This document shows positions 1-64,000 of a DNA stretch of 64,000 nucleotides, in pieces. The position numbers were made by a program, and so were the translations under genes. Source of the stretch: a virus; the IMG/VR virus record IMGVR_UViG_3300023179_006134, positions 1-64,000 of that record; one strand, written 5' to 3'. How positions within the stretch are numbered: position 1 is the stretch's first letter; each line of letters opens with the position of its first letter. The notes under the pieces are model-generated. The model made no database searches. It was not told where the DNA came from and saw nothing but the letters and a program-made list of their open reading frames with translations.

Positions 1-2184
1 CCAGTTTTGCGATGCGCTTGATTTCTTGAAAAGAATCCACCTCGGCCTAAACCCGGTATAAACGAACGGCCCATCCGAGCTGCCGTTGCCGGTGTAGTTG
101 CCAAAAGAAGAGTACCCGACTACTGGGCTGAATACATACGCCACATAAGTGCGACCAGAAGCATTGATGCTGTTGTCATTGCCAACTGAAAACACTGTGG
201 ATGTGGGAGAAGTATCATTCCAAGCGCCGGAATACGTTCCAGCCGCTGCTGTTGATTCAAGCGCTAAATACTGAGTAGCGCCCAGGCTTCTGTGATAGAC
301 CAACCATCCAGCAGCGTTGCTTCTGCATTTGACCAGAATCAGACTTGGCGCCACACCTAAACCATGTCCCACCGTCGCACCACTTGTGCCATTCCCCGTA
401 TAAGTAACAATCGAAAACCCCGCCGTCGTGTTGGCTCTTACCTGCGACCCACCAGTGATGGAGCCTTGTGTGTTCGTGACTGAGGCAGCGTTGGGATCAC
501 CAATTCCTTTCCAGCACCAGGCGACGTAAGCATCACCGGCAGAACTGTTTGTATCTCTATCTGTATCCAGCAAAGTAAATCCAGTGCTGGTAAAGCTGTT
601 CAGGTTATACCCAACATCATTGGTTTCTGCGCTTGTGGCGTTTGTAAAGATACGCCTATAAGCGCCGCGCACCTGATCAAACACACTGTGCCAACGTGCT
701 TGGCCACGGTTTTTAATCCAGACAAGATCTGGGCTGAACCCGCCCGGCATTGTGATTGTTTTAGTGCCCGATGAACCGTTGTAAGTCACCACATCAAAAA
801 CCGTCGAAGGCTTTGTGACTAATGGGGCGGGCAGGTTTGTAGTGCAGAGCGCCTTGAAACCGCTGGGGGCGGTGTAGGCAAACTGGCGTTGGCCGAAGTT
901 GCAAGTGAAACTAAATCCATTGATGTGTAGCCAAGGAAACCAAGTTTTTGCAGGTAACGACGAAAAAGAAAATGTTGCAGAGCCATTCCTGTAAAATTGC
1001 AGCGTGTTGGCATCAACATTTAAAGCTAGACCAACAACGTCCCCCGACCCGTAAACTGTGTAACCAGACGCACCTTGACTGCTACCGTTGATGTATTTAT
1101 TATTGTCAGCGCCCCAGTTGTAGTTTGTTGCGGTACCAAATGCGGCCAAAGTATTTTCAAGGTCGCAAATGCCTATGCCAGCGCCAGCACCAGTTGAATT
1201 AACCGTAACCTCCCAATACCATTTACCGCTCGACATACCAAAAGTTCCTCGCACCTGAGTGCTTGTACTTGTAATGTCAAGATTTCCGTTGCTAAACGTT
1301 TTTGTGCCGACAGTGTAGTCAACGGAATTCAACGTGCAATAATTTCCCCTCACCTCACCACCCGCACCCGTATCCGTCTGCGCCCCATTAGTGGGAACGT
1401 CTACGAGGCTGTCGTTGCCAGCACCAGCGGTGACGGATAAATTATTCGGGGTGAAGTTGTTCCCGTTGGGACTAGTGTCCTTCCCTAGTGTGGTCGCGGT
1501 GTTGCTGCTGTTATCCGCAAAATCAAGGTGGAAGCCGTTGGTGCCGTAGCTGCCGGTGTATGCCTTGGGGTTCCACACGCCGGTGGTGGCGTCAAACTCG
1601 CCGAAGCTGGTGGGGTCGAGCGCTTGGCCGTCGATGAAGTAGATGTCGGCTAGGTAGCCGTCGAAATAGCTGACATTGGCGTCACCAGTACGCCCTATCG
1701 CATGAACCCTCGCCGCGTTCCAATAGCTGGCAAAACTTGGAGACGGGTTCGTCGAGATACTAAATGCAGTTACCTCTGAGCCGTTAACGTAAAACTTGAA
1801 TCTATTTGATGCTGTACCATTTGTAGAGTCAAAAACAATTAAAAAATGGTACCAAGCAGAGGTGTCTCGAAATACCTGCGTTGTTGTTTTTTGCCAATTA
1901 ATGGTTGGGTTGTTGTAGTCGTAAAAACTTATTGCGTCACTAGAAAATTCACAGTAAAAGCCTTGAGTATTAGAACTGTTCGAAGTAGAAAATACTCGCT
2001 GAGTAGTTCCCAACGTGCTGCGTTTTATCCATGTGGAGATAGTCCAAGTGGTTTGACTTCCAGCAGATGCGGGGGTGCGGGACAAATAAGCCGAGTCTGC
2101 TGAGTTAAATCTGAGACTTCTTCGTATTTCGTGTTGATATTTACCAAATGCAAATAAAGGATGAACTCCACCTGGAATTGTCAT
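1..2184 (-). CDS. Partial (runs off left edge) LamG/ConA-like + SPRY-like putative receptor-binding virion protein
   Basis: Not in ORF track because there is no stop in the window. ATG at 2184, 1 nt after the previous stop. Starts MTIPGGVHPLFAFGKYQHEIRRSLRFNSADSAYLSRTPASAGSQTTWTISTWIKRS; the same frame reads ...YTGFRPRWILFKKSSASQNW at position 1. Contains GKWYWEV (SPRY-like) and PDLVWIKNR motifs. Confidence 0.75.
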   Translation of the reverse strand, partial: MTIPGGVHPLFAFGKYQHEIRRSLRFNSADSAYLSRTPASAGSQTTWTISTWIKRSTLGTTQRVFSTSNSSNTQGFYCEFSSDAISFYDYNNPTINWQKTTTQVFRDTSAWYHFLIVFDSTNGTASNRFKFYVNGSEVTAFSISTNPSPSFASYWNAARVHAIGRTGDANVSYFDGYLADIYFIDGQALDPTSFGEFDATTGVWNPKAYTGSYGTNGFHLDFADNSSNTATTLGKDTSPNGNNFTPNNLSVTAGAGNDSLVDVPTNGAQTDTGAGGEVRGNYCTLNSVDYTVGTKTFSNGNLDITSTSTQVRGTFGMSSGKWYWEVTVNSTGAGAGIGICDLENTLAAFGTATNYNWGADNNKYINGSSQGASGYTVYGSGDVVGLALNVDANTLQFYRNGSATFSFSSLPAKTWFPWLHINGFSFTCNFGQRQFAYTAPSGFKALCTTNLPAPLVTKPSTVFDVVTYNGSSGTKTITMPGGFSPDLVWIKNRGQARWHSVFDQVRGAYRRIFTNATSAETNDVGYNLNSFTSTGFTLLDTDRDTNSSAGDAYVAWCWKGIGDPNAASVTNTQGSITGGSQVRANTTAGFSIVTYTGNGTSGATVGHGLGVAPSLILVKCRSNAAGWLVYHRSLGATQYLALESTAAAGTYSGAWNDTSPTSTVFSVGNDNSINASGRTYVAYVFSPVVGYSSFGNYTGNGSSDGPFVYTGFRPRWILFKKSSASQNW

Positions 2185-2185
2185 A

Positions 2186-3136
2186 TTAAATTACTCCACT
2201 TGTATTTGCAAGACTGACAAGAATATTTGCAGGAATACTTGTAAGATTTCTAACTGAATAGGCAAGAGCATTGACTGAATTAGAAGCAATTCCAATGGAT
2301 GGTGCAACACCACCAACAAATCGCCAGAAACTTCCAAATCCAATTGAACGTCCACCAGTAGAGTCCTGTACAATATAGATAACACCACTTTGTCCAGTTG
2401 TCATTCCTGTTGGATTTCCTAAAATATAATTTCCATCAATTGTAAATGTAAAATTATTAGCAGTTGCAAATCCTAAAGTTATGGTAGATGCTGTACCAAC
2501 TGCAACAATATTACTTGCAGAACTTCCGTTTACATAAAAACTTGTTAATCCAACGTTTGTTGTTCCAATGGAAACATTTGATGAAGTATAGATACCTGTT
2601 GCACCTGAAATCCATTGACTGCTTCCTCCTCCACCACCACCAGCGATACTGATATTAACTGTTGTTCCATTGACTGCAAAAGTATTACCCGCACCAATAA
2701 AATTAAGTTGAGTGATACCAGCACCAATTACAGTTCCTGCAGACTGAATACCAATTGCTGTTACAAAGTTCGTGCTTACACCTGTAAGATTTGCACCAGA
2801 ACCACTGAAACTGGTGGCAGTGACTACACCAGATACATTAAGACTTGTAGCAGTTGCAGCACCTAATACAGGAGTTACAAGTGTTGGTGAAATAGCAAAT
2901 ACATTAGCACCAGAACCAGTTTCGTCAGTTAATGCTGTTGCTAAGTTAGCAGAACTAAAAGAACCTAATGATGTTGTTGTATTAACTGATGTGATCGCAC
3001 CAGTTAGATTGGGAATATTAGTTGTTGTGGTTGCAGTACCAGTTACATTACCACTAAAAGATGTTGCAGTTACAATACCTGCAAAACTTGCACCAGTACT
3101 TACATTTCCAACTAGTTGTGCTTTTGTAACAGACAT
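2186..3136 (-). CDS. Tail fibre-like protein with C-terminal beta-sandwich adaptor domain
   Basis: 316 aa, G/T/S-rich. Has the TDETGSG..FA.SPTLVTPVLG module shared with neighbouring fibres and a C-terminal NNFTFT...QDSTGGRS..F...W.F.GG.AP domain. Confidence 0.65.
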   Translation of the reverse strand: MSVTKAQLVGNVSTGASFAGIVTATSFSGNVTGTATTTTNIPNLTGAITSVNTTTSLGSFSSANLATALTDETGSGANVFAISPTLVTPVLGAATATSLNVSGVVTATSFSGSGANLTGVSTNFVTAIGIQSAGTVIGAGITQLNFIGAGNTFAVNGTTVNISIAGGGGGGSSQWISGATGIYTSSNVSIGTTNVGLTSFYVNGSSASNIVAVGTASTITLGFATANNFTFTIDGNYILGNPTGMTTGQSGVIYIVQDSTGGRSIGFGSFWRFVGGVAPSIGIASNSVNALAYSVRNLTSIPANILVSLANTSGVI

Positions 3137-3152
3137 TTTATTGTTTTTTAGT

Positions 3153-3159
3153 TATTTAT
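3153..3159 (-). promoter_or_regulatory. T4-type late promoter (ATAAATA)
   Basis: ATAAATA on minus strand 16 nt upstream of the ATG at 3136. Confidence 0.6.
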
Positions 3160-3167
3160 GTATTATT

Positions 3168-4286
3168 TTAGTATAGTCTCAAACTTGTTGAACCAACACC
3201 TACAACAGTGAATGTTAAAGTGTTTCCGGACACTGCAATTTTAACCGGATTCGTGACTCCAATACCACTTGTAAATCCGTTTTGTGATGTTGTAACTCCG
3301 CTTATAAGAGTGTCACCAACAACGTGAAGTTTTGATGTTGGATTTGTGGTTCCAATGCCAAGATTTCCTAAAACATAACCACTTCCAGATATGTTGAGAA
3401 CATCAACAACAGCATAGTTAAAAGGTGCAGCATCTACCCACTGGGAATTAATTCCATTGTCATAGTAAACAAAAATTCTAGCATAATCTGCATTATACCA
3501 TAAATCTCCAGAAGTTGGACCTACCGGAGCTTCCGTTCCGACACTTACTTGAGAACCACCAGAATCACTAACAATATTAAAAGGTGCAGCATCTACCCAT
3601 TGAGAACTATCTCCATCATTATAATAAATAAAAGTTCTTCCAAGATTTGTATTATACCAAAGATTTCCTGAAGATGGTGATGCTGGTGATTCTGTTCCGA
3701 TACTTACTTGAGAACCACCGGAAATACTAATATCAATTTTATTATTAGTTACAAAAAATGTATTTCCAGTACCAATAAAATTGAGTGCCGTAATAATACC
3801 AGTGGTTACAAGATTTCCACCAGAGTAAATACCAATTCCTCTAACACCACCAAGTGCAGTTACGATACCAGATGCATTAATACCTGATGCGTTGATTGTA
3901 ACTCCAGAACCAACAACAACACTTGTAGCAGTTGCACTTCCTAATACAGGAGTTACAAGTGTAGGACTTGTGGCAAATACAGCAGAACCAGAACCAGTCT
4001 CATCAGTTAATGCTGTTGCTAATTGTGCCGATGTAAAGGAACCTAATGATGTTGTGGTGTTATTAGATGTAATAGCACCAGTTAGATTTGGAATATTAGT
4101 CGTTGAGGTTGCTGTACCAGTTAATGCTCCAACAAAACTTGATGCTGTGATAATTCCAGAAACCCTTACATCACCAATTACGTGAAGTTTTGATGTTGGA
4201 TTTGTGGTTCCAATACCAACATTTCTAGTTTCATCAGCAACTGATATTACGGATGCAAGTTGTGATAATTCTCTGGTATTTGCCAT
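3168..4286 (-). CDS. Tail fibre protein
   Basis: 372 aa. GIGTTNPTSKLHV.GD fibre motifs; two copies of GGSQVS.GTE.P..P.SG.LWYN....R.F.YY..G..SQWVDAAPFN. Confidence 0.7.
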   Translation of the reverse strand: MANTRELSQLASVISVADETRNVGIGTTNPTSKLHVIGDVRVSGIITASSFVGALTGTATSTTNIPNLTGAITSNNTTTSLGSFTSAQLATALTDETGSGSAVFATSPTLVTPVLGSATATSVVVGSGVTINASGINASGIVTALGGVRGIGIYSGGNLVTTGIITALNFIGTGNTFFVTNNKIDISISGGSQVSIGTESPASPSSGNLWYNTNLGRTFIYYNDGDSSQWVDAAPFNIVSDSGGSQVSVGTEAPVGPTSGDLWYNADYARIFVYYDNGINSQWVDAAPFNYAVVDVLNISGSGYVLGNLGIGTTNPTSKLHVVGDTLISGVTTSQNGFTSGIGVTNPVKIAVSGNTLTFTVVGVGSTSLRLY

Positions 4287-4308
4287 TAACTATGTTTTTC
4301 CTATGTCT

Positions 4309-4315
4309 TATTTAT
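4309..4315 (-). promoter_or_regulatory. T4-type late promoter (ATAAATA)
   Basis: Immediately after the terminator hairpin and 22 nt upstream of the ATG at 4286. Confidence 0.6.
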
Positions 4316-4316
4316 G

Positions 4317-4344
4317 AAAAAAGGAGGAAGATTTCTCTTCCTCC
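4317..4344 (-). terminator. Rho-independent terminator
   Basis: Minus strand GGAGGAAGA-GAAA-TCTTCCTCC-TTTTTT just downstream of the 4368..8945 gene. Confidence 0.85.
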
Positions 4345-4367
4345 TCTAAATTTAATTTGGACTCAAA

Positions 4368-7300
4368 TTATTTTTTGAGTTCTTCAATTTCTGCCTGAAG
4401 AGCAGCAATTTGAGCACCTTGCTCCTTCACTGCTTCAATCAGAACTCCAATCAGACCATTATAGTTCACGGTCTTGTGAGTATCACCAGTTTGAACCAGT
4501 TGTGGTAAGTGCTCTTCAATTTGTTGAGCAATCACACCAATTGTTTCTTTTCCAGTTTCCTTCCAAGAGAAGTGAACACCCTCAAGTTTAGAAACGAGTT
4601 CGGATGCACTCTCAACCTGTCTGATATTTTCTTTAAGGTTGATATCAGATGTTGCGTTGAAGTCTGTTGCCGTACAAACTCCAGATAGACTTAATGAAGT
4701 TCCCGTTGCAACACCTAATACTGGTGTTACTAGAGTTGGACTTGTAGCAAATACAAGTGCTCCAGAACCAGTTTCGTCACTGATAACACCAGCAAGTTCG
4801 CTTGAAGTGGTTGCTGAGAATGCACTTAACTTATTGCTTGTATATGCAACAGTACCACCTGCACCAAAAGCAACCGAAGAAGCATCAGTACCAGTGAATG
4901 TTAATGTATTTGATGCAGTTAAAGTTTTGCCGTCAGCAATCGTTAAAGTTGCAGATGTTGCTGGGGCAGTAATTGTAACTTTGTTAATGGTAGTTGCATT
5001 AGCAGTACCAAGAGTACTAATACCACTATAATTTACGTTTGTACCACCAAGATTGGTAATAGTTCCATTGGTATAAGTTAATGTTGTTCCACTTAATGTA
5101 GTTGCTGTAGTAACTCCAGTAGCATTAATATTAGTAGCACTCAATGAAGAAACTGTTGATACTCCAGAAGAGTTAATGTTACCTTGTACACCACCATTAG
5201 CAACAATAGCACCAGTAACCGTAAGAGATCCTAGTGTTCCAACAGAAGTGAGTGAAGAATTAACAATACCGGAACCTAATGTTGTAGAAGTAAGAACATC
5301 AGTTCCATTAATCTTGTATGACTTTCCAGTCAAAAGATTCATATGTTCTGATGAAGTCCAAGAATCGGTAGCATCTACCCAATTGAATGTCTTATTTCCC
5401 TGTCCAGATTCAACCGTAATACCACCACCATCAGCAGCAGCATCATTAGCAGCACCAGAAGCAAGAGTAATGTTCTTGTCATCGACAGTTACTGTTGTAG
5501 AATTGACAGTAGTTGTAGTACCATCAATTTGCAGATCACCTTTGATTACAACTAGACCAGTGTTGTCTCCAACAGCAGCAGGGTCAATAGTGATCGTTGC
5601 AGGACCAGAAATTGTATTGGTATTAATACCAATTGCAGAACCTGATGCACCAGTTACAAATTGAGCAGCAGTAACGATACCTGATGCATTTACATTACCA
5701 GTTACGTTTCCAGTGAGTGCTCCGGCAAATGATGTTGCAGAAAGAGTACCAGTAGAAGGATTGAATGAAAGTTTTGTTGTTGATACTTTAGATGATGTAA
5801 TGGTTCCAGTAGTTGTTTGAGTGAGTACTGGGAAGAAACTTTGATTTGTTGTTGTATCATCAGCCACAGTAGAACCAGTACCAGTCAGTCCACTACCATT
5901 ACCAACGAATGATGTTGCAGTAATGATACCAGTTACATTAATATTTGATGTATTAACAAACTCTGAACCATTATATGCAAGAAGGTTTCCTGTTGTAATA
6001 CCAGTAAGTGTAACATCAGTTAGGTCATTTAGACTGCTTACCTGACCAGTTCCGGCACCAAGAGTTGCATAAGACACAAACTCAACAGTATCATTCGCAA
6101 ATGCACCTTCAGAGAGAGTGATTGTAGTACCGTTATTTGCAGTAAATTCTGCAGAAGATAATTTAACACCATTCACAAATACATCAAGGAAGTTTACATT
6201 ATATACAAAACTGAATAATGTTTGATTTGCTGTTGCAGTAAATGTTTGTGTTGTTCTGGTTTGTGGTAATAGGTCATTAAAGGTTTTCCAAGTTACACCC
6301 ACTCCAGTAGAAGCAATAATCTGATTTGCAGCACCAGTAGTATTTCCAATAGAAACATAACCACCAATATTTAAATTGGTGACTGTTGATACTCCAGAAG
6401 AATTAATGTTACCAGTTACGTTTCCAGTGAGTGCTCCAGCAAATGTAGTAGCAGTAATGATACCAGTTGAATTTACATTACCAACATCAAGTTTGATAAG
6501 AGTTCCAACCGATGTGAGTGAAGAATTAACAACGTTTGAACCAAGAGTTGTTGAGGAAAGAACATCAGTTCCATTAATCTTATAAGTCTTACCAGAAGCA
6601 AGATTAAAGTTTTCACTTGACTTTAATGCTGTATTAGTATGATCGTAAGTTAAAGTATTGTCTGGTCCAATTTTAATACCCGCACCATCCGCAAGTATAT
6701 CTGAAGTAGCAGTAGAAGCAATACCAACAACAAAATCGGCAAGTTCTATAGTTGTGGAGTTAACAATAAATTGAGTTCCATCAACAAATAAGTCACCTTT
6801 AATTCTTACGGCACCAGTATTATCACCAACAGCAGCAGGGTCAATGGTGATTGTAGCGGGACCAGAAATTGTATTGGTATTAATTCCAATTGCAGAACCA
6901 GAAGCACCAGTTACAAATTGAGCAGCAGTTACGATACCTGATGCAACAACACTCGTAAGAGAAATGTTATCATCAAGATTAACTGTTACTGTATTAGAAG
7001 CAGCTGAAGATGTTAAGTTGGTTCCACCGGAAATAGTTAAGTTCTCTGATAAGAAATTGATCGTTTCAGTTCCACTGTCACCGGCAACAGTTAATGCGGC
7101 TCCAATCGCAGCAGTACCTGCAGCAGTTAAACGTCCCTTAGCATCAACAGTGAATGTAGGAATTGCTGTGGAAGAACCATAAGAACCAGCGGTAACACCA
7201 GTATCTACAAGATTAAGTGTTACAGTGTTACTTGCTGCGGATGTTGTAATAATTCCAGCAGTGCCAGCAATAGTTAAGTTCTCATTAAGGAAATTAATTG

Positions 7301-8945
7301 TTTCGGTGCCAGAATCACCAGCAACTGTTAAAGCAGCACCAACTGAAGCAGTACCAGCAGCAGTTAAACGTCCTTTTGCATCAACAGTGAATGTTGGGAT
7401 TTGAGTCGAGGAACCATAAGAACCAGAAGAAACACCAGTTGTTGCTAAAGTAAGAGCCAATCCAACGTTAGAAGTACCATTAAATGAAATTGATGAAGCA
7501 GTTGCATCACCACTAATACTGAAATCTCTAGCAGTTTGAAGTTGAGTAGCAGAACTAGCTAAACCAGTTAGATTACCAACAAAACCATTAGTTGCAGTAA
7601 CAATACCAGAAGCATTAATGTTTGTTGCATTTAGTGAAGTAACTGTAGAAACTCCAGAAGAGTTAATGTTTCCTGTTACATTACCAGTAAGATTTCCTGA
7701 GAAACCACTAGTAGCAGTTACAATACCACTTGAATTAACATTACCAACACTTAAGTTAGTAAGAGTTCCAACAGAAGTCAAAGAAGAGTTGATAACTCCA
7801 GAACCAAGAGTTGTTGAAGAAAGAACTTCAGTATTATTAACTTTATAAACTTTACCTGAAGCAATGTTTAAGTTCTCTGAAGAACCTAAGTTGTCTCCAC
7901 TTGCTTCAAATTGGAAAGTTTTATTACCCTCACCAGAGGTAATAGTAATACCAGCACCATCAGCAGCTGCATCATTAGCAGCTCCATCAGCAATTTGAAT
8001 ATTTTTATCATCAACCGTTACAGTTGTTGAGTTAATAGTGGTTGTTGTGCCATCAATTTGTAGGTCACCTTTGATTACAACTAATCCAGTATTATCACCA
8101 ACAGCTGCTGGATCAAGAGTAATAGTTGCAGGACCAGAAATTGTGTTGGTATTAATACCAATTGCAGAACCTGATGCTCCCGTCTTAAATTCAGCAGCCG
8201 TTACGATACCTGATGTATTAATATTAGTTGCAACCAATGAAGAAACTGTAGAAACTCCAGAAGAGTTAATGTTTCCAGTTAGATTACCAACAAAACCAGA
8301 AGTAGCAGTTACAACACCAGAGGCAACAACACTTGTTAAAGAAATGTTTGGATCAAGGTTAACAGTAACAGTATTAGATGCAGCAGATGAAGTTAAGTTG
8401 GTTCCACCAGAGATTGTTAAAGTTTCACTCAAAAGACTGATGTTTTCCGAACCAGAGTCTCCAGCAACTGTTAGAGCAGTACCTACCGATGCAGTACCAG
8501 CAGCAGTTAATCTACCTTTAGAATCAACAGTGAATGTAGCAACTTCTGTTGATGAACCATAAGAACCAGGAGTAACTGTAGTGTTTGCTAATGTTCCGAC
8601 TCCTGTTACATTACCAGTACCATTAAATGAACCACTAGTATATGCTAAGTCTCCAGTGATTGCTATAGTTCTTCCAGTTGCAAGTTGAGTGGCAGAACTG
8701 GCCAAACCAGTTAAAGCACCAACGAAACCATTAGTTGCAGTTACAATGCCTGATGCATTGATGTTTGTTACAGATAAATTACCAGAAACTCTTGCATTAC
8801 CAAGAACATCTAGTTTTGCTGTTGGATTATTTGTACCAATACCCAGTTGTGCTTCAGACTGTGAGGGTATGATATTAACAAAAGTTCCATCAGAATTAAC
8901 GTCTAGAAAATTTGCGAGTTGGGATAAATCTCTGTTAAATGCCAT
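4368..8945 (-). CDS. Long tail fibre with C-terminal intramolecular chaperone (peptidase S74-like) domain
   Basis: 1525 aa repetitive fibre. C-terminus SDINLKENI...GVIAQQIE...VNYNGLIGVLIEAVKE plus coiled coil. Confidence 0.85.
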   Translation of the reverse strand: MAFNRDLSQLANFLDVNSDGTFVNIIPSQSEAQLGIGTNNPTAKLDVLGNARVSGNLSVTNINASGIVTATNGFVGALTGLASSATQLATGRTIAITGDLAYTSGSFNGTGNVTGVGTLANTTVTPGSYGSSTEVATFTVDSKGRLTAAGTASVGTALTVAGDSGSENISLLSETLTISGGTNLTSSAASNTVTVNLDPNISLTSVVASGVVTATSGFVGNLTGNINSSGVSTVSSLVATNINTSGIVTAAEFKTGASGSAIGINTNTISGPATITLDPAAVGDNTGLVVIKGDLQIDGTTTTINSTTVTVDDKNIQIADGAANDAAADGAGITITSGEGNKTFQFEASGDNLGSSENLNIASGKVYKVNNTEVLSSTTLGSGVINSSLTSVGTLTNLSVGNVNSSGIVTATSGFSGNLTGNVTGNINSSGVSTVTSLNATNINASGIVTATNGFVGNLTGLASSATQLQTARDFSISGDATASSISFNGTSNVGLALTLATTGVSSGSYGSSTQIPTFTVDAKGRLTAAGTASVGAALTVAGDSGTETINFLNENLTIAGTAGIITTSAASNTVTLNLVDTGVTAGSYGSSTAIPTFTVDAKGRLTAAGTAAIGAALTVAGDSGTETINFLSENLTISGGTNLTSSAASNTVTVNLDDNISLTSVVASGIVTAAQFVTGASGSAIGINTNTISGPATITIDPAAVGDNTGAVRIKGDLFVDGTQFIVNSTTIELADFVVGIASTATSDILADGAGIKIGPDNTLTYDHTNTALKSSENFNLASGKTYKINGTDVLSSTTLGSNVVNSSLTSVGTLIKLDVGNVNSTGIITATTFAGALTGNVTGNINSSGVSTVTNLNIGGYVSIGNTTGAANQIIASTGVGVTWKTFNDLLPQTRTTQTFTATANQTLFSFVYNVNFLDVFVNGVKLSSAEFTANNGTTITLSEGAFANDTVEFVSYATLGAGTGQVSSLNDLTDVTLTGITTGNLLAYNGSEFVNTSNINVTGIITATSFVGNGSGLTGTGSTVADDTTTNQSFFPVLTQTTTGTITSSKVSTTKLSFNPSTGTLSATSFAGALTGNVTGNVNASGIVTAAQFVTGASGSAIGINTNTISGPATITIDPAAVGDNTGLVVIKGDLQIDGTTTTVNSTTVTVDDKNITLASGAANDAAADGGGITVESGQGNKTFNWVDATDSWTSSEHMNLLTGKSYKINGTDVLTSTTLGSGIVNSSLTSVGTLGSLTVTGAIVANGGVQGNINSSGVSTVSSLSATNINATGVTTATTLSGTTLTYTNGTITNLGGTNVNYSGISTLGTANATTINKVTITAPATSATLTIADGKTLTASNTLTFTGTDASSVAFGAGGTVAYTSNKLSAFSATTSSELAGVISDETGSGALVFATSPTLVTPVLGVATGTSLSLSGVCTATDFNATSDINLKENIRQVESASELVSKLEGVHFSWKETGKETIGVIAQQIEEHLPQLVQTGDTHKTVNYNGLIGVLIEAVKEQGAQIAALQAEIEELKK
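5500..8570 (-). repeat. Internal modular repeats in long tail fibre
   Basis: TGASGSAIGINTNTISGPATIT.DPAAVGDNTG x3 (~5560-5660, ~6810-6920, ~8080-8185) and GSYGSST...TFTVD.KGRLTAAGTA..G.ALTVAGDSG x3 (~7070-7190, ~7310-7430, ~8450-8570); similar at DNA level. Confidence 0.85.
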
Positions 8946-9026
8946 GGTTTTAAGTGTTAAAGATAGGAAAAATTGTTTACATTACGTTTCTACCATCTTC
9001 GTGACTAGCACTAGGCATCGTATGAT

Positions 9027-9034
9027 TATTTATA
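9027..9034 (-). promoter_or_regulatory. T4-type late promoter (TATAAATA)
   Basis: Exact TATAAATA on minus strand upstream of the long fibre gene. Confidence 0.7.
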
Positions 9035-9037
9035 AAT

Positions 9038-9595
9038 TCACCAACTTTCTAAAGCAATTCTTTTCCAAGTATTTGGAGAAACACAAACATAAAAATAAGA
9101 AGAATTGTATGCCGTTTGTCCAGGAATTCCTGATGATGTTGAAGTTGGTGGTGCAGCAATCATATTTGGGGCGATTCCCGTTGCTGATGTATTATATGCA
9201 AGGATATCTACAGATTCTCCACCAAAACAAGATTCATTTAAAATGATTGAAGTTCCATTTGATGCAGTATATTCACTTTCAGTTAAACGAATACCATTAA
9301 TAAAAACATCAACAAATCCTACATTATAATTAACAGCAAATACTGTTTGATTTGTAACTGCAGTTGTTGTGTAAGAATTTCTGAGTGTAGATAAATTTCC
9401 CCAACTAACACCGATTCCCGTTGAAATAAGATACTGCCCATTTGTGCCAGTTGTTCCTCCGGCACTCACTGTTTTGTTTATAACAATATCACTAAAAGAT
9501 GAAATCCCTACAACTGACAGTGTTGTTTGATTTTCACTATAAGAAGCAATTCCTACATTTAATCTTGGTAACCGACCACTGACTAACTTTGCCAT
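9038..9595 (-). CDS. Short fibre-associated structural protein
   Basis: 185 aa. Shares the QT.F...YNV.F.DVF.NG..L...E.TA.NGT.I.L module with the long fibre; ends YFYVCVSPNTWKRIALESW. Confidence 0.6.
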   Translation of the reverse strand: MAKLVSGRLPRLNVGIASYSENQTTLSVVGISSFSDIVINKTVSAGGTTGTNGQYLISTGIGVSWGNLSTLRNSYTTTAVTNQTVFAVNYNVGFVDVFINGIRLTESEYTASNGTSIILNESCFGGESVDILAYNTSATGIAPNMIAAPPTSTSSGIPGQTAYNSSYFYVCVSPNTWKRIALESW

Positions 9596-9614
9596 TTATT
9601 TTATTTCTCTCTCT

Positions 9615-9956
9615 TTACTTAAGTGTTTCCAGAATACTTCCGGTAAATTTAATATTAGAAGAATTACTTCCGGAAATCACTAAAACATCATTAGATTCAA
9701 GAACCAATTTTCCATCAAGAAAACTTGCAGAGTCTTTTGAAGGAATAGCAAAATCTTTTACTATTTCTGTTGTGACTGCAATTCCAGCAACAGTTCTTTG
9801 ATGAGAGAATGTGACTGTTTCTGTTGTATTTCCAGTGTTCACAGCTTGTGCAAGAATAACTACAGAGGCATATCCAACCGGAGCAGTATAAATTCCAACT
9901 GAACTGGTTGATATTACATTTGTGATTGTTTTAAATATGTTGAGTGGTAATGCCAT
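9615..9956 (-). CDS. Small conserved structural protein of fibre clusters
   Basis: 113 aa beta-rich, ...GKLVLESNDVL...SILET; sits within the structural operon. Confidence 0.55.
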   Translation of the reverse strand: MALPLNIFKTITNVISTSSVGIYTAPVGYASVVILAQAVNTGNTTETVTFSHQRTVAGIAVTTEIVKDFAIPSKDSASFLDGKLVLESNDVLVISGSNSSNIKFTGSILETLK

Positions 9957-9965
9957 GATGTTAAA

Positions 9966-11546
9966 TTAACCTCCGAGTGCTAAGATATAGGGTGTCACAT
10001 TTGCAAGAATGCTTTTTTGATAGAAGTTACCAAAAATTGTTCCTGAATTTTGATCAATGGTAACTCCATCACCAATTTTGAAATTTCCTGATTGATCGGT
10101 GCTTGTGTAAACAACCAATCCACCATTGCGCATATCAACTTCATTTTCTTGAATTGGAACACCGCCCGTTTGAGGTAATGCAGATTCAATTGTTGTACCA
10201 GAACCAATATATTCAAAAGAATGTCCAGAAGCAAGAATTCGACTTTGCTTAAAAACAGAAACCGTTGTTCCTACACCAACTGCATAGGGCAATTGTTCAT
10301 TAATTGTAAATGTACAAATACCTGCATTTGGTTGAGTACAACTTATAATACTATAATATTTGGGAATGATTTGAAGAGACAAAACTGCAGTATTAATTCC
10401 AACATCTGGATTTGAAACTGTAATTGTAGGAATTGTCTCAAATCCTCTTCCAGAAGAAAATAGATTAACTTCAGTAATTGATTCATTTACAATAGTTGCT
10501 GTTGCTTCTGCATCAATTCCCCAAGGAGTTTCTGGTGAACTAATGGTAATTGTTGGAGTGTTTGTATATCCAGTTCCTCCAGCACTCACAGAAATTGATT
10601 CAACTTCATAATATAACTTATCAAAATAAGCAACTTGCCCATCAAATAATCTTGAAGTTCCTACTCCAGAAATTACAAATGAATTTGCTCCTGCATCAGC
10701 AGCAGAAGTGATGATTCCTGTATGTTGAATGGGCCCAACTCCATCAGCAACTAATCCATAATTACCAAAAGATGAGTTTGAGTTTGTTAAATCACATGCT
10801 CCTCCAGATCCACAATATACTGCAATATCATTACAAATAGTAAATAACGAAACTAATTGTGCATAACCATTATTTGTAATCGACACTCCAATACCATTTT
10901 TATTGAATTGAGTATAAGAGTCCATAACCATGCTCTTTAAATTTCCAAGAGCATGGTTACCATCAATTTTCATCCCATAACTGTTTTCAATAAAATTTGT
11001 ACAGTTTCTAATATATGGAGATTGATTAAAATTTTTAATTGTGTCAGGGTCAAATGCAAAAACTCCTTTTCCTGCATCTAAAGTACCAATAAAAGATAAT
11101 CCTTCAATATAATTTCCAGGTGATACGTGAAACAAATCTTCATTTTGATTTTGAGGAGTTACAGTAACTTCTCTTAAACTTTCACCAACAATACTGACTT
11201 GAGGGGGTAATTTAATTGGATTACTTTCAATGTATGTTCCAGGGGAAATTTTAATTGCTGTTCCTGATGTTGAAATTGCTACCGCTGCCGCAATTGTTGC
11301 TTTTGCATCTCCAAGTTTTCTTCCCGTATTACTATCATTTCCATCTGGAGTTACGTAAAGAATATTTTTAACTGTTGCACCCATACCAATGGGCACAATA
11401 TCAGTTCCAATGCCACTTCTTTCTCTTCTTACAAAAAGTTCGGCATCATAAGTATTAAGTCCCAGTTCCCCCAATGGAAGTTGATCTACCGTTGGTCTTT
11501 TTCCAGGAATTGCTGAACGTTTTATTTTAATAATAGGTGCTGCCAT
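9966..11546 (-). CDS. Fibre/tailspike-like protein with beta-helix (pectin-lyase-like) domain
   Basis: 526 aa. N-terminal KIKRS..PGKRP..L.LGEL.LNT.D baseplate-attachment motif; LYVTPDGNDSNTG...AKATIAAA and PGTYIE...IVGESLR motifs typical of beta-helix N-termini. Confidence 0.65.
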   Translation of the reverse strand: MAAPIIKIKRSAIPGKRPTVDQLPLGELGLNTYDAELFVRRERSGIGTDIVPIGMGATVKNILYVTPDGNDSNTGRKLGDAKATIAAAVAISTSGTAIKISPGTYIESNPIKLPPQVSIVGESLREVTVTPQNQNEDLFHVSPGNYIEGLSFIGTLDAGKGVFAFDPDTIKNFNQSPYIRNCTNFIENSYGMKIDGNHALGNLKSMVMDSYTQFNKNGIGVSITNNGYAQLVSLFTICNDIAVYCGSGGACDLTNSNSSFGNYGLVADGVGPIQHTGIITSAADAGANSFVISGVGTSRLFDGQVAYFDKLYYEVESISVSAGGTGYTNTPTITISSPETPWGIDAEATATIVNESITEVNLFSSGRGFETIPTITVSNPDVGINTAVLSLQIIPKYYSIISCTQPNAGICTFTINEQLPYAVGVGTTVSVFKQSRILASGHSFEYIGSGTTIESALPQTGGVPIQENEVDMRNGGLVVYTSTDQSGNFKIGDGVTIDQNSGTIFGNFYQKSILANVTPYILALGG

Positions 11547-11606
11547 TCAATCGCCTCATGATGGTATATACCACAAAATCCAATATATATTGGAATTATT
11601 TTCTAT

Positions 11607-11810
11607 TTATACAAAATCTTCTTCTGTGGATTTGGAATTCTCTCCCAATTCCTCGATTTTATCTGTTAAAGATTCAATTAAAGAATTTGCTTCTTTAAGT
11701 TTACTCTCCAGCATTTCAATTTTAGTTTCTGCAACAACTAATTGAGTAAATAAATCCATTGATTTTTTTTGATATGTCGTTAACAACCCTTTATAATCAT
11801 GTTCATTCAT
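11607..11810 (-). CDS. Small coiled-coil protein
   Basis: 67 aa with heptad pattern, preceded by CTAAATA. Confidence 0.55.
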   Translation of the reverse strand: MNEHDYKGLLTTYQKKSMDLFTQLVVAETKIEMLESKLKEANSLIESLTDKIEELGENSKSTEEDFV

Positions 11811-11846
11811 AAAAAAATAGGTGAAGCAATAACTCCACCTATTTAG
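11811..11846 (-). terminator. Terminator hairpin overlapping a CTAAATA late promoter
   Basis: Minus strand CTAAATAGGTGGAG-TTATTG-CTTCACCTATTTTTTT, ending directly at the ATG at 11810. Confidence 0.65.
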
Positions 11847-11868
11847 AAATTTTATTTAAGAGTGATTA

Positions 11869-13521
11869 TCAGAAAGTTCCAGCATCAATCGTGATATTTT
11901 GAAGTGTTCTTACACCACCAGCACAAGAAATGACTTGTGATTGTCCTGCACAATCATTTACCCAAAGTGCTCCAATCTCAAGTGCTGCATAGGCATTCGC
12001 AGTCAGAACACTGTTTGCTTCTGCAACCTCAGACGCAATTGCAATTCTTTCTGCAGAATCGTCCCAATAAACTGCTGCTTTCTTTGCGGAAGTTGTGTAG
12101 TAATTAAAAAGTAATCCAAGATCTATATTTAAATCTGATCCGGGAGCATTACCATTAACAAGTCCAATTTCAACTAACGTATCTTCAACAGTTAAAGTTG
12201 TTGTATTAACTTGAGTTGTTGAACCATTGACAAAAAGATTTCCCGAAATGGTTAAATTGCTAGAAATACCAACATTTCCTGTTGCGGAGGAAATTGTAAT
12301 CGCATCTGTTGAATCTGATGCTTTAATTGTGGATGTTTTAACTGTTGGAGCACTTAAAGAAGTGCCAACAATTACCTCTTGAGATACCGTAGCAATTCCT
12401 GCAACAGAGATGTTTCTTCCAAAGGTAGCATCACGTCCAGAAAGAGTAATTGCGTCATTACTATCAGAGGAACTACGAATACTATTTGCAATTACTTTTG
12501 TTTGGAAAGAAACATCACCATTAGAATACAAATACATTGCATTGGAACCACCACCTGCTTTAATGTAAGCATTTGTATCATTAACATTACCAACACTTAA
12601 AGCACTGGTGACACCTACAGCACCAGTAGATGGATTAACTGATAAACCAATACCAATTCTTAAAGTTTCTCCAGTTTGTCCACCAAGAGTATCAACAAAT
12701 GGAACAAAATAACTTGCATTTGTTGAAGTTGCTGTAGTATCAACGGTTGTTGCAGTTGATGCAGTGCCAGTTAATGCTCCACTAAATGTTGTTGCAGTTA
12801 CAACTCCAGCAAAATTAGCGTTTCTCCATTGTCTTGTATTGTCACCAAGATCGTATGCGTTTGATGTATTTGGATATAGTCCTGAAATAAATTCTCCACC
12901 AACATTAATATCATCTCCGGTGCTATCACCAAGATTAATTGTTCCACCTTCAAAAGTAACAGATCCAACAAATGTGGAAACTCCAGCAACGTTTAAATTT
13001 CCACCAACATTTAAATTCTCTCCAATTCCTACTCCACCCTCAACAATTAAAGCACCGGTGTTTTCATCTATTGATGATGTAGTATCAGTAATTTGAACTG
13101 CGCCACTAAAAGTAGAAATTCCACTAAAAAATGTATTATTTAAAATTGCTCCAGAAAAAGATGCACCCGCAGATACATTAGCCCATTCTAATTGTCCAGA
13201 TGCATTTGTTTTAAGAAAATATCCGTCTTGAGGTGCTGCAGGAAAAGTATATGTTGTGACACCAGCAAGAGAATCTGGTGACTTGAGTGTTAGATAGTTT
13301 GAACCATTTGTAGTTCCTTCAACAAGATTTACACCGCTACCTGTTGAAGAACTTTCTCTTGTCCAATAACGATGAGAACCAAAAAATTTATTTCCTTCTG
13401 AGGTGCTATTAATACCAATGTAAAATTCAAAGGTATCAAGGGTGAGAGCTGGTTCACCTGCCTCTAAAGGTGGCAGATTAACGAAATTACCCCTCTTAAA
13501 CTGAATTACTGGAGAAGTCAT
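11869..13521 (-). CDS. Tail fibre protein
   Basis: 550 aa. N-terminal IQFKRG...L.AGEPA.T.DT motif; TGALIVEGGVGIGENLNVGG and NLFVNGSTTQVNTTTLTVED fibre motifs; ends IDAGTF. Confidence 0.75.
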   Translation of the reverse strand: MTSPVIQFKRGNFVNLPPLEAGEPALTLDTFEFYIGINSTSEGNKFFGSHRYWTRESSSTGSGVNLVEGTTNGSNYLTLKSPDSLAGVTTYTFPAAPQDGYFLKTNASGQLEWANVSAGASFSGAILNNTFFSGISTFSGAVQITDTTSSIDENTGALIVEGGVGIGENLNVGGNLNVAGVSTFVGSVTFEGGTINLGDSTGDDINVGGEFISGLYPNTSNAYDLGDNTRQWRNANFAGVVTATTFSGALTGTASTATTVDTTATSTNASYFVPFVDTLGGQTGETLRIGIGLSVNPSTGAVGVTSALSVGNVNDTNAYIKAGGGSNAMYLYSNGDVSFQTKVIANSIRSSSDSNDAITLSGRDATFGRNISVAGIATVSQEVIVGTSLSAPTVKTSTIKASDSTDAITISSATGNVGISSNLTISGNLFVNGSTTQVNTTTLTVEDTLVEIGLVNGNAPGSDLNIDLGLLFNYYTTSAKKAAVYWDDSAERIAIASEVAEANSVLTANAYAALEIGALWVNDCAGQSQVISCAGGVRTLQNITIDAGTF

Positions 13522-13552
13522 TTCTTTTTTATTATTTTTTATTATTTATTTC

Positions 13553-13843
13553 TCAGAATTCTCCAGCATCCACATCAATTTTATCATCCAATTCAACATC
13601 TAATTGGTCTACAAATTCTTGTGGTAACTCTGCATCTTCGGCAGCAGTTTGTAAAACTTGATCTGCTGTTACTAATGTATATTTTCTTAGTGTAGCATTA
13701 TATGTTAAGACATATTTGTCCTTTGATGACAAATTGGAAACAGAAACATCTGCTAAATCTGAAAGAAATTCTGCCACAACGGTTTTCTCCTGAGTTACGG
13801 TGAAATTATTACCAGAATTTAATCTTACTGAAAAATCTGCCAT
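13553..13843 (-). CDS. Small virion structural protein
   Basis: 96 aa, LSDLADV motif, ends IDVDAGEF; ATAAATA at 13866-13872 upstream. Confidence 0.6.
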   Translation of the reverse strand: MADFSVRLNSGNNFTVTQEKTVVAEFLSDLADVSVSNLSSKDKYVLTYNATLRKYTLVTADQVLQTAAEDAELPQEFVDQLDVELDDKIDVDAGEF

Positions 13844-13868
13844 AAGTAAGGTAAGAAATTTTAAGTAT

Positions 13869-14201
13869 TTATGTTGAGATACCTGCAGTCACCAGAGCCA
13901 TCCCTTCAATCACTCTAGTTTTAGTTCCAGAATTGTTTGTGACTAAGATATCATAAAAATATCTTCCTGGAGTAATTGTGGAAGTAACTTCATCTGACAT
14001 TGCAAGAGTGATTTTTCCAGTTGCGACTGTAATCGTGGTTGAGAAAGAATAAGAAGTCGTGGACTCTGGAAACTTTTTGATTTTTGCAACTGCACTTGCA
14101 CCTGACAAACCATAAACAGAACCATTTGCATTCGTAATCGTAAAGGTTGAAGAAAAATCTGCACCTTGTTCAATTGTAATATTGACTGCTGGAACTGCCA
14201 T
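13869..14201 (-). CDS. Small Ig-like baseplate/fibre adaptor protein
   Basis: 110 aa, NITIEQGADFS...GRYFYDIL...RVIEG motif common in myovirus structural clusters; CTAAATA at 14216-14222. Confidence 0.65.
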   Translation of the reverse strand: MAVPAVNITIEQGADFSSTFTITNANGSVYGLSGASAVAKIKKFPESTTSYSFSTTITVATGKITLAMSDEVTSTITPGRYFYDILVTNNSGTKTRVIEGMALVTAGIST

Positions 14202-14225
14202 TGTGGTTTTTTAGATATTTAGTTC

Positions 14226-14714
14226 TCAAAAGAAGTTAAAGTTCACATTTACACGACACTTATCATCACTACACGTTGTACTATGATGAGGTCTCGATGG
14301 GTCAAAGAGTAGAATACGATTTTCTATGGATTCTATTTTTATATCATCTTCTAAGATTGTAAGACCATTATTAGTATTCAGATAAAAGATTGCACCACGA
14401 TGAGAGAACTCATAATCTGTATGATTATCGTGATGTACTATATTCTCTGTAGATGGATATAGATTTCCTTTGATTCTCATCATTGCTCTACACTCTAAAA
14501 GGTTGAGAATAGATGCAAAGATTTGTGCTTGTGGTTCTGTATGAAACCCACTCCAGAACTCGTGAGTAAAGTAATATGATGCTGATATAGGTAGGTTTTC
14601 TTTTTCGTTTGTGACGACTGGAGTGAGATTCCAAGCAAAGTTTGGATTTAACATAAAGTTTTTAATGTTCTCAAATTCTTCCTGTGAGAGAGCATTGTCT
14701 ATAATCTTATGCAT
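14226..14714 (-). CDS. 2OG-Fe(II) oxygenase-like protein
   Basis: HTD...AIFYLNTNNG.T...ENRILLFD...H.S....R...NFN motifs. Confidence 0.75.
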   Translation of the reverse strand: MHKIIDNALSQEEFENIKNFMLNPNFAWNLTPVVTNEKENLPISASYYFTHEFWSGFHTEPQAQIFASILNLLECRAMMRIKGNLYPSTENIVHHDNHTDYEFSHRGAIFYLNTNNGLTILEDDIKIESIENRILLFDPSRPHHSTTCSDDKCRVNVNFNFF

Positions 14715-15231
14715 AGTTAATATTAATCACACAACGAGGATGGTCTGTTGATGTAACTGAATGATGTTCTATAGACCCATCAAAAAGTAACATACGATTT
14801 TGTACACATTGTACTTCAGTAGTGTCCTTAAGTACAGTAAACCCATTAGAAGTCGTTACATAAAATAATGCAACTCTATGAGGTACTTTTCTGTCTGTAT
14901 GAAACTCGTGATAAATGTGATTTTCTGTGGGAACTAAAATATTTGCACGAATATCAAAAAGTTTTTTTATTTTGAGTTTGTTAAGTATTGGTTTGACTAT
15001 GGGATAGTACCTATCAAACTTAAGTCCATTATCAGTTGAGTATAGTGAATGTACATAAATCCAATCGTGCTCTTCATAATCAGTTGGACCTAACTCTGGG
15101 TCTCTTACAATACCCTTTTGATAAGTCCAAGCAAAGTTATTTGGATTGTTTAAGTCTTCTGGAAAAAATGTAGAGGTAATAAAATCAAAATCTTCTTTCT
15201 CAAGAAAATCATCTATAATCTCATAAGTCAT
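14707..15231 (-). CDS. 2OG-Fe(II) oxygenase-like protein (paralog of neighbour)
   Basis: HTD...ALFYVTTSNGFT...NRMLLFDG...HHS...R.VININY. Confidence 0.75.
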   Translation of the reverse strand: MTYEIIDDFLEKEDFDFITSTFFPEDLNNPNNFAWTYQKGIVRDPELGPTDYEEHDWIYVHSLYSTDNGLKFDRYYPIVKPILNKLKIKKLFDIRANILVPTENHIYHEFHTDRKVPHRVALFYVTTSNGFTVLKDTTEVQCVQNRMLLFDGSIEHHSVTSTDHPRCVININYA

Positions 15232-15235
15232 AAAA

Positions 15236-15796
15236 TCATTCTAATGTATAAATCGCAAACATTCCACTTTGAGTAAATGCTTCTTGGATTTCTCCAAGTT
15301 CTTCTGCATTAAATGCAATACCAGAAACGATTTCAGTAAGCACTTCTTGGATTTTTTCTACATTTGCTCTTCCTGCTTTTGCATCACTCATCAGTGCAAT
15401 AAACTCTGTTGCAAGAGTATTTGCAAGAAGTGATTGTGATGCTGTTGTTTTAATTTTAGTATATGCATTCGTATTTAAAAGTCTGTCCCAAAACTGTTGA
15501 TACTGAACTCTTCTCTGTTTTTCATATTCTGGTGCTTCAGTTACATCATACTCACGAGTTTCTTTATTCCACTGATAGTCGTGAGTAAAGTAACTAGTTC
15601 CTTCAAATGGTGGCATCTGGATTGGTCCTTTCCAACCAAGTGCATTCAGTTCTTCATCTGTAAGATCAGGAAGGTCAGTTCTTACTTCTTCTCCAGGAGC
15701 AGGTCTCCACAAATCGGGGATTGTTTGTGGGTCATTTCCATTTGGAGGACTATATCTTCCTCTTGCTTCTGTTGCAGAAAGGTTTACGTAAGCCAT
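15236..15796 (-). CDS. Hypothetical protein (possible fibre-assembly-like)
   Basis: 186 aa, ...DLTDEELNALGW...YQWN; exact TATAAATA upstream at 15822-15829. Confidence 0.45.
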   Translation of the reverse strand: MAYVNLSATEARGRYSPPNGNDPQTIPDLWRPAPGEEVRTDLPDLTDEELNALGWKGPIQMPPFEGTSYFTHDYQWNKETREYDVTEAPEYEKQRRVQYQQFWDRLLNTNAYTKIKTTASQSLLANTLATEFIALMSDAKAGRANVEKIQEVLTEIVSGIAFNAEELGEIQEAFTQSGMFAIYTLE

Positions 15797-15814
15797 ATGA
15801 TTTCTGTGAGTTTC

Positions 15815-15880
15815 TTTTCTTTATTTATAAACCTTTATTTCTTGATATTGTGACTTATATTTCTCATTGATTTCTTTTTT
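15815..15880. repeat. 66-bp direct repeat, copy 1 (contains TATAAATA late promoter)
   Basis: 64/66 identical to 16562..16627 by manual alignment. Confidence 0.9.
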
Positions 15881-15912
15881 GACTCTTGATATTTTCCAGA
15901 CAAAATATAACA

Positions 15913-16551
15913 TTAATTGTAGGATAATGAGGATTTTTTTTGCAAATCATCAGTAAGACTGGAAAAATTATCACAAAAAATATCAAAAGCAATTATTATT
16001 CTATAATTATTACCAATATGTTTTTTTGAACCATGCATATATCCAGAGGGAAAAAATAATAGATCATTTTCATCTAAATCCGGTTCAAAAATTATTTCTT
16101 TTTTTGGTTGTTTTACAAAATTTCTATTTTTAAAAAAAGTTTTATTATGAGTTTCTTTATCAAACTTTAAATAATATACCCCACTAAAATCTGCTGTATG
16201 TTCATGTGAAAGTGTTTCCATTCCATTTTCATACAAAGAATACCACATTTTAGAAATAAAAAAACTATCATCTATGCGATAATATTTTAAATAATTGTAA
16301 AATGCTTTTTTTATTAAAGAAGAAAGTTCATTCACAAAAATTTTGTCTTCATCACAAAACACCGGTATATCCTCATCGTAAAATTGTTTCATAAAACAAC
16401 TAGTTCTTTTTTTGTTAAATTTAAATTTAAATTTATCGGATTTAGAATAATTAACATAATCTAATATTATTTTATCACATAGTTCTTTTTTATATTTAAA
16501 CTCAATAGTTTCCTTCCAAATATATGTAGGAATTTGTATCTCTGTACCCAT
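15913..16551 (-). CDS. 2OG-Fe(II) oxygenase (TIGR02466-like)
   Basis: HEH...SGVYYLK...LLFFPS...H....R...AFD motifs. Confidence 0.75.
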   Translation of the reverse strand: MGTEIQIPTYIWKETIEFKYKKELCDKIILDYVNYSKSDKFKFKFNKKRTSCFMKQFYDEDIPVFCDEDKIFVNELSSLIKKAFYNYLKYYRIDDSFFISKMWYSLYENGMETLSHEHTADFSGVYYLKFDKETHNKTFFKNRNFVKQPKKEIIFEPDLDENDLLFFPSGYMHGSKKHIGNNYRIIIAFDIFCDNFSSLTDDLQKKSSLSYN

Positions 16552-16561
16552 TATTATATCA

Positions 16562-16627
16562 TTTTCTTTATTTATGAACCTTTATTTCTTGATATTGTGA
16601 CTTATATTTCTCATTTATTTCTTTTTT
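16562..16627. repeat. 66-bp direct repeat, copy 2 (3' end of DUF6165-like gene)
   Basis: 64/66 identical to 15815..15880. Confidence 0.9.
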
Positions 16628-16930
16628 TATGGATGCTCTTAAGTCATTTGTGATATATACACTTCTTGCAAGTTCTATAAAAATTTCACCAAAGTCTTGT
16701 GATTTCTCAAGAACTCTTAAGTCATCTTCTATTTTCCAGAGTTTATGATTGATTGAGAGTAGTTTTGCAAGATAAGAATCATCATAGACTTGATGTTTCT
16801 TTGCGATTGATATAAGGTCTTGGAGTTCTTTATGAACATAAGAGTTGTCTGTATATTGAGACTTGATAGAAAGTATAGAAATCTTATCTAAGAGTTCTCC
16901 TACCGAGATTGGTATTTGTATTTCATCCAT
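16568..16930 (-). CDS. DUF6165-like protein
   Basis: IPISVGELLDKISILSIK...LWKIEDDLR...FIELARSVYITND.RA.IKKEIN signature. Confidence 0.7.
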   Translation of the reverse strand: MDEIQIPISVGELLDKISILSIKSQYTDNSYVHKELQDLISIAKKHQVYDDSYLAKLLSINHKLWKIEDDLRVLEKSQDFGEIFIELARSVYITNDLRASIKKEINEKYKSQYQEIKVHK

Positions 16931-17885
16931 AGTTAATGTTCTTTGGTTTTTCTATAATGATTTGTGGTTTCTTATTTCCTTCTATGTTTCTTATGATGTC
17001 CTGATATGCACTTTCTATTTCTTTCTGTGTAAAATCTATTCGTGGTTCGTTTAATCTTGAGGACATATGTGCCTGGAAACCAGAGATTCTCATTGAGTCT
17101 GGATAAAACTCCACATCTCTCTCAATAATATGAAATCCATCATAAGTCACATTCACACTATGAGTTCCTGCAATCATCACTGATGCTTTCTTATTCAGTG
17201 CTTTACAGATGTGCTGACCGCAACTATCACAACCCACAAAGTAATCAGCAGCACCAATGATTGCTGCCCATTCTCTTAAGTTTGGATCTGGGTCTGGTTT
17301 ATAAGTTCTTATTTCGTGAAATTCTTTTGCACCCATAAAAATTAGGTTATAATCCTTTGAGAGTTCTTTAATAAAGTAATCCAACATTGGTTTTGGAATA
17401 GACCTTAAACTATCATCAAAAATACCAGAAGGATGTGGAGTTGCAGTAGAACCATAAGGTTGCAATACGATGGTCTTTGATTTTTTATGTTTTGACTTTG
17501 CTTCTTCTATGATTTCATATGCTCTTCTTTTTTCCTGAAATGAAATATTCAGTTGCATTGGAGGAAGGTCACTATGGTCTGTGGAATCATTGATTTCTAC
17601 ATCAAATGCTTCTCTTAATGAAATCTCATTACGATAATATGCAGGAACACGATAAGGTTCTGGTGAGATTACCTTGTCTGCTTTCCAAAATAAATCAAAA
17701 GAACCTCGGGCATCGGGGTTAAAGGTTCTTTCCTGAAGTTCTGGAATACCCCAAGTAATAAAATCCCACCCTGGAATCATTATGTACCATTCTTCATTGA
17801 GATGATTTTTGGAATATTTAAGTAGTGCTGGGATTGCGGTGATGATTCTTCCAAATCCACCATCTAATGTAATAATCGTCGTCAT
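16923..17885 (-). CDS. GT9 (heptosyltransferase-like) glycosyltransferase
   Basis: GG.GR N-terminus; IVLQP.G; LREWAAII..ADYFVGCDS.GQH...AL motif. Confidence 0.7.
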   Translation of the reverse strand: MTTIITLDGGFGRIITAIPALLKYSKNHLNEEWYIMIPGWDFITWGIPELQERTFNPDARGSFDLFWKADKVISPEPYRVPAYYRNEISLREAFDVEINDSTDHSDLPPMQLNISFQEKRRAYEIIEEAKSKHKKSKTIVLQPYGSTATPHPSGIFDDSLRSIPKPMLDYFIKELSKDYNLIFMGAKEFHEIRTYKPDPDPNLREWAAIIGAADYFVGCDSCGQHICKALNKKASVMIAGTHSVNVTYDGFHIIERDVEFYPDSMRISGFQAHMSSRLNEPRIDFTQKEIESAYQDIIRNIEGNKKPQIIIEKPKNINYG

Positions 17886-18697
17886 AAGTAACTCAACTCA
17901 AAATGTTTTGCTTTGTGCGTATAAGTATTCCACCAATACTTCCAGTCTATGTATGAGTCCTCTTGGAGACTTGATTGCATATGAAGAACTAAACTTGGAA
18001 TAGGGTTGATTCTTATAATGTGTTTGGACCAGATATAAGAGATTGTATTTCCTTCGTGTATTGTATCATTCTTATTTCCAGTTCCATCCCATTCCTGATA
18101 TTCAGTTGCTAAAGTCTCAAAGAGATTCCAGTGGTCCTGAAATACTTTTGGTGCAGTCATCATTGTAAATGTAGTACCCCATCCAGTTTTCCAGTGACGA
18201 TATTGACCTCTCATTATTAACTCTGGAGTATTATGTTTTGGGTCATAGGTTTCTGGTTCATCCCAAGGAAAGATACAAAGTGGTTGTGGAAGATTATACT
18301 TGGAAGAAAGATACTCATATTCACTTAACATCTCATAAAGAGCACTTGGAGAATGTAAGTAATCATCTTCTACAGAGTATACTAAATCAGCAGTGGAGTT
18401 TTTGCAATACTCAAACTGACTTAATACGCTTTTATTTGGTCCACCTTCTTCTAATGAAATGATTTTAGTTGAGTGTCTTGAGGTCTTAAGAATACTCTGG
18501 AGGTTATTGAGAAACTCTTGAGAACTATGGTCGTCTAATACAATAATGTTGATTTGGTTCTTACATTGATTGGTTGCATTAATCAATGATGTAATACAAC
18601 CTTCTATGAGTTCTCTTTTAGAAACAGAAATAAATCTTGGAAACTTACTTATATTAGATTTGTCGTGAGTTCTTATGATAATATCAAGGGACTTCAT
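17882..18697 (-). CDS. GT-A fold glycosyltransferase
   Basis: VLDDHS and VYSVEDDYLH motifs; close paralog of 20492..21304. Confidence 0.7.
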   Translation of the reverse strand: MKSLDIIIRTHDKSNISKFPRFISVSKRELIEGCITSLINATNQCKNQINIIVLDDHSSQEFLNNLQSILKTSRHSTKIISLEEGGPNKSVLSQFEYCKNSTADLVYSVEDDYLHSPSALYEMLSEYEYLSSKYNLPQPLCIFPWDEPETYDPKHNTPELIMRGQYRHWKTGWGTTFTMMTAPKVFQDHWNLFETLATEYQEWDGTGNKNDTIHEGNTISYIWSKHIIRINPIPSLVLHMQSSLQEDSYIDWKYWWNTYTHKAKHFELSYL

Positions 18698-19485
18698 TGG
18701 TAATTAAATGTTGATTCTTTTGCAAATTTTACAGAACTATCATAAACTTCTTTATCTTTCCACATTTGAATATAATTATTCGTTCCATTAAATCCAAAAC
18801 AACTTATATCACCACGATTATCAATGCCTTTAACAATTGGTTTTCTGTATGCAATTATTTTATCATCTTCATCCATTAAATATGCAAATTCGTAAATATA
18901 ATTCTCTTCTTCGTGTGGATTAATATAACACAATTCTCCATTAGTTGCTATAAAATTTATATCTTGATTGTAAGTCATAATTGCTCTTCCTAATACTATA
19001 CAAGCAGTTGGTTCAATAGATATTATACCATAAAACTCATTTTTACAATTTTCTACAATAATATCAATACATTTTTTCATTATTTTAGATTTTTTTTCTG
19101 TAAATATAATTGAGGTTGCTACTGACCAACTTCTTTTAGATGATTTTGTAACATCTCTAAATGCAAAAAATTTAAATGCATCTAAATTTGGAATAGTATT
19201 AATGAGTTTAACATTCAAATCAATATAAAGACCACCATAAAGATATAATAAACAATATCTTGCTAAATCTGCTTTACAAGCATAGGGATTAAGTTTTTGA
19301 TATGCGGTAAATACATCAATATCAAAATTGTTTTTTATAATCTCTTCTATTTCTTCACCTGAATACAAATGATATTCTTCATTAGGATATAGATTTTTTA
19401 TTTGTTCATAACAAATATTATGATACTTTGGAAAATCATCTGGCAATTTATTCGTATCATTTATGAGTATTTGATGTATTTTCAT
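18694..19485 (-). CDS. GT32 (OCH1-like) glycosyltransferase
   Basis: KIHQI...KADLARYCLLYLYGGLYIDL signature. Confidence 0.8.
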   Translation of the reverse strand: MKIHQILINDTNKLPDDFPKYHNICYEQIKNLYPNEEYHLYSGEEIEEIIKNNFDIDVFTAYQKLNPYACKADLARYCLLYLYGGLYIDLNVKLINTIPNLDAFKFFAFRDVTKSSKRSWSVATSIIFTEKKSKIMKKCIDIIVENCKNEFYGIISIEPTACIVLGRAIMTYNQDINFIATNGELCYINPHEEENYIYEFAYLMDEDDKIIAYRKPIVKGIDNRGDISCFGFNGTNNYIQMWKDKEVYDSSVKFAKESTFNYQ

Positions 19486-20246
19486 TTATATTTTAATGTA
19501 AGTGTTTCTTTTTGTTCTTTAATATAAGTATCGTTCATAACCTTCTTCCAGTCTATGATAGGGCTGATATGATTTGCATCACAATGAGTACTCCAACCAG
19601 GCATTGGAGAAATTAAATATCTCTCTTGTTTCTGTAGTTCCCAGAACTTATCATAATCTTTTGAGAAATGAAATCCTTCTATTTCCTTTACACCATTAAT
19701 AGAATGTTTTTGATGCACCTCCAAGTCTTCCATAAGTGTCTTATACTTGCAAGCAAAAGATTGAGTGGTTGCTGGTACTGCTCTCCAATGAGAACTTGGT
19801 GTTGTAAAGATTTCACATAACCATCCTTTTGCAATAAAGAAATCAAAGTCATAAAGAGTAAGATAATGTGAGTTAATCTCAAACCCTTCTAACATTACTT
19901 CACTCCACCCTGGACGATGTAAATAATCATCCTCTAAAAGATAAACAATCGTATCATCACTTAAGTTTTTAGATTGGGTGATTTCTAATGTCGCCAAAAA
20001 ACTATCACATTCATTACCACACTTAATGATTTCTACATTCTTTTCTTTCGCAAGAAAAGTCTTATCAATACTACCATAAAACTCATCATAAACAATCGTA
20101 TAGTTTATCAGGTCTGGGTTAAGTGTATTCTTAAAGTTCTCAAAGACTTTAATCTTATTAAACCAAGAAGGTCTTATTCTGTCTGGAAGTTCTTGTATTT
20201 TTGAGTAGTAGCAGTGTCTTATAAAGACTTCAATTGGTTTTTTCAT
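19482..20246 (-). CDS. GT-A fold glycosyltransferase
   Basis: VYLLEDDYLH motif; SHWR...TT.SF and SPMPG.STH. Confidence 0.65.
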   Translation of the reverse strand: MKKPIEVFIRHCYYSKIQELPDRIRPSWFNKIKVFENFKNTLNPDLINYTIVYDEFYGSIDKTFLAKEKNVEIIKCGNECDSFLATLEITQSKNLSDDTIVYLLEDDYLHRPGWSEVMLEGFEINSHYLTLYDFDFFIAKGWLCEIFTTPSSHWRAVPATTQSFACKYKTLMEDLEVHQKHSINGVKEIEGFHFSKDYDKFWELQKQERYLISPMPGWSTHCDANHISPIIDWKKVMNDTYIKEQKETLTLKYK

Positions 20247-20499
20247 TTAAAAGTTCACTTCCCATTTGTGCGATTTCATCCCAACTCATTTTTCCAATCT
20301 CTTCGTATCCCACTTTTTCTAATACTTTAATATAACCCCTTGGAACAACTTCAGTAGAAAAATAATACTCAAGTTCCTCATAAAGTGGGTTATCAGTATC
20401 GAGTCTTATTTGTAGTGCTTTTAAAACTTTCTTTATATCTTTGATTGTCTTAAGTCTTTCAGTACAAAGTTCAAATCTTCTTACAGGTTTTTCAGTCAT
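20230..20499 (-). CDS. Hypothetical protein
   Basis: 89 aa, overlaps both neighbours in the operon. Confidence 0.55.
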   Translation of the reverse strand: MTEKPVRRFELCTERLKTIKDIKKVLKALQIRLDTDNPLYEELEYYFSTEVVPRGYIKVLEKVGYEEIGKMSWDEIAQMGSELLNEKTN

Positions 20500-21304
20500 A
20501 AGTCACTCCAAATGATTTGAGTTTTGAGTATTTATCCCACCACTTCAGGTGGTCTATATGAGGGTCTCGTTGCTTCTCAAACTGAATATGAAGAGCAAGA
20601 GAAGGCACAGGATTTACACGAGTCACATAATGTTCCCAGATATTTGAGATTGTATTTCCTTCGTGAATCAGTTCTATTTTATCTATTCCATTCCAAGGAG
20701 TATATTGAGATGCAAGTTTCTTAAAAACTTCCCAGTGGTCACGAAATACTTTAGGTTTCGTCATCATTGTAAAAGTCGTCCATATTCCTTCTTTCCAGTG
20801 TCTTGTAGGTGTTCTAAACAATCTTCCTGGTATTATAAAAGTGTATTCATAATCCTCTCTATTATCAAAAGGAAATAAACAAAGTTCTTTTTGTAAATGA
20901 TAATAAGATTTTAAGTAACCATAAGTAAATAACATTTCTTGGATTGCTTCTGTGCAGTGTAGGTAATCATCTTCTACAGAATATACTAAATCAGCAGTAG
21001 AGTTTTTGCAATACTCAAACTGTTTTAATCCACTATAGTGAAATCCTTTTACTTCTAAATCTATAAGTTGATATGAATGATTTGAGTGTGAGAAGATTTT
21101 ATGAACTTTAGAAATACAATCAGCAGTGCAATAGTCATTAAGAACAACAAAAGAAATCTCTGCATTTGTGACTACATTTGCAGAGTTAATCAAAGAAGAT
21201 AAACAACCAAGTATTAAATTTTTTTTGGGTATATCAATATACCTTGGTTTACCTCCGTGTATATTTTGACCATCGTGTATTCTTAAGATAATATCCAGTT
21301 TCAT
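20492..21304 (-). CDS. GT-A fold glycosyltransferase
   Basis: QFEYCKNSTADLVYSVEDDYLH identical to 17882..18697. Confidence 0.7.
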   Translation of the reverse strand: MKLDIILRIHDGQNIHGGKPRYIDIPKKNLILGCLSSLINSANVVTNAEISFVVLNDYCTADCISKVHKIFSHSNHSYQLIDLEVKGFHYSGLKQFEYCKNSTADLVYSVEDDYLHCTEAIQEMLFTYGYLKSYYHLQKELCLFPFDNREDYEYTFIIPGRLFRTPTRHWKEGIWTTFTMMTKPKVFRDHWEVFKKLASQYTPWNGIDKIELIHEGNTISNIWEHYVTRVNPVPSLALHIQFEKQRDPHIDHLKWWDKYSKLKSFGVTYD

Positions 21305-22443
21305 TGATAAGTAATATTCATATTATACTGATTTACTATTTTTTTGATTGCATTTTTATTTTTTACAATATCATAATCAGCACCAAGATATAAATTATCC
21401 AATTTAGATGGGTTGGTATTGTTTGTTAATCTATGATAGTGAAATTTTGCTAAACCAAAAGACTGACATGCATCATTTGCAATTGGGTCAACATAAAATT
21501 TTATTTTTGGAAAGTTTTTCTTAATTTTAGAATTTCCAACAACATTTAATGCACACCCTCCGGAAAAAACAATATTGCAACACTTTGTTTTTTTTATTGT
21601 ATAATCAATGCGTTCTAAAAACACTTTTTCCAATGCTTTTTGAAGTGCATATGCTAAATCTGCTTTTTTTTGAAAATTCATATCTTTTAAATATGGAAAT
21701 AATTTTGTATTCAAAGACCTATTTGCACGAAATAAATTCATATTAGACAAGATACTATTTTCACATAAAATATTTGGTATTTCCTTATTTGGCATTCCAT
21801 AAGAAAATAATCCCATAGTTTTCCCTTGACCACCAATACAAGAATATCCAAGATGTTCAGTTATTGTACCATACATCACACCAATATCTAAATGAGAATT
21901 TAAATCTACGTCATAATTAAATAATTCTTCAAAATATTCAATAAAATCGTTATTTGCTGCATAAACATCTGGAGAATACCATAAATTTTTATATATTGGG
22001 TTAAAATTATTTGGATAATTTGCATAATATAATGATGTAGTCTCAACTGAAAATAAATTATTTTTAATATCATTAAAAGAGCTTCCCCATCCATCTATAA
22101 CAAGACAAGCAGATTCTTCATATCCAGAACCATAGAAAGCAGAAGACGCATGATACAAATGATGATTATCATAATCTATAATATTATTATATACTTTTAT
22201 TTGATTGAAATCTAAAAATTCGTATATTAGTTTTTTTTCTTCCTCCTCTCTAATATTTGCAAGACACAAGTAATCAATATATTTTGTATACATTGATATG
22301 CAATTAAGCATTTTAAATGGTGTTGAAGAATCATTTTTTACTCTACTTACTCTTTCTTCTTGTAATAAAAGTAAAATTTTTTCATTTTCTAAAATACATA
22401 TAGATGCATTGTGATTTTGTATTGATATTGCTACTATAATCAT
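21301..22443 (-). CDS. Carbamoyltransferase N-terminal (Kae1-like) domain as a separate gene
   Basis: HNAS...EERVSRVKND, HHLYHASSAFY.S, VIDGWG, GKTMGL..YG, SGGCALN, DP.AND motifs. Start more likely the ATG at 22443 (ATGA overlap) than the track start at 22473. Confidence 0.8.
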   Translation of the reverse strand: MIIVAISIQNHNASICILENEKILLLLQEERVSRVKNDSSTPFKMLNCISMYTKYIDYLCLANIREEEEKKLIYEFLDFNQIKVYNNIIDYDNHHLYHASSAFYGSGYEESACLVIDGWGSSFNDIKNNLFSVETTSLYYANYPNNFNPIYKNLWYSPDVYAANNDFIEYFEELFNYDVDLNSHLDIGVMYGTITEHLGYSCIGGQGKTMGLFSYGMPNKEIPNILCENSILSNMNLFRANRSLNTKLFPYLKDMNFQKKADLAYALQKALEKVFLERIDYTIKKTKCCNIVFSGGCALNVVGNSKIKKNFPKIKFYVDPIANDACQSFGLAKFHYHRLTNNTNPSKLDNLYLGADYDIVKNKNAIKKIVNQYNMNITYQ

Positions 22444-23015
22444 AAGTACTCCTTTTTTATAAGAAATTTGCATTCTGGAAAATACAAATAATTTAATTTT
22501 GAATCATAAATTGTTTTTATTGCATCTTCAATTGTTTCTACTATTGGTTCTCCTGCTAAATTAAATGATGTGTTTCCTACTAATGGAATATTAGTTAGAT
22601 TAAAAAAACTTTCTATTATAGAATAATAATTAAAATTATTTTCTTTAGTTACTGTTTGTATTCTACAAGTATCATCAACGTGAATAACAGATGAGATAAG
22701 TTGTTTTTTTTCTTTCTTAACATCAAATGAATAAGTCATAAAAGGAGATTCTTCTATTTTGTTCATATGAAACCAGTTTTTAACCTCACTTAATAAAATG
22801 GAACAAGCTAGTGGTCTAAACTTTTCTCTTCCCTTTATTTCGTTGACCGTATCTTTATTTGATGAAATTTTTGGATTAAATATCAAAGACCTATTTCCCA
22901 ATGCTCTTGAACCGGCCTCAGACCTACCATTAAATATACAAATAATATTATTATCCAATAATAAGTTTGCAATATCACAAGGTTCAGTATTCTCTATAAG
23001 TTTTAATTTATTCAT
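22440..23015 (-). CDS. Carbamoyltransferase C-terminal (YrdC-like) domain as a separate gene
   Basis: GRSEAGSRALGNRSL, KGREKFRP.A, HVDDTCRIQTV, NTSFNLAGEPIVET motifs. Confidence 0.85.
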   Translation of the reverse strand: MNKLKLIENTEPCDIANLLLDNNIICIFNGRSEAGSRALGNRSLIFNPKISSNKDTVNEIKGREKFRPLACSILLSEVKNWFHMNKIEESPFMTYSFDVKKEKKQLISSVIHVDDTCRIQTVTKENNFNYYSIIESFFNLTNIPLVGNTSFNLAGEPIVETIEDAIKTIYDSKLNYLYFPECKFLIKKEYL

Positions 23016-23017
23016 AA

Positions 23018-23626
23018 TCAACCATAAGTAAAAGATTTAATGTTAAAGATATGATTCATTTCTAATGTACTTATACCAAAACCGTAAACCCACAAAATTC
23101 TTGGAATATCACCAGATATTTCTGTGACCTCATGTTCTAAATGAGAAGTAATATACATTATCATATCATTTTTATCAAACTGATATGGAGTATTTTCAAT
23201 ATATGTGATACCACCAGACTCTGGATTTTGAGTCACAAAGTTGCAGTGTAAAGTATAAGTATTCTCAAAATATATTGGGTCAGTATGTTTACAGCAACTT
23301 CCTGGAGGAAATGCAATCGTAGTGCATATTCCATCTGTAAAGGATGGCCAGGGAGCAATGGTATTATCTTTTATTTTTAAGTAGTTCAGTAATCTTTTTT
23401 GTATATCATAAACTTCTTTTGGGTACTGAACTTTATAATCTTGATATTCTTTACACCTACCATAAGAATGTCTTGTTGTAAACCTTGTTTGAAATTCATC
23501 ATTGTTCATTCCTGGGTTCATAAAATATGGTTGCTTATAGTTACTCAAAGTCCATTGATTCAATTTATCAATCTCATTATCAGTAATAAAGTTTTTAACT
23601 ACTTTAACCAGTTTTTTCTTGTTCAT
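23018..23626 (-). CDS. 2OG-Fe(II) oxygenase
   Basis: HTD...GG.T...HEV....R motifs. Confidence 0.7.
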   Translation of the reverse strand: MNKKKLVKVVKNFITDNEIDKLNQWTLSNYKQPYFMNPGMNNDEFQTRFTTRHSYGRCKEYQDYKVQYPKEVYDIQKRLLNYLKIKDNTIAPWPSFTDGICTTIAFPPGSCCKHTDPIYFENTYTLHCNFVTQNPESGGITYIENTPYQFDKNDMIMYITSHLEHEVTEISGDIPRILWVYGFGISTLEMNHIFNIKSFTYG

Positions 23627-24241
23627 TTATTGATAAGAGAAGAGTTGTTTTGTATCTTTGATATATGAAAAGTTTTGATAATCAATATCATATATTTGAT
23701 AGAGTTGATTTTTAGATTTCTTTGTAAGTTCTATTGCCTTCTCATCTTTTATTTTAGAAGAGTTAAGTTTTTCTATTTTATCAATACCAATCTTTTGTAG
23801 GTCTTCTAATAGGTTTTCATATCTTACATAATAATCTATTTCTCTTTCTCCATTTTCATTTGAGATAACAAAAGTTTGTGGAACAATCCAACGATTAAAC
23901 TCTTTTGGATTTTTATAAAGATGTGAAACATATTCATTAATATTCATGTCATTACAAAGTTCATAATGATGATGCTTCTCAAGTCCTTCTTCACCAGTAG
24001 CAGAGAACCATCCACTTTCATCCATTCGTGCAAACTTATATGCAGAGATAAATCTATCTATTGGTTCACGAACAACAGTAAACTTTTTATACTCATTCCA
24101 ATAATTACCATAGTGTTCTTTATATTCTTTTATGGTTTTATCCATATATATATTCTCAACTCCCATTGCCTTGATAATAGAAGTTCCTGCATTTTTAGGA
24201 ATATGAATGAATATGAGTTTTTTTTCGTGATTGATAGTCAT
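23627..24241 (-). CDS. Sulfotransferase (family 2-like)
   Basis: FIHIPKNAGTSI (5'PSB) and VREPIDRFISAY (3'PB) motifs. Confidence 0.85.
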   Translation of the reverse strand: MTINHEKKLIFIHIPKNAGTSIIKAMGVENIYMDKTIKEYKEHYGNYWNEYKKFTVVREPIDRFISAYKFARMDESGWFSATGEEGLEKHHHYELCNDMNINEYVSHLYKNPKEFNRWIVPQTFVISNENGEREIDYYVRYENLLEDLQKIGIDKIEKLNSSKIKDEKAIELTKKSKNQLYQIYDIDYQNFSYIKDTKQLFSYQ

Positions 24242-25794
24242 TGATATAATAGTTTCTTATTTTTGATTGTGACTAAAGTTTCTATTTCTGGTAGGTATAA
24301 GTATTCTATCATACTATTCTTAAGAGTGTAAACTGCGTGGTTAAATGTTTCTACTAATGGTTCTCCACCCAGATTAAAACTTGTATTTAATAACATTGGA
24401 ACACCAGTCTTCTCAAAGAAACAAGAAATCAAAGCATAAAAGTGTGGATTTTGGTTTTCTGTAACTGTTTGTATTCTACAAGTGTTATCTGCGTGAATGA
24501 TTGCTGGTGCTTGTTCTATTGCATTATCATAAGCATTCATTGCATATTGCATATAAGGACTTTCTTTAAGTGAAAGCATATCAAACCATTTTGATGCTTC
24601 TTCTTGTAGAATACTTCCTGCAAATGGACGAAAGTTTTCTCTTTTTTTGATTTGATTTACAATATCTTTACCATTAGAAACTCTTGGGTCAAAAAGTAAA
24701 GAACGATTACCAAGGGCTCTTTGTCCTGCCTCACTCTTACCTTGGAATAATGCAACAATATTTTTTTGTAGTATTAGATTTACGATGTCCTCATAAGATA
24801 CTTTTTGTGTTTGTAGATTTTTTAAGTCATAGGAAGTTTCTTGATGTCCAATATAAACATTTTGGGGTGGTTGAATAGGTGGTAAGTCTTGAGAAGATTG
24901 TAAGTAGTGATAATATGCAGCACCAATACTAATGCCTGCATCAAAACAAACAGGGTCTATGTAAAGGTTAATATTCTTAAGATTTTTAAGGTAATGATAG
25001 TTTGCAACGCAGTTTAATCCATAACCACCAGAAATCACTACATTTCTAATATCAGTTTCTTCTGTGTATTTCTTGATAAGATTTAGAACGTAACTTTGAG
25101 TTTCTTGTTGTAAGTTATATGCACAATCCACCCTTTGTTTCCATTCTTTAGTATTATAAGGATATTGTAGTTTATTTTTATGATTCTTGTATTGTGCAAG
25201 ACCCATTATCTTTCCTGGTCCATCAAAAACATCAAGGTTTAATTTGTATGAATACAAACAAAACTTTTCCCCAACAGTTTGATCTCTATAATTTATTTTT
25301 TCGTAATGTTCAGAAAATGTATTTGACATCCCTTTAAATTTTCTACTTCGTTTGAAAATTTCTTTTTTTTCATTTTTTGTATTTAAATAATATATACTTT
25401 CCAATTCTAAATTATTATATTTTAATATTGCTCCAACACCATCCATAGAAAAACAAATTGCTTCATCAAAACTTGAATTATAAAATCCACAGTATGCATG
25501 ATAAAGATGATGCATCTCATCAAACATTAAAATTTGTTTATATGATATTTTTTTTAATAATTCTAAAATACTTTCAAGTGGATAAGTATATTCTTTTAAT
25601 TTATTTTTAATTATAATCACACAATCAAATATATTATTTTTATTTTCAGATATTAAATTTAATATTTTTTTATAATAATGATCATGTTTTTTTCTGGAAA
25701 ATCTTTCTTCCATTTTGTAAGAAACTATTTTACCATTATCAAATTCAGTAATTGAACTATCGTGCATTAATATTGGTATTGTTAAAATTTTCAT
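24238..25794 (-). CDS. Carbamoyltransferase (NodU/CmcH family), full length
   Basis: HDSS, EERFSRKKHD, HHLYHA, DGVG, GKIMGLA, SGGYGLNCVAN, EAGQRALGNRSLL, NTSFNLGGEP motifs. Confidence 0.88.
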   Translation of the reverse strand: MKILTIPILMHDSSITEFDNGKIVSYKMEERFSRKKHDHYYKKILNLISENKNNIFDCVIIIKNKLKEYTYPLESILELLKKISYKQILMFDEMHHLYHAYCGFYNSSFDEAICFSMDGVGAILKYNNLELESIYYLNTKNEKKEIFKRSRKFKGMSNTFSEHYEKINYRDQTVGEKFCLYSYKLNLDVFDGPGKIMGLAQYKNHKNKLQYPYNTKEWKQRVDCAYNLQQETQSYVLNLIKKYTEETDIRNVVISGGYGLNCVANYHYLKNLKNINLYIDPVCFDAGISIGAAYYHYLQSSQDLPPIQPPQNVYIGHQETSYDLKNLQTQKVSYEDIVNLILQKNIVALFQGKSEAGQRALGNRSLLFDPRVSNGKDIVNQIKKRENFRPFAGSILQEEASKWFDMLSLKESPYMQYAMNAYDNAIEQAPAIIHADNTCRIQTVTENQNPHFYALISCFFEKTGVPMLLNTSFNLGGEPLVETFNHAVYTLKNSMIEYLYLPEIETLVTIKNKKLLYQ

Positions 25795-25796
25795 GA

Positions 25797-26843
25797 CTAA
25801 TATGAAATAGATGGTGTTTTTTTGACTTTTTTAAGTGGCAGATTTTCTAAACTTGTGAGTAAATCTATCCAGTCTTGTGTTCTTCTTTCCCAATTAAACA
25901 AATAATCTACGTATTCTTTTTGTTTTTTTAGGTGTTCTTGAGTTTCTTTTGTATTTACAATGTCTATTGCTTTTTTTAGTTCTTGATAACACCTTTCTTT
26001 GTGTGGAATAATCTTTTCGTGATATGGATACATCATCGTCCAGTTTGATGCAGTTTCAGGAAGACATCCGTAGTTTGGATGAACACATAAAAGACCAGCA
26101 CTCATTGCTTCTAATAAAGAAAGGCAGAAAGTTTCTACCATAATATTTGGATAAGCAAAAATATGAGAAGATGCTAATGATTTCTTGAGTTCATCATTTG
26201 GTAAATATCCAATGTTCTTAATTTTTGGATGTCTTTCTAATCTTTGGTACAAATCACTATGTTCATAATTTTTTTGCCAATTTAAAGCATTTTTTAAAAA
26301 TGAATTTCTTGTGTCCTCATATATTGACCAAGAAGAATGAACCTTAAGTTCTATATTATCATATTCTTCACATAGTTTCTCAAATACATCAACCAATAAT
26401 GAAAGACCTCTTTGTGGATTTGAATGATAAACTAATATAATCTTATTTTTTGGTTTCTCTTGATGTTCTATTGGGTCTAGTGCATGTTTCATTACTACAC
26501 AATGACTTCTTGGAATATCATAAGTTCTTATCCAGTTTTCCATTTGATGATGAGAGACAAAAACAATCTTGTGAAACTTATTCCAACCACCATTTGAAAG
26601 AGGTTTTGGTTCTATTCCCAACCAACTAGAACCCTGCTCGTTTTGGTGTGTATCTAAATGTGACCAATAAAGTCTTAATTTTAGACAATCAAGATTTTTT
26701 ATTTGATTTATATGACCACCACAAATTATTTGAAACTTACTTAAAAGTTCTTGTGGTAATCTTTTTTGCAATTCATATTTTATAATATCTACTCCTCCTT
26801 TTGAGGATTTTCTGAACTCATCAAACTCAATCGTCATAGTCAT
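25797..26843 (-). CDS. GT4 family glycosyltransferase
   Basis: GG N-terminal motif; S.PQRGL; IFAYP...ETFCLSLLEAMSAG (EX7E). Confidence 0.8.
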   Translation of the reverse strand: MTMTIEFDEFRKSSKGGVDIIKYELQKRLPQELLSKFQIICGGHINQIKNLDCLKLRLYWSHLDTHQNEQGSSWLGIEPKPLSNGGWNKFHKIVFVSHHQMENWIRTYDIPRSHCVVMKHALDPIEHQEKPKNKIILVYHSNPQRGLSLLVDVFEKLCEEYDNIELKVHSSWSIYEDTRNSFLKNALNWQKNYEHSDLYQRLERHPKIKNIGYLPNDELKKSLASSHIFAYPNIMVETFCLSLLEAMSAGLLCVHPNYGCLPETASNWTMMYPYHEKIIPHKERCYQELKKAIDIVNTKETQEHLKKQKEYVDYLFNWERRTQDWIDLLTSLENLPLKKVKKTPSISY

Positions 26844-27544
26844 TCATCAATCCATCGTCTTAATGGTGCCCAGTATCCTTCTATACCCATTACATGAATA
26901 TTTTGTACTAGTTTTTTGTTTAAGTGCTTATAGAGTAGATGCTCTATATCTGCTTGTTTTTTTATTGTTGATGCATAGATTATATCTTTCTTCATTTTAT
27001 CATATGTTTCTATGATGTTTGAGAGTAAACTAAAATCAAAACTCCAACACCGAGTCATATATTGAAACATACTGGATTTTACCTCAAAATTATATAAGTT
27101 TTGACTGCGTTCAGGAAATAATTTCACAACTTTATCTTTTGCACTTTGATGTTTAGAGTAATCAAACTTGGAGTTTAATTTATATCTTCCACTGATTTTA
27201 AAGATTCTATCATAAGAACTTGTAATATTTTTTAAGTAATCACTAAACATCATTATTTCTAACATTGACTTGATAATAATATCAGGCTCAAGGTCAATAT
27301 TCATCTGTAAGTATTTTTGTAGATGATATTGGATTTCTTCATTCTTTGTGTAATCAATCAATTTACAATCAAATATATTTTCTTTCACACTCTTCTCACC
27401 ACAATCAATGATTACCATAGAGGAACCAGGTGCATAAGTCTCAATGGACTTTATGGTTTCTTTTGTTTGTTCTATGCGTTCTTCTGTGGAACACTTACCA
27501 TAAGAAGTGTGAATAGCAGAAGTTATAATAAAGTGAGAAGTCAT
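26840..27544 (-). CDS. Hypothetical protein of glycosylation clusters
   Basis: FIITSAI...ER..QT..TI.SI and FKISGRY motif. Confidence 0.5.
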   Translation of the reverse strand: MTSHFIITSAIHTSYGKCSTEERIEQTKETIKSIETYAPGSSMVIIDCGEKSVKENIFDCKLIDYTKNEEIQYHLQKYLQMNIDLEPDIIIKSMLEIMMFSDYLKNITSSYDRIFKISGRYKLNSKFDYSKHQSAKDKVVKLFPERSQNLYNFEVKSSMFQYMTRCWSFDFSLLSNIIETYDKMKKDIIYASTIKKQADIEHLLYKHLNKKLVQNIHVMGIEGYWAPLRRWIDE

Positions 27545-28371
27545 TTATACTCAATAAACTTCTTATCTAACTTCTCAACAATATCAACATCAATTTTGTA
27601 CCCTTTTTTCCAGAACTCCATATTCATTTCATTATACTTCTGGACGATTTCTGGTGGAAGAATACATCTTGGAGGATTATATTCTACTTTTCTCTTGACT
27701 GTATGAAGGTCTTTAAGGTTACATGATTTATCAAAAACCTCATTAGAGTATTCTACATTCTCAAAGTCGTGAGAATAATAAGGTCTCTCCAAAAACTCAT
27801 ACACTTCTCTCATTGTCTTCTCTGGAGTTTTGCATAGGTTCTCATAATCAATCAACATAATCATTTCTGGGTTCATTGCATAACCTTCTAAAAAAAAAGA
27901 ATAATAATTGAAGATTTCTCTTTGAAAAAGTTCTTGAATTCTTATAAAAATATTTTCAGAAAAAATCTGTTCATTAATTTGTTTGGTGTAAAAATAATTT
28001 CTATTAAATAAAACTTCAAAAGAATTCAAAATAGAAACAATATCTCTTACAGGGCATAAGATTTTAGTGTAAGGAAAGAGTGCCTTGAGAAATGGTGTTT
28101 TTTTAGTCCATCCACGACAACTATCAAAAATGACTGGTTTCTCTATGTGCTTATAATATCCATCAAAAACCCCATACATTAGATTTTTTCTTTGGTCTTC
28201 TGTGATATTAAAGTTATTTTCACCACTTGTAATCACATCAATTGAGGTTCCTGTAAGTCCTTGTACTGGTGATGCAATATCGGCATAGAAATCTGGGTTT
28301 TGTTTAAGAATACCAGAAAGTAATGTAGAACCAGACCTTGGAAGGCCAGAGATAAAATAAAAGGATTTCAT
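27541..28371 (-). CDS. Sulfotransferase
   Basis: FISGLPRSGSTLL (5'PSB); VRD...I..S; YE.L...P motifs. Confidence 0.85.
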   Translation of the reverse strand: MKSFYFISGLPRSGSTLLSGILKQNPDFYADIASPVQGLTGTSIDVITSGENNFNITEDQRKNLMYGVFDGYYKHIEKPVIFDSCRGWTKKTPFLKALFPYTKILCPVRDIVSILNSFEVLFNRNYFYTKQINEQIFSENIFIRIQELFQREIFNYYSFFLEGYAMNPEMIMLIDYENLCKTPEKTMREVYEFLERPYYSHDFENVEYSNEVFDKSCNLKDLHTVKRKVEYNPPRCILPPEIVQKYNEMNMEFWKKGYKIDVDIVEKLDKKFIEYK

Positions 28372-28377
28372 AAAGAA

Positions 28378-29001
28378 TTAGGTTTCTTCAGTCTGTGTTG
28401 GATATTCAATACTACCTTTTGGAAGAGCAATCAGGTTAAATGAGATTGAGATGCGTTCTTCATCGTGATTATTGGTCTCTACTGAATGTGGTAAGTAGGA
28501 AGGAAAGAGAATAATATTACCTTCTACTGGTTCTATACGAATACTTTCTCCCGTGAACTGATTCTTTTGTGACGTGAGAGCACAACCTTTCCACATACGA
28601 TTGATTGCAGGATTTTGAAGTACCAGTTTTCCACTTTCATCAGGTGCTTGGAGATAAAAGACACCAGAGAATACTTCACCGTGAACGTGTTCACTATTCA
28701 TACACTGACGAGTATCATTAACGTTTAACCACGCAGAAGTAAGTGCAATATCACAATCCACAAAGTCCAAATCTGCAACTGCCTTAAATCCCAACTGGCA
28801 GAGATACTCAAAAAGTGGACGAAGTTCTTCTACTCCTTGTAATGTTTCTGGAGAGTGATAACCAGCAATATTTGATTTTTGTACTGATGGATTTTCTCCC
28901 TTATAAGTTCTTACTGCATTCAGGAAAATTTCTTTGTGTTCCTCAAACTCTGGATATTCACTCTGCCAGAGAGGAACCGAATAAATGGGCATTAAGTTCA
29001 T
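28378..29001 (-). CDS. 2OG-Fe(II) oxygenase (TIGR02466-like)
   Basis: W.NVN...HVH...SGVFYL...FPSYLPHSV...RISISFN. Confidence 0.85.
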   Translation of the reverse strand: MNLMPIYSVPLWQSEYPEFEEHKEIFLNAVRTYKGENPSVQKSNIAGYHSPETLQGVEELRPLFEYLCQLGFKAVADLDFVDCDIALTSAWLNVNDTRQCMNSEHVHGEVFSGVFYLQAPDESGKLVLQNPAINRMWKGCALTSQKNQFTGESIRIEPVEGNIILFPSYLPHSVETNNHDEERISISFNLIALPKGSIEYPTQTEET

Positions 29002-29026
29002 AGTGTTTTCAGTGCAAGTTTCTTAT

Positions 29027-29055
29027 ATTGTACCATATTTAGATTGTTTCGTAAA
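29027..29055 (-). promoter_or_regulatory. Putative sigma70-type promoter with embedded CTAAATA late box, driving the enzyme island
   Basis: TTTACG-17 nt-TACAAT with TGn extension; CTAAATA at 29036-29042. Confidence 0.45.
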
Positions 29056-29179
29056 GCAATGTGTTTTGTATTCTCGTTCCCAATGTGAACTTATAATCTC
29101 TAGGAAACTGCTTCACAATAATAAAGACTCTTTTGATTAATTCACTTGCGTCCTTATATATTTTAAGTTCTTCTATCAT
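29039..29179 (-). pseudogene. avd: Truncated Avd-like (DGR accessory / four-helix-bundle) gene
   Basis: Hand-translated 46 aa: MIEELKIYKDASELIKRVFIIVKQFPRDYKFTLGTRIQNTLLYETI*. L.IY....L......V..FP...KFTLG.RI matches the Avd N-terminal half; lies directly behind a VR-like gene end. Confidence 0.7.
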
Positions 29180-29197
29180 AATGTTAAAAAATAGCGG

Positions 29198-29225
29198 TTA
29201 CAAAGTACAAGTCACAAAGTACAAG
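29198..29225. repeat. Heptamer tandem repeat between DGR target and avd
   Basis: Minus strand CTTGTAC-TTTGTGA-CTTGTAC-TTTGTAA, 2 nt after the target stop. Confidence 0.8.
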
Positions 29226-29227
29226 AT

Positions 29228-29392
29228 TCAATAAGTTACACACCTGAAGGCACGGACACAGAGAGTGGCAACCCTACCGTTGGTGCTGCAGTGGCCAGCA
29301 TGGAAGTCCACGAATTTAGCGATGTGCGCATTATGGCCCGGTGTACTACTCCAGTAGCGAGCGATGCTGCAGGCGTGAGTGCCACAGGAGTA
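29228..29392 (-). mobile_element. Putative DGR variable repeat (VR)
   Basis: 45 of the last 54 codons end in C/T and 27 in C, in an AT-rich genome; consistent with A-mutagenised AAC/AAT template codons. Confidence 0.65.
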
Positions 29393-30175
29393 GCAGGGTG
29401 ATGGACCCCAGAAGGACCTACAGACGTATCCTGGGTTCTGGAGTTGTGATAATGTTGGTATAAACCATCCGGTGCATCCTGATACTTGTTGTGCTCTGGT
29501 ACTAGCATCCCCTCGGTTGTACCAGTTTCTTGAGACTTCTGCACTATAAGGGGACACAATCCATCTCAATGGTGATGCCTTACAAATAAGAAATCCTCCT
29601 TCATATGGGTTACCTACATTTGGTGCTATTGTAGTAAAACTATAAGTATTAGCACCAGTGGTGTTAAGTCCAACAAAATCTCCAGAAGTTGATTTTATCA
29701 AACCACTTGGAATAACTGTAAATATGGTTGAACCATAAGAAATATTTGATGTTGGGACTATAGTAAGAACTCTTAAATTGGTCAGAGAAGTTTTTAATTG
29801 ATCAACACCAAAAGTATCAATTCCAGAACCTCCTGCACTCCCAGTCCGTAAAGTAAGAAATCCGGTTGTTGCGATACCAACTGCCTGACTAAAAGTTATT
29901 ACTATTGATGTGTTGACTGCAACTGATGTTGCTCCGTTAACAGGAGAAAACGAAACAATAGTTGCAGGAATATCGAATCCTGCAGCAGTCAATGTTCCTG
30001 CAATTGAAATATTTCCAGGAATTCCTTGCATTGTAATTCCTGTTCCAACACTCATAATTCCGGTCAGACCATTAATTGTAATTGTAGAGTTTCCAGATCC
30101 TACTGTTGCAATGCCAGCCGCAGAAATGTTACGACTATCATCAATTGCAGTTACATTGTTTACTTTTATTGCCAT
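29228..30175 (-). CDS. Fibre-type protein with Ig-like domain and C-terminal C-type-lectin (DUF1566/Lcl-like) domain; putative DGR target
   Basis: SFSP.NGAT.V.VNT.I.ITFS (Ig-like); GW.IPT..QL...YWSST...V.F..G.....VRA.R (CLec/DUF1566-like); GC-rich NNC/NNT-biased 3' end. Confidence 0.75.
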   Translation of the reverse strand: MAIKVNNVTAIDDSRNISAAGIATVGSGNSTITINGLTGIMSVGTGITMQGIPGNISIAGTLTAAGFDIPATIVSFSPVNGATSVAVNTSIVITFSQAVGIATTGFLTLRTGSAGGSGIDTFGVDQLKTSLTNLRVLTIVPTSNISYGSTIFTVIPSGLIKSTSGDFVGLNTTGANTYSFTTIAPNVGNPYEGGFLICKASPLRWIVSPYSAEVSRNWYNRGDASTRAQQVSGCTGWFIPTLSQLQNPGYVCRSFWGPSPCYSCGTHACSIARYWSSTPGHNAHIAKFVDFHAGHCSTNGRVATLCVRAFRCVTY

Positions 30176-30180
30176 GATTT

Positions 30181-30861
30181 TTAAAAATTAATGTTTACTT
30201 TTTTAAATGTGCGAACTAGATGAGAATATTTTTTACTCAAAACAACAGGAAAATTAGCATTATTATTTATAACATAAGAATTATTAATATCAATTTCTGT
30301 GTTTGTCCAATATAATTCATCATTTTTCAAATATTTTTTATAAAACTGCATTTCATAATAATCAGGAATATACCAACCAGAAGTTCCAGTATCTTCTTCT
30401 GTTTTTTGAATTGCCTTATCAAATTCATACCAAGTCAATAACATCTCACTTTTTTCGGGAGAAATGACTACATACCAACTATTCTCTTTTGAAATTACAA
30501 TTCCACCTTCTAATGATTTTCCAATTGGATCTTCAGTTACAAACTTAAATTCTTTATCTCCATTCATAGAAAAACCAGAAAAAGAAGAACCATTAATTTT
30601 AGAAATTATAAACCCATCACTCATCAACATATAAATTTCAGTTTCATATGGAAATGGATTTGTTGGTTGTATAATAATTTCCCATGCACTTATGATTATT
30701 TTATCACTTAAAATATCAAAAGATTCAATAAGTTCTCCTGTCTTTGAATTTTTTCTTAATTCAATTGTTCCAGAAGAACCAAATTTAATTTCTTGATTGG
30801 AAACTAAAACAATTGGAGAAAAAACTGGTGCTTGATTTGATCCGTTAAATATTTTTTCCAT
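30181..30861 (-). CDS. Diverged Ig-like + CLec-like paralog of the DGR target (C-terminal part)
   Basis: G...EGG..I.K......SP..SE....WY...GWYIP...YWTNTE...VRTFK aligns with 29228..30175. Confidence 0.65.
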   Translation of the reverse strand: MEKIFNGSNQAPVFSPIVLVSNQEIKFGSSGTIELRKNSKTGELIESFDILSDKIIISAWEIIIQPTNPFPYETEIYMLMSDGFIISKINGSSFSGFSMNGDKEFKFVTEDPIGKSLEGGIVISKENSWYVVISPEKSEMLLTWYEFDKAIQKTEEDTGTSGWYIPDYYEMQFYKKYLKNDELYWTNTEIDINNSYVINNNANFPVVLSKKYSHLVRTFKKVNINF

Positions 30862-31089
30862 TTAACTTAATATTAAGGGAATTGAAAGTCCTGCAGCAGT
30901 AAATGTTCCTGCAATTGAAATATTTTTAATGCTACCAGTACCACTAAAAGTTATTCCAGTACCAATAGTAAAATTAGAATTGGGTATAATATTTACAATT
31001 GAAGACCCTGCACCAACAGTCATTACGCCAACATTAGAAAAATTTCTACTATCATCAATAACAGTAGTTCCTAAAACTTGAATTGCCAT
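30862..31089 (-). CDS. Paralog of the N-terminus of the DGR target
   Basis: MAI.V...T.IDDSRN.S..G..TVG.G.S...GTGIT...NISIAGT.TAAG..IP; same frame as 30181..30861, separated only by TAA. Confidence 0.65.
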   Translation of the reverse strand: MAIQVLGTTVIDDSRNFSNVGVMTVGAGSSIVNIIPNSNFTIGTGITFSGTGSIKNISIAGTFTAAGLSIPLILS

Positions 31090-31112
31090 ATTCGTTATTA
31101 CTCGGCTTTCTT

Positions 31113-32999
31113 TTATTTAGTATTCTTAAGCTCTTTTACTTCTTTCTTGAGTTCTTTGATTGCTTCTATCAATACTCCAATAATACCATTATAGTTGACT
31201 GATTTAACTTCACCTTGTTTTACGAGTTCTGGGAGTACTTCTTCCAGTTCTTGTGCAATCACACCATAAGAACTTCTACCAGTTTCTTTCCAGTCAAATG
31301 AAACACCACGAAGTTGTTCTGTGATTTCTAATGCATTTCCTATTGTATGAATATTCTCTTTGAGATTTATATCACTAGTGGAATTAAAATCAACTGCAGT
31401 CATAGTTCCTGTAGAAGGATTATATTTCAGTTTAGAGGTAGAAATACCTGATGCAGTAATAGTTCCTGATGTAGTTGCAGTAAAGAGGGGGAAGAACTCT
31501 TGATTTGTTGTAGTATTATCAAATACTGTAGAACCTGCGCCAGTTAATCCACTTCCATTACCAACAAAAGAGGTTGCAGTCACCACACCGGTTACAACAA
31601 CACCAGAAGGATTTACATTGAGTATTGATGAACCAACCGAAACCGCAGTAATATTTCCAGAACTCGGAGAGAAAAATCCAGTCTGAACATCACCAGCAAA
31701 ATGAATACTTGGAGCAGATGCCGAAGCAGGAGCAAATGCTGTAGATGTAATCACACCAACATTAAAGGGTGCGGCATCTACCCAGAATGCATCAGTACCA
31801 TATCCAACAACATTCTCATCATAATAGATGAAAGTTCTTCCATAATCTGGACTGTACCATAAGTCACCAGAACCGGGTAATAACGGTGCTGTGGTACTGA
31901 TACTGATTGAACCACCACCTCCACCACCCTCAAAGAAGATGGTTGCAATACCAGTGTTTGAGTTATATTGTGTTGTAGAAACCCCTGCACCTTTAAAATT
32001 AATAAAAGTAACTGCATACCCAACAACACCACCAGTAGTTCCAATACCAATACCCTTGTATGGACTATTGGATAAGTTTAGATATTGACCATCACCATAA
32101 TAAGTAACAATACCTGATGTTGCAGTAATAATACCAGAAGAAACCTTTACTGTTCCTAATGTACTGATACCAGTAACATTGAGATTGGTGCTCCTTAAAT
32201 TAGTACTATTAAAAGTCGTAATGGTTCCTGCAGTACCAGTCAGGTTTGTTATGGTTCCAGAAGTACTATTAAAAGTCGTAATGGTTCCTGAAGTACCAGT
32301 CAGGTTTGTTATGGTTCCTGATGTACTATTCAGGGTAGTAATCGTTCCTGCAGTGCCAGTCAGGTTTGTTATGGTTCCACTTGTAGAACCCAATGTGGTA
32401 ATGGTTCCCACACCAGCATTTACATTTCCACTAAATGTAGTTGCGGTAATAACACCAGTGATTCTTGCATCACCGACAACAAAGAGAGCAGATGTTGGAT
32501 TTGTGGACCCAATACCAAGATTACCAGAAACATAAGTTCCACCAGTGACTTGAAGTCTTTGTGATGCTGTTCCTGTAGAGGTACCAGAACCAATCAGTAC
32601 TGGTCCATTGGTGAATGTAGAGATTCCACCAACAGAAAGATTATTATAAACTGTAAAGTTAGTAACTGCGATTCCGGTTGCATTCAGTGTTGCAATCGTT
32701 GCAATACCAGTTACATTGAGATTGGTATTCGTTAGATTGGTAATATTACCGGTTACAATTGTACCAATACCAGTTACATTAAGATTTGTACTGGTAAGAT
32801 TGGTAACAATCCCAGTTGTAATCGTTGCAATACCAGAAACATAAAGGTCTGTTACACCGATTCCACCACTAACGTGAAGAGTGTATTGTGGATTTGTGGT
32901 ACCAATACCAACCTTGTCAGTTACAATATCGGCAAAAATGAGATTGGTATTGACCTCCAATCCATTTTTTATGACGAATGACTTATTTATTGCAGCCAT
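31113..32999 (-). CDS. Tail fibre with C-terminal S74-like chaperone domain
   Basis: 628 aa, SDINLKENI...GVIAQELEEVLPELV...VNYNGIIGVLIEAIKEL. Confidence 0.85.
   Translation of the reverse strand: MAAINKSFVIKNGLEVNTNLIFADIVTDKVGIGTTNPQYTLHVSGGIGVTDLYVSGIATITTGIVTNLTSTNLNVTGIGTIVTGNITNLTNTNLNVTGIATIATLNATGIAVTNFTVYNNLSVGGISTFTNGPVLIGSGTSTGTASQRLQVTGGTYVSGNLGIGSTNPTSALFVVGDARITGVITATTFSGNVNAGVGTITTLGSTSGTITNLTGTAGTITTLNSTSGTITNLTGTSGTITTFNSTSGTITNLTGTAGTITTFNSTNLRSTNLNVTGISTLGTVKVSSGIITATSGIVTYYGDGQYLNLSNSPYKGIGIGTTGGVVGYAVTFINFKGAGVSTTQYNSNTGIATIFFEGGGGGGSISISTTAPLLPGSGDLWYSPDYGRTFIYYDENVVGYGTDAFWVDAAPFNVGVITSTAFAPASASAPSIHFAGDVQTGFFSPSSGNITAVSVGSSILNVNPSGVVVTGVVTATSFVGNGSGLTGAGSTVFDNTTTNQEFFPLFTATTSGTITASGISTSKLKYNPSTGTMTAVDFNSTSDINLKENIHTIGNALEITEQLRGVSFDWKETGRSSYGVIAQELEEVLPELVKQGEVKSVNYNGIIGVLIEAIKELKKEVKELKNTK
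32202..32409. repeat. 60-bp (20-aa) tandem repeat, about 3.5 copies
   Basis: GTITNLTGT(A/S)GTITT(F/L)NSTS units, near-identical DNA. Confidence 0.85.
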
Positions 33000-33031
33000 T
33001 GGGTTTCACTCTCCACCCGTTGAATTTTAAG

Positions 33032-33038
33032 TATTTAT
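33032..33038 (-). promoter_or_regulatory. T4-type late promoter (ATAAATA)
   Basis: 32 nt upstream of the ATG at 32999. Confidence 0.6.
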
Positions 33039-35162
33039 CTATGTAACATTCCGAATAACGACTTTTGCATCTCCTGTACTTCCACCTTGTTGAGTGGATA
33101 CTACAGTCACAGAACCATCAGTATATCCACTTCCTCCACCTCCTCCACTACTATTTGTTCCACCATTACCACCAGTGGCACCAGAACCACCATTTCCACC
33201 ACCAAGCACTGTTTCTATAGAGAAATACCCACATTCATAAGGAATACTATAGGTATCATCATAATAAACTGAAAAATCTTCATATCCTGTTACACGGAAA
33301 ATAAATTCCCTAGCAAATGTTGGGAGTCCATTATCGTTTCTTTGGAAAAATAATTCCCAGATATTACTACTTTGTTGAATCAGAGAACTTACTGAGATTC
33401 CACCCGAAACTGTAGCACCTCCTGCTGCCAGTGAACCAACTGATATAACACTACCATTAGTGGGAGATTTAACCCTATCTATATAAATGCTATAAGATCT
33501 ATAGTTGATATTTGGAAAATTTCTTTGAATGGTAAAATATCCACTAACCTCTCCAGGATACGGAGAGGGTGGTTGTCTTACTTGATTCCAACTAACATTG
33601 GCAGTTGCCCCATCTGGTGAAGTATTGACAGTCACAACACCTGTGTCATATGTAACATTTCTAGTTTCGATTCTGTACCCACTATCACCACCAGTATCAT
33701 AACAAGTTCGTGAGACATAAGGACCTTGTTGAGTAAATTGTGCTTGACCCTTTCCCGCAGTTTGACGAATGTCATAACCAGACTTAAATCCTCTGGTAAT
33801 AGATGCAGAATTAGAGACTAATGTTCCATTTCCAAGATATATTTTACTTATACCAACATCAGAACACGGAGATTTTCCTTGAGATAACCAATAGTTTCCT
33901 TTAGGACAAGGTATTGTTCTTCCTCCTGTTTGTCCTGTTGCTTTTGTATCTGGACTAATTGGTGTTAAATTTGATGCAGATCCGAAAATGCCATTAGGGG
34001 GCAAAGTTCCTGCAGAAACAAATGATCCACCAGAACCAGCACCTCTGCCCCCCCCAGATGCCCCGACAACATTAATTCCACCACCAGCACCACCATTGCC
34101 CCCAGACGCAGCATCACCACCTCTGCCCACAACCGCAATCAAAGAACCTTTACGATAAATGAAGGGGCATTTATTTACAATATCTAATCCTGCAATCGTA
34201 TATTCTTCATTCTTTTTCATAGTAAATCTAATTCTAGAATATCCTCCTTGACCTCCGGTATATGACCCCGAATTTTGCCCCGCACCACCATAAATATCCA
34301 TTTCTAAATTGATATCTGACTCCGGAGCATATAAAGATATTAAACTTGTTCCACTAGTATTATATTGTGAAAGAATTGTCAATTCTCCCTGATTTAATAA
34401 ATCGTGTGAACTTAATTCTGCAGTCGATGATGTTGTATCATATTTTTCAATATTAATAAGTCTTCTTAATGGTATAACTCCAAAATCAACAACATTAGAA
34501 TATAACGGAGAATTAGATGCAATAGAATTGATGATTCTTACCTGTACTGTACTTACTCCAACTTGAGAAGAAGAAATATTTAAATTTGGTGTATTGGATC
34601 CACTTACTGTTGAACTATCAGTAAGATCAGCACCATTCAACGACCACTGATAGGAAACAGTTCCTTGAGAAGTATCAGAAGATGATGCAACAACATTAAA
34701 AACAGCATTTACATTTTCTACGGCAGTTGCTTCTATTGGTTGAGTTGTAATACTTAATACTGGAAATACTGTTAATATTCCAACATTTGAACTGAATGGT
34801 TCATTAATTGCATTACCAGTAGACCTTGCAGTACCGGCAGTAATAGGTGCTTGTCCATATGCAGATGGAACATAATCTGCTACTACATATATTTGACGAT
34901 TATGATCAGTTGGTGTAATTAAATTTGATAAAGTTAAAGTAGTTGTTGCTGCTCCTGTAACATATGTTCCATTAGAAATTGCTCCATTTTGATCGTACCA
35001 CTGATATGAGATACTTCCAGTTCCAGATGCTGTTGCAATCCCAGTAAAAGTTGCAGTTCCTCCTCCGGTTGATCCAATAATAACACCAGTAGATGCAACA
35101 CCAACAGGATTTTGAGTAAATGATAAAATAGGTCCGTTTAGATCTAAAGTTGTTTGTTTCAT
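33039..35162 (-). CDS. Adhesin-like structural protein: two Ig-like domains plus Gly-rich domain
   Basis: 707 aa. SYQW...GA.T.TL.L Ig motifs x2; GG.GG repeats ending GGGGGSGY...G.AKVVIR. Confidence 0.65.
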   Translation of the reverse strand: MKQTTLDLNGPILSFTQNPVGVASTGVIIGSTGGGTATFTGIATASGTGSISYQWYDQNGAISNGTYVTGAATTTLTLSNLITPTDHNRQIYVVADYVPSAYGQAPITAGTARSTGNAINEPFSSNVGILTVFPVLSITTQPIEATAVENVNAVFNVVASSSDTSQGTVSYQWSLNGADLTDSSTVSGSNTPNLNISSSQVGVSTVQVRIINSIASNSPLYSNVVDFGVIPLRRLINIEKYDTTSSTAELSSHDLLNQGELTILSQYNTSGTSLISLYAPESDINLEMDIYGGAGQNSGSYTGGQGGYSRIRFTMKKNEEYTIAGLDIVNKCPFIYRKGSLIAVVGRGGDAASGGNGGAGGGINVVGASGGGRGAGSGGSFVSAGTLPPNGIFGSASNLTPISPDTKATGQTGGRTIPCPKGNYWLSQGKSPCSDVGISKIYLGNGTLVSNSASITRGFKSGYDIRQTAGKGQAQFTQQGPYVSRTCYDTGGDSGYRIETRNVTYDTGVVTVNTSPDGATANVSWNQVRQPPSPYPGEVSGYFTIQRNFPNINYRSYSIYIDRVKSPTNGSVISVGSLAAGGATVSGGISVSSLIQQSSNIWELFFQRNDNGLPTFAREFIFRVTGYEDFSVYYDDTYSIPYECGYFSIETVLGGGNGGSGATGGNGGTNSSGGGGGSGYTDGSVTVVSTQQGGSTGDAKVVIRNVT

Positions 35163-35173
35163 TTTACTTTGTT

Positions 35174-38100
35174 TTAGTTAGCAAAGTTTTGACCGACAAC
35201 CACTCCATAAAGTCCTACACTGGTAATATTACTACCATCAAAAGTTTTAAATGTATAAATGTCAGAACGACTTGCTGTTGGAGTTACAATCGGAAGAACA
35301 CCACCACCAGGCCAATAAACAGGAATTGCAGTTCCGACAGAATTCCTAAACGTATCAATACCAACAGTGCGACTTCCCGTAGAATCCTGATCTATTTTAA
35401 TCGTAAATTCAGTGGATGCAGAGGGAGGATTGAGTAGATTAAACTGATCAATATTACTTGTTGCAGTACAAATAAATGACTGTGCCTTGGAAAGGTCTAT
35501 TGTTACCTGATTTGCAACAACCGATAAGTACTCTACATTTTCACTATAAGTCTTAAATCTTGTGTGACCTTCAATATCAAGTTTTGCTCTCGGTGACGTG
35601 GTTCCGATTCCGACAGAAGTAGAGTTTGTTGTAATTATGGTTCCACCAGTACCAACATTTAATGTTGTTGTAGTAATAATACCCGCACGAATATTACTTG
35701 ATGAACCATCTAATCGGAATGATGTAGAGGTCAACATTCCACCAACAACCACATTACCTGTAGTAACCAATCCAATAAATGTAGAAGTACCATTCACATA
35801 AAGTGAAGTTGATGAAGTTCCAATTGCACCAAGTTCTAAATTAAACCTTGGAACAGAAGTACCAATACCAACATTATTCAGTGCAGTGTTGTATATTCCT
35901 CCGGTAATATTAGTCCACCCTGCAGCAGAGATATTTACATTTGACAATAAACTTCCATCACCAGAGAAATAAGATGCAGTAATTGTTCCACCAATATTTG
36001 TATTTCCATTTACATTCAACTTAAAGGTATTTGCAGTCGTTCCAATTCCAACACCACCAGTTGCATTCACAGAGAAGAGTGAAGATCCTGCACCGATTAC
36101 AAGTCTAGAAGTTCCTGCACTGGTAGTTGCAATTCCGACACGATCAAAAATCATATGATTTTCGGTTTCAGAAATGCTTATATTTCCAAAACGATACCAA
36201 TCATTTTCTAAAGTATAAATCCAACCAACATATCCACCCCGATTTGGATCTGTATAGTATGCGATATCTCCAGGGTTTCCTGAAACTGTTGGTTGTGTGA
36301 CTCCAACAGTATATTTACGTGATACTGTTGCATCTCCTTGAAGGAAAATACTATTTGCCTCAATTCCATCAGGTGCATTTGAGGTAATCTTTTGATTAAA
36401 AATTACCGGACCATCAAATTCAGAGATGAGTTTTCCGTCTGTTCCACCTTCAACACGAATTGAACGAGAAACTGAAATTTCAAGAGGAGTCAGAGCATCA
36501 AATCCAATACTCACTGCAGATAAAATATCCTCTCCGGTCACAGTCGGAATCGGAGAGTCAAAAACCTGTTCTTGTCCTGTTGCAGAGTTTACTTTCTTAT
36601 TTCCCACATAAAATGCACCACGATCATTCATTCCTGTGAAGACAACCAGACCACCATCCACTTTGGTGGATTGAGAGAGTATTTCCTCTTGATCTGATAA
36701 AACTCTATCTTGACGATCTGGAAATGCCGTGGAATAGTTTCCTGGACCAAATCCAACATACTCAAAGGTATGTCCCGATGCACGAATAATAGAGTGTCTT
36801 CTTAATTCAATCGGACGAAGTTTGATTCTACGAACAACAGAACCATTATCGTGAGTAGATGCATTCGTTCCATAAACTCCTCTAAAAACATAAACAGGGT
36901 TTCCTGTGACTGTTGTTTTGATTCTCATTATTTCAGAATCAATCAGCAAATAATCTCCAATATTTAAGTCTAAACTGGTGATATTTTGTATATTAAAGTT
37001 ATCAACCGTTGCAGTGTTGATTGCAGAAGAAAGAGTTGTTGTAATTCCTGCATATTGTGGTTCTAATCTTCCGGCAATATTCTCATCTTCTGTAGTAACT
37101 GTTCCTCCTTGTGATCCAAATGCCTTAATATAGATTGTTTTTGTTCCTGTTGTGGCCGGAGATGTAGTTCCGATTCCAACAAAGGTTTCGAATTGAACCA
37201 GACTATTGACTTTTTTAACCAGAAAATCTGAATTAAAGAGAGAAGAGTTTGCTCCACCAATGGTAATTTTATTTCCGACCGATAATCCGTGATTTTGAAT
37301 CGTAGTAATCGTTGAGATTCCAGTTGTGTTATCATAAGTAAGTGTAGTAATATCAATTGATTTTCCTGCATTAATTGCTCGGGAATATGCAGTTACAGTA
37401 ACTCCAATTCCAGTCGTAGAGGCATTTCCAACTGCTGATGCAGATTCGACCTGAAGTTGTTTTATATTTCCGGTTGCAATACCAGTGATTTTATAGACAG
37501 TATTATAACCATTCAGAGTAGCAGGAACAACTCCGGCAACCGTGAGACATTCTCCAATATGATTATAAACACCGGTTACAGTCACATATCCTTGCACGAA
37601 TCCAGATGTTGTTGCGACTCCAACCACCGCAAGAGTATTTCCGATTCCATATGCAGAACCACCATCAATAATCTTAACCGCAGTAATGGATCCAGATGCA
37701 TTTACAGTGATTCTTGCAGTTGCATTTGCTCCTGTGGTCGATCCTGCAAATCCAACCAATCTTGCATTATAAAGATTTTCAACTCCACCAGATCCTACAC
37801 CATAAGCAAGACCGGCACTTGTAATACCAACAGATGTAATCGGATTAAATCCGTGATCGATTGCAGTATGAAATGTATGTGCAATTCCAGTACTGGAAGA
37901 TACAATATCTGTAAGTCCAACTCCTACACCAAAATCAATCAGACCTTTACTTAAACTTTCTTTTGTAATGCTACTTTGTGGATCATCAACAACAACCTGA
38001 CCGATTGGATTTGAGAGAGCAAATGATGTTGCTGCCTTTGGATCCGAAACTGGATTATCACGATTCAGTTGTGGATATAGATTTTGAATAGGTTGAGAGA

Positions 38101-41038
38101 ATCGTAATCCCGTAAAAGGAGCAACAGATGGACTATTCGATGCATTTACAACTAATAAGTGATATACACCATCCTGTTCTCCGGGAATATAAGGTTCAAT
38201 TTGTTGAGCTCTATAAACAATCAAAGTTTCTCTATATTGTTTGCGAACAAATCTTGGAAGTGATGTTGTTCGAGTCGAAACATTATTCACAAAGGTTCCT
38301 GGATTTGTGGTTAGACCTACAGTAAACTGTTTGAGACTTGAGATTCCAACGACACTATAACCAAAATTAAATCCAGAGTTGACTGTTCCGGCAGTATTTG
38401 CAGAACTTACAACATTTAGAATACTTACCTGACTTCCAATAGACAATTCGTGAGGAAGTTCTGTATCAAAATATGCATATGTTCCATCCCAACTTGCATT
38501 CGAAATAATACGAAAGTTTCTTATCTCATTTTCGTTTGAGATTGAGACCGTTGTTGGACTAAATGCCTTGGCAACTTCTGCGTCTGATGAACCAATTGTA
38601 GTGGAGGATTCTTGAATAATAAATCCGTCCAGTGGTGGTCTTGCAGATGTAACACCAGCAGATGCAGGAATTACATAACGAAGTCTATAAATTGTATCCA
38701 GAACACTTCTTGGATCAACTTTACGATAGAGATATGTTCTGGGTGTGGATGCTCCAAGAGCAGTAGTTCCCAATGAAACAATCGTAGAGTAAATACTGTT
38801 TTGTGTAGATGCAGCAGAAACATTTATATACCAGTTATTTTGAGAAGTATCATACTGAATCGGATGTCCAAAACTACCAGGAGTTTTATCAACAACTCGA
38901 CTTTCGATTGTAAGAATTCCACCCTTATTATTTACTGAAATTGGTGTATCATTAATTGCATCATTTGGTGTTTTTGCAAGTTTAATTTGTGTAGTAGATG
39001 TTATTCCGGTTCCAGAAGTAATCGCATAATAAGTTATATTTGAAATAATTCCATCGGGAAGATTTCCAGTAAAACTTTTTACACGAACCGATTCTCCTTC
39101 AATAAAAGTATGAGGTTGTGTGAGTGTAAAGACATTTGAGGTAATACTGCTCACACCCGCAATAGACTGTGCAACCTGAAAGGATTTGATTGCGATTGTT
39201 TCATTTGCAGTTCCTTGAGTGTCTGGCATTACAATATTTGCCGAATACTCTTGAGACGATCCAGAATTCGAAATTAATACGTTCAGAGTATCATCTGTTT
39301 TTGCACCGACTCGATATCCCTGAAGAACATTTTGTGGTGGAGTTGAGGCATTTGTTTCATTATAAAGATATAGACGACTTGTGCTTGCAACTCCAACAGT
39401 TTTTGCAACATCAATTCCAATAAACTCAATCGTTCCTTCGAGAGTTTCAATTTCTCTTGGTGGAATTACGTGAGTAATATACCCTACATCATCTCTTGGG
39501 AATGCATTTCTCTTGAATCCAGTTGCAAGAAGTGACTTTGATCCAAAGTTGGAGTTGGAGTTATTAATTGATTGATCTCCACCACTTTCTGCATTAAAGT
39601 GCGAATGAAATCCAATTGCAAAAATAGATACGTTTTGAATATATGCATCATTAATGGTTCGAATATGAAAACTCTCATATGCCGGTTTATAAACTGCTCT
39701 TGAATTGATACTTAAATTCTCATTTCCAGGAACAGTGCTGTCCGTATATTGTCCGGTGGTTGTATTATAAAGAACGAATGCACGATCATCTTTTTGTAGA
39801 CTGATTCCTGTAAATTGTGCAAGAACCATCGACTTAAATCCTGTTGCCTTATCACCATCCGACAAAACTCCACACATTCCATAAACAGAACGCAAGGAAA
39901 CATTAAAAATATATGGAGATGCAGAGGCAACAGTATCAGTTTTGAGAGATAAAGATGCTCCTGTGACCGAAGGAAGAGCATTTATTGGTGCATTTTGAAC
40001 CTGATAGGTAATCTGATTTGTTGCAGGAACACTTGTAACAACAAATTCTCCATTATAATCGTTATCTGATACATTATTAATTCGGAATGCGGTATCAACA
40101 TCCAATCCGGTTATAGATTCTAATGTTGCAGTAATGGTTGTGGTCGGAGTGATACCATTTCCAGCACGAATACTTGTAATTCCAATATTACCTCCTGTTG
40201 GTCCCACAATACGATACTCACCAATTTTTGGTTGAATATCAAGACCCGAAGAAGGATAATCTGGTTGAATTTGACGACCTGATGCTTGCCCATATGCAAG
40301 ACCAACCTTCTCATAATACATTTCTAGATCTGTGCGATCTGTAGAGTAAGTTTGGAAAGCATCAGAAATACTTACATCATTTACACCATCTGCATACTCA
40401 AAGCACGAAAGTTTATGATGTGAAAAATTCGGAACAAATAAATTGTCCGTATAATCTGTGTAACACTGTCCATTTGGATCTGCATCAAATAGTGAGAACT
40501 GCCAAAAATAACAAGTACCAGTCACACGAAAGATACAAGACCTTTCAATATTATCATTTGTTGGATTCGGAACATATTTGGGACGGATTTTTGTTTTTCT
40601 TAAATCCAGTCCAACAAGTGAAGTACCACGAGGTATGATTACTCCACCGTGAATACTATTCAGTTTATAGAGTTGATTGTCGGGAGAAGATAAATCAAAG
40701 GTCGTTGTTAAATCAAAAGGTGGAAAATCATTAGAGGTTTCTCCACCACGAAGTCTGTAATTATTTGCACCATCTGGAATCCAACCAGGACGATTATCAA
40801 CAATATGATCTCCAGGATAAACAAGAATCGTAGTCTTATCAAATCTATCATTATCCAGACCAATCTGATATGAGAATCTTGCAGATTCAATCAGTGCTCT
40901 TTGAATTGTTTTAAATGGACGTGTTAAACTATTTCCTTGATTTTCAATATTATCAGTCGAGTCAAGGCTACTAGGGTCAACATATAAAATTGTACCACGT
41001 ACTGACTTAAGAAAATTATCTAATCTGGAGAGACCCAT
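35174..41038 (-). CDS. Very large cyanophage virion fibre/structural protein
   Basis: 1954 aa, MGLSRLDNFLK...ILYVDP...GNSLTRPFKTIQRALIE, which I recognise as a conserved cyanomyovirus structural protein. ASGHTFEYVG.G motif shared with 9966..11546; ATAAATA at 41070-41076. Confidence 0.8.
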   Translation of the reverse strand: MGLSRLDNFLKSVRGTILYVDPSSLDSTDNIENQGNSLTRPFKTIQRALIESARFSYQIGLDNDRFDKTTILVYPGDHIVDNRPGWIPDGANNYRLRGGETSNDFPPFDLTTTFDLSSPDNQLYKLNSIHGGVIIPRGTSLVGLDLRKTKIRPKYVPNPTNDNIERSCIFRVTGTCYFWQFSLFDADPNGQCYTDYTDNLFVPNFSHHKLSCFEYADGVNDVSISDAFQTYSTDRTDLEMYYEKVGLAYGQASGRQIQPDYPSSGLDIQPKIGEYRIVGPTGGNIGITSIRAGNGITPTTTITATLESITGLDVDTAFRINNVSDNDYNGEFVVTSVPATNQITYQVQNAPINALPSVTGASLSLKTDTVASASPYIFNVSLRSVYGMCGVLSDGDKATGFKSMVLAQFTGISLQKDDRAFVLYNTTTGQYTDSTVPGNENLSINSRAVYKPAYESFHIRTINDAYIQNVSIFAIGFHSHFNAESGGDQSINNSNSNFGSKSLLATGFKRNAFPRDDVGYITHVIPPREIETLEGTIEFIGIDVAKTVGVASTSRLYLYNETNASTPPQNVLQGYRVGAKTDDTLNVLISNSGSSQEYSANIVMPDTQGTANETIAIKSFQVAQSIAGVSSITSNVFTLTQPHTFIEGESVRVKSFTGNLPDGIISNITYYAITSGTGITSTTQIKLAKTPNDAINDTPISVNNKGGILTIESRVVDKTPGSFGHPIQYDTSQNNWYINVSAASTQNSIYSTIVSLGTTALGASTPRTYLYRKVDPRSVLDTIYRLRYVIPASAGVTSARPPLDGFIIQESSTTIGSSDAEVAKAFSPTTVSISNENEIRNFRIISNASWDGTYAYFDTELPHELSIGSQVSILNVVSSANTAGTVNSGFNFGYSVVGISSLKQFTVGLTTNPGTFVNNVSTRTTSLPRFVRKQYRETLIVYRAQQIEPYIPGEQDGVYHLLVVNASNSPSVAPFTGLRFSQPIQNLYPQLNRDNPVSDPKAATSFALSNPIGQVVVDDPQSSITKESLSKGLIDFGVGVGLTDIVSSSTGIAHTFHTAIDHGFNPITSVGITSAGLAYGVGSGGVENLYNARLVGFAGSTTGANATARITVNASGSITAVKIIDGGSAYGIGNTLAVVGVATTSGFVQGYVTVTGVYNHIGECLTVAGVVPATLNGYNTVYKITGIATGNIKQLQVESASAVGNASTTGIGVTVTAYSRAINAGKSIDITTLTYDNTTGISTITTIQNHGLSVGNKITIGGANSSLFNSDFLVKKVNSLVQFETFVGIGTTSPATTGTKTIYIKAFGSQGGTVTTEDENIAGRLEPQYAGITTTLSSAINTATVDNFNIQNITSLDLNIGDYLLIDSEIMRIKTTVTGNPVYVFRGVYGTNASTHDNGSVVRRIKLRPIELRRHSIIRASGHTFEYVGFGPGNYSTAFPDRQDRVLSDQEEILSQSTKVDGGLVVFTGMNDRGAFYVGNKKVNSATGQEQVFDSPIPTVTGEDILSAVSIGFDALTPLEISVSRSIRVEGGTDGKLISEFDGPVIFNQKITSNAPDGIEANSIFLQGDATVSRKYTVGVTQPTVSGNPGDIAYYTDPNRGGYVGWIYTLENDWYRFGNISISETENHMIFDRVGIATTSAGTSRLVIGAGSSLFSVNATGGVGIGTTANTFKLNVNGNTNIGGTITASYFSGDGSLLSNVNISAAGWTNITGGIYNTALNNVGIGTSVPRFNLELGAIGTSSTSLYVNGTSTFIGLVTTGNVVVGGMLTSTSFRLDGSSSNIRAGIITTTTLNVGTGGTIITTNSTSVGIGTTSPRAKLDIEGHTRFKTYSENVEYLSVVANQVTIDLSKAQSFICTATSNIDQFNLLNPPSASTEFTIKIDQDSTGSRTVGIDTFRNSVGTAIPVYWPGGGVLPIVTPTASRSDIYTFKTFDGSNITSVGLYGVVVGQNFAN

Positions 41039-41083
41039 TTTTTTATTACTTATAGTTTCCGTTATAAGTTATTTATCATACGA

Positions 41084-41109
41084 CAAAACCTCCGGTGAAG
41101 GAGGTTTTG
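41084..41109. terminator. Hairpin terminator (possibly bidirectional)
   Basis: CAAAACCTCC-GGTGAA-GGAGGTTTTG perfect 10-bp stem downstream of the three small ORFs. Confidence 0.7.
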
Positions 41110-41254
41110 GATTTACAAAAGTAAAGTTTAATATCTGGATATTTTAATAATAAGAGCACATATCATTACAGAATAACTTAGAAGAAATGCGTGAAAATAA
41201 TCCACGAGTAAAAATTCTTGTTTACTCTTTTATGTATGATTTTTATGAGTAATA

Positions 41255-41425
41255 TTACTCACTTTGTTTTGATTTACTGATAAGATATTCAACAGTATTT
41301 ACAACGTCATTCATCGCATCACGGAGATTTAAACTTTGCCCCGATTCCATATCAAAAGTGGATGGGTCTGTAAGTGTCCATCTCCACTGATTCATATCTT
41401 GATTATACCAGAGATTTATGATCAT
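41255..41425 (-). CDS. Small hypothetical protein (56 aa)
   Basis: Hand-translated MIINLWYNQDMNQWRWTLTDPSTFDMESGQSLNLRDAMNDVVNTVEYLISKSKQSE; overlaps the upstream ORF. Confidence 0.6.
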   Translation of the reverse strand: MIINLWYNQDMNQWRWTLTDPSTFDMESGQSLNLRDAMNDVVNTVEYLISKSKQSE

Positions 41426-41570
41426 TCTTACAGTATTCCAAGTTAACCCAATTCAGAAGAGCATTTATTTCTGTTTTCTTTTTTTCAGTAAAATCATTAC
41501 CTTTACTGAATAAGTAGAAATCTAGTGCTTCGATAGCAAGTTGTCTGTCTTTTTGTGATAGTAATGACAT
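41403..41570 (-). CDS. Small hypothetical protein (55 aa)
   Basis: Hand-translated MSLLSQKDRQLAIEALDFYLFSKGNDFTEKKKTEINALLNWVNLEYCKNDHKSLV. Confidence 0.6.
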   Translation of the reverse strand: MSLLSQKDRQLAIEALDFYLFSKGNDFTEKKKTEINALLNWVNLEYCKNDHKSLV

Positions 41571-41581
41571 TTTATGTTTTA

Positions 41582-41770
41582 TCAGGGGCCTGTATATACT
41601 AATTTATCTTCTTCTAATGTGCTACGAACGTATTGTAATACATTCATAAACTCATCTACAGTATCACAGGACACTTTCCTCTCACTACCTTCGTTAGAAT
41701 ACAAATATACTGTTCTTTTGAGGGTGTCCACAACGCATCTTGTCAGATACTCTTCTTGCATTTGAGTCAT
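41582..41770 (-). CDS. Small hypothetical protein (62 aa)
   Basis: EEYLTRCVVD...YLYSNEG...V.C....EFMNVL; first gene after a consensus promoter. Confidence 0.65.
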   Translation of the reverse strand: MTQMQEEYLTRCVVDTLKRTVYLYSNEGSERKVSCDTVDEFMNVLQYVRSTLEEDKLVYTGP

Positions 41771-41785
41771 TTTGATTGCTTATGT

Positions 41786-41814
41786 ATTATAAGGCACTGA
41801 AGAAGTTTTGTCAA
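41786..41814 (-). promoter_or_regulatory. Consensus sigma70-type (early) promoter
   Basis: Exact TTGACA-17 nt-TATAAT; -10 box ends 15 nt upstream of the ATG at 41770. Confidence 0.85.
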
Positions 41815-41819
41815 GGAAT

Positions 41820-42560
41820 TTATTTCAAATTTAACCAATCTTGTCCCGGATAATCTTTGGCAGATGTTCCCTCATATTCAACAATCAATTTTTCCATATC
41901 TTTTCTTTCTGCATAAACAGTAAAATAACAATTTGTTGGTCCACTTTCTCTATTTTTGATTATGATTTGTTGTCCCCAGATTATTTTTTCCACATAAAGT
42001 TCTTGATAAGTTCCATATGGCGTTAAGTTTACACTTATTGACTCTGGATGAATCAAATCTTTCCAATATTTTGGAAGTTCAATTACATTTGTATCTTCCA
42101 ATTTTCCACGAAAATACACTGCAATTTCTGGCCCTTCTAAACTAATATGTCGCAGACGATGTGTTTCTGGTTTGGAGGGATGTGGAATATCAAACGGTTT
42201 TGCAGGAAGTGCTTTTGCAAGATTAATGTCTGAGATTATGTTAACACCAGAAACAGTTAATGATCCAAGAACATTTAAATTTAGATCTATAGCTACACTA
42301 CCATTAAAATATGAAGTCGTTGCATCAACAAAAAATTGTGCAATCGGGCCCGTGCTTCTTTCTAAAGTTACATTTGCAGTGCTCGTGCCATCTAAATGTA
42401 GATAAACATAATCTGATGGAGTACTCAAGAGCACCATTGAGACATCATCTAAATTAAATGTCGGGTCCTCAAATATATTTGTAAAATCATCATTTTGACG
42501 AAATTTATATTGTGCTCCGGGACCCGAAAATGTTCCATAGTTTTGAAATAAAAATGCCAT
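41820..42560 (-). CDS. Spike-associated protein with C-terminal chaperone-like domain
   Basis: KPFDIPHP...RLRHISLEGPE..VYFRG...IELP.YW..L...SV.LTP.G..Q.L; paralog of the next gene. Confidence 0.55.
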   Translation of the reverse strand: MAFLFQNYGTFSGPGAQYKFRQNDDFTNIFEDPTFNLDDVSMVLLSTPSDYVYLHLDGTSTANVTLERSTGPIAQFFVDATTSYFNGSVAIDLNLNVLGSLTVSGVNIISDINLAKALPAKPFDIPHPSKPETHRLRHISLEGPEIAVYFRGKLEDTNVIELPKYWKDLIHPESISVNLTPYGTYQELYVEKIIWGQQIIIKNRESGPTNCYFTVYAERKDMEKLIVEYEGTSAKDYPGQDWLNLK

Positions 42561-43222
42561 TATGCATCAACCTCAGTAATCAATATTTCTACATCTCTTC
42601 TTGTTGCAAAGATATGATAAAAACAATTGATTGGAATTCCAGATTTGGACTGAAGATATACCTTATTATTTCCGATTCTTTTTACAATAATATCCTGATG
42701 TGCTCCAATTGGAGTGAGAGAGACTGTAATCGTAGTCTCATCAATTAATTTTGTCCAGTATTCTGGGAGTTCAATTTCTGTTCGATTCAGAACTCTTCCA
42801 CGACAATACACTGCGTTTTCTGGACCCTCTAAACAAGAATGAATGAGTTTCTTTTCTGGTTTCGTAGGATGGTCAATAATAAAGTTTTTGATTTGTGCCT
42901 GAAGAATTCTTGTTCTTACAATATCTGCCTCAATAAACCTTGATTTTAGAAGTTCATCTACTCTTACAAATCTTTCAAATCTTGCCATCAATTTACACCA
43001 AAGAGAATATATTGGTGCAGTTTTTACATCTTCATTTGCCGAAACTCCAACCATTAGTGATGCCTGTGCTGCTGAAAATTGTTGTGCCGCACCAACCTGT
43101 AATGGTCCTTCTACAAAAGAAGAACCTCTGATTTTTGTGGGACCAACTCCAAGGGCAACTGGCACACCAGCACCTACAACAAGTTGTCCACCTACTGCAA
43201 TATCATCCACACAATCTGACAT
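42560..43222 (-). CDS. Spike-associated protein with C-terminal chaperone-like domain
   Basis: KNFIIDHP...KLIHSCLEGPE..VY.RG...IELPEYW..L...TVSLTPIG..Q. Confidence 0.55.
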   Translation of the reverse strand: MSDCVDDIAVGGQLVVGAGVPVALGVGPTKIRGSSFVEGPLQVGAAQQFSAAQASLMVGVSANEDVKTAPIYSLWCKLMARFERFVRVDELLKSRFIEADIVRTRILQAQIKNFIIDHPTKPEKKLIHSCLEGPENAVYCRGRVLNRTEIELPEYWTKLIDETTITVSLTPIGAHQDIIVKRIGNNKVYLQSKSGIPINCFYHIFATRRDVEILITEVDA

Positions 43223-43234
43223 TTGTTTTACTCC

Positions 43235-43855
43235 TTATTTACAAGATTCTTTAGACTGAAAATCCTTTCCACCAACCTTACTATCTTTGACTGCAACTGC
43301 ATCAGTAATTTGACGAATCATTGATGAGTATATTTTCATACCACTATTTGCTGCCATTTCTACATTTCCTGGACTTGCTAGTTTTAGAAAAGTCTTGGCA
43401 TTTACCAAAACTTTTTTTCCGTCCATTTTTATATTTTCACTTGCATTCATTGTAATATTTCCCTTGCTTCCCCCTTCACCCACAGCAACCATTTCAATAT
43501 CGGTTGCCTGCATTCTAATTTTACCATTTCTTGCAATAATGTCAATGTTTCCATTTTTTGCACAAATCATCAAAGTATCTTCTGCTTCTTTTTTATCATC
43601 TCCCGATACAATTGAAATTCTACCTGGAGCAGTGATTTGAGTACATCCTTTTCTGGGACCATCCTTATCTAGAACAATCGAATGTCTTCCATCAGAAGCC
43701 TGAATTAAAACATCGGCAATTACATCACCTGGTTTATGAAGATGACCGAGAGTAATTGATCCGTGATCGTTACTTCCAATACAATTTGTTGTATATGTTT
43801 TTTTAGAAGTTGTGTTACCAGATCTATCGTTAACAGTATTTTGTGCAGTTGCCAT
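43235..43855 (-). CDS. gp5 C-terminal-like beta-helical spike protein
   Basis: 206 aa with repeating short beta strands (IDIIA.NGKIRMQA..IEM.A...NITMNA..NIKM); located downstream of the gp5 OB-fold gene. Confidence 0.5.
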   Translation of the reverse strand: MATAQNTVNDRSGNTTSKKTYTTNCIGSNDHGSITLGHLHKPGDVIADVLIQASDGRHSIVLDKDGPRKGCTQITAPGRISIVSGDDKKEAEDTLMICAKNGNIDIIARNGKIRMQATDIEMVAVGEGGSKGNITMNASENIKMDGKKVLVNAKTFLKLASPGNVEMAANSGMKIYSSMIRQITDAVAVKDSKVGGKDFQSKESCK

Positions 43856-43867
43856 CAGGTATAAAAA

Positions 43868-46800
43868 TTAAATGAGATTTGTGGGAGTTCCCGGAATATT
43901 GAGTCTGGGATTGTTGCTATTGTTATCGGTACCAAACTTCTCAATTGCACTTGGAGCAGTTGTGACTTCTGCCGTGATGCTTTCTTGAAGAGTATCATAA
44001 ACACGAATGAGTGTTCCGACTGTCTTATAGTATCCTGCATAACGAATACCGTTTTCATAGAAAACAGCACCATAGTAAGGTCTTCCACCTATGTATCCAG
44101 TTTGTTTGAGACCGACAAGATCGGTCACCTGAATGAGTTTCTGATTGTCTCTGGTCAGAGCAGGATCAATCGGATCTCTTACAACTCTGAATACTGGTCG
44201 GAAGGAAGCATTCACTCCCGTATCTGATATCATAGTGATTGATGGATACTCTGGGAAACAGGTACCATTATCCAAAATTTTGACTCTAGAGATTCTTCCA
44301 AAAGAATCACAAACATAATCTAAAATTACACCATTATCCGGAACAATTTGAAGTTTATCTACTCCACAATTATAGTTGATTCCAGGATTTTCGACAATTA
44401 CTTCATCAAGTATCAAACAAACAGGATATTGTGGTGGAGGGGGCAATTCACCCGTTCCTGGTGGTGTTGGTCCTGGTGGTGTTGGTCCTGGTGGTGTTGG
44501 TCCTGGTGGTAGGTCCACACATTTTTGAGTTACTGGGTCATACTCTTGACCTGGAGGACAATCAATCGGCGGTTTAATACATTTTTTAGTAATCTTATCA
44601 TATACTTCACCAGGAGGACAAATATTAATACATTCTCCGGTTTTTGGATCTAGTATTTGCCCAGGAGGACACTCTTTGGGTGGAGGTTCACATTTTCCAG
44701 TGATTGGATTTAGTTTTAATCCAGGAGGACAGGCATAACCATTTCCAGGATCGTCTACAATTACTCTTGATATAATTCCCTTTCCCTTAACCAGTTTAGG
44801 ACAGGGTGGTGGAATTAAAATCGCAGAAACACCAATGGGATTTGTCGTCCAGGGAAGAGGAGCAACTTTACTGACCGATGAGTTTTTAATAATCTCTACA
44901 AAAGTCACTACAGGATTTTCTCTGAATCCAGTGTTTGCTATTCTAATGTTTGAGAGTTCTAATTGTACTGATTTTTTTCCTTTTGTTGCATTAAACAAAA
45001 ATGTTCTTTTGTCCTCAAATACCTTAGCCCTTCCTACCTCTATTCCATCAACTCGAACGATTACTAAATCATCTGCTAGTGCAGTTAGATTATATTTACC
45101 ATCTTCAGGGAAATCAACATTTCTCCAAGTCATAATCCAAGTTTTTCCCTGAATTTCTTCTGTTGGAGTCAAAGTATTCTCAAAGAATGGGGATATTAAA
45201 CCAGGAACATAACTTGCAAGAGCAGGACCTTCATAAGTTACACCATCTTTATTTGTTCCGGAACCATAAGTTTCGATGTTGGTATTAACAGGTGCTGCAT
45301 TTGGTATTGCAGTAGGAGCATAAAATGCAACACCTTCACTTACATAACCAAGTGCGGGTAGTGTTGGTATTTCATTTGTATCTGCAGTATAAAAATGTTC
45401 TCCTGGAATCGGACCAAATACACCAATTCCTGGAGGTCTATAAAATCTAAAAACTTCAATTCGATTTGGTCCAGGTTGTGAATATACAAGACCAACAATT
45501 CCTTCGAAGGAATATCCAGCCAATATTGCAGAACTTTTTTCACCACCATCAATTGTATATAAGTGATCTCCACCATTAAATAAACGATACACTGGAACTG
45601 TTTCGGCAACATTTGTGGATTCTTTTCTGAACATCTTCCACGCAGTACCTTGAGAATTTTCAGGTTTGAGTAGATTTTCGTCTAATAATTCTTCTTTTGG
45701 ATTGGTAGTATAAAAGTGTGTTGCACCTGCTGGTCCACTAAAATCTTCAGTATAATACCGGAGCATATCAACCAATATGATATCACTCACCGATGGTCCT
45801 GTAGATGGAACAGATATTTCCCAATCTCTGGTACTAAAAACTTTGATTGGAATATCAAATGCTCTTTCGATAGGTGTATTAAAAACTTCGACTTCAATTT
45901 GATGAGTTCCTTTTTCCAAATAAACTTTTTCTAATCTTGGATTGGATACAGTAAATGGATCTAATTTCGATACTTCCTTTCCATCAATTAAAACTCTTCC
46001 AGTATTATCGACAGTTCCACGAACTCCATAAAATCCAGGATATGGAAGTTCGACAGTCCAGGTGTTTGTAAAATTAACTCCTGCCCTATCAGTTTCATCA
46101 GTATCAAATGGTGGAACTGGTGAAATTGCATACCGATTCATAAACTTGGACCAGGCAGTTCCCTTGGTTGGATCACCTGTAGTACGTCTCACTGGATACC
46201 ACTGTTCCTTTGATGTTGGAAATCTTGTTGACCAAATTGGATTTGGAGGGCATCTTCCGGTTTGAATTGGTGCTGGTTCTTTTGGAACAGGAAGTGGTGG
46301 GGCATCAATACTCACCGAAATTCCCATTGGATTTTCATTAAAAGATTTTGGAGATACAATTTCTCCGGTTGTAAATGTAGTCTCAATATTGACTGCAAGA
46401 ACCATTGGATTTCTTGTAGCAATCGGTCCAACTTCAATATTTTCTAACTCTGCACGAATCGTATAGTTTCCTTGATTAAATGTATATACCTGATCTAAAT
46501 CTGGATTTCTTTTTCCTGGGGCATAAAAACCTTCCTTACGAATTAAAGTTTCACCAATATAAAGAGAGACATTATCATCCACAGCAATTTGAATTCTATA
46601 ATCGCCAGTAACCGGAAAGGTTACATTATTCCAAATAATAGTATGAATTCCTGCAAATGATTTAACCTGTGCCTCTGCGGTTGAAGTGTCAAAGGGGCAT
46701 ACACCATAACGATCAAGTAAACCGGATGTAAGTGATGCTGCCGGATTTGTTCTCCAAAGAGTACGATTTGCCTTTGAAATATAATCAACAGTATTAAAAA

Positions 46801-48703
46801 CATTTTCATTTCGAATCGTAGATGGTGCCGATGCTCTTGGAACATCCACAGTCGCATTTCCTACAATCTCAAATACGGGTTCTTTGGTTTCTACATAAGT
46901 CGAAGTTCTTACAGTTGATGATGTAGTGATTGGTTGAGTAATTCTTCTAAAAAATCCCCCTTGAGTTGTGAGAGTAAAAGAAGTAACTCCTTCATATTTA
47001 ATAGGTGTATAGTTATTATTATCAGGATCTTCTGGTTTAAACTTATCAATTATTGCAAAGGCATTCAAGGATTCCTGAAATAATATACCAGCAAATCCAC
47101 TTCCTTCTCCTTCTGCACCTCTACCAGTTAAACTTAAAATATGAGTTATATACGGAACCCAAGATTGATTTCCATCAAAAGCAGTATTTTGATTCAGTTC
47201 AACATTATCATTATTAATCATTCCAGCAGACATTCCAATAAAAAGATCGGATTGTTTATATTCTGGATTTGGAACAATTGTAATCGGACCATAAAGTCTT
47301 CCCCCCTTCAAAAATACTTCTCCTCCAAAATCACCACCCAAAGGTCTTGCTCCAGGACCTACGGTTATTGCCTTTCCTGCAAATCCATCGGTTCTTCCTT
47401 CTACAATACCAACTTCAGGTATATTAAGTGATGGTCCATCAGTAAATAATGTTCCAAAATTACAATAAACTTCTTCATCGGCACGATATTGTGTTAAATC
47501 AAGGTAAACTCCAGGTTCAATTGTTGTCGTAATCGTATCAAAACCGGGTCTTCGAATTACGTCTGGTTTTTTATTTTGTTTTCTTTCAACTTCTAAAATT
47601 GGAAGATTTAATAAATCAATACGAATATTATGTGGACCTGCCTTTAATTCTTTTTTTGTTGGTCGCACCGCATCATTAAAACTTCCAAGATCAAATAATT
47701 GAATATTATCTACATATAATTTTGATACATTATCACACAGTCCTCTAAAAGTATATTCTCCATCGTATGGGAAATCTATATCCCAATCAAAAACAAAAAG
47801 TTTTCCTGCCTCATCAGTTCCACTTACATTTGATGGTGGAACAGGTGAAATCGCATATAGATTCATAAAATCACTCCACCTAAAGTCTGTAACGACATAT
47901 GGAATGCTATATTTTTTACCTTCGGCAGTAATTGATTTTGGTGGAGTTGATTTTGTCGTCCAAAATGGATTACTTGTTTTTAGAAGTGATTTTTGATAGG
48001 CATCAATCTCTTCACGAATTGGATCATTACCGACATTTGTATAAGTTTCAGGTTCCCAAGGACCCAAATCTTCACCATTAGGTCCCCAATTTCTACCATA
48101 TCCAACAGTAGTGTCTGGACAAATTTCATAATCCTCAAAATCATTTTCGTCTTCAAATGTTACAAAGGTTTCCGAAAGTTCACCGAGTTCTGAAGACAAA
48201 GTAGCACCACTACCATATTGACATTCATCAATTGCTTTTACTATAGGTGGATATTGATATCCAAACCCACCTGTAATTACATCAACGGCCAGAATCGCAC
48301 CATCAACTCCTACGATTGCATTTGCCTGAGCACCAACACCACCACCACCAAAAAATTGAATTCTTGGTGGACCTTCTCCACATTTTTTACGAGTCTGTAT
48401 TCCACTACAAGTACTTGCAGAAGAAACAAGAACTTCTGGAGTCAGGGCATTAACTTCATTAATATTTAAATATTGAATTGAATTATTTGCATCTCTAAAA
48501 ATAAAGGCAGTTCCAGGATTATCTTTTGCATAATCATTTGCCTCACAAATACTAACTTCTACAACATACCCCAAAATCGGATCAATAAGTCCAACTTTAA
48601 TATCATCCTTCGAAACATCCTTAAAAATCTGATCAATTAGTTGATTGATTCTTGTGTTTTTAGTATCATATGATAATTTAAGAACCGATTTTTGAGTTGC
48701 CAT
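43868..48703 (-). CDS. Large baseplate-associated protein with PA14-like repeats, DUF5648-like domain and Cys/Pro-rich repeats
   Basis: 1611 aa. Four (F/L)P..G.Y......D(D/N)...L.(I/V)(D/G) PA14-like units; HFYT/VYRL.N..DHLYT/EG.AFY repeats; CPPG x4; PGPTP x3. Confidence 0.65.
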   Translation of the reverse strand: MATQKSVLKLSYDTKNTRINQLIDQIFKDVSKDDIKVGLIDPILGYVVEVSICEANDYAKDNPGTAFIFRDANNSIQYLNINEVNALTPEVLVSSASTCSGIQTRKKCGEGPPRIQFFGGGGVGAQANAIVGVDGAILAVDVITGGFGYQYPPIVKAIDECQYGSGATLSSELGELSETFVTFEDENDFEDYEICPDTTVGYGRNWGPNGEDLGPWEPETYTNVGNDPIREEIDAYQKSLLKTSNPFWTTKSTPPKSITAEGKKYSIPYVVTDFRWSDFMNLYAISPVPPSNVSGTDEAGKLFVFDWDIDFPYDGEYTFRGLCDNVSKLYVDNIQLFDLGSFNDAVRPTKKELKAGPHNIRIDLLNLPILEVERKQNKKPDVIRRPGFDTITTTIEPGVYLDLTQYRADEEVYCNFGTLFTDGPSLNIPEVGIVEGRTDGFAGKAITVGPGARPLGGDFGGEVFLKGGRLYGPITIVPNPEYKQSDLFIGMSAGMINNDNVELNQNTAFDGNQSWVPYITHILSLTGRGAEGEGSGFAGILFQESLNAFAIIDKFKPEDPDNNNYTPIKYEGVTSFTLTTQGGFFRRITQPITTSSTVRTSTYVETKEPVFEIVGNATVDVPRASAPSTIRNENVFNTVDYISKANRTLWRTNPAASLTSGLLDRYGVCPFDTSTAEAQVKSFAGIHTIIWNNVTFPVTGDYRIQIAVDDNVSLYIGETLIRKEGFYAPGKRNPDLDQVYTFNQGNYTIRAELENIEVGPIATRNPMVLAVNIETTFTTGEIVSPKSFNENPMGISVSIDAPPLPVPKEPAPIQTGRCPPNPIWSTRFPTSKEQWYPVRRTTGDPTKGTAWSKFMNRYAISPVPPFDTDETDRAGVNFTNTWTVELPYPGFYGVRGTVDNTGRVLIDGKEVSKLDPFTVSNPRLEKVYLEKGTHQIEVEVFNTPIERAFDIPIKVFSTRDWEISVPSTGPSVSDIILVDMLRYYTEDFSGPAGATHFYTTNPKEELLDENLLKPENSQGTAWKMFRKESTNVAETVPVYRLFNGGDHLYTIDGGEKSSAILAGYSFEGIVGLVYSQPGPNRIEVFRFYRPPGIGVFGPIPGEHFYTADTNEIPTLPALGYVSEGVAFYAPTAIPNAAPVNTNIETYGSGTNKDGVTYEGPALASYVPGLISPFFENTLTPTEEIQGKTWIMTWRNVDFPEDGKYNLTALADDLVIVRVDGIEVGRAKVFEDKRTFLFNATKGKKSVQLELSNIRIANTGFRENPVVTFVEIIKNSSVSKVAPLPWTTNPIGVSAILIPPPCPKLVKGKGIISRVIVDDPGNGYACPPGLKLNPITGKCEPPPKECPPGQILDPKTGECINICPPGEVYDKITKKCIKPPIDCPPGQEYDPVTQKCVDLPPGPTPPGPTPPGPTPPGTGELPPPPQYPVCLILDEVIVENPGINYNCGVDKLQIVPDNGVILDYVCDSFGRISRVKILDNGTCFPEYPSITMISDTGVNASFRPVFRVVRDPIDPALTRDNQKLIQVTDLVGLKQTGYIGGRPYYGAVFYENGIRYAGYYKTVGTLIRVYDTLQESITAEVTTAPSAIEKFGTDNNSNNPRLNIPGTPTNLI
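44456..44510. repeat. Perfect 15-bp tandem repeat (PPGPT), 3.7 copies
   Basis: (tcctggtggtgttgg)3 tcctggtggt. Confidence 0.9.
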
Positions 48704-48741
48704 TATTTAAAATTCTTACTTTTTTCTTTCATAATACATAT

Positions 48742-50442
48742 TTATCCATAATCTCTATAATCTACGTTTTTGGTTTCTGATGTCGGAGATGCATATGGAA
48801 CTTCTTCTGGGGTAGTCACAGATACTGAATTTTGTGCGGCTGCTGCAACAGCAGGAATTCTTGGTAACTGCACTTCTTCACTACCACCAGAACCCTCCTG
48901 TAAAGTATAATAATCTGATGCAGGACAACTTAATCCTAAATCACAACCAAAAATATTTACACTCAAATTTGTAAAGTTCATTGCACCAGATAGACTTCCA
49001 GAAATTCCAGTTACAATTCCAGAGATGTCCGAAATTGTTCCACTCACATCGGACAGAAGTGATTGAATGTCTTCTAAAAAATTAGACACACTATTCAGAG
49101 AAGTATCAATTCCCTCTACAATTTGTGGAAGATTGAGTGCAATCATTTGCCCTGTTAAAATTTCCACAGAACAAATCGGAGTAGTTGTGGTATATCCATT
49201 TTGAATAATGGTTTTTGTATCAAGTGTAGAATTTGATCCGGTTCCTGTCTGATCGTTTAAAAATCCCTGAACCTGACCACAGAGTCCATTTGTAATTTTA
49301 CTGAATAAACAATTAATCAATTCTGTAATTTTTTCACGAATATCAAAGAACTTAAATCTTAAGTTTGGTGGTATTATATCAGTTGCTGGTGCAAGAGCAC
49401 AATTTATTTTTTTAAGAATATATTCTAAAATCTTATCAAAAATTATTTTCAGATATTTTGCAATAATACAAGCAACATCTGCAATTAGTTTTTGTATGTC
49501 ACCAATAAGAGTTGAGGCAGCATCGACATAACTTTGTGCTGTTTGTAGAACACTATCAATTTTCTTTGTAAGATTATCTATTTCTGTCTGAATTGCCTTC
49601 ATTGCAGATTCAACCAAATCGCAAGGATTTAAGATTACAATCTTTTCCAAATACATAGTATTTCTTTGTATATCGGCAACAGACATCAGATGTGGATTGT
49701 CTGGTTGCTCAATTGTTGCTCCTGGTTGCGTAGGAGAAGTTGGAGATTGAGATTCTGCTGCTTCTGCTTTTGTTGCGGCAACTGTTCTTTCTCCAACTAA
49801 TGCTTCTGTTGCTGCTGGAGATAACCCTCTTGCTCCTGCTTCTGCTCTTGCTGATTGTGCCGCAGCAAGTTCTCTTGATGTTGGTGGTCTTGATGGATCT
49901 CTACCAAACTTATCTAAAGTTACACCAGATTTTGGACTTGCTGGTTTTGCTCCAGGTTTTTTTGTTGTAAGTCCATCAGCAGGGACTTTGATATTAGGAT
50001 CCGGATCACTTCCTTTTGCATATCCACTGAAAGGTTTATAATTCTCTGGTTTAGTATTCAGTGCTGTCTGGGCATTATTACCGAGCACTCCCATAATTAC
50101 AGGAACTTGTTGATCGGCACCATCCAAGAAGAAACCAAATACAAAGTTTCCTTGACGAAGTGCCGAAGTTGTTCCAGATTTTGCCTGACCTCCACCCGCA
50201 GTAATCGGATACATTACCTGTGCCCAGGGAAGTTGATCCGATGCTATTGACGTTTCTTCTTGATCGTGAAGACCAATGATACGAACTTTATATCTTCTTC
50301 CCCATCCAGGAACATTATTCTTATCATCAAATTTACCAGAAACAATATTATCTCTCCAATAAGAATCATCGGCAATCTGTCCGATCCACCAATTAAAACT
50401 TGCTCCTAAAAATCCAGAGTTAAATAATGTTCCTTCGTTCAT
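48742..50442 (-). CDS. gp5: Baseplate hub gp5-like protein (N-terminal OB fold, no lysozyme domain)
   Basis: F.WW.GQI.D...GRRYKVRIIGLH....LPWAQVMYP...G.FVFGFFLDG...QVPVIMG. Confidence 0.75.
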   Translation of the reverse strand: MNEGTLFNSGFLGASFNWWIGQIADDSYWRDNIVSGKFDDKNNVPGWGRRYKVRIIGLHDQEETSIASDQLPWAQVMYPITAGGGQAKSGTTSALRQGNFVFGFFLDGADQQVPVIMGVLGNNAQTALNTKPENYKPFSGYAKGSDPDPNIKVPADGLTTKKPGAKPASPKSGVTLDKFGRDPSRPPTSRELAAAQSARAEAGARGLSPAATEALVGERTVAATKAEAAESQSPTSPTQPGATIEQPDNPHLMSVADIQRNTMYLEKIVILNPCDLVESAMKAIQTEIDNLTKKIDSVLQTAQSYVDAASTLIGDIQKLIADVACIIAKYLKIIFDKILEYILKKINCALAPATDIIPPNLRFKFFDIREKITELINCLFSKITNGLCGQVQGFLNDQTGTGSNSTLDTKTIIQNGYTTTTPICSVEILTGQMIALNLPQIVEGIDTSLNSVSNFLEDIQSLLSDVSGTISDISGIVTGISGSLSGAMNFTNLSVNIFGCDLGLSCPASDYYTLQEGSGGSEEVQLPRIPAVAAAAQNSVSVTTPEEVPYASPTSETKNVDYRDYG

Positions 50443-50493
50443 TTGATGCTCATAGATATAATTTTTTGATTATGACTATTTAACATATTAAAA

Positions 50494-51843
50494 TCAATCA
50501 TTTGTGAAAGATCCAGTTTTACCAAGTGAATCACGAACCAAAGTTAATTTTGTATATCCACCCTTTAATACATTAATATAGTGACAGAGATCGGCAATCA
50601 AATACTTACCACCAAATTGTTTATTAAGTTCTTGAGTATTCTTATTTGAAAGTTCTGGAGAGTCTATAAAAATTATATCTCCTGCGTGTAAACTAAAATC
50701 TGCAGTAATCGTAATGTTTGTCTTGGTATTGAACATTTGATTATATCTCATTACAGACTGATTTAAAATATTTTTTGGATCAAAATTTGGTTCTGTAGAT
50801 TTTATAATTTGTTGTTTCGTATCTCCTGTGGGTAAAGTTCCTTTATCAACTAACATATATTGAGTTCTTGAGTATTCTTGTTTTTGACCCTCACGAATAA
50901 ATCTTGGATTGAGTTTTGGAAGATTTTTTCCTGCAAGTTTAAGATTTTTTTCTGTTTCCTCAGACTCTTTGGTGATGACCTCATAATAACAATTAAAAGG
51001 GTCAAAAAGAATTGTTCTTGTTGAATAAGTTCCCATTGATAATTTTGATTGAATATCACCACTTACATCATCAACACTATGTTCTAAAATTTTTGCAGAG
51101 TAACCAGAGGGAAGATTTTCACCCACACTGTCTGGAGTTTGATTATAAATGAAAGATTTCTTTTTTTCTTGACTTAATAAAGAATCAATAGATTTAAATT
51201 TAAATCCCTCTGAAGTCTCATAGAAGAAATATCCTGCAGTATTTTGTTTTGCTCCCTGAAGAGATGGAATTGATTTTTTTGCTAACCATAAAATAGAGTA
51301 AAAAGGTCTTTTTTGATTTCCAATAAAATTATAAGTATTTTCTGTTACCTCAATATCCAATTTCTTTTCTGTTCCCAAATATTTTTTATCCGTTAAAATT
51401 TTTTTGACGTGTTCTGAAATTTTACCATCAAATCTTTGATTTATCTTTGTTTTATAATTTATAATTCCTTCTTCCGAAACCAAATCAAGAGTTACCACAG
51501 ATTTTGTTGTGTCTTGTCCAACCGGAACAATTTGTGTTACAAACTGCTCAAACTCAAGTTTGACATCATTACCATCGGTGATTTTAATTTTAACTGATTC
51601 TGTTCCCTGAAGTGGAAGTCCTTCAATTAATGTTTGTGTGATTTGACCTTTTTGAATTGTTTTTCCGGTATCTACATAAATGATATTTGTGCGAATTGAT
51701 GGTTCAAGAATACTTTCGTAATAATAAATATCCGTAATTAAATCTACAATATCTTTTTGATCACCACCAGTATTTGACTCAATAATACATTGAGCAATAT
51801 TAACTTCTCTGACTTGTCTTAATACAGTTTTTTCTGATGCCAT
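50494..51843 (-). CDS. Baseplate hub gp27-like protein
   Basis: YYESIL..., AGYFFYETSEGFKFKSIDSL, SLHAGD.I, GG.YLI..LCH...T.L.LVRDS; located upstream of gp5. Confidence 0.6.
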   Translation of the reverse strand: MASEKTVLRQVREVNIAQCIIESNTGGDQKDIVDLITDIYYYESILEPSIRTNIIYVDTGKTIQKGQITQTLIEGLPLQGTESVKIKITDGNDVKLEFEQFVTQIVPVGQDTTKSVVTLDLVSEEGIINYKTKINQRFDGKISEHVKKILTDKKYLGTEKKLDIEVTENTYNFIGNQKRPFYSILWLAKKSIPSLQGAKQNTAGYFFYETSEGFKFKSIDSLLSQEKKKSFIYNQTPDSVGENLPSGYSAKILEHSVDDVSGDIQSKLSMGTYSTRTILFDPFNCYYEVITKESEETEKNLKLAGKNLPKLNPRFIREGQKQEYSRTQYMLVDKGTLPTGDTKQQIIKSTEPNFDPKNILNQSVMRYNQMFNTKTNITITADFSLHAGDIIFIDSPELSNKNTQELNKQFGGKYLIADLCHYINVLKGGYTKLTLVRDSLGKTGSFTND

Positions 51844-51857
51844 TTAATTAATGTCTG

Positions 51858-54839
51858 TTATGCATTTGCATATTGAATATCATATGTTGTATCTATACTA
51901 GATGAACGACTCATACCACCAATTGAACCAGAATTTCCTGTTGGAATTGGTATTGGAACCATTTGAGGATTATTCATTACAATCACCGTCTGTTCTGCAC
52001 CATCTTCATATCCCGCATAAGATTGAAGAATGCTCATTAATTGTGTCTTAGTTTTTGCAGCATTCAAATATTCCAAGAGATTTGGTGCAAGGAAATCTAG
52101 TCCTTTTGTGGTATCAGAATCAAATACAAATTCTGGACCCTTTTCACCAATCAGTGCTCTTGTTGGTTTTGTTACTCTTCCACCTTTTGCATATGCAACG
52201 TGAACGTGATCATAATGTATTGCATTTGTACTTGCCCCCCAATAATCTAATCCAACTTTTTTACCTTTAGCAATACCAAATCCAAGAGGAGTGTAAATCA
52301 ATTGTTCTAGTGATGATCCATAATTTTGAATAATCTGTTTTGCAAATTCTAATTGCTGAGGAGTTCCTCTACCAACACCGTCATTTGAATAATCTCTTGC
52401 TCTATTTTTTCCGTGATAACCAGGATCACCCGAACGATATGCACTAGTTACTTGTAATCCAAATTTTGAGGCAATTGGAGTAAATTGATCAACTGAACCA
52501 ACTTTACCTGCCCCAAGAGTGCCTCCAGCACCGATGCTGCCGACAGTAAAACTTCCCTTTTCACCTTTTTGAAGTGCTGCAAAAATTCTTGAAGATTGTT
52601 GCCAACGATCACCTTCTATTCCCCAACCAATATATTTGTATGATGCGTCTTTAAGTTGCTGTTCAGTAGATTTTGGATCTAAGAATTGATTAAGGAGTCC
52701 ATATTGCTTCAATTCTTCCTTAATCCACCTAACCTGTTCCCCATTAGATGCTTTTTCTAAAGGTTTTCCAAGAAATTTTTCAGCATTTACTATTCTTTCA
52801 CGATTCCAACTAATAAGTCCTTTATTTGTTCCGGCACCATCATTTAAAACCCAAGGAGTTCTTTGTCCCTTCCACCCAGATTCTGCCTGAACATTTCCAG
52901 CAAGAATTGAAGCAGCAAGCATTGGGAAACCCTCTGCCATAAACAATCTTGCCCCACCAACTGCTTCAGTAGCATTTCCACCACCACCCATATCATTACC
53001 CATTTCTTGTCCTGGAGATACTTTTTTTTCTTCAACAGATTCTTTCAACATCAATTGCTTTTGCAATTCTTTAATCGCAGCATCAACCTTTGATGAAATA
53101 GTTTCTTCTAAAGATTTTGAGATTACATTTGTCATATCATCACCACCAAACATTCCTGCCTCTACTTTTCCACCACCGGCATATCCGGCAGTCCCTCTAA
53201 AAGTATTCTGCATCCATCCAGACAATTCTTCTGCTGCCTTCATATAATCCACAGAACTTGGTTTTTCTCCAAGTTGTGCCTTGAGTGGAAGTGCAAAAAG
53301 TGCTCCAAAAGAAGGAGTTTTTGTTGCAGTATCATAAGAAGATTGCATATAACCAAGAGGGTTTACATTTTTACCCTTGTCCTTTGTTTGCACCTCTGGA
53401 AATATTTTTTCAATTTTTTTCTTTCCACCAATAGAACCACCAGGTTTAACTTTTGTAACCTGAACCTTTACTCCTCTTTTAACAGGTTTCCTTGATATGG
53501 TTCTCTTAACTGCTCCTCCAACGATTTTATTACCTCTGGTTACTGGAGCAGGTCCACCTTCTGCTTGTTTCGCATATCCCATTCCCTTGGTTCCCTTATC
53601 ACCAAAAAGACTTCCAAAGGAACCCTCTCCACCACCACCAACTAAACCAAATGTGAGTGCGTTTAAACCTTCTCTAAATTGCTCACGAATTCTTGCATCA
53701 AATTTTGCAAGATTTTTTGATTGTGCTTTTTTACCTTTTTCGTCCAAAAATGGATAACGAATTAATTCAATTGCATATCTAAAGGGAGTTCCAACAATAT
53801 CAAGAAGAGTACCAACTGTCCCCAATTGAAAACTAATAAATTTTGCACCCTGATACATTAACCAACGAATTGGTTTCATAAGAGGATTTTTTTCACCATC
53901 ATATGCTTTCTTAGCACCCTGTTCCATTCCAACTGACATCTTTTTGAGTTGGAATGCACCTTCACCCAGAGCAGATGCAAGAAGTCCTGCACCGAGAATA
54001 ATAGCAGCAACTGCACCGGTTCCTATTCCACCTGCCTGTGCTGCTGTTCCTCCTGCTGTTGCACCTCCTCCTGCTGCTGTTCCTCCCGATGTTGCTGCTT
54101 GTGTTCCTGCCTGTGCTGCCGTTTTTGCTCCTTGCCCAAGTAATCTATCCTTCACCAAATCCATTCCAATATCAAGAACTCCACCCTTACCCTGTCCGGC
54201 AATAGCAATGGAAGCAATAATCGCAGCATCAATCACACCACTTACAGCACCAGTAAAAGTATCAAAGATTTTTAATGAAAAGTCTCCACCAAAACTTTTC
54301 ATAAATCCACGAGTCGCATCTATTGCCTTATATCCCCAGTCAATAAATGTGACTACCTTATCTAATATATTTCCACCCAAATCCATCATAAACTCCATCA
54401 CATTTCCAATAATACTTACAATACCTACAAGTTTTGGAAGATGTGGTAAAAGTTTAATTGAAATATATCCAAGAAGAACTGAAAAAAGAAAGTTTTTAAT
54501 TCTATCTAAAAACCCAAGTTTTGGTGCCGATGGCATCTTCAGTTTTCCTTCTTTCTTTTCTTCTGGTTTTGCCTCTAACTTATTTTCTTGTTTTTCTGCT
54601 TCTTTTTTTTCTGTGAATTTTCTTTTCTTTTCAAGTTCCGACTGCTTTATAAGTGTAGAAGTCTGAATTAAATCACGAACCTTAAAGACTTGCTTTTTAA
54701 TAATAAACAAATCACTTTTAAGTACACTAATGCTTTCTTCCTGAAGACTTTCTGTAGATATTTTTTTTGTAGATATAGATATTCCTGGTAAAAGTTTTGT
54801 TGGATTTATTTTTGCAGGAGATAATTTTGGAGTTTCCAT
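51858..54839 (-). CDS. Tape-measure-like tail protein with tail lysozyme and Zn-peptidase-like domains
   Basis: 993 aa with helical/hydrophobic N-half; A..GN.QAES...GLISW (phage tail lysozyme); TSAYR...YH...RARD...HYDHVH (M15/LAS-like); ALIGEKGPEFV. Confidence 0.65.
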   Translation of the reverse strand: METPKLSPAKINPTKLLPGISISTKKISTESLQEESISVLKSDLFIIKKQVFKVRDLIQTSTLIKQSELEKKRKFTEKKEAEKQENKLEAKPEEKKEGKLKMPSAPKLGFLDRIKNFLFSVLLGYISIKLLPHLPKLVGIVSIIGNVMEFMMDLGGNILDKVVTFIDWGYKAIDATRGFMKSFGGDFSLKIFDTFTGAVSGVIDAAIIASIAIAGQGKGGVLDIGMDLVKDRLLGQGAKTAAQAGTQAATSGGTAAGGGATAGGTAAQAGGIGTGAVAAIILGAGLLASALGEGAFQLKKMSVGMEQGAKKAYDGEKNPLMKPIRWLMYQGAKFISFQLGTVGTLLDIVGTPFRYAIELIRYPFLDEKGKKAQSKNLAKFDARIREQFREGLNALTFGLVGGGGEGSFGSLFGDKGTKGMGYAKQAEGGPAPVTRGNKIVGGAVKRTISRKPVKRGVKVQVTKVKPGGSIGGKKKIEKIFPEVQTKDKGKNVNPLGYMQSSYDTATKTPSFGALFALPLKAQLGEKPSSVDYMKAAEELSGWMQNTFRGTAGYAGGGKVEAGMFGGDDMTNVISKSLEETISSKVDAAIKELQKQLMLKESVEEKKVSPGQEMGNDMGGGGNATEAVGGARLFMAEGFPMLAASILAGNVQAESGWKGQRTPWVLNDGAGTNKGLISWNRERIVNAEKFLGKPLEKASNGEQVRWIKEELKQYGLLNQFLDPKSTEQQLKDASYKYIGWGIEGDRWQQSSRIFAALQKGEKGSFTVGSIGAGGTLGAGKVGSVDQFTPIASKFGLQVTSAYRSGDPGYHGKNRARDYSNDGVGRGTPQQLEFAKQIIQNYGSSLEQLIYTPLGFGIAKGKKVGLDYWGASTNAIHYDHVHVAYAKGGRVTKPTRALIGEKGPEFVFDSDTTKGLDFLAPNLLEYLNAAKTKTQLMSILQSYAGYEDGAEQTVIVMNNPQMVPIPIPTGNSGSIGGMSRSSSIDTTYDIQYANA

Positions 54840-54842
54840 ATC

Positions 54843-57254
54843 TTACTTAACTCCAAGAACAGCAGCACTTCTTCTTCTGCTTTCAGAATTTGGATGTACT
54901 GCACTGAAAGAAGGAACTGATGGAGATGCACCAGAAGAAGTATTTAATTTTGGCATACCACCAGGTGATGTTGCATAAACAACCTTTACTTTTGATTTTG
55001 ATGGTGGGTTTATTTTTGGAATATTATTTTGAGTTTGTATTTGAGCAGGATTTAATTTAGAAGATGATGAAGGTTGCTCAGCTAATGCTGGGGGAGATAT
55101 TATTGATGAGATTGCTGAACCAAATTTTTGAAACATATTTGGTTGATTTTGTATAGTTGGTTTTGGTTTTGCAGCAACATCTGCTTTCAAATTCGTGAAT
55201 GTCTTATTTGGAATTACACTATATCCCTGAAATGTATGTTCCCTATCAGACATTCCAGTAATCTCATCTGGAGATACTGCAGAAGGTTTATTTACTGCTC
55301 TTGATACTTCAAAGACGTTATTCCAGTTTTTTACATTTGGCCTTACACTTCTTTTCCAATATTCAATGGATGCATCAAGTGCAATATCTTTATTCATTAA
55401 AAGTTTTGGATTTCCAACTAAATCTTTACCAATTCTTTTTCCAATATCTTCATAATTTGCTCTTCCAGTAACTTGTAAATATCCCCTACCAATATAATTG
55501 TATGCATCATCAGCATTACGATTACCAAGACCAAGAGCAGGATTTGCATATCCCTTAAAATATTCATACCCAGGTTTTCCTGGTGGATCATTTGGACTTG
55601 AATTGTATTTTTCTCTTTGAGGTTCTCCAAAATTTCCTCCAGATTCGTGTTTAACTTGTGATAAAAATGCCTTAAGTTCAATTGGATCTGTAATTCCTCT
55701 TTGTTTTGCTCTGGAAGCAAACTTAAGTTCAATTGGAGATAAATTTGGAAGTATTTGTTTGGGAGTAGTTGATTTTGGAGAAGGTTTAACAGTGGATTCT
55801 TTCATAGGAGATTTGGAGGAATCTTCTTTTGGAGAAGAAGCATTTTTTTCTGCTTTCAATTCTTTACTATTCATTTTATCACCAATCATTCCACCACCAG
55901 CAGCATAAGTGGTTCCAGAAACAATCTTTGGTTGATTAGTTCCTCCACCAGCAGCATTCATTCCCTCAAGAGTATCCACACCATACTTTTGCACAGCACC
56001 ACGAGACATTACAAACTCACCATCAGTGAGCATTGCTGGAACTTTATCTACACCTTTTTTTCCACCAATCAAACCACTCACAGATTCTTGGATTTTTCCA
56101 GACCCAAGACCAGCACCCAATAACATACCAAGAGGTCCAAACATAGCACCCATTCCGGCACCACCCATCATACCACCAAAGTTTAATCCACCACCGGCAA
56201 ACTTTGGAATTACAAATCCACCACCAGAATATCCTTGAGTTTTTTTCTCTTCTCCACCAATTCCACCAAAATTTTCAATGCCTTTACTTACGGCCATTGT
56301 GGTACCGACAGTCGCAGCAACTTCTAATCCTGCTCCCAAAAGTTTTCCATATTTTCCACCAAGAAACTTTGATGCTCCTGCTGCCTTTCCTACACCTGCC
56401 TTTGCTAATAATCCTGCTGCAGCAGCTGCAAGTCTAATACCTCCACGAATAATAACCTTGGTTAAGAACCCAACAAACTTGCCTAGACCAGTTCCAAACA
56501 TTATATAAAGAGCAAGAAGTTTAGGCCACTGGTCTCCTAAAAATCTACCAATTGCTTTAATTTTATCCTGATTTTTAGAATCACTAAACCAATCCAAGAG
56601 TTTAATCAGTGCTCTTCCGACAAAAATAGCAACAAAGAAATCAATAATTCTATCAAGTAAAGATTTAATGGGAGCAATAATCTTTTCTGCTGCCTTAATT
56701 GCAAACTTAAATCCCTTCTCTAATCTTGATTCTTTTTCACCTCTCTGTCCTGCTTCTCCAGCAATTCTAGACTTTTCTGCAGAATCCTTTGCAAGTTTAT
56801 TTTGACTCGTAAGACTTTTAATTATTTCAGCAAGAGCATCAATAATTTCTTTTATATCTTCACCCCCAGTCATCTTATCAGGAGCAGGAGGAAGTGCTAA
56901 TTGTGGTTTTCCTATAAGTGCCTTTTGTTTTCCTAAATTAATTCCAACTGCACTTCCTTTTTTAAAACTATCTGCCGTAATCTTTTTAACCTTAAATCTA
57001 CCTTTCTTTCCTCTAATCTTTTTATATTCATTCGTAAGAAGTTCTGCCTCTTCAGTGGGAATTTGAGTCTTTACCATTCTGGCAGCAATCAGTTTCTCCT
57101 TTAGAAGAGACGCATATGTATCATAATCAATATCAAAAACATATTCAAGTCCCAGAAGTCTTAAAATTCTTTCTTCAATTTGTTCATCAACAAGATCTTC
57201 ACCGTCTCTTTTAACGGGAACTATTGATCCTCCTGTTGGTGATTGATTATCCAT
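54843..57254 (-). CDS. Tape-measure-like tail protein with GH19 (chitinase-like endolysin) domain
   Basis: 803 aa; DKVPAMLTDGEFVMS; FLSQVKHES...YIGRGYLQVTGRANY...DL..NP.L GH19 signature. Confidence 0.7.
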   Translation of the reverse strand: MDNQSPTGGSIVPVKRDGEDLVDEQIEERILRLLGLEYVFDIDYDTYASLLKEKLIAARMVKTQIPTEEAELLTNEYKKIRGKKGRFKVKKITADSFKKGSAVGINLGKQKALIGKPQLALPPAPDKMTGGEDIKEIIDALAEIIKSLTSQNKLAKDSAEKSRIAGEAGQRGEKESRLEKGFKFAIKAAEKIIAPIKSLLDRIIDFFVAIFVGRALIKLLDWFSDSKNQDKIKAIGRFLGDQWPKLLALYIMFGTGLGKFVGFLTKVIIRGGIRLAAAAAGLLAKAGVGKAAGASKFLGGKYGKLLGAGLEVAATVGTTMAVSKGIENFGGIGGEEKKTQGYSGGGFVIPKFAGGGLNFGGMMGGAGMGAMFGPLGMLLGAGLGSGKIQESVSGLIGGKKGVDKVPAMLTDGEFVMSRGAVQKYGVDTLEGMNAAGGGTNQPKIVSGTTYAAGGGMIGDKMNSKELKAEKNASSPKEDSSKSPMKESTVKPSPKSTTPKQILPNLSPIELKFASRAKQRGITDPIELKAFLSQVKHESGGNFGEPQREKYNSSPNDPPGKPGYEYFKGYANPALGLGNRNADDAYNYIGRGYLQVTGRANYEDIGKRIGKDLVGNPKLLMNKDIALDASIEYWKRSVRPNVKNWNNVFEVSRAVNKPSAVSPDEITGMSDREHTFQGYSVIPNKTFTNLKADVAAKPKPTIQNQPNMFQKFGSAISSIISPPALAEQPSSSSKLNPAQIQTQNNIPKINPPSKSKVKVVYATSPGGMPKLNTSSGASPSVPSFSAVHPNSESRRRSAAVLGVK

Positions 57255-57411
57255 TTTGTTGTTGTTTGAGTTTTTCTTCTTCTAAATGTTGTTTTAATAA
57301 TTCAACGTAAATATCTCTTTCCCAAGGTATCATATTTTCAATTTCTGTAAGAGAATATTTATGATACTGCATTAGGGCAAAGTTAAGACGAAAATAATTC
57401 TCAAGGTCCAT
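57247..57411 (-). CDS. gp51: Baseplate hub assembly catalyst gp51-like (54 aa)
   Basis: Hand-translated MDLENYFRLNFALMQYHKYSLTEIENMIPWERDIYVELLKQHLEEEKLKQQQNG; synteny after gp26. Confidence 0.8.
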   Translation of the reverse strand: MDLENYFRLNFALMQYHKYSLTEIENMIPWERDIYVELLKQHLEEEKLKQQQNG

Positions 57412-57422
57412 ATGGACCAGGG

Positions 57423-58142
57423 CTATGCGAAAAAACTTGCTAACCCTTCTAAAACAACTTCACTTTCAACTTCAGTCTTTGGATTTGTAACTTTGATTTT
57501 ATGAGAAAGTTTGGGCATAGTCTCAAAGAATTTTTCAATTTGCTTAAACTGCGAAGAATTTAATTGCTCTAAAAAGTCAATTAGTTCTTTTTTTGTTACA
57601 TCAGCAGCAATCCACACTTCTTCTTCGGTATAAATTTTATCAATACAAGAAGAAATCAAATCAAAAGATTGATCCATCGTATTATCATTTTTAAAATCAA
57701 AGTTAGTCTTAATAAATTGCTCCAGAGATGGATATTTCATTTCCATCATAATTGTAGAATCAATCTTAATTTGATTGGTATGATCTTCGTTCTTTTGAAC
57801 CTTAATTGAATCCAAATCAATCTTTACAAGAGTATTTGTTTCTTCATCATCAGGACAGATAATATTCACTTCAATCTCTTCTCCTACAGATTTACCACGA
57901 ATATTTAAGAACAAGTATTCAATATCAAAAGTTGGAAGTGATTCTACTTTAATATTTTTAGTCAGAATACAACTCTTAATGACAGTTTTAATTGCAGTAG
58001 TAATTTGTTTTGTATCTTCACTTTCTAGTGCAATCAACAGTACTTTTTCTTCTTTAACAAGAAAGGGTCTGTATTTAATTGATTCACCAGTAGAGGGCAA
58101 CTCAAGTTCGTAAATCGGTGTCGTGGGTTTTGGTAAAGGCAT
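57423..58142 (-). CDS. gp26: Baseplate hub subunit gp26-like
   Basis: MPLPK...YELELPSTG..IKYRPFLVKEEK.LL.A...FDIEYLFLNIRGKSVGE; CTAAATA at 58170-58176. Confidence 0.85.
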   Translation of the reverse strand: MPLPKPTTPIYELELPSTGESIKYRPFLVKEEKVLLIALESEDTKQITTAIKTVIKSCILTKNIKVESLPTFDIEYLFLNIRGKSVGEEIEVNIICPDDEETNTLVKIDLDSIKVQKNEDHTNQIKIDSTIMMEMKYPSLEQFIKTNFDFKNDNTMDQSFDLISSCIDKIYTEEEVWIAADVTKKELIDFLEQLNSSQFKQIEKFFETMPKLSHKIKVTNPKTEVESEVVLEGLASFFA

Positions 58143-58192
58143 AATGACCTATAGAATTTCAGTTATGATTATTTAGATTAGAATATTGGAGG

Positions 58193-59038
58193 TTATCTTC
58201 GTATTGATTGTTGGAATTGAGTTACTGCAATATCTGCTGCCTCAATTCTATCATTATTTCCTGATGCTAGTGCTTGAGTATATTCAATATCAAGTGCTTC
58301 TATATTATCTAATTGTGCTCCTGTATATGGACTATCTGCTGCTCCATTTGGAGATCTTGATGAAGACTCTGGTGTAGATGGGTAATCTTTAGCCCCGACA
58401 TAATATCGAATATAACTAAAGGATACGGTACATTTTAGTAATGAAGATGCATCATAAGAAACCGGCATTGATGTGATTGATATTGGATATGAATTCACAA
58501 AATTATAAATTAAAGTATTGCCCTCGTGATCAGCACTCTTTTTATTTTTTGAAGTTCTTTCAAATTTAGTAATTGTGAGTCCTTGTCCAGCAATATAATA
58601 CTCTGGATACCGGGCCCGATAAAAGTACTCTGGTTTTTTTGATGAAATTCTACCAGCACCTGATGCAATACTTTCTCCAATAATATATTTAATCCAGGAT
58701 TCAAAAAATCTAATTGGAAGATAATTCTCGGCATCAACATAAAAAGTAAAATCAATTCTATCATCATATAATCTACGATAGGCAAATTTTTCGGTCACTC
58801 CAGTAAAATCACTATTATTTTCGTGAGTTGCTAGTGATGAACCGGGCAAAGTTGCTTCTGAGCACAACAATCTCAACTTTTCTCCATCATACTTCACACC
58901 ATTAGAAATTAAATATTGTCCAAACCCACCTTCACTTGTACCATACTTTGGAAAAGGTATATCAACAATAAAATGTGATGTAAGTGCTGGTTGAAGTAGA
59001 TTTGCCTTAATTTTATCTACACTAACTTTTGCAGGCAT
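58193..59038 (-). CDS. Tail-tube-fold protein (gp54/gp19-like)
   Basis: LLCSEATLPG...AYRR.YD.I..TFYVD...FFESW...YP.SI...VSY...L.CTVSF.Y; divergent from gp4. Confidence 0.65.
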   Translation of the reverse strand: MPAKVSVDKIKANLLQPALTSHFIVDIPFPKYGTSEGGFGQYLISNGVKYDGEKLRLLCSEATLPGSSLATHENNSDFTGVTEKFAYRRLYDDRIDFTFYVDAENYLPIRFFESWIKYIIGESIASGAGRISSKKPEYFYRARYPEYYIAGQGLTITKFERTSKNKKSADHEGNTLIYNFVNSYPISITSMPVSYDASSLLKCTVSFSYIRYYVGAKDYPSTPESSSRSPNGAADSPYTGAQLDNIEALDIEYTQALASGNNDRIEAADIAVTQFQQSIRR

Positions 59039-59039
59039 C

Positions 59040-59047
59040 TATAAATA
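59040..59047 (+). promoter_or_regulatory. T4-type late promoter (TATAAATA)
   Basis: Exact octamer 29 nt upstream of the gp4 ATG. Confidence 0.75.
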
Positions 59048-59076
59048 CTTGTACTTATATATTATGTAGTTAGGAA

Positions 59077-59529
59077 ATGCCAAGAGACGGAAAATACCAT
59101 CAGGGTAGATTTCACCCTCAAAATCCGCAGAAATATAAAGGAGACGTGAATAATATCATATACAGAAGTTCTTGGGAACTCAAATTTATGCAGTGGTGTG
59201 ATAGAAATGAAAATATTGTGGAGTATGGTTCAGAAGAGTTTTGGATTCCTTATGTTTCTCCGGTAGATAATCGTGTTCATCGATACTTTCCAGATTTTAT
59301 TATCAAAGTTAAAGAAAGTAATGAAGAGATTAAGACTTATGTGATCGAAGTGAAGCCAAAAAGACAAACAGCACCACCTAAACAAAAATCAAGAGTGACT
59401 AAATCATATCTTTATGAGGTTCAGACATACGCAGTCAATCAATCAAAATGGAATGCCGCAAATGAATGGTGTAAAGATCGTAGATTGGAGTTCAAGGTGA
59501 TAACCGAAACGGAACTCGGATTAAGATAA
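59077..59529 (+). CDS. gp4: Head completion nuclease gp4
   Basis: P.NP.KYKGD...YRSSWE..FM.WCD...SEE..IPY.SP.D...HRYFPDF...EVKP...NQ.KW.AA. Confidence 0.92.
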   Translation: MPRDGKYHQGRFHPQNPQKYKGDVNNIIYRSSWELKFMQWCDRNENIVEYGSEEFWIPYVSPVDNRVHRYFPDFIIKVKESNEEIKTYVIEVKPKRQTAPPKQKSRVTKSYLYEVQTYAVNQSKWNAANEWCKDRRLEFKVITETELGLR

Positions 59530-59918
59530 TGGCAGAAGGTTTCGGTCAATATGTGGGGAAGATTCCTCCCAGAATGGCAGAATTGAGAAAAAAGATTAAG
59601 AAGTCTGGTAGTAGTGACCCAGAAGATCTGATGATTGAGATTATGGAAGTTTTAAAAGAAGAAGTATTATATCCGGAACCAGGAAAGTTTTATACATTTC
59701 TTTACATACCTAAAACTCCAGAAATAGAATATGATCAACATCCACTGATTGCTTGTACTTCATTAGAAAAGTGGGGATTTAGAGGAATGAACTTTCATTG
59801 GAGAAAGGCAAGGCAATATACCTGGGAAGAAGTTTCGGGAAAACTTCACGTTATTAAATATGATGAGTTGGATGAGATGCTCTCTATACCTTATGCAAAA
59901 TTCCGTCTAAATAAATAA
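59529..59918 (+). CDS. Conserved protein, DNA end protector gp2-like
   Basis: PGKFYTFLY.PKT....YDQHPLI......GFRG.N.H motif next to gp4. Confidence 0.55.
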   Translation: MAEGFGQYVGKIPPRMAELRKKIKKSGSSDPEDLMIEIMEVLKEEVLYPEPGKFYTFLYIPKTPEIEYDQHPLIACTSLEKWGFRGMNFHWRKARQYTWEEVSGKLHVIKYDELDEMLSIPYAKFRLNK

Positions 59919-59989
59919 AAAACTATAAAAATGTTTAGAAGAGCAGAAAAATATATTCTAAACGTCCTTCATAGTGAGGAGGTGCTCTG

Positions 59990-61345
59990 ATGGCATATGG
60001 AGCTCCGATACTATCAGATGTAATAGTAACCACTATAGATGGAAAACCATATTACACAGTATCTTCAACTAAAGTAACACAAGGAAACGATGGTAAAGTT
60101 AATGGTGGAGAAACAACTATACTATATTCCCAAAAACCAAACGTTTACATCCCTGCAGCAACAACAAAAGATGGGGGAAAAACTTGGACATACCTAAAAT
60201 ATAAGCAAGGAGATGACATACCTCCTGGGAAAAAAGTAGGAGATGAAATTTTTGGTAATCAGGCAAAGAAATCTCTTGAGGGTGGGGCATTAAAAACAAA
60301 TATAAATCAACAAATTAAAACTGCTGCAACAAAAGCAAGCATTCCTCCAGAGCAACAAAAACCATTAACCTTAGATCAAAATACAGCAAGTCCAACAGGA
60401 GATCCACCAGCAGCAGGACAATTCAAACCGGAGGATGTGACCACAATAAAAGAAGCAGCAGGAAAGGAATATAAAGGTAGAAAGAACTATCCTGGGGAAG
60501 ATTTAAGATATCCCATAACTATGGATCAAAATCAAGATTGTATTCAATTTAAAATTATTAAATATGTGGCAAGGGGGTTGGGGTTAGATAAAAATCTGGG
60601 ACTTAGAAAAGATGCTCCCCCTGCGGGTAATATTTTAACAACAATCACTTTACCAATGCCCAGTGGAGGAATATCGGATAGAAATTCTGTGAATTGGCAA
60701 TCTGGTGAGTTAAATCCGGCAATGGAAGGTGTGGCAGCCACGTTAAATAGTTTTCTTTTAGGTGGACCAAAGACAGGTGCGGCTACAGCAAAAGATGAAT
60801 TTGGAGCATTTCTTGGGGGTGAATCCAATACCAAATTACTAAAGGCACTAATTGCATCTCAAACAATTAAATCAGCTCTTGGTCAAAATGTTTTATCAAG
60901 ACAATATGGTGTAGTGATAAATCCAAATTTAGAACTTCTTTTTGATAGTCCTTCACTCAGAGATTTTTCTTTTACTTTTAAAATGACCCCAAGATCAAAA
61001 TCAGAGGCAATAAGAGTAAGAACTATTATAAGATATTTCAAACAAGCAATGTCAGTAAAGAGAAGTGAGTCTGTTCTTCTTCTAAAAGCACCACATACTT
61101 TTAGAATTAGTTATTTAACATCAACTCAAAATCACCCATATCTAAATCGTTTTAAAGAATGTGCCCTTACCAATTGTAGTGTAAACTATACTCCCGATGG
61201 TCAATATATGAGTTATGATGCTTCCGATCCCGATGGAAGATCTATGACCGCATATGAACTTTCACTCAACTTCCAAGAACTTGAACCAATCTTTGATGAT
61301 GATTATGATGATGGAGATAACTCACCAACAAATATAGGTTACTAA
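59990..61345 (+). CDS. gp48: Baseplate tail-tube cap gp48
   Basis: LRYP, I.LPMP...D.N.V.W, NPNLELLF..P.LR.F.F.FK..PR...EA, K.CAL....VNYTP.G, L.F.EL motifs; GAGGAGG Shine-Dalgarno; ATAAATA at 59911. Confidence 0.85.
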   Translation: MAYGAPILSDVIVTTIDGKPYYTVSSTKVTQGNDGKVNGGETTILYSQKPNVYIPAATTKDGGKTWTYLKYKQGDDIPPGKKVGDEIFGNQAKKSLEGGALKTNINQQIKTAATKASIPPEQQKPLTLDQNTASPTGDPPAAGQFKPEDVTTIKEAAGKEYKGRKNYPGEDLRYPITMDQNQDCIQFKIIKYVARGLGLDKNLGLRKDAPPAGNILTTITLPMPSGGISDRNSVNWQSGELNPAMEGVAATLNSFLLGGPKTGAATAKDEFGAFLGGESNTKLLKALIASQTIKSALGQNVLSRQYGVVINPNLELLFDSPSLRDFSFTFKMTPRSKSEAIRVRTIIRYFKQAMSVKRSESVLLLKAPHTFRISYLTSTQNHPYLNRFKECALTNCSVNYTPDGQYMSYDASDPDGRSMTAYELSLNFQELEPIFDDDYDDGDNSPTNIGY

Positions 61346-61346
61346 A

Positions 61347-62018
61347 ATGGCATCTTATTTCCGTCAGGTTCCTAACTTTGAATATGTAAGTCGGATTGCA
61401 GAATCCAAGAACATATCAGATTATATACAAGTCAAAAATTTCTTTAAAAAAGGAAGTCTTCGTCCTGATATTTTTCAGGAACTTGCATTTTTTGAGAAGT
61501 ATAAAATTCGGGGAAATGATCGTCCTGATAATGTTGCAGAAGATTTTTATGGTGAATCAACTCTTGATTGGGTGATTTTACTATCAAACAATATTATCAA
61601 TATTCAATCAGAATGGCCTCTTCTACAAGATGATTTAGATCGTTATTTGGTTGAAAAATATGGTGATTATGATATTCTCTATAATGGTATTCATCACTAT
61701 GAAACTTCAGAAATTAAAAACAGTCAAGGAGTTACGATTGTTCCTTCAGGTCTTGAAGTAAGTTCTCCATATTCAGTAAGTTATTATGATTACTTTATAG
61801 ATTCTCAGATAGATACGGGAAACATAGCAGTTCCTGTGACGAATTATGATTATGAGATTAAAATAGAAGATGCAAAGAGAAATATTTACTTACTCAAACC
61901 AACATATTTGAATATTGTGATTAATGATATGGATAATATTATGCCATATAAAAAAGGGTCTTCACAATATATCAGTGAAGACCTTAAACGCGGTGATAAT
62001 ATCAGACTTTATAGTTGA
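61347..62018 (+). CDS. gp53: Baseplate wedge subunit gp53
   Basis: YF...PNFEY, RPDNVA...YG...LDWVILL.NNI....EWPL, HHYET, NYDYE...E..KR.I.LL. Confidence 0.88.
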   Translation: MASYFRQVPNFEYVSRIAESKNISDYIQVKNFFKKGSLRPDIFQELAFFEKYKIRGNDRPDNVAEDFYGESTLDWVILLSNNIINIQSEWPLLQDDLDRYLVEKYGDYDILYNGIHHYETSEIKNSQGVTIVPSGLEVSSPYSVSYYDYFIDSQIDTGNIAVPVTNYDYEIKIEDAKRNIYLLKPTYLNIVINDMDNIMPYKKGSSQYISEDLKRGDNIRLYS

Positions 62019-62021
62019 TTT

Positions 62022-62921
62022 TTATTCTGCCAGTTTTTGAAAATATGAGAGGGCATCATCTTCGTCTTCACTTGAGGAATCCAAAGAATTGAATGTTTCT
62101 TTGATTTCATCAGATTCAGAAGTATATGATCCACGATCATTATCCTCGTCTTCAACTTCCTCATCCATACGACGATTTGTTGATTTCTGTCCCAATACCA
62201 TTTTCAGACGTTTTTCAAGTTCTTCATAGGACTTGAATTGATCTGGTGCGGTAACTGCTGTGAGAGAATACTCTTTCTTCCAGAGTGCTTCCAGAGCATC
62301 ATCATCATCAAGAAGAGGTTCTACAGAACCAAACTCAGACTTATCATAATTCCAATAACCATCCTTCTTCACAATCTTCAGTTTGAAGTTTGCTCCCTGC
62401 CACAAATCAAAAGGGTTGATTGGTGATTCGTCCTCAAATTCTGGTTGCATTGCCTCCATAATCTTATCAAATATTTTCTTACCATATTTAAATAGAAATA
62501 CTTTACCTTCGTTCTGAGGATTTGTGGGATCCTTTACGACATATATGTTAGAATAATATGATAACTTACGTTTTTGCTTACGAACAGTTTCCTTATTTGA
62601 TTCGGTTCCTGTATTCCATAGATCTCGGTTGTGTTCTCCAAGAGGATCTTTACCACCAATAGTCGTCAGTGAGTTTTCAATATACCATCCACCAGGTCCC
62701 TGAAATGCGTGTGAATACATTTTTGCCCAGGGAAGTTCTTCACCATCAGGGGCAGGTAGAAAACGAATCACCGCAAAACCATTACCAGTTTTATCAACTT
62801 CGGGTTTCCAGAGACGTTCATCAGCACCACCACCGGCAGAACTCATTTTTTCTACTTCTTTGACCAGTTTAGAAGTCAAAGAACCAAGTTTAGATTGCTT
62901 TTTTAGATTTTCAAATGACAT
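62022..62921 (-). CDS. gp32: Single-stranded DNA-binding protein gp32
   Basis: DERLWKP..DK.GNG.AVIRFLPA, HAFQGPGGWYIEN, KRKLSYYSNI.VV.DP..P.NEGKVFL.K.GKKIFDKI, acidic tail. Confidence 0.97.
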   Translation of the reverse strand: MSFENLKKQSKLGSLTSKLVKEVEKMSSAGGGADERLWKPEVDKTGNGFAVIRFLPAPDGEELPWAKMYSHAFQGPGGWYIENSLTTIGGKDPLGEHNRDLWNTGTESNKETVRKQKRKLSYYSNIYVVKDPTNPQNEGKVFLFKYGKKIFDKIMEAMQPEFEDESPINPFDLWQGANFKLKIVKKDGYWNYDKSEFGSVEPLLDDDDALEALWKKEYSLTAVTAPDQFKSYEELEKRLKMVLGQKSTNRRMDEEVEDEDNDRGSYTSESDEIKETFNSLDSSSEDEDDALSYFQKLAE

Positions 62922-62992
62922 TTGATTTTTCCTCGTATTTGTGAGATTTGGCTTTTGTGACTTTGCTTAGGGATCATCCAGCCCAATATATT

Positions 62993-63337
62993 CTACAGGT
63001 CTGAACCAGTTCTGTCAATCTGATCTTTCATTTTATCAAGCATTTTTGCGAGATTTCCAAAAATCACATTCATATCTACACCAGAAGGAAGTCCCATTGC
63101 CGATGCGGATTCAGAAATCCGCGATTTCATTTCCTTTGCTTCTGGAGCATCAGATAAACTTAGACGAGTATAGATTGTTCTTTGCTTATCTAAAAGTTTT
63201 TCAAGAAGATTTACGTGAGATATTTTTTCATCACGATTCATCAAATGAAACTTAAAGACATTATTATAAACACTTTGTTGAAGTTCTGCAATTTCTGCCA
63301 TTTCAGAACGAACAATATCAGATTTAAAAAAATTCAT
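62993..63337 (-). CDS. DUF1825-like protein
   Basis: FF.S.IV..E...I..LQ...LLDKQ...Y.RL.LSD.PEA..MK signature found in cyanobacteria and cyanophages. Confidence 0.75.
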   Translation of the reverse strand: MNFFKSDIVRSEMAEIAELQQSVYNNVFKFHLMNRDEKISHVNLLEKLLDKQRTIYTRLSLSDAPEAKEMKSRISESASAMGLPSGVDMNVIFGNLAKMLDKMKDQIDRTGSDL

Positions 63338-63930
63338 TTTCCTCCAAAAACAATATCTTTCAAAATTTTCTTATAATGAGATACATCTATATGTAGGAAT
63401 GGAGAGTATTTTTTGATTCTCCGACTTACAGTTTCCCATACAGGATCTTTAAGTTTCTTATCAAAGTCATTCCCGTACAGGAATATTTTATCACAGATTA
63501 CCATAGTTTCAAGGCTTAACTTCCCACTCAGAAACTTTTTGAGAAGAGGTGGATGCCCTTTGGAACACTCAAATACTTTTTTAAAATTATACTCGGCAAA
63601 TAAACTCTCACATTCTTCTTTGAAGAGATAAGAAAGAGACTGAATTTTTCTTTGCCATTCATTATAATTCTGATCTCCCGTTTTTATAATCTCACCAATC
63701 CATAAGGATTCAGAGTCATTACAGGAAACAAAATTTGATATAAAAAAATCTTCAATTTCTTTATCTGTTCTTTGTCTGGATATCTTTTCAAACCAAAAAC
63801 GATCACGTCTCTTATAGAACGACTCTAGTGATGCTCTGGTCTTTTTACAATATTTGTAATAATCATAAGAATCTTTTGTAAAATGATTTTTGAGTGCCAG
63901 ATAGGTTTTATAGCAGTCAAAGGGAGTCAT
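63334..63930 (-). CDS. gp59: Helicase loader gp59
   Basis: F..YKTYLALKNHFT...YDY.KY..K.RA....FYKR.DR..FEK.SR; ISLET-like motif. Start at ATG 63930 rather than TTG 63954. Confidence 0.88.
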   Translation of the reverse strand: MTPFDCYKTYLALKNHFTKDSYDYYKYCKKTRASLESFYKRRDRFWFEKISRQRTDKEIEDFFISNFVSCNDSESLWIGEIIKTGDQNYNEWQRKIQSLSYLFKEECESLFAEYNFKKVFECSKGHPPLLKKFLSGKLSLETMVICDKIFLYGNDFDKKLKDPVWETVSRRIKKYSPFLHIDVSHYKKILKDIVFGGK

Positions 63931-64000
63931 TTTCAAAAAAAGTAATAGAGGCAATTTTTTCCTGGGAAATTTTTACCCCCCAAAATGGAATTAAAAGACT

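Follow-up and report, generated by a model that had tools for sequence, protein, structure and literature searches.

Why would a run of phage enzymes with unrelated folds end in the same few residues? The question is posed by a 64,000-nucleotide stretch of an uncultured virus record (IMG/VR IMGVR_UViG_3300023179_006134, positions 1 to 64,000; hereafter the window), in which a sequence-only reading had picked out a shared C-terminal hydrophobe-x-Tyr-x in an island of carbohydrate-active and tailoring enzymes. The island (14707-28371) translates as 18 consecutive ORFs, all on the minus strand, listed here with the oxygenase gene that opens it.

28378..29001, minus strand: 2OG-Fe(II) oxygenase (PF13759, E 2.9e-22), first island gene, untagged; the tail alignment shows an internal hydrophobe-x-Tyr-Pro, then 2-7 more residues
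27541..28371, minus strand: Sulfotransfer_3 sulfotransferase (Pfam), tail ...KKFIEYK
26840..27544, minus strand: 234-aa protein, no family match in a Pfam search, untagged (...WIDE)
25797..26843, minus strand: GT4 glycosyltransferase (PF00534), terminal-Tyr variant ...SISY; its orthologs end ISYQ or FSYS
24238..25794, minus strand: full-length O-carbamoyltransferase (PF16861 + PF02543), tail ...KNKKLLYQ
23627..24241, minus strand: Sulfotransfer_2 sulfotransferase (Pfam, alignment), tail ...LFSYQ
23018..23626, minus strand: 202-aa protein, no family match (translation, family search), tail ...SFTYG
22440..23015, minus strand: stand-alone Carbam_trans_C domain (Pfam), tail ...KKEYL, with Tyr at -2 and Lys at -4; its ortholog in L011 ends ...KKT, untagged
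21301..22473, minus strand: stand-alone Carbam_trans_N (Kae1-like) domain (Pfam), tail ...NITYQ
20492..21304, minus strand: member of a family with an EDDYLH block (translation, alignment), tail ...GVTYD
20230..20499, minus strand: 89-aa acidic protein (translation), untagged
19482..20246, minus strand: second EDDYLH-block member (translation, alignment), tail ...TLKYK
18694..19485, minus strand: Gly_transf_sug / Caps_synth glycosyltransferase (Pfam), tail ...TFNYQ
17882..18697, minus strand: GT2-like glycosyltransferase, third EDDYLH-block paralog (Pfam, alignment), tail ...ELSYL
16923..17885, minus strand: 320-aa phrog_8954 protein, weakly heptosyltransferase-like (profile searches), tail ...KNINYG
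16568..16930, minus strand: DUF6165 protein (PF19662), untagged here (...KVHK) and 64% identical to the S-SRM01 copy; copies elsewhere in the clade end ...KCYV or ...KLY
15913..16551, minus strand: 2OG-Fe(II) oxygenase paralog (Pfam, alignment), tail ...SSLSYN; the run of tagged enzymes ends here, before a 116-nt gap
15236..15796, minus strand: 186-aa protein, untagged, with its own TATAAATA motif ahead (profile and motif searches)
14707..15231, minus strand: 174-aa 2OG-oxygenase-like protein (phrog_274, profile search), ending ...RCVININYA

By rising coordinate, with untagged endings in brackets, the C-termini read INYA, (YTLE), LSYN, (VHK), INYG, LSYL, FNYQ, LKYK, (KTN), VTYD, ITYQ, KEYL, FTYG, FSYQ, LLYQ, SISY, (IDE) and IEYK. 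Counting the last residue as -1, window translations place Tyr at -2 in 13 of the 18 and L/I/V/F at -4 in 12 of those 13, the exception being KEYL with its Lys; SISY is a terminal-Tyr variant. With the Tyr share of island residues (6.4%) as background, P is 2e-12 for Tyr at -2 in 13 or more of the 18 and about 3e-17 (binomial) for the full motif in 12 or more. Beyond the island, 39 window ORFs have a readable C-terminus, and Tyr falls at -2 in 2 of them (RDYG and RLYS), neither with a hydrophobe at -4. The run of penultimate Tyr and its rarity elsewhere in the window thus stand as first described, whereas one correction concerns the first instance, at 14707: ...RCVININYA probably forms the final strand of a 2OG-oxygenase-like fold and not an appended tail. 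A paralog of this 174-aa protein at 14226-14714 ends ...RVNVNFNFF.

The proposal that the carriers belong to several enzyme folds held in most parts. Pfam confirmed the carbamoyltransferase domains (Carbam_trans_N and Carbam_trans_C) and recognized GT2, Gly_transf_sug/Caps_synth, GT4, Sulfotransfer_2, Sulfotransfer_3 and 2OG-FeII_Oxy_5, but the GT9 label has a sub-threshold NCBIfam match (E 0.0067) as its sole basis.

To see how far the pattern extends, we examined 26 related IMG/VR contigs with 639 ORFs, called by a simple longest-ORF rule, many of the loci being close relatives of one another. Hydrophobe-x-Tyr-x occurs in 159 of these 639 ORFs, and among 175 blastp families 26 have the tag on most members, a pattern much stronger than the window alone could show. 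Across 17 related loci and the genome itself, Tyr occupies -2 in 50% of the 215 ORFs with GC below 0.335, yet only 0-8% at -1 and at -3 to -12. The most abundant tagged family is that of the invariant EDDYLH block; Tyr at -2 is kept in 119 of 120 close homologs of the Sulfotransfer_3 enzyme and in 19 of 24 members of the 320-aa phrog_8954 family. The untagged first-gene oxygenase has homologs in 21 of the 26 clade records. The carriers are one clade of uncultured T4-like aquatic phages, and the tag sits in a glycan island embedded among tail-fibre genes, where almost all enzymes that transfer sugar, sulfate or carbamoyl groups bear it; fibre/CLec proteins flank every island. To named Kyanoviridae the phage is related only distantly (its baseplate tail-tube-cap-like gene is 32-40% identical). 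We found no description of the tag in print.

The tag consists of a basic stretch followed by hydrophobe-x-Tyr-x, sometimes hydrophobe-x-Tyr, at the free C-terminus, and it is carried on flexible extensions, roughly 10-30 residues long, that follow the catalytic folds of transferases and tailoring enzymes. The last 12 residues carry a net charge of +1.5 in tagged ORFs and +0.14 in low-GC ORFs that lack the tag. Of 135 tags, 99 place N, S, K, E or T before Tyr and 110 end in Q, K, S, N, G or D. Five low-GC ORFs, at least three of them in tagged families, lack that last residue, which means that the distance to the carboxylate is not strictly fixed. Alignment with homologs identified the tail as an appendage of the phage clade: distant Sulfotransfer_3 homologs end about 19 residues before the 27541..28371 product, and of the best-scoring 150 representatives of 50%-identity clusters 5 have Tyr at -2, most of the 20 inspected ending at the fold boundary. 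Tagged and untagged paralogs likewise differ by added tails. The alignment of the O-carbamoyltransferase (24238..25794) with 7xb6 ends at residue 501 of 518, the fold stopping 17 residues before the C-terminus, and in an AF2 model of the Sulfotransfer_3 enzyme pLDDT is 90 overall and 56 over the last 16 residues, falling to 44.

Such a shared ending could instead act at the nucleic-acid level, by coupling translation, as a termination context or as an embedded late promoter, or could simply reflect composition or inheritance. The island is AT-rich, tagging peaks at ATGA overlaps (38/51) and at spacings of 0-10 nt (24/40), and a final codon a single step away from a stop occurs in 104 of 159 tagged ORFs, compared with 207 of 455 lacking Tyr at -2. 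Nevertheless, none of the genome's 10 other ORFs ending in ...ATGA has Tyr at -2, coupling is equally tight in untagged island genes, and the tag appears in every spacing class among low-GC ORFs, including 19 of the 49 whose distance to the next gene exceeds 50 nt. Both Tyr codons and different stops, as reported for the window (TAT or TAC; TGA, TAA or TAG), recur among the 135 tagged ORFs (TAT 107, TAC 28; TGA 77, TAA 53, TAG 5). With one representative per family, nucleotide information is confined to the Tyr codon, the middle base of codon -4, which is T, and the stop; many different codons write the hydrophobe, no further nucleotides are common to tails of different families, and exact TATAAATA is found in only 4 of 159 tags. 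At the protein level, members of one family differ freely at -1 and -3 but share the Tyr: it occupies -2 in 120 of 133 proteins of mostly-tagged families, none of the 13 exceptions has Phe or Trp there, though Phe is as common as Tyr overall, and Tyr253 (numbering of 19482..20246) is invariant in 25 sequences that include paralogs 20-24% identical. Because Phe and Trp never replace it, the Tyr hydroxyl matters. Codon, stop, spacing and substitution data together bear out the view that the tag is no by-product of ATGA coupling, and we consider a nucleic-acid or compositional origin very improbable. The tag is a short linear motif under selection at the protein level and looks like an address label.

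Base composition and enzyme fold do not account for the tag either, as judged from low-GC bacterial background and untagged homologs. In 80 bacterial loci, many at GC 0.29, Tyr at -2 stands at 3.1%, and low-GC Pelagibacter loci are at background. The phage also has a second glycan cluster (UGDH, GT11 twice, GT2, GT17, GT25 and others), similar in GC and Tyr content, with 0 of 13 ORFs tagged, and precursor enzymes inside the islands (UDP-glucose dehydrogenase and a PLP enzyme) have no tag. Nine regions of named or deposited phages (S-SKS1, S-SRM01, S-CAM7, three AG-345 records, P-SSM2, S-SSM7 and S-CAM1), eight centred on homologs of the island sulfotransferase or the 320-aa gene and that of S-CAM7 on a partial homolog of the 186-aa protein, hold 5 motifs in 287 ORFs, none in the homologous genes; the 320-aa homologs of P-SSM2, S-SSM7, S-CAM1, AG-345-O18 and AG-345-P14 (28-40% identity) are untagged.

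Several known systems offer partial parallels. PDZ ligands need a hydrophobic last residue and are read at positions 0 and -2. Like them, the phage tag is a four-residue motif in register with the free carboxylate and probably suited to strand addition, but its last residue is mostly polar or Gly, its fixed positions on that count from the last residue are -1 and -3, and PDZ_2 had no match in the phage's fragmentary 86-kb record. In dockerin-cohesin pairs, encapsulin cargo loading and microcompartment encapsulation, one terminal label brings unrelated enzymes to a common scaffold or shell; those labels span 10-70 residues with their own fold or helix, in contrast to four fixed-register residues plus a basic stretch. 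The cyanomyovirus LPS/heptose cassettes (P-SSM2, S-SSM7, S-CAM1) are likewise glycan islands between tail-fibre genes, but homologous genes in the named cyanomyophage islands lack the tag. PMC7029224 describes host-recognition-cluster islands of pelagimyophages and cyanomyophages that are similarly hypervariable, within the structural region and between tail-fibre genes, and that share glycosyltransferases, a carbamoyltransferase and 2OG oxygenases with this island; the term 'C-terminal' is absent from its main text. A further parallel is HbYX/GQYL of proteasome activators, a penultimate-Tyr docking precedent with which, according to PMC8755798, eukaryotic 19S ATPase subunits and bacterial Mpa both plug into one receptor; it is likewise a very short extreme C-terminal motif on a flexible extension, with the penultimate Tyr the main binding determinant and the last residue free. 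The phage motif differs in having its hydrophobe at -4 and a polar residue before Tyr, its carriers are transferases and oxygenases rather than ring-shaped activators, and the 86-kb record holds no proteasome-type gene.

If the tag is an address, what reads it? The four untagged small proteins of the island had been put forward as receptors, but none is universal across clade records. The 234-aa protein (26840) occurs in only 7 of the first 18 loci, and the 89-aa, DUF6165 and 186-aa proteins are undetected in the retrieved flanks of L109, L110, L118 and L119, although each of these loci has 4-8 tags. Bacteria widely encode DUF6165, and its neighbours there have Tyr at -2 at background (80 loci). 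The 186-aa protein (15236..15796) has its own late-promoter-like motif and a weak likeness to tail-fibre assembly proteins, and is possibly of that kind. The 89-aa protein, restricted to viruses in an atlas search, had no match in 50,697 phage records and was undetected in L007, L009, L010, L107-L110, L118, L119 and L122. Among Pfam models that included Hint, PT-HINT, Hint_2, GSP_synth, ATP-grasp_4 and PDZ_2, the Hint, GSP-synthetase and ATP-grasp_4 models had no match in the 86-kb record or in four or five other clade fragments (17-40% complete).

Basic tails also suit membrane binding, and a strict need for the Tyr hydroxyl fits covalent modification equally well; both observations, like the terminal-Tyr variants and the failure to find a reader among the records covered, count against docking. 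A basic-plus-aromatic tail might target the cytoplasmic membrane face, or another anionic surface, with a lipid-linked acceptor, in keeping with the tail charge and with the tagging of transferases and tailoring enzymes while soluble precursor enzymes go without. Interfacial binding should, however, tolerate Phe, Trp or Leu and an unfixed position, one hydrophobe and one Tyr are little for anchoring, and the second glycosyltransferase cluster lacks the tail, which makes this reading improbable. Known TPST and RaxST target sites are acidic. The penultimate Tyr might nonetheless be a modification site that switches the enzymes on or off or creates a binding epitope, through O-sulfation by the island sulfotransferase or through phosphorylation, glycosylation or nucleotidylation. 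The hydroxyl requirement and the flexible, accessible tails agree with this; a Sulfotransfer_3 homolog turned up in 23 of 26 clade records, immediately following the first gene in complete islands, and its closest solved relatives are protein-tyrosine sulfotransferases by profile (TPST1 at E 2.8e-17, the next non-TPST match at 3e-9) and by fold (TPST1/2 as the top 12 listed Foldseek matches, TM 0.52-0.65). Yet the phage sites are basic, with N/S/K/E/T before Tyr, in this family the position aligned to the TPST catalytic Glu (Glu99 of TPST2) holds another residue, 47-57% identical homologs in ten records (L123-L130, L132, L133) have no tag in the flanks covered, and the family is mostly untagged elsewhere; we regard modification as unlikely.

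C-terminal recognition by proteolytic machines is well known. The tail might accordingly be a stability signal for a host protease or chaperone, either a timing degron or a protective ending, as would suit a short, flexible, strictly C-terminal motif on otherwise unrelated proteins, a clade restriction expected of tuning to one host, and the penultimate-Tyr docking to a protease core documented in PMC8755798. No protease partner is known, though, and with the second glycan cluster and the precursor enzymes untagged, timing the acceptor-acting enzymes alone lacks an obvious reason; we give this reading a slim chance.

We give about an even chance to the tail being a docking or recognition peptide read by one common candidate partner. 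Bound in a pocket of that partner, the tail would form a short extended strand that makes its main contacts through the Tyr hydroxyl and the C-terminus close by. The partner is probably encoded outside the island, in the ~60% of the genome beyond the record; alternatively it may be the common acceptor itself, such as the fibre/CLec proteins flanking the islands, or a host protein. Docking of this kind would gather interchangeable enzymes that act on the same acceptor at one place.

The island of this phage encodes enzymes of unrelated families that end in the same short tag, hydrophobe-x-Tyr-x, with tyrosine at position −2 from the C-terminus and the hydrophobe at −4. The genes discussed most often lie as follows (window coordinates):

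14707-28371, minus strand, island of 18 tightly packed ORFs
27541-28371, minus strand, island sulfotransferase (Sulfotransfer_3)
24238-25794, minus strand, full-length carbamoyltransferase
22440-23015, minus strand, Carbam_trans_C-only ORF of the split carbamoyltransferase
21301-22473, minus strand, Carbam_trans_N-only ORF of the split carbamoyltransferase
16923-17885, minus strand, 320-aa gene (phrog_8954)
16568-16930, minus strand, DUF6165 protein

Translation of the island returned the endings listed in the sequence-only reading: Tyr occupies −2 in 13 of the 18 ORFs, with L, I, V or F at −4 in 12 of those 13, and one further protein carries a variant with a terminal Tyr (SISY). Given that Tyr makes up 6.4% of island residues, the chance of 13 such endings is 2e-12 and that of 12 full motifs 3e-17. 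Within the window the tag is confined to the island, as that reading had held; elsewhere Tyr occupies −2 in 2 of the 39 ORFs whose end is readable, both lacking the hydrophobe. Its claim that the carriers are unrelated was likewise upheld by Pfam, which assigned them to GT2, Gly_transf_sug/Caps_synth, GT4, Sulfotransfer_2, Sulfotransfer_3, carbamoyltransferases (one full-length and one split) and 2OG-Fe(II) oxygenases. The GC content is 0.27–0.34 in 2-kb windows over positions 14001-28000, compared with 0.33–0.39 in most of the remaining window. The record, an IMG/VR virus contig, is 86 kb long and by estimate 40% complete; the phage is T4-like, with a gp33 homolog and a baseplate tail-tube-cap-like gene, the latter only 32–40% identical to cyanomyovirus counterparts.

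Two genes deserve separate mention. The split carbamoyltransferase is permuted, its C-only ORF preceding its N-only ORF on the coding strand; it adjoins the full-length copy, and the same split recurs in the related locus L011. The first gene, a 2OG oxygenase at 28378-29001, contains an internal tag-like stretch, ...PKGSIEY, followed by Pro and 2–7 residues, which looks like a masked or decayed tag; some of its orthologs lack the Tyr.

Scanning IMG/VR with one tagged gene recovered 17 loci at 65–88% identity, whose islands differ in gene content, yet most of their genes end in hydrophobe-x-Tyr-x. These loci and the genome itself comprise 453 ORFs, 215 of them with GC below 0.335; of these low-GC ORFs 50% have Tyr at −2, against 0–8% at −1 and at −3 to −12. 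L, I, V, F or M occupies −4 in 121 of the 135 ORFs with Tyr at −2. Further islands were found by scanning with the sulfotransferase and the 320-aa gene, and across 26 distinct clade contigs the full motif occurs in 159 of 639 ORFs and Tyr at −2 in 184, with 26 of 175 blastp families mostly tagged. Near-universal families are the fibre/CLec-type structural proteins (24 of the 26 contigs), the 320-aa protein (24), the 2OG oxygenase (23), the sulfotransferase (23) and the main tagged family (22), and two minimal islands (L107, L108) are made up of the first oxygenase, a tagged sulfotransferase, a tagged 320-aa gene and DUF6165. Among the 120 closest database homologs of the island sulfotransferase, 119 retain the Tyr. 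ORFs were called by our own greedy longest-ORF rule (phage loci: ATG only, at least 60 aa; bacterial loci: ATG/GTG/TTG, at least 80 aa). The 26-contig count leaves out duplicates of its contigs (L111–L117, L120, L121) and all non-clade loci, L135–L145 lie outside the 639 ORFs, and L003/L004, L118/L119 and L143–L145 are sets of near-identical loci.

In the sub-lineage L143–L145, several island proteins (112-1173, 5726-6523 and 6528-7172) end in hydrophobe-x-Tyr with the Tyr last; among them are a radical-SAM enzyme and the product of the ORF that immediately follows the first oxygenase gene. In 104 of the 159 tagged ORFs a single step separates the last codon from a stop, which together with the terminal-Tyr sub-lineage suggests that the stop toggles between Tyr-stop and Tyr-x-stop.

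Selection acts on the ending as protein. Among the 135 ORFs the Tyr codon is TAT in 107 and TAC in 28, all three stops follow it, and both codons are present within most of the larger families. With one representative per family, nucleotide information is found only in the Tyr codon, the second base of codon −4 and the stop codon, beyond which there is only general A-richness and a preference for NAA-type last codons. Residues −1, −3 and −5 vary widely within families, while Tyr is fixed and −4 stays hydrophobic. Of the 133 proteins in mostly tagged families with at least three members, 120 have Tyr at −2; the other 13 deviate through loss of the tail or a shift of register, and none of them has Phe or Trp at that position, although Phe is as frequent as Tyr overall in proteins of these families. 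In the main tagged family, whose paralogs are only 20–24% identical, Tyr253 is one of 22 invariant columns; its predicted structure (mean pLDDT 53.7) was too poor for a fold search.

Several origins at the DNA or composition level were rejected. Coupling to the next gene through ATGA overlaps does not account for the tag, as the sequence-only reading had argued: the tagged share of low-GC ORFs is 38/51 at ATGA overlaps, 24/40 at spacings of 0–10 nt, 9/30 at 11–50 nt and 19/49 beyond 50 nt, so that tags occur at every spacing, and none of the 10 ORFs elsewhere in the genome that end in ...ATGA has Tyr at −2. Low GC was dismissed because the Tyr excess falls at a single position. An embedded late promoter fails as well, since the exact T4-type octamer TATAAATA is found in only 4 of 159 tags. 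In the window this octamer occurs five times, no more than chance (minus strand 15822-15829, 30264-30271, 9027-9034 and 11604-11611; plus strand 59040-59047), each time just upstream of a gene start. As none lies directly before the first gene, the island may be read through from the octamer at 30264 together with the CLec gene.

The tail is an addition to the enzyme fold, as comparison with homologs reveals. From a 1.8-billion-protein library clustered at 50% identity we took the 150 best-scoring representatives among homologs of the sulfotransferase, in which near-full-length matches are at most 59% identical; 5 of the 150 have Tyr at −2, a background level. Alignments to them generally end near residue 255 of the 276 in the query, where most of the first 20 homolog endings examined also finish, and the window sulfotransferase extends about 19 residues beyond the homolog end. 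In its AlphaFold model (mean pLDDT 90) confidence over the last 16 residues falls from 56 to 44. Alignment of the 518-residue full-length carbamoyltransferase to a solved homolog ends at residue 501, and in three families (2OG oxygenases, a second oxygenase-like family with an extension of about 30 residues, and GT25) tagged paralogs differ from untagged ones by added tails; the untagged GT25 copy sits in the other glycan block of the same genome. Homolog ends, carbamoyltransferase alignment and paralog tails together reject a fold-intrinsic ending for the enzymes. The added tails are basic, with a net charge of +1.5 over the last 12 residues compared with +0.14 in untagged low-GC ORFs. One listed instance is doubtful: the ORF at 14707 probably has no appended tail, its ending directly continuing the Arg-containing last strand of a 2OG-oxygenase-like protein, and a paralog ends in a similar strand without Tyr. 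The family at 14226-15231 is labelled 'DNA endonuclease V' (phrog_274) and its relatives in the P-SSM2 (L021:31424-31957) and S-SSM7 records are annotated denV; given its 2OG-oxygenase-like C-terminal motifs, this label may be wrong.

The tag is the mark of one system and not of enzymes at large. Outside the window, the phage encodes a second glycan cluster:

record 75179-85718 (L146:9143-19682), GT25, UDP-glucose dehydrogenase, NAD synthase, two GT11, GT2, DUF5672, RXYLT1-like protein and GT17

All 13 ORFs of this cluster lack the tag (Fisher P = 4e-5 in comparison with the island). Among 80 bacterial loci, many of them Pelagibacter at GC 0.29, Tyr at −2 stands at 3.1%. Composition is also ruled out as a cause by these two sets, the Pelagibacter-type loci being at background and the second cluster similar to the island in composition (GC 0.33, Tyr content 5.7%). 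Within related islands the enzymes of soluble precursors (UDP-glucose dehydrogenase, a PLP enzyme) are untagged, and the tail, or the variant with a terminal Tyr, is found on the transferases, oxygenases and radical-SAM enzymes. In nine regions of named or deposited phages (S-SKS1, S-SRM01, S-CAM7, three AG-345 records, P-SSM2, S-SSM7 and S-CAM1) we counted 5 motifs in 287 ORFs, none of them in genes homologous to those of the island; eight of the regions were chosen around homologs of the island sulfotransferase or the 320-aa gene, and that of S-CAM7 around a partial homolog of the 186-aa protein. S-SRM01 exhibits a weak Tyr-Leu pattern, with Tyr at −2 in 4 of 22 ORFs and the full motif in one.

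Penultimate tyrosines are known from the GQYL/HbYX motif, through which proteasome activators plug into one receptor (PMC8755798). The clade tag resembles it in placing Tyr next to last at the extreme C-terminus, and we regard it as the nearest documented parallel. The likeness extends only to the way of working: unlike HbYX/GQYL, which has a hydrophobe or Gly-Gln directly before Tyr, the tag has N, S, K, E or T there in 99 of 135 ORFs and its hydrophobe one position further in (121 of 135); the carriers differ, and the proteasome model PF00227 has no match in the fragmentary 86-kb record (40% complete). PDZ-binding motifs have a hydrophobic last residue, whereas the tag ends in Q (32), K (31), S (18), N (11), G (10) or D (8) among the 135; the PDZ model PF13180 likewise has no match in this fragmentary record. 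The beta-signal of outer-membrane proteins, with an aromatic last residue and alternating hydrophobes, also differs from the polar ends of the tagged enzymes, and only a 2OG-like paralog family ending in NFNFF or NFNYF fits it. A paper on pelagimyophages and cyanomyophages describes hypervariable host-recognition islands with glycosyltransferases, and the word 'C-terminal' is absent from its main text (PMC7029224). We found no account of the tag in the literature searched, and it appears to be an undescribed new variant within the C-terminal short linear docking and targeting motifs.

The sequence-only reading had interpreted the tag as an address label, with four small untagged island proteins as candidate receptors. 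Its observation was confirmed and extended to related genomes, and its interpretation is supported in part: the tag is a protein-level one, but the four candidates fail co-occurrence, as they are not universal among tagged loci. The 234-aa protein (26840) is present in only 7 of the first 18 loci, and several tagged islands lack the 89-aa protein (20230), for which a search of 50,697 phage records gave no relative. The 186-aa protein (15236) and DUF6165 were undetected in L109, L110, L118 and L119, which carry 4–8 tags each. DUF6165 was attractive as a reader because it is 64% identical to that of S-SRM01, the only distant phage with weak Tyr-Leu endings; this role is not supported, given the four tagged loci in which no copy was detected, the background level of Tyr at −2 in 80 bacterial DUF6165 loci and the lack of any other island protein in these 80 loci. 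DUF6165 is unusually conserved, at 39–51% identity to proteins of Pelagibacter, Prochlorococcus, Synechococcus and many other bacteria, while the enzymes adjoining it share only about 30% identity when the same phages are compared. Phage copies of DUF6165 usually come after the 320-aa gene. The 186-aa protein has a late-promoter-like octamer upstream and weakly resembles tail-fibre assembly proteins, which we treat as a lead only.

The C-terminal ends of T4 gp33 and gp43 bind the sliding clamp. As a reader of the tag the clamp was rejected, since gp33 homologs end in AKLVF, AKLPI or AKLPL and S-CAM7 gp43 in ESFFG, none with Tyr at −2. A ligase-Hint gene beside the tagged enzymes was looked for with Hint, GSP-synthetase and ATP-grasp_4 models: PF03738, PF13403 and PF07591 had no match in the window's own record, a fragment, nor did PF03738, PF07591, PF01079 and PF13535 across 5–6 clade fragments, though divergent forms could escape both searches. 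Conserved endings of other kinds occur nearby. The gene at 29228-30175 and its paralogs, a multi-copy family of 75–730 aa with GC 0.40–0.47, flank nearly every related island, almost always end in ...RAFRCVTY and are the most constant island neighbour (24 of 26 contigs, within a broad structural cluster). The fibre-like proteins at 11869-13521 and 13553-13843 share the ending ...DAG(T/E)F, and related loci hold several fibre-like copies ending in ...IDVD(A/S)G(E/Q/G)F.

We consider the chances even that the tail is a docking or recognition peptide. The fixed register to the C-terminus, the indispensable Tyr hydroxyl and the hydrophobe two residues before it suggest a specific pocket, and the alternating polar positions suggest a short extended strand; the flexible basic linker and the restriction to acceptor-acting enzymes are likewise in keeping with docking. 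Foremost among the rivals is modification of the tag Tyr itself. The sulfotransferase is present in nearly all islands, and in profile and predicted fold it is nearest to the animal protein-tyrosine sulfotransferases (TPSTs): it has the PAPS-binding PRSG(S/T)T loop and the overall fold, matches TPST1 with a profile E of 2.8e-17, and a Foldseek search with its model gave TPSTs as the top 12 among the matches listed. Sites of protein-tyrosine sulfotransferases have acidic residues beside the acceptor Tyr, but the tails are basic, with E or D before Tyr in only 16 of 135. Furthermore, the family consensus has no Glu at positions aligned to the catalytic Glu of TPSTs in the segment after the PAPS loop, and some records that hold homologs 47–57% identical show no tag in the flanks examined. 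The tail could possibly also act as a protease signal, or direct its carriers to a membrane, a reading against which the lack of Phe or Trp at −2 counts.

Returning to the docking peptide, a more specific and more tentative version, to which we give somewhat less than even weight, is that the tail addresses its carriers to a viral multi-enzyme assembly line for the decoration of the virion or host surface. Its reader, either a hub encoded by the phage or the nascent fibre or receptor-binding protein, would offer a pocket for basic-hydrophobe-x-Tyr-x-COOH, and any enzyme that gained the tail would plug into the decorating pathway. If true, this would explain how island genes turn over while the tail stays.

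T4-like phages of marine and fresh waters commonly carry glycosylation islands among their tail-fibre genes. The tag described here gives a very strong signal with clean internal controls and is apparently undescribed. A common four-residue label on about 26 unrelated enzyme families can be tested directly by experiment, with the tail peptide as bait for the partner or acceptor, and the tag supplies a bioinformatic rule for which genes of a hypervariable island belong to one functional system. If a reader is found, the tag would be a recruitment signal both compact and portable, and would add a new case to the biology of short linear motifs in viruses of bacteria.
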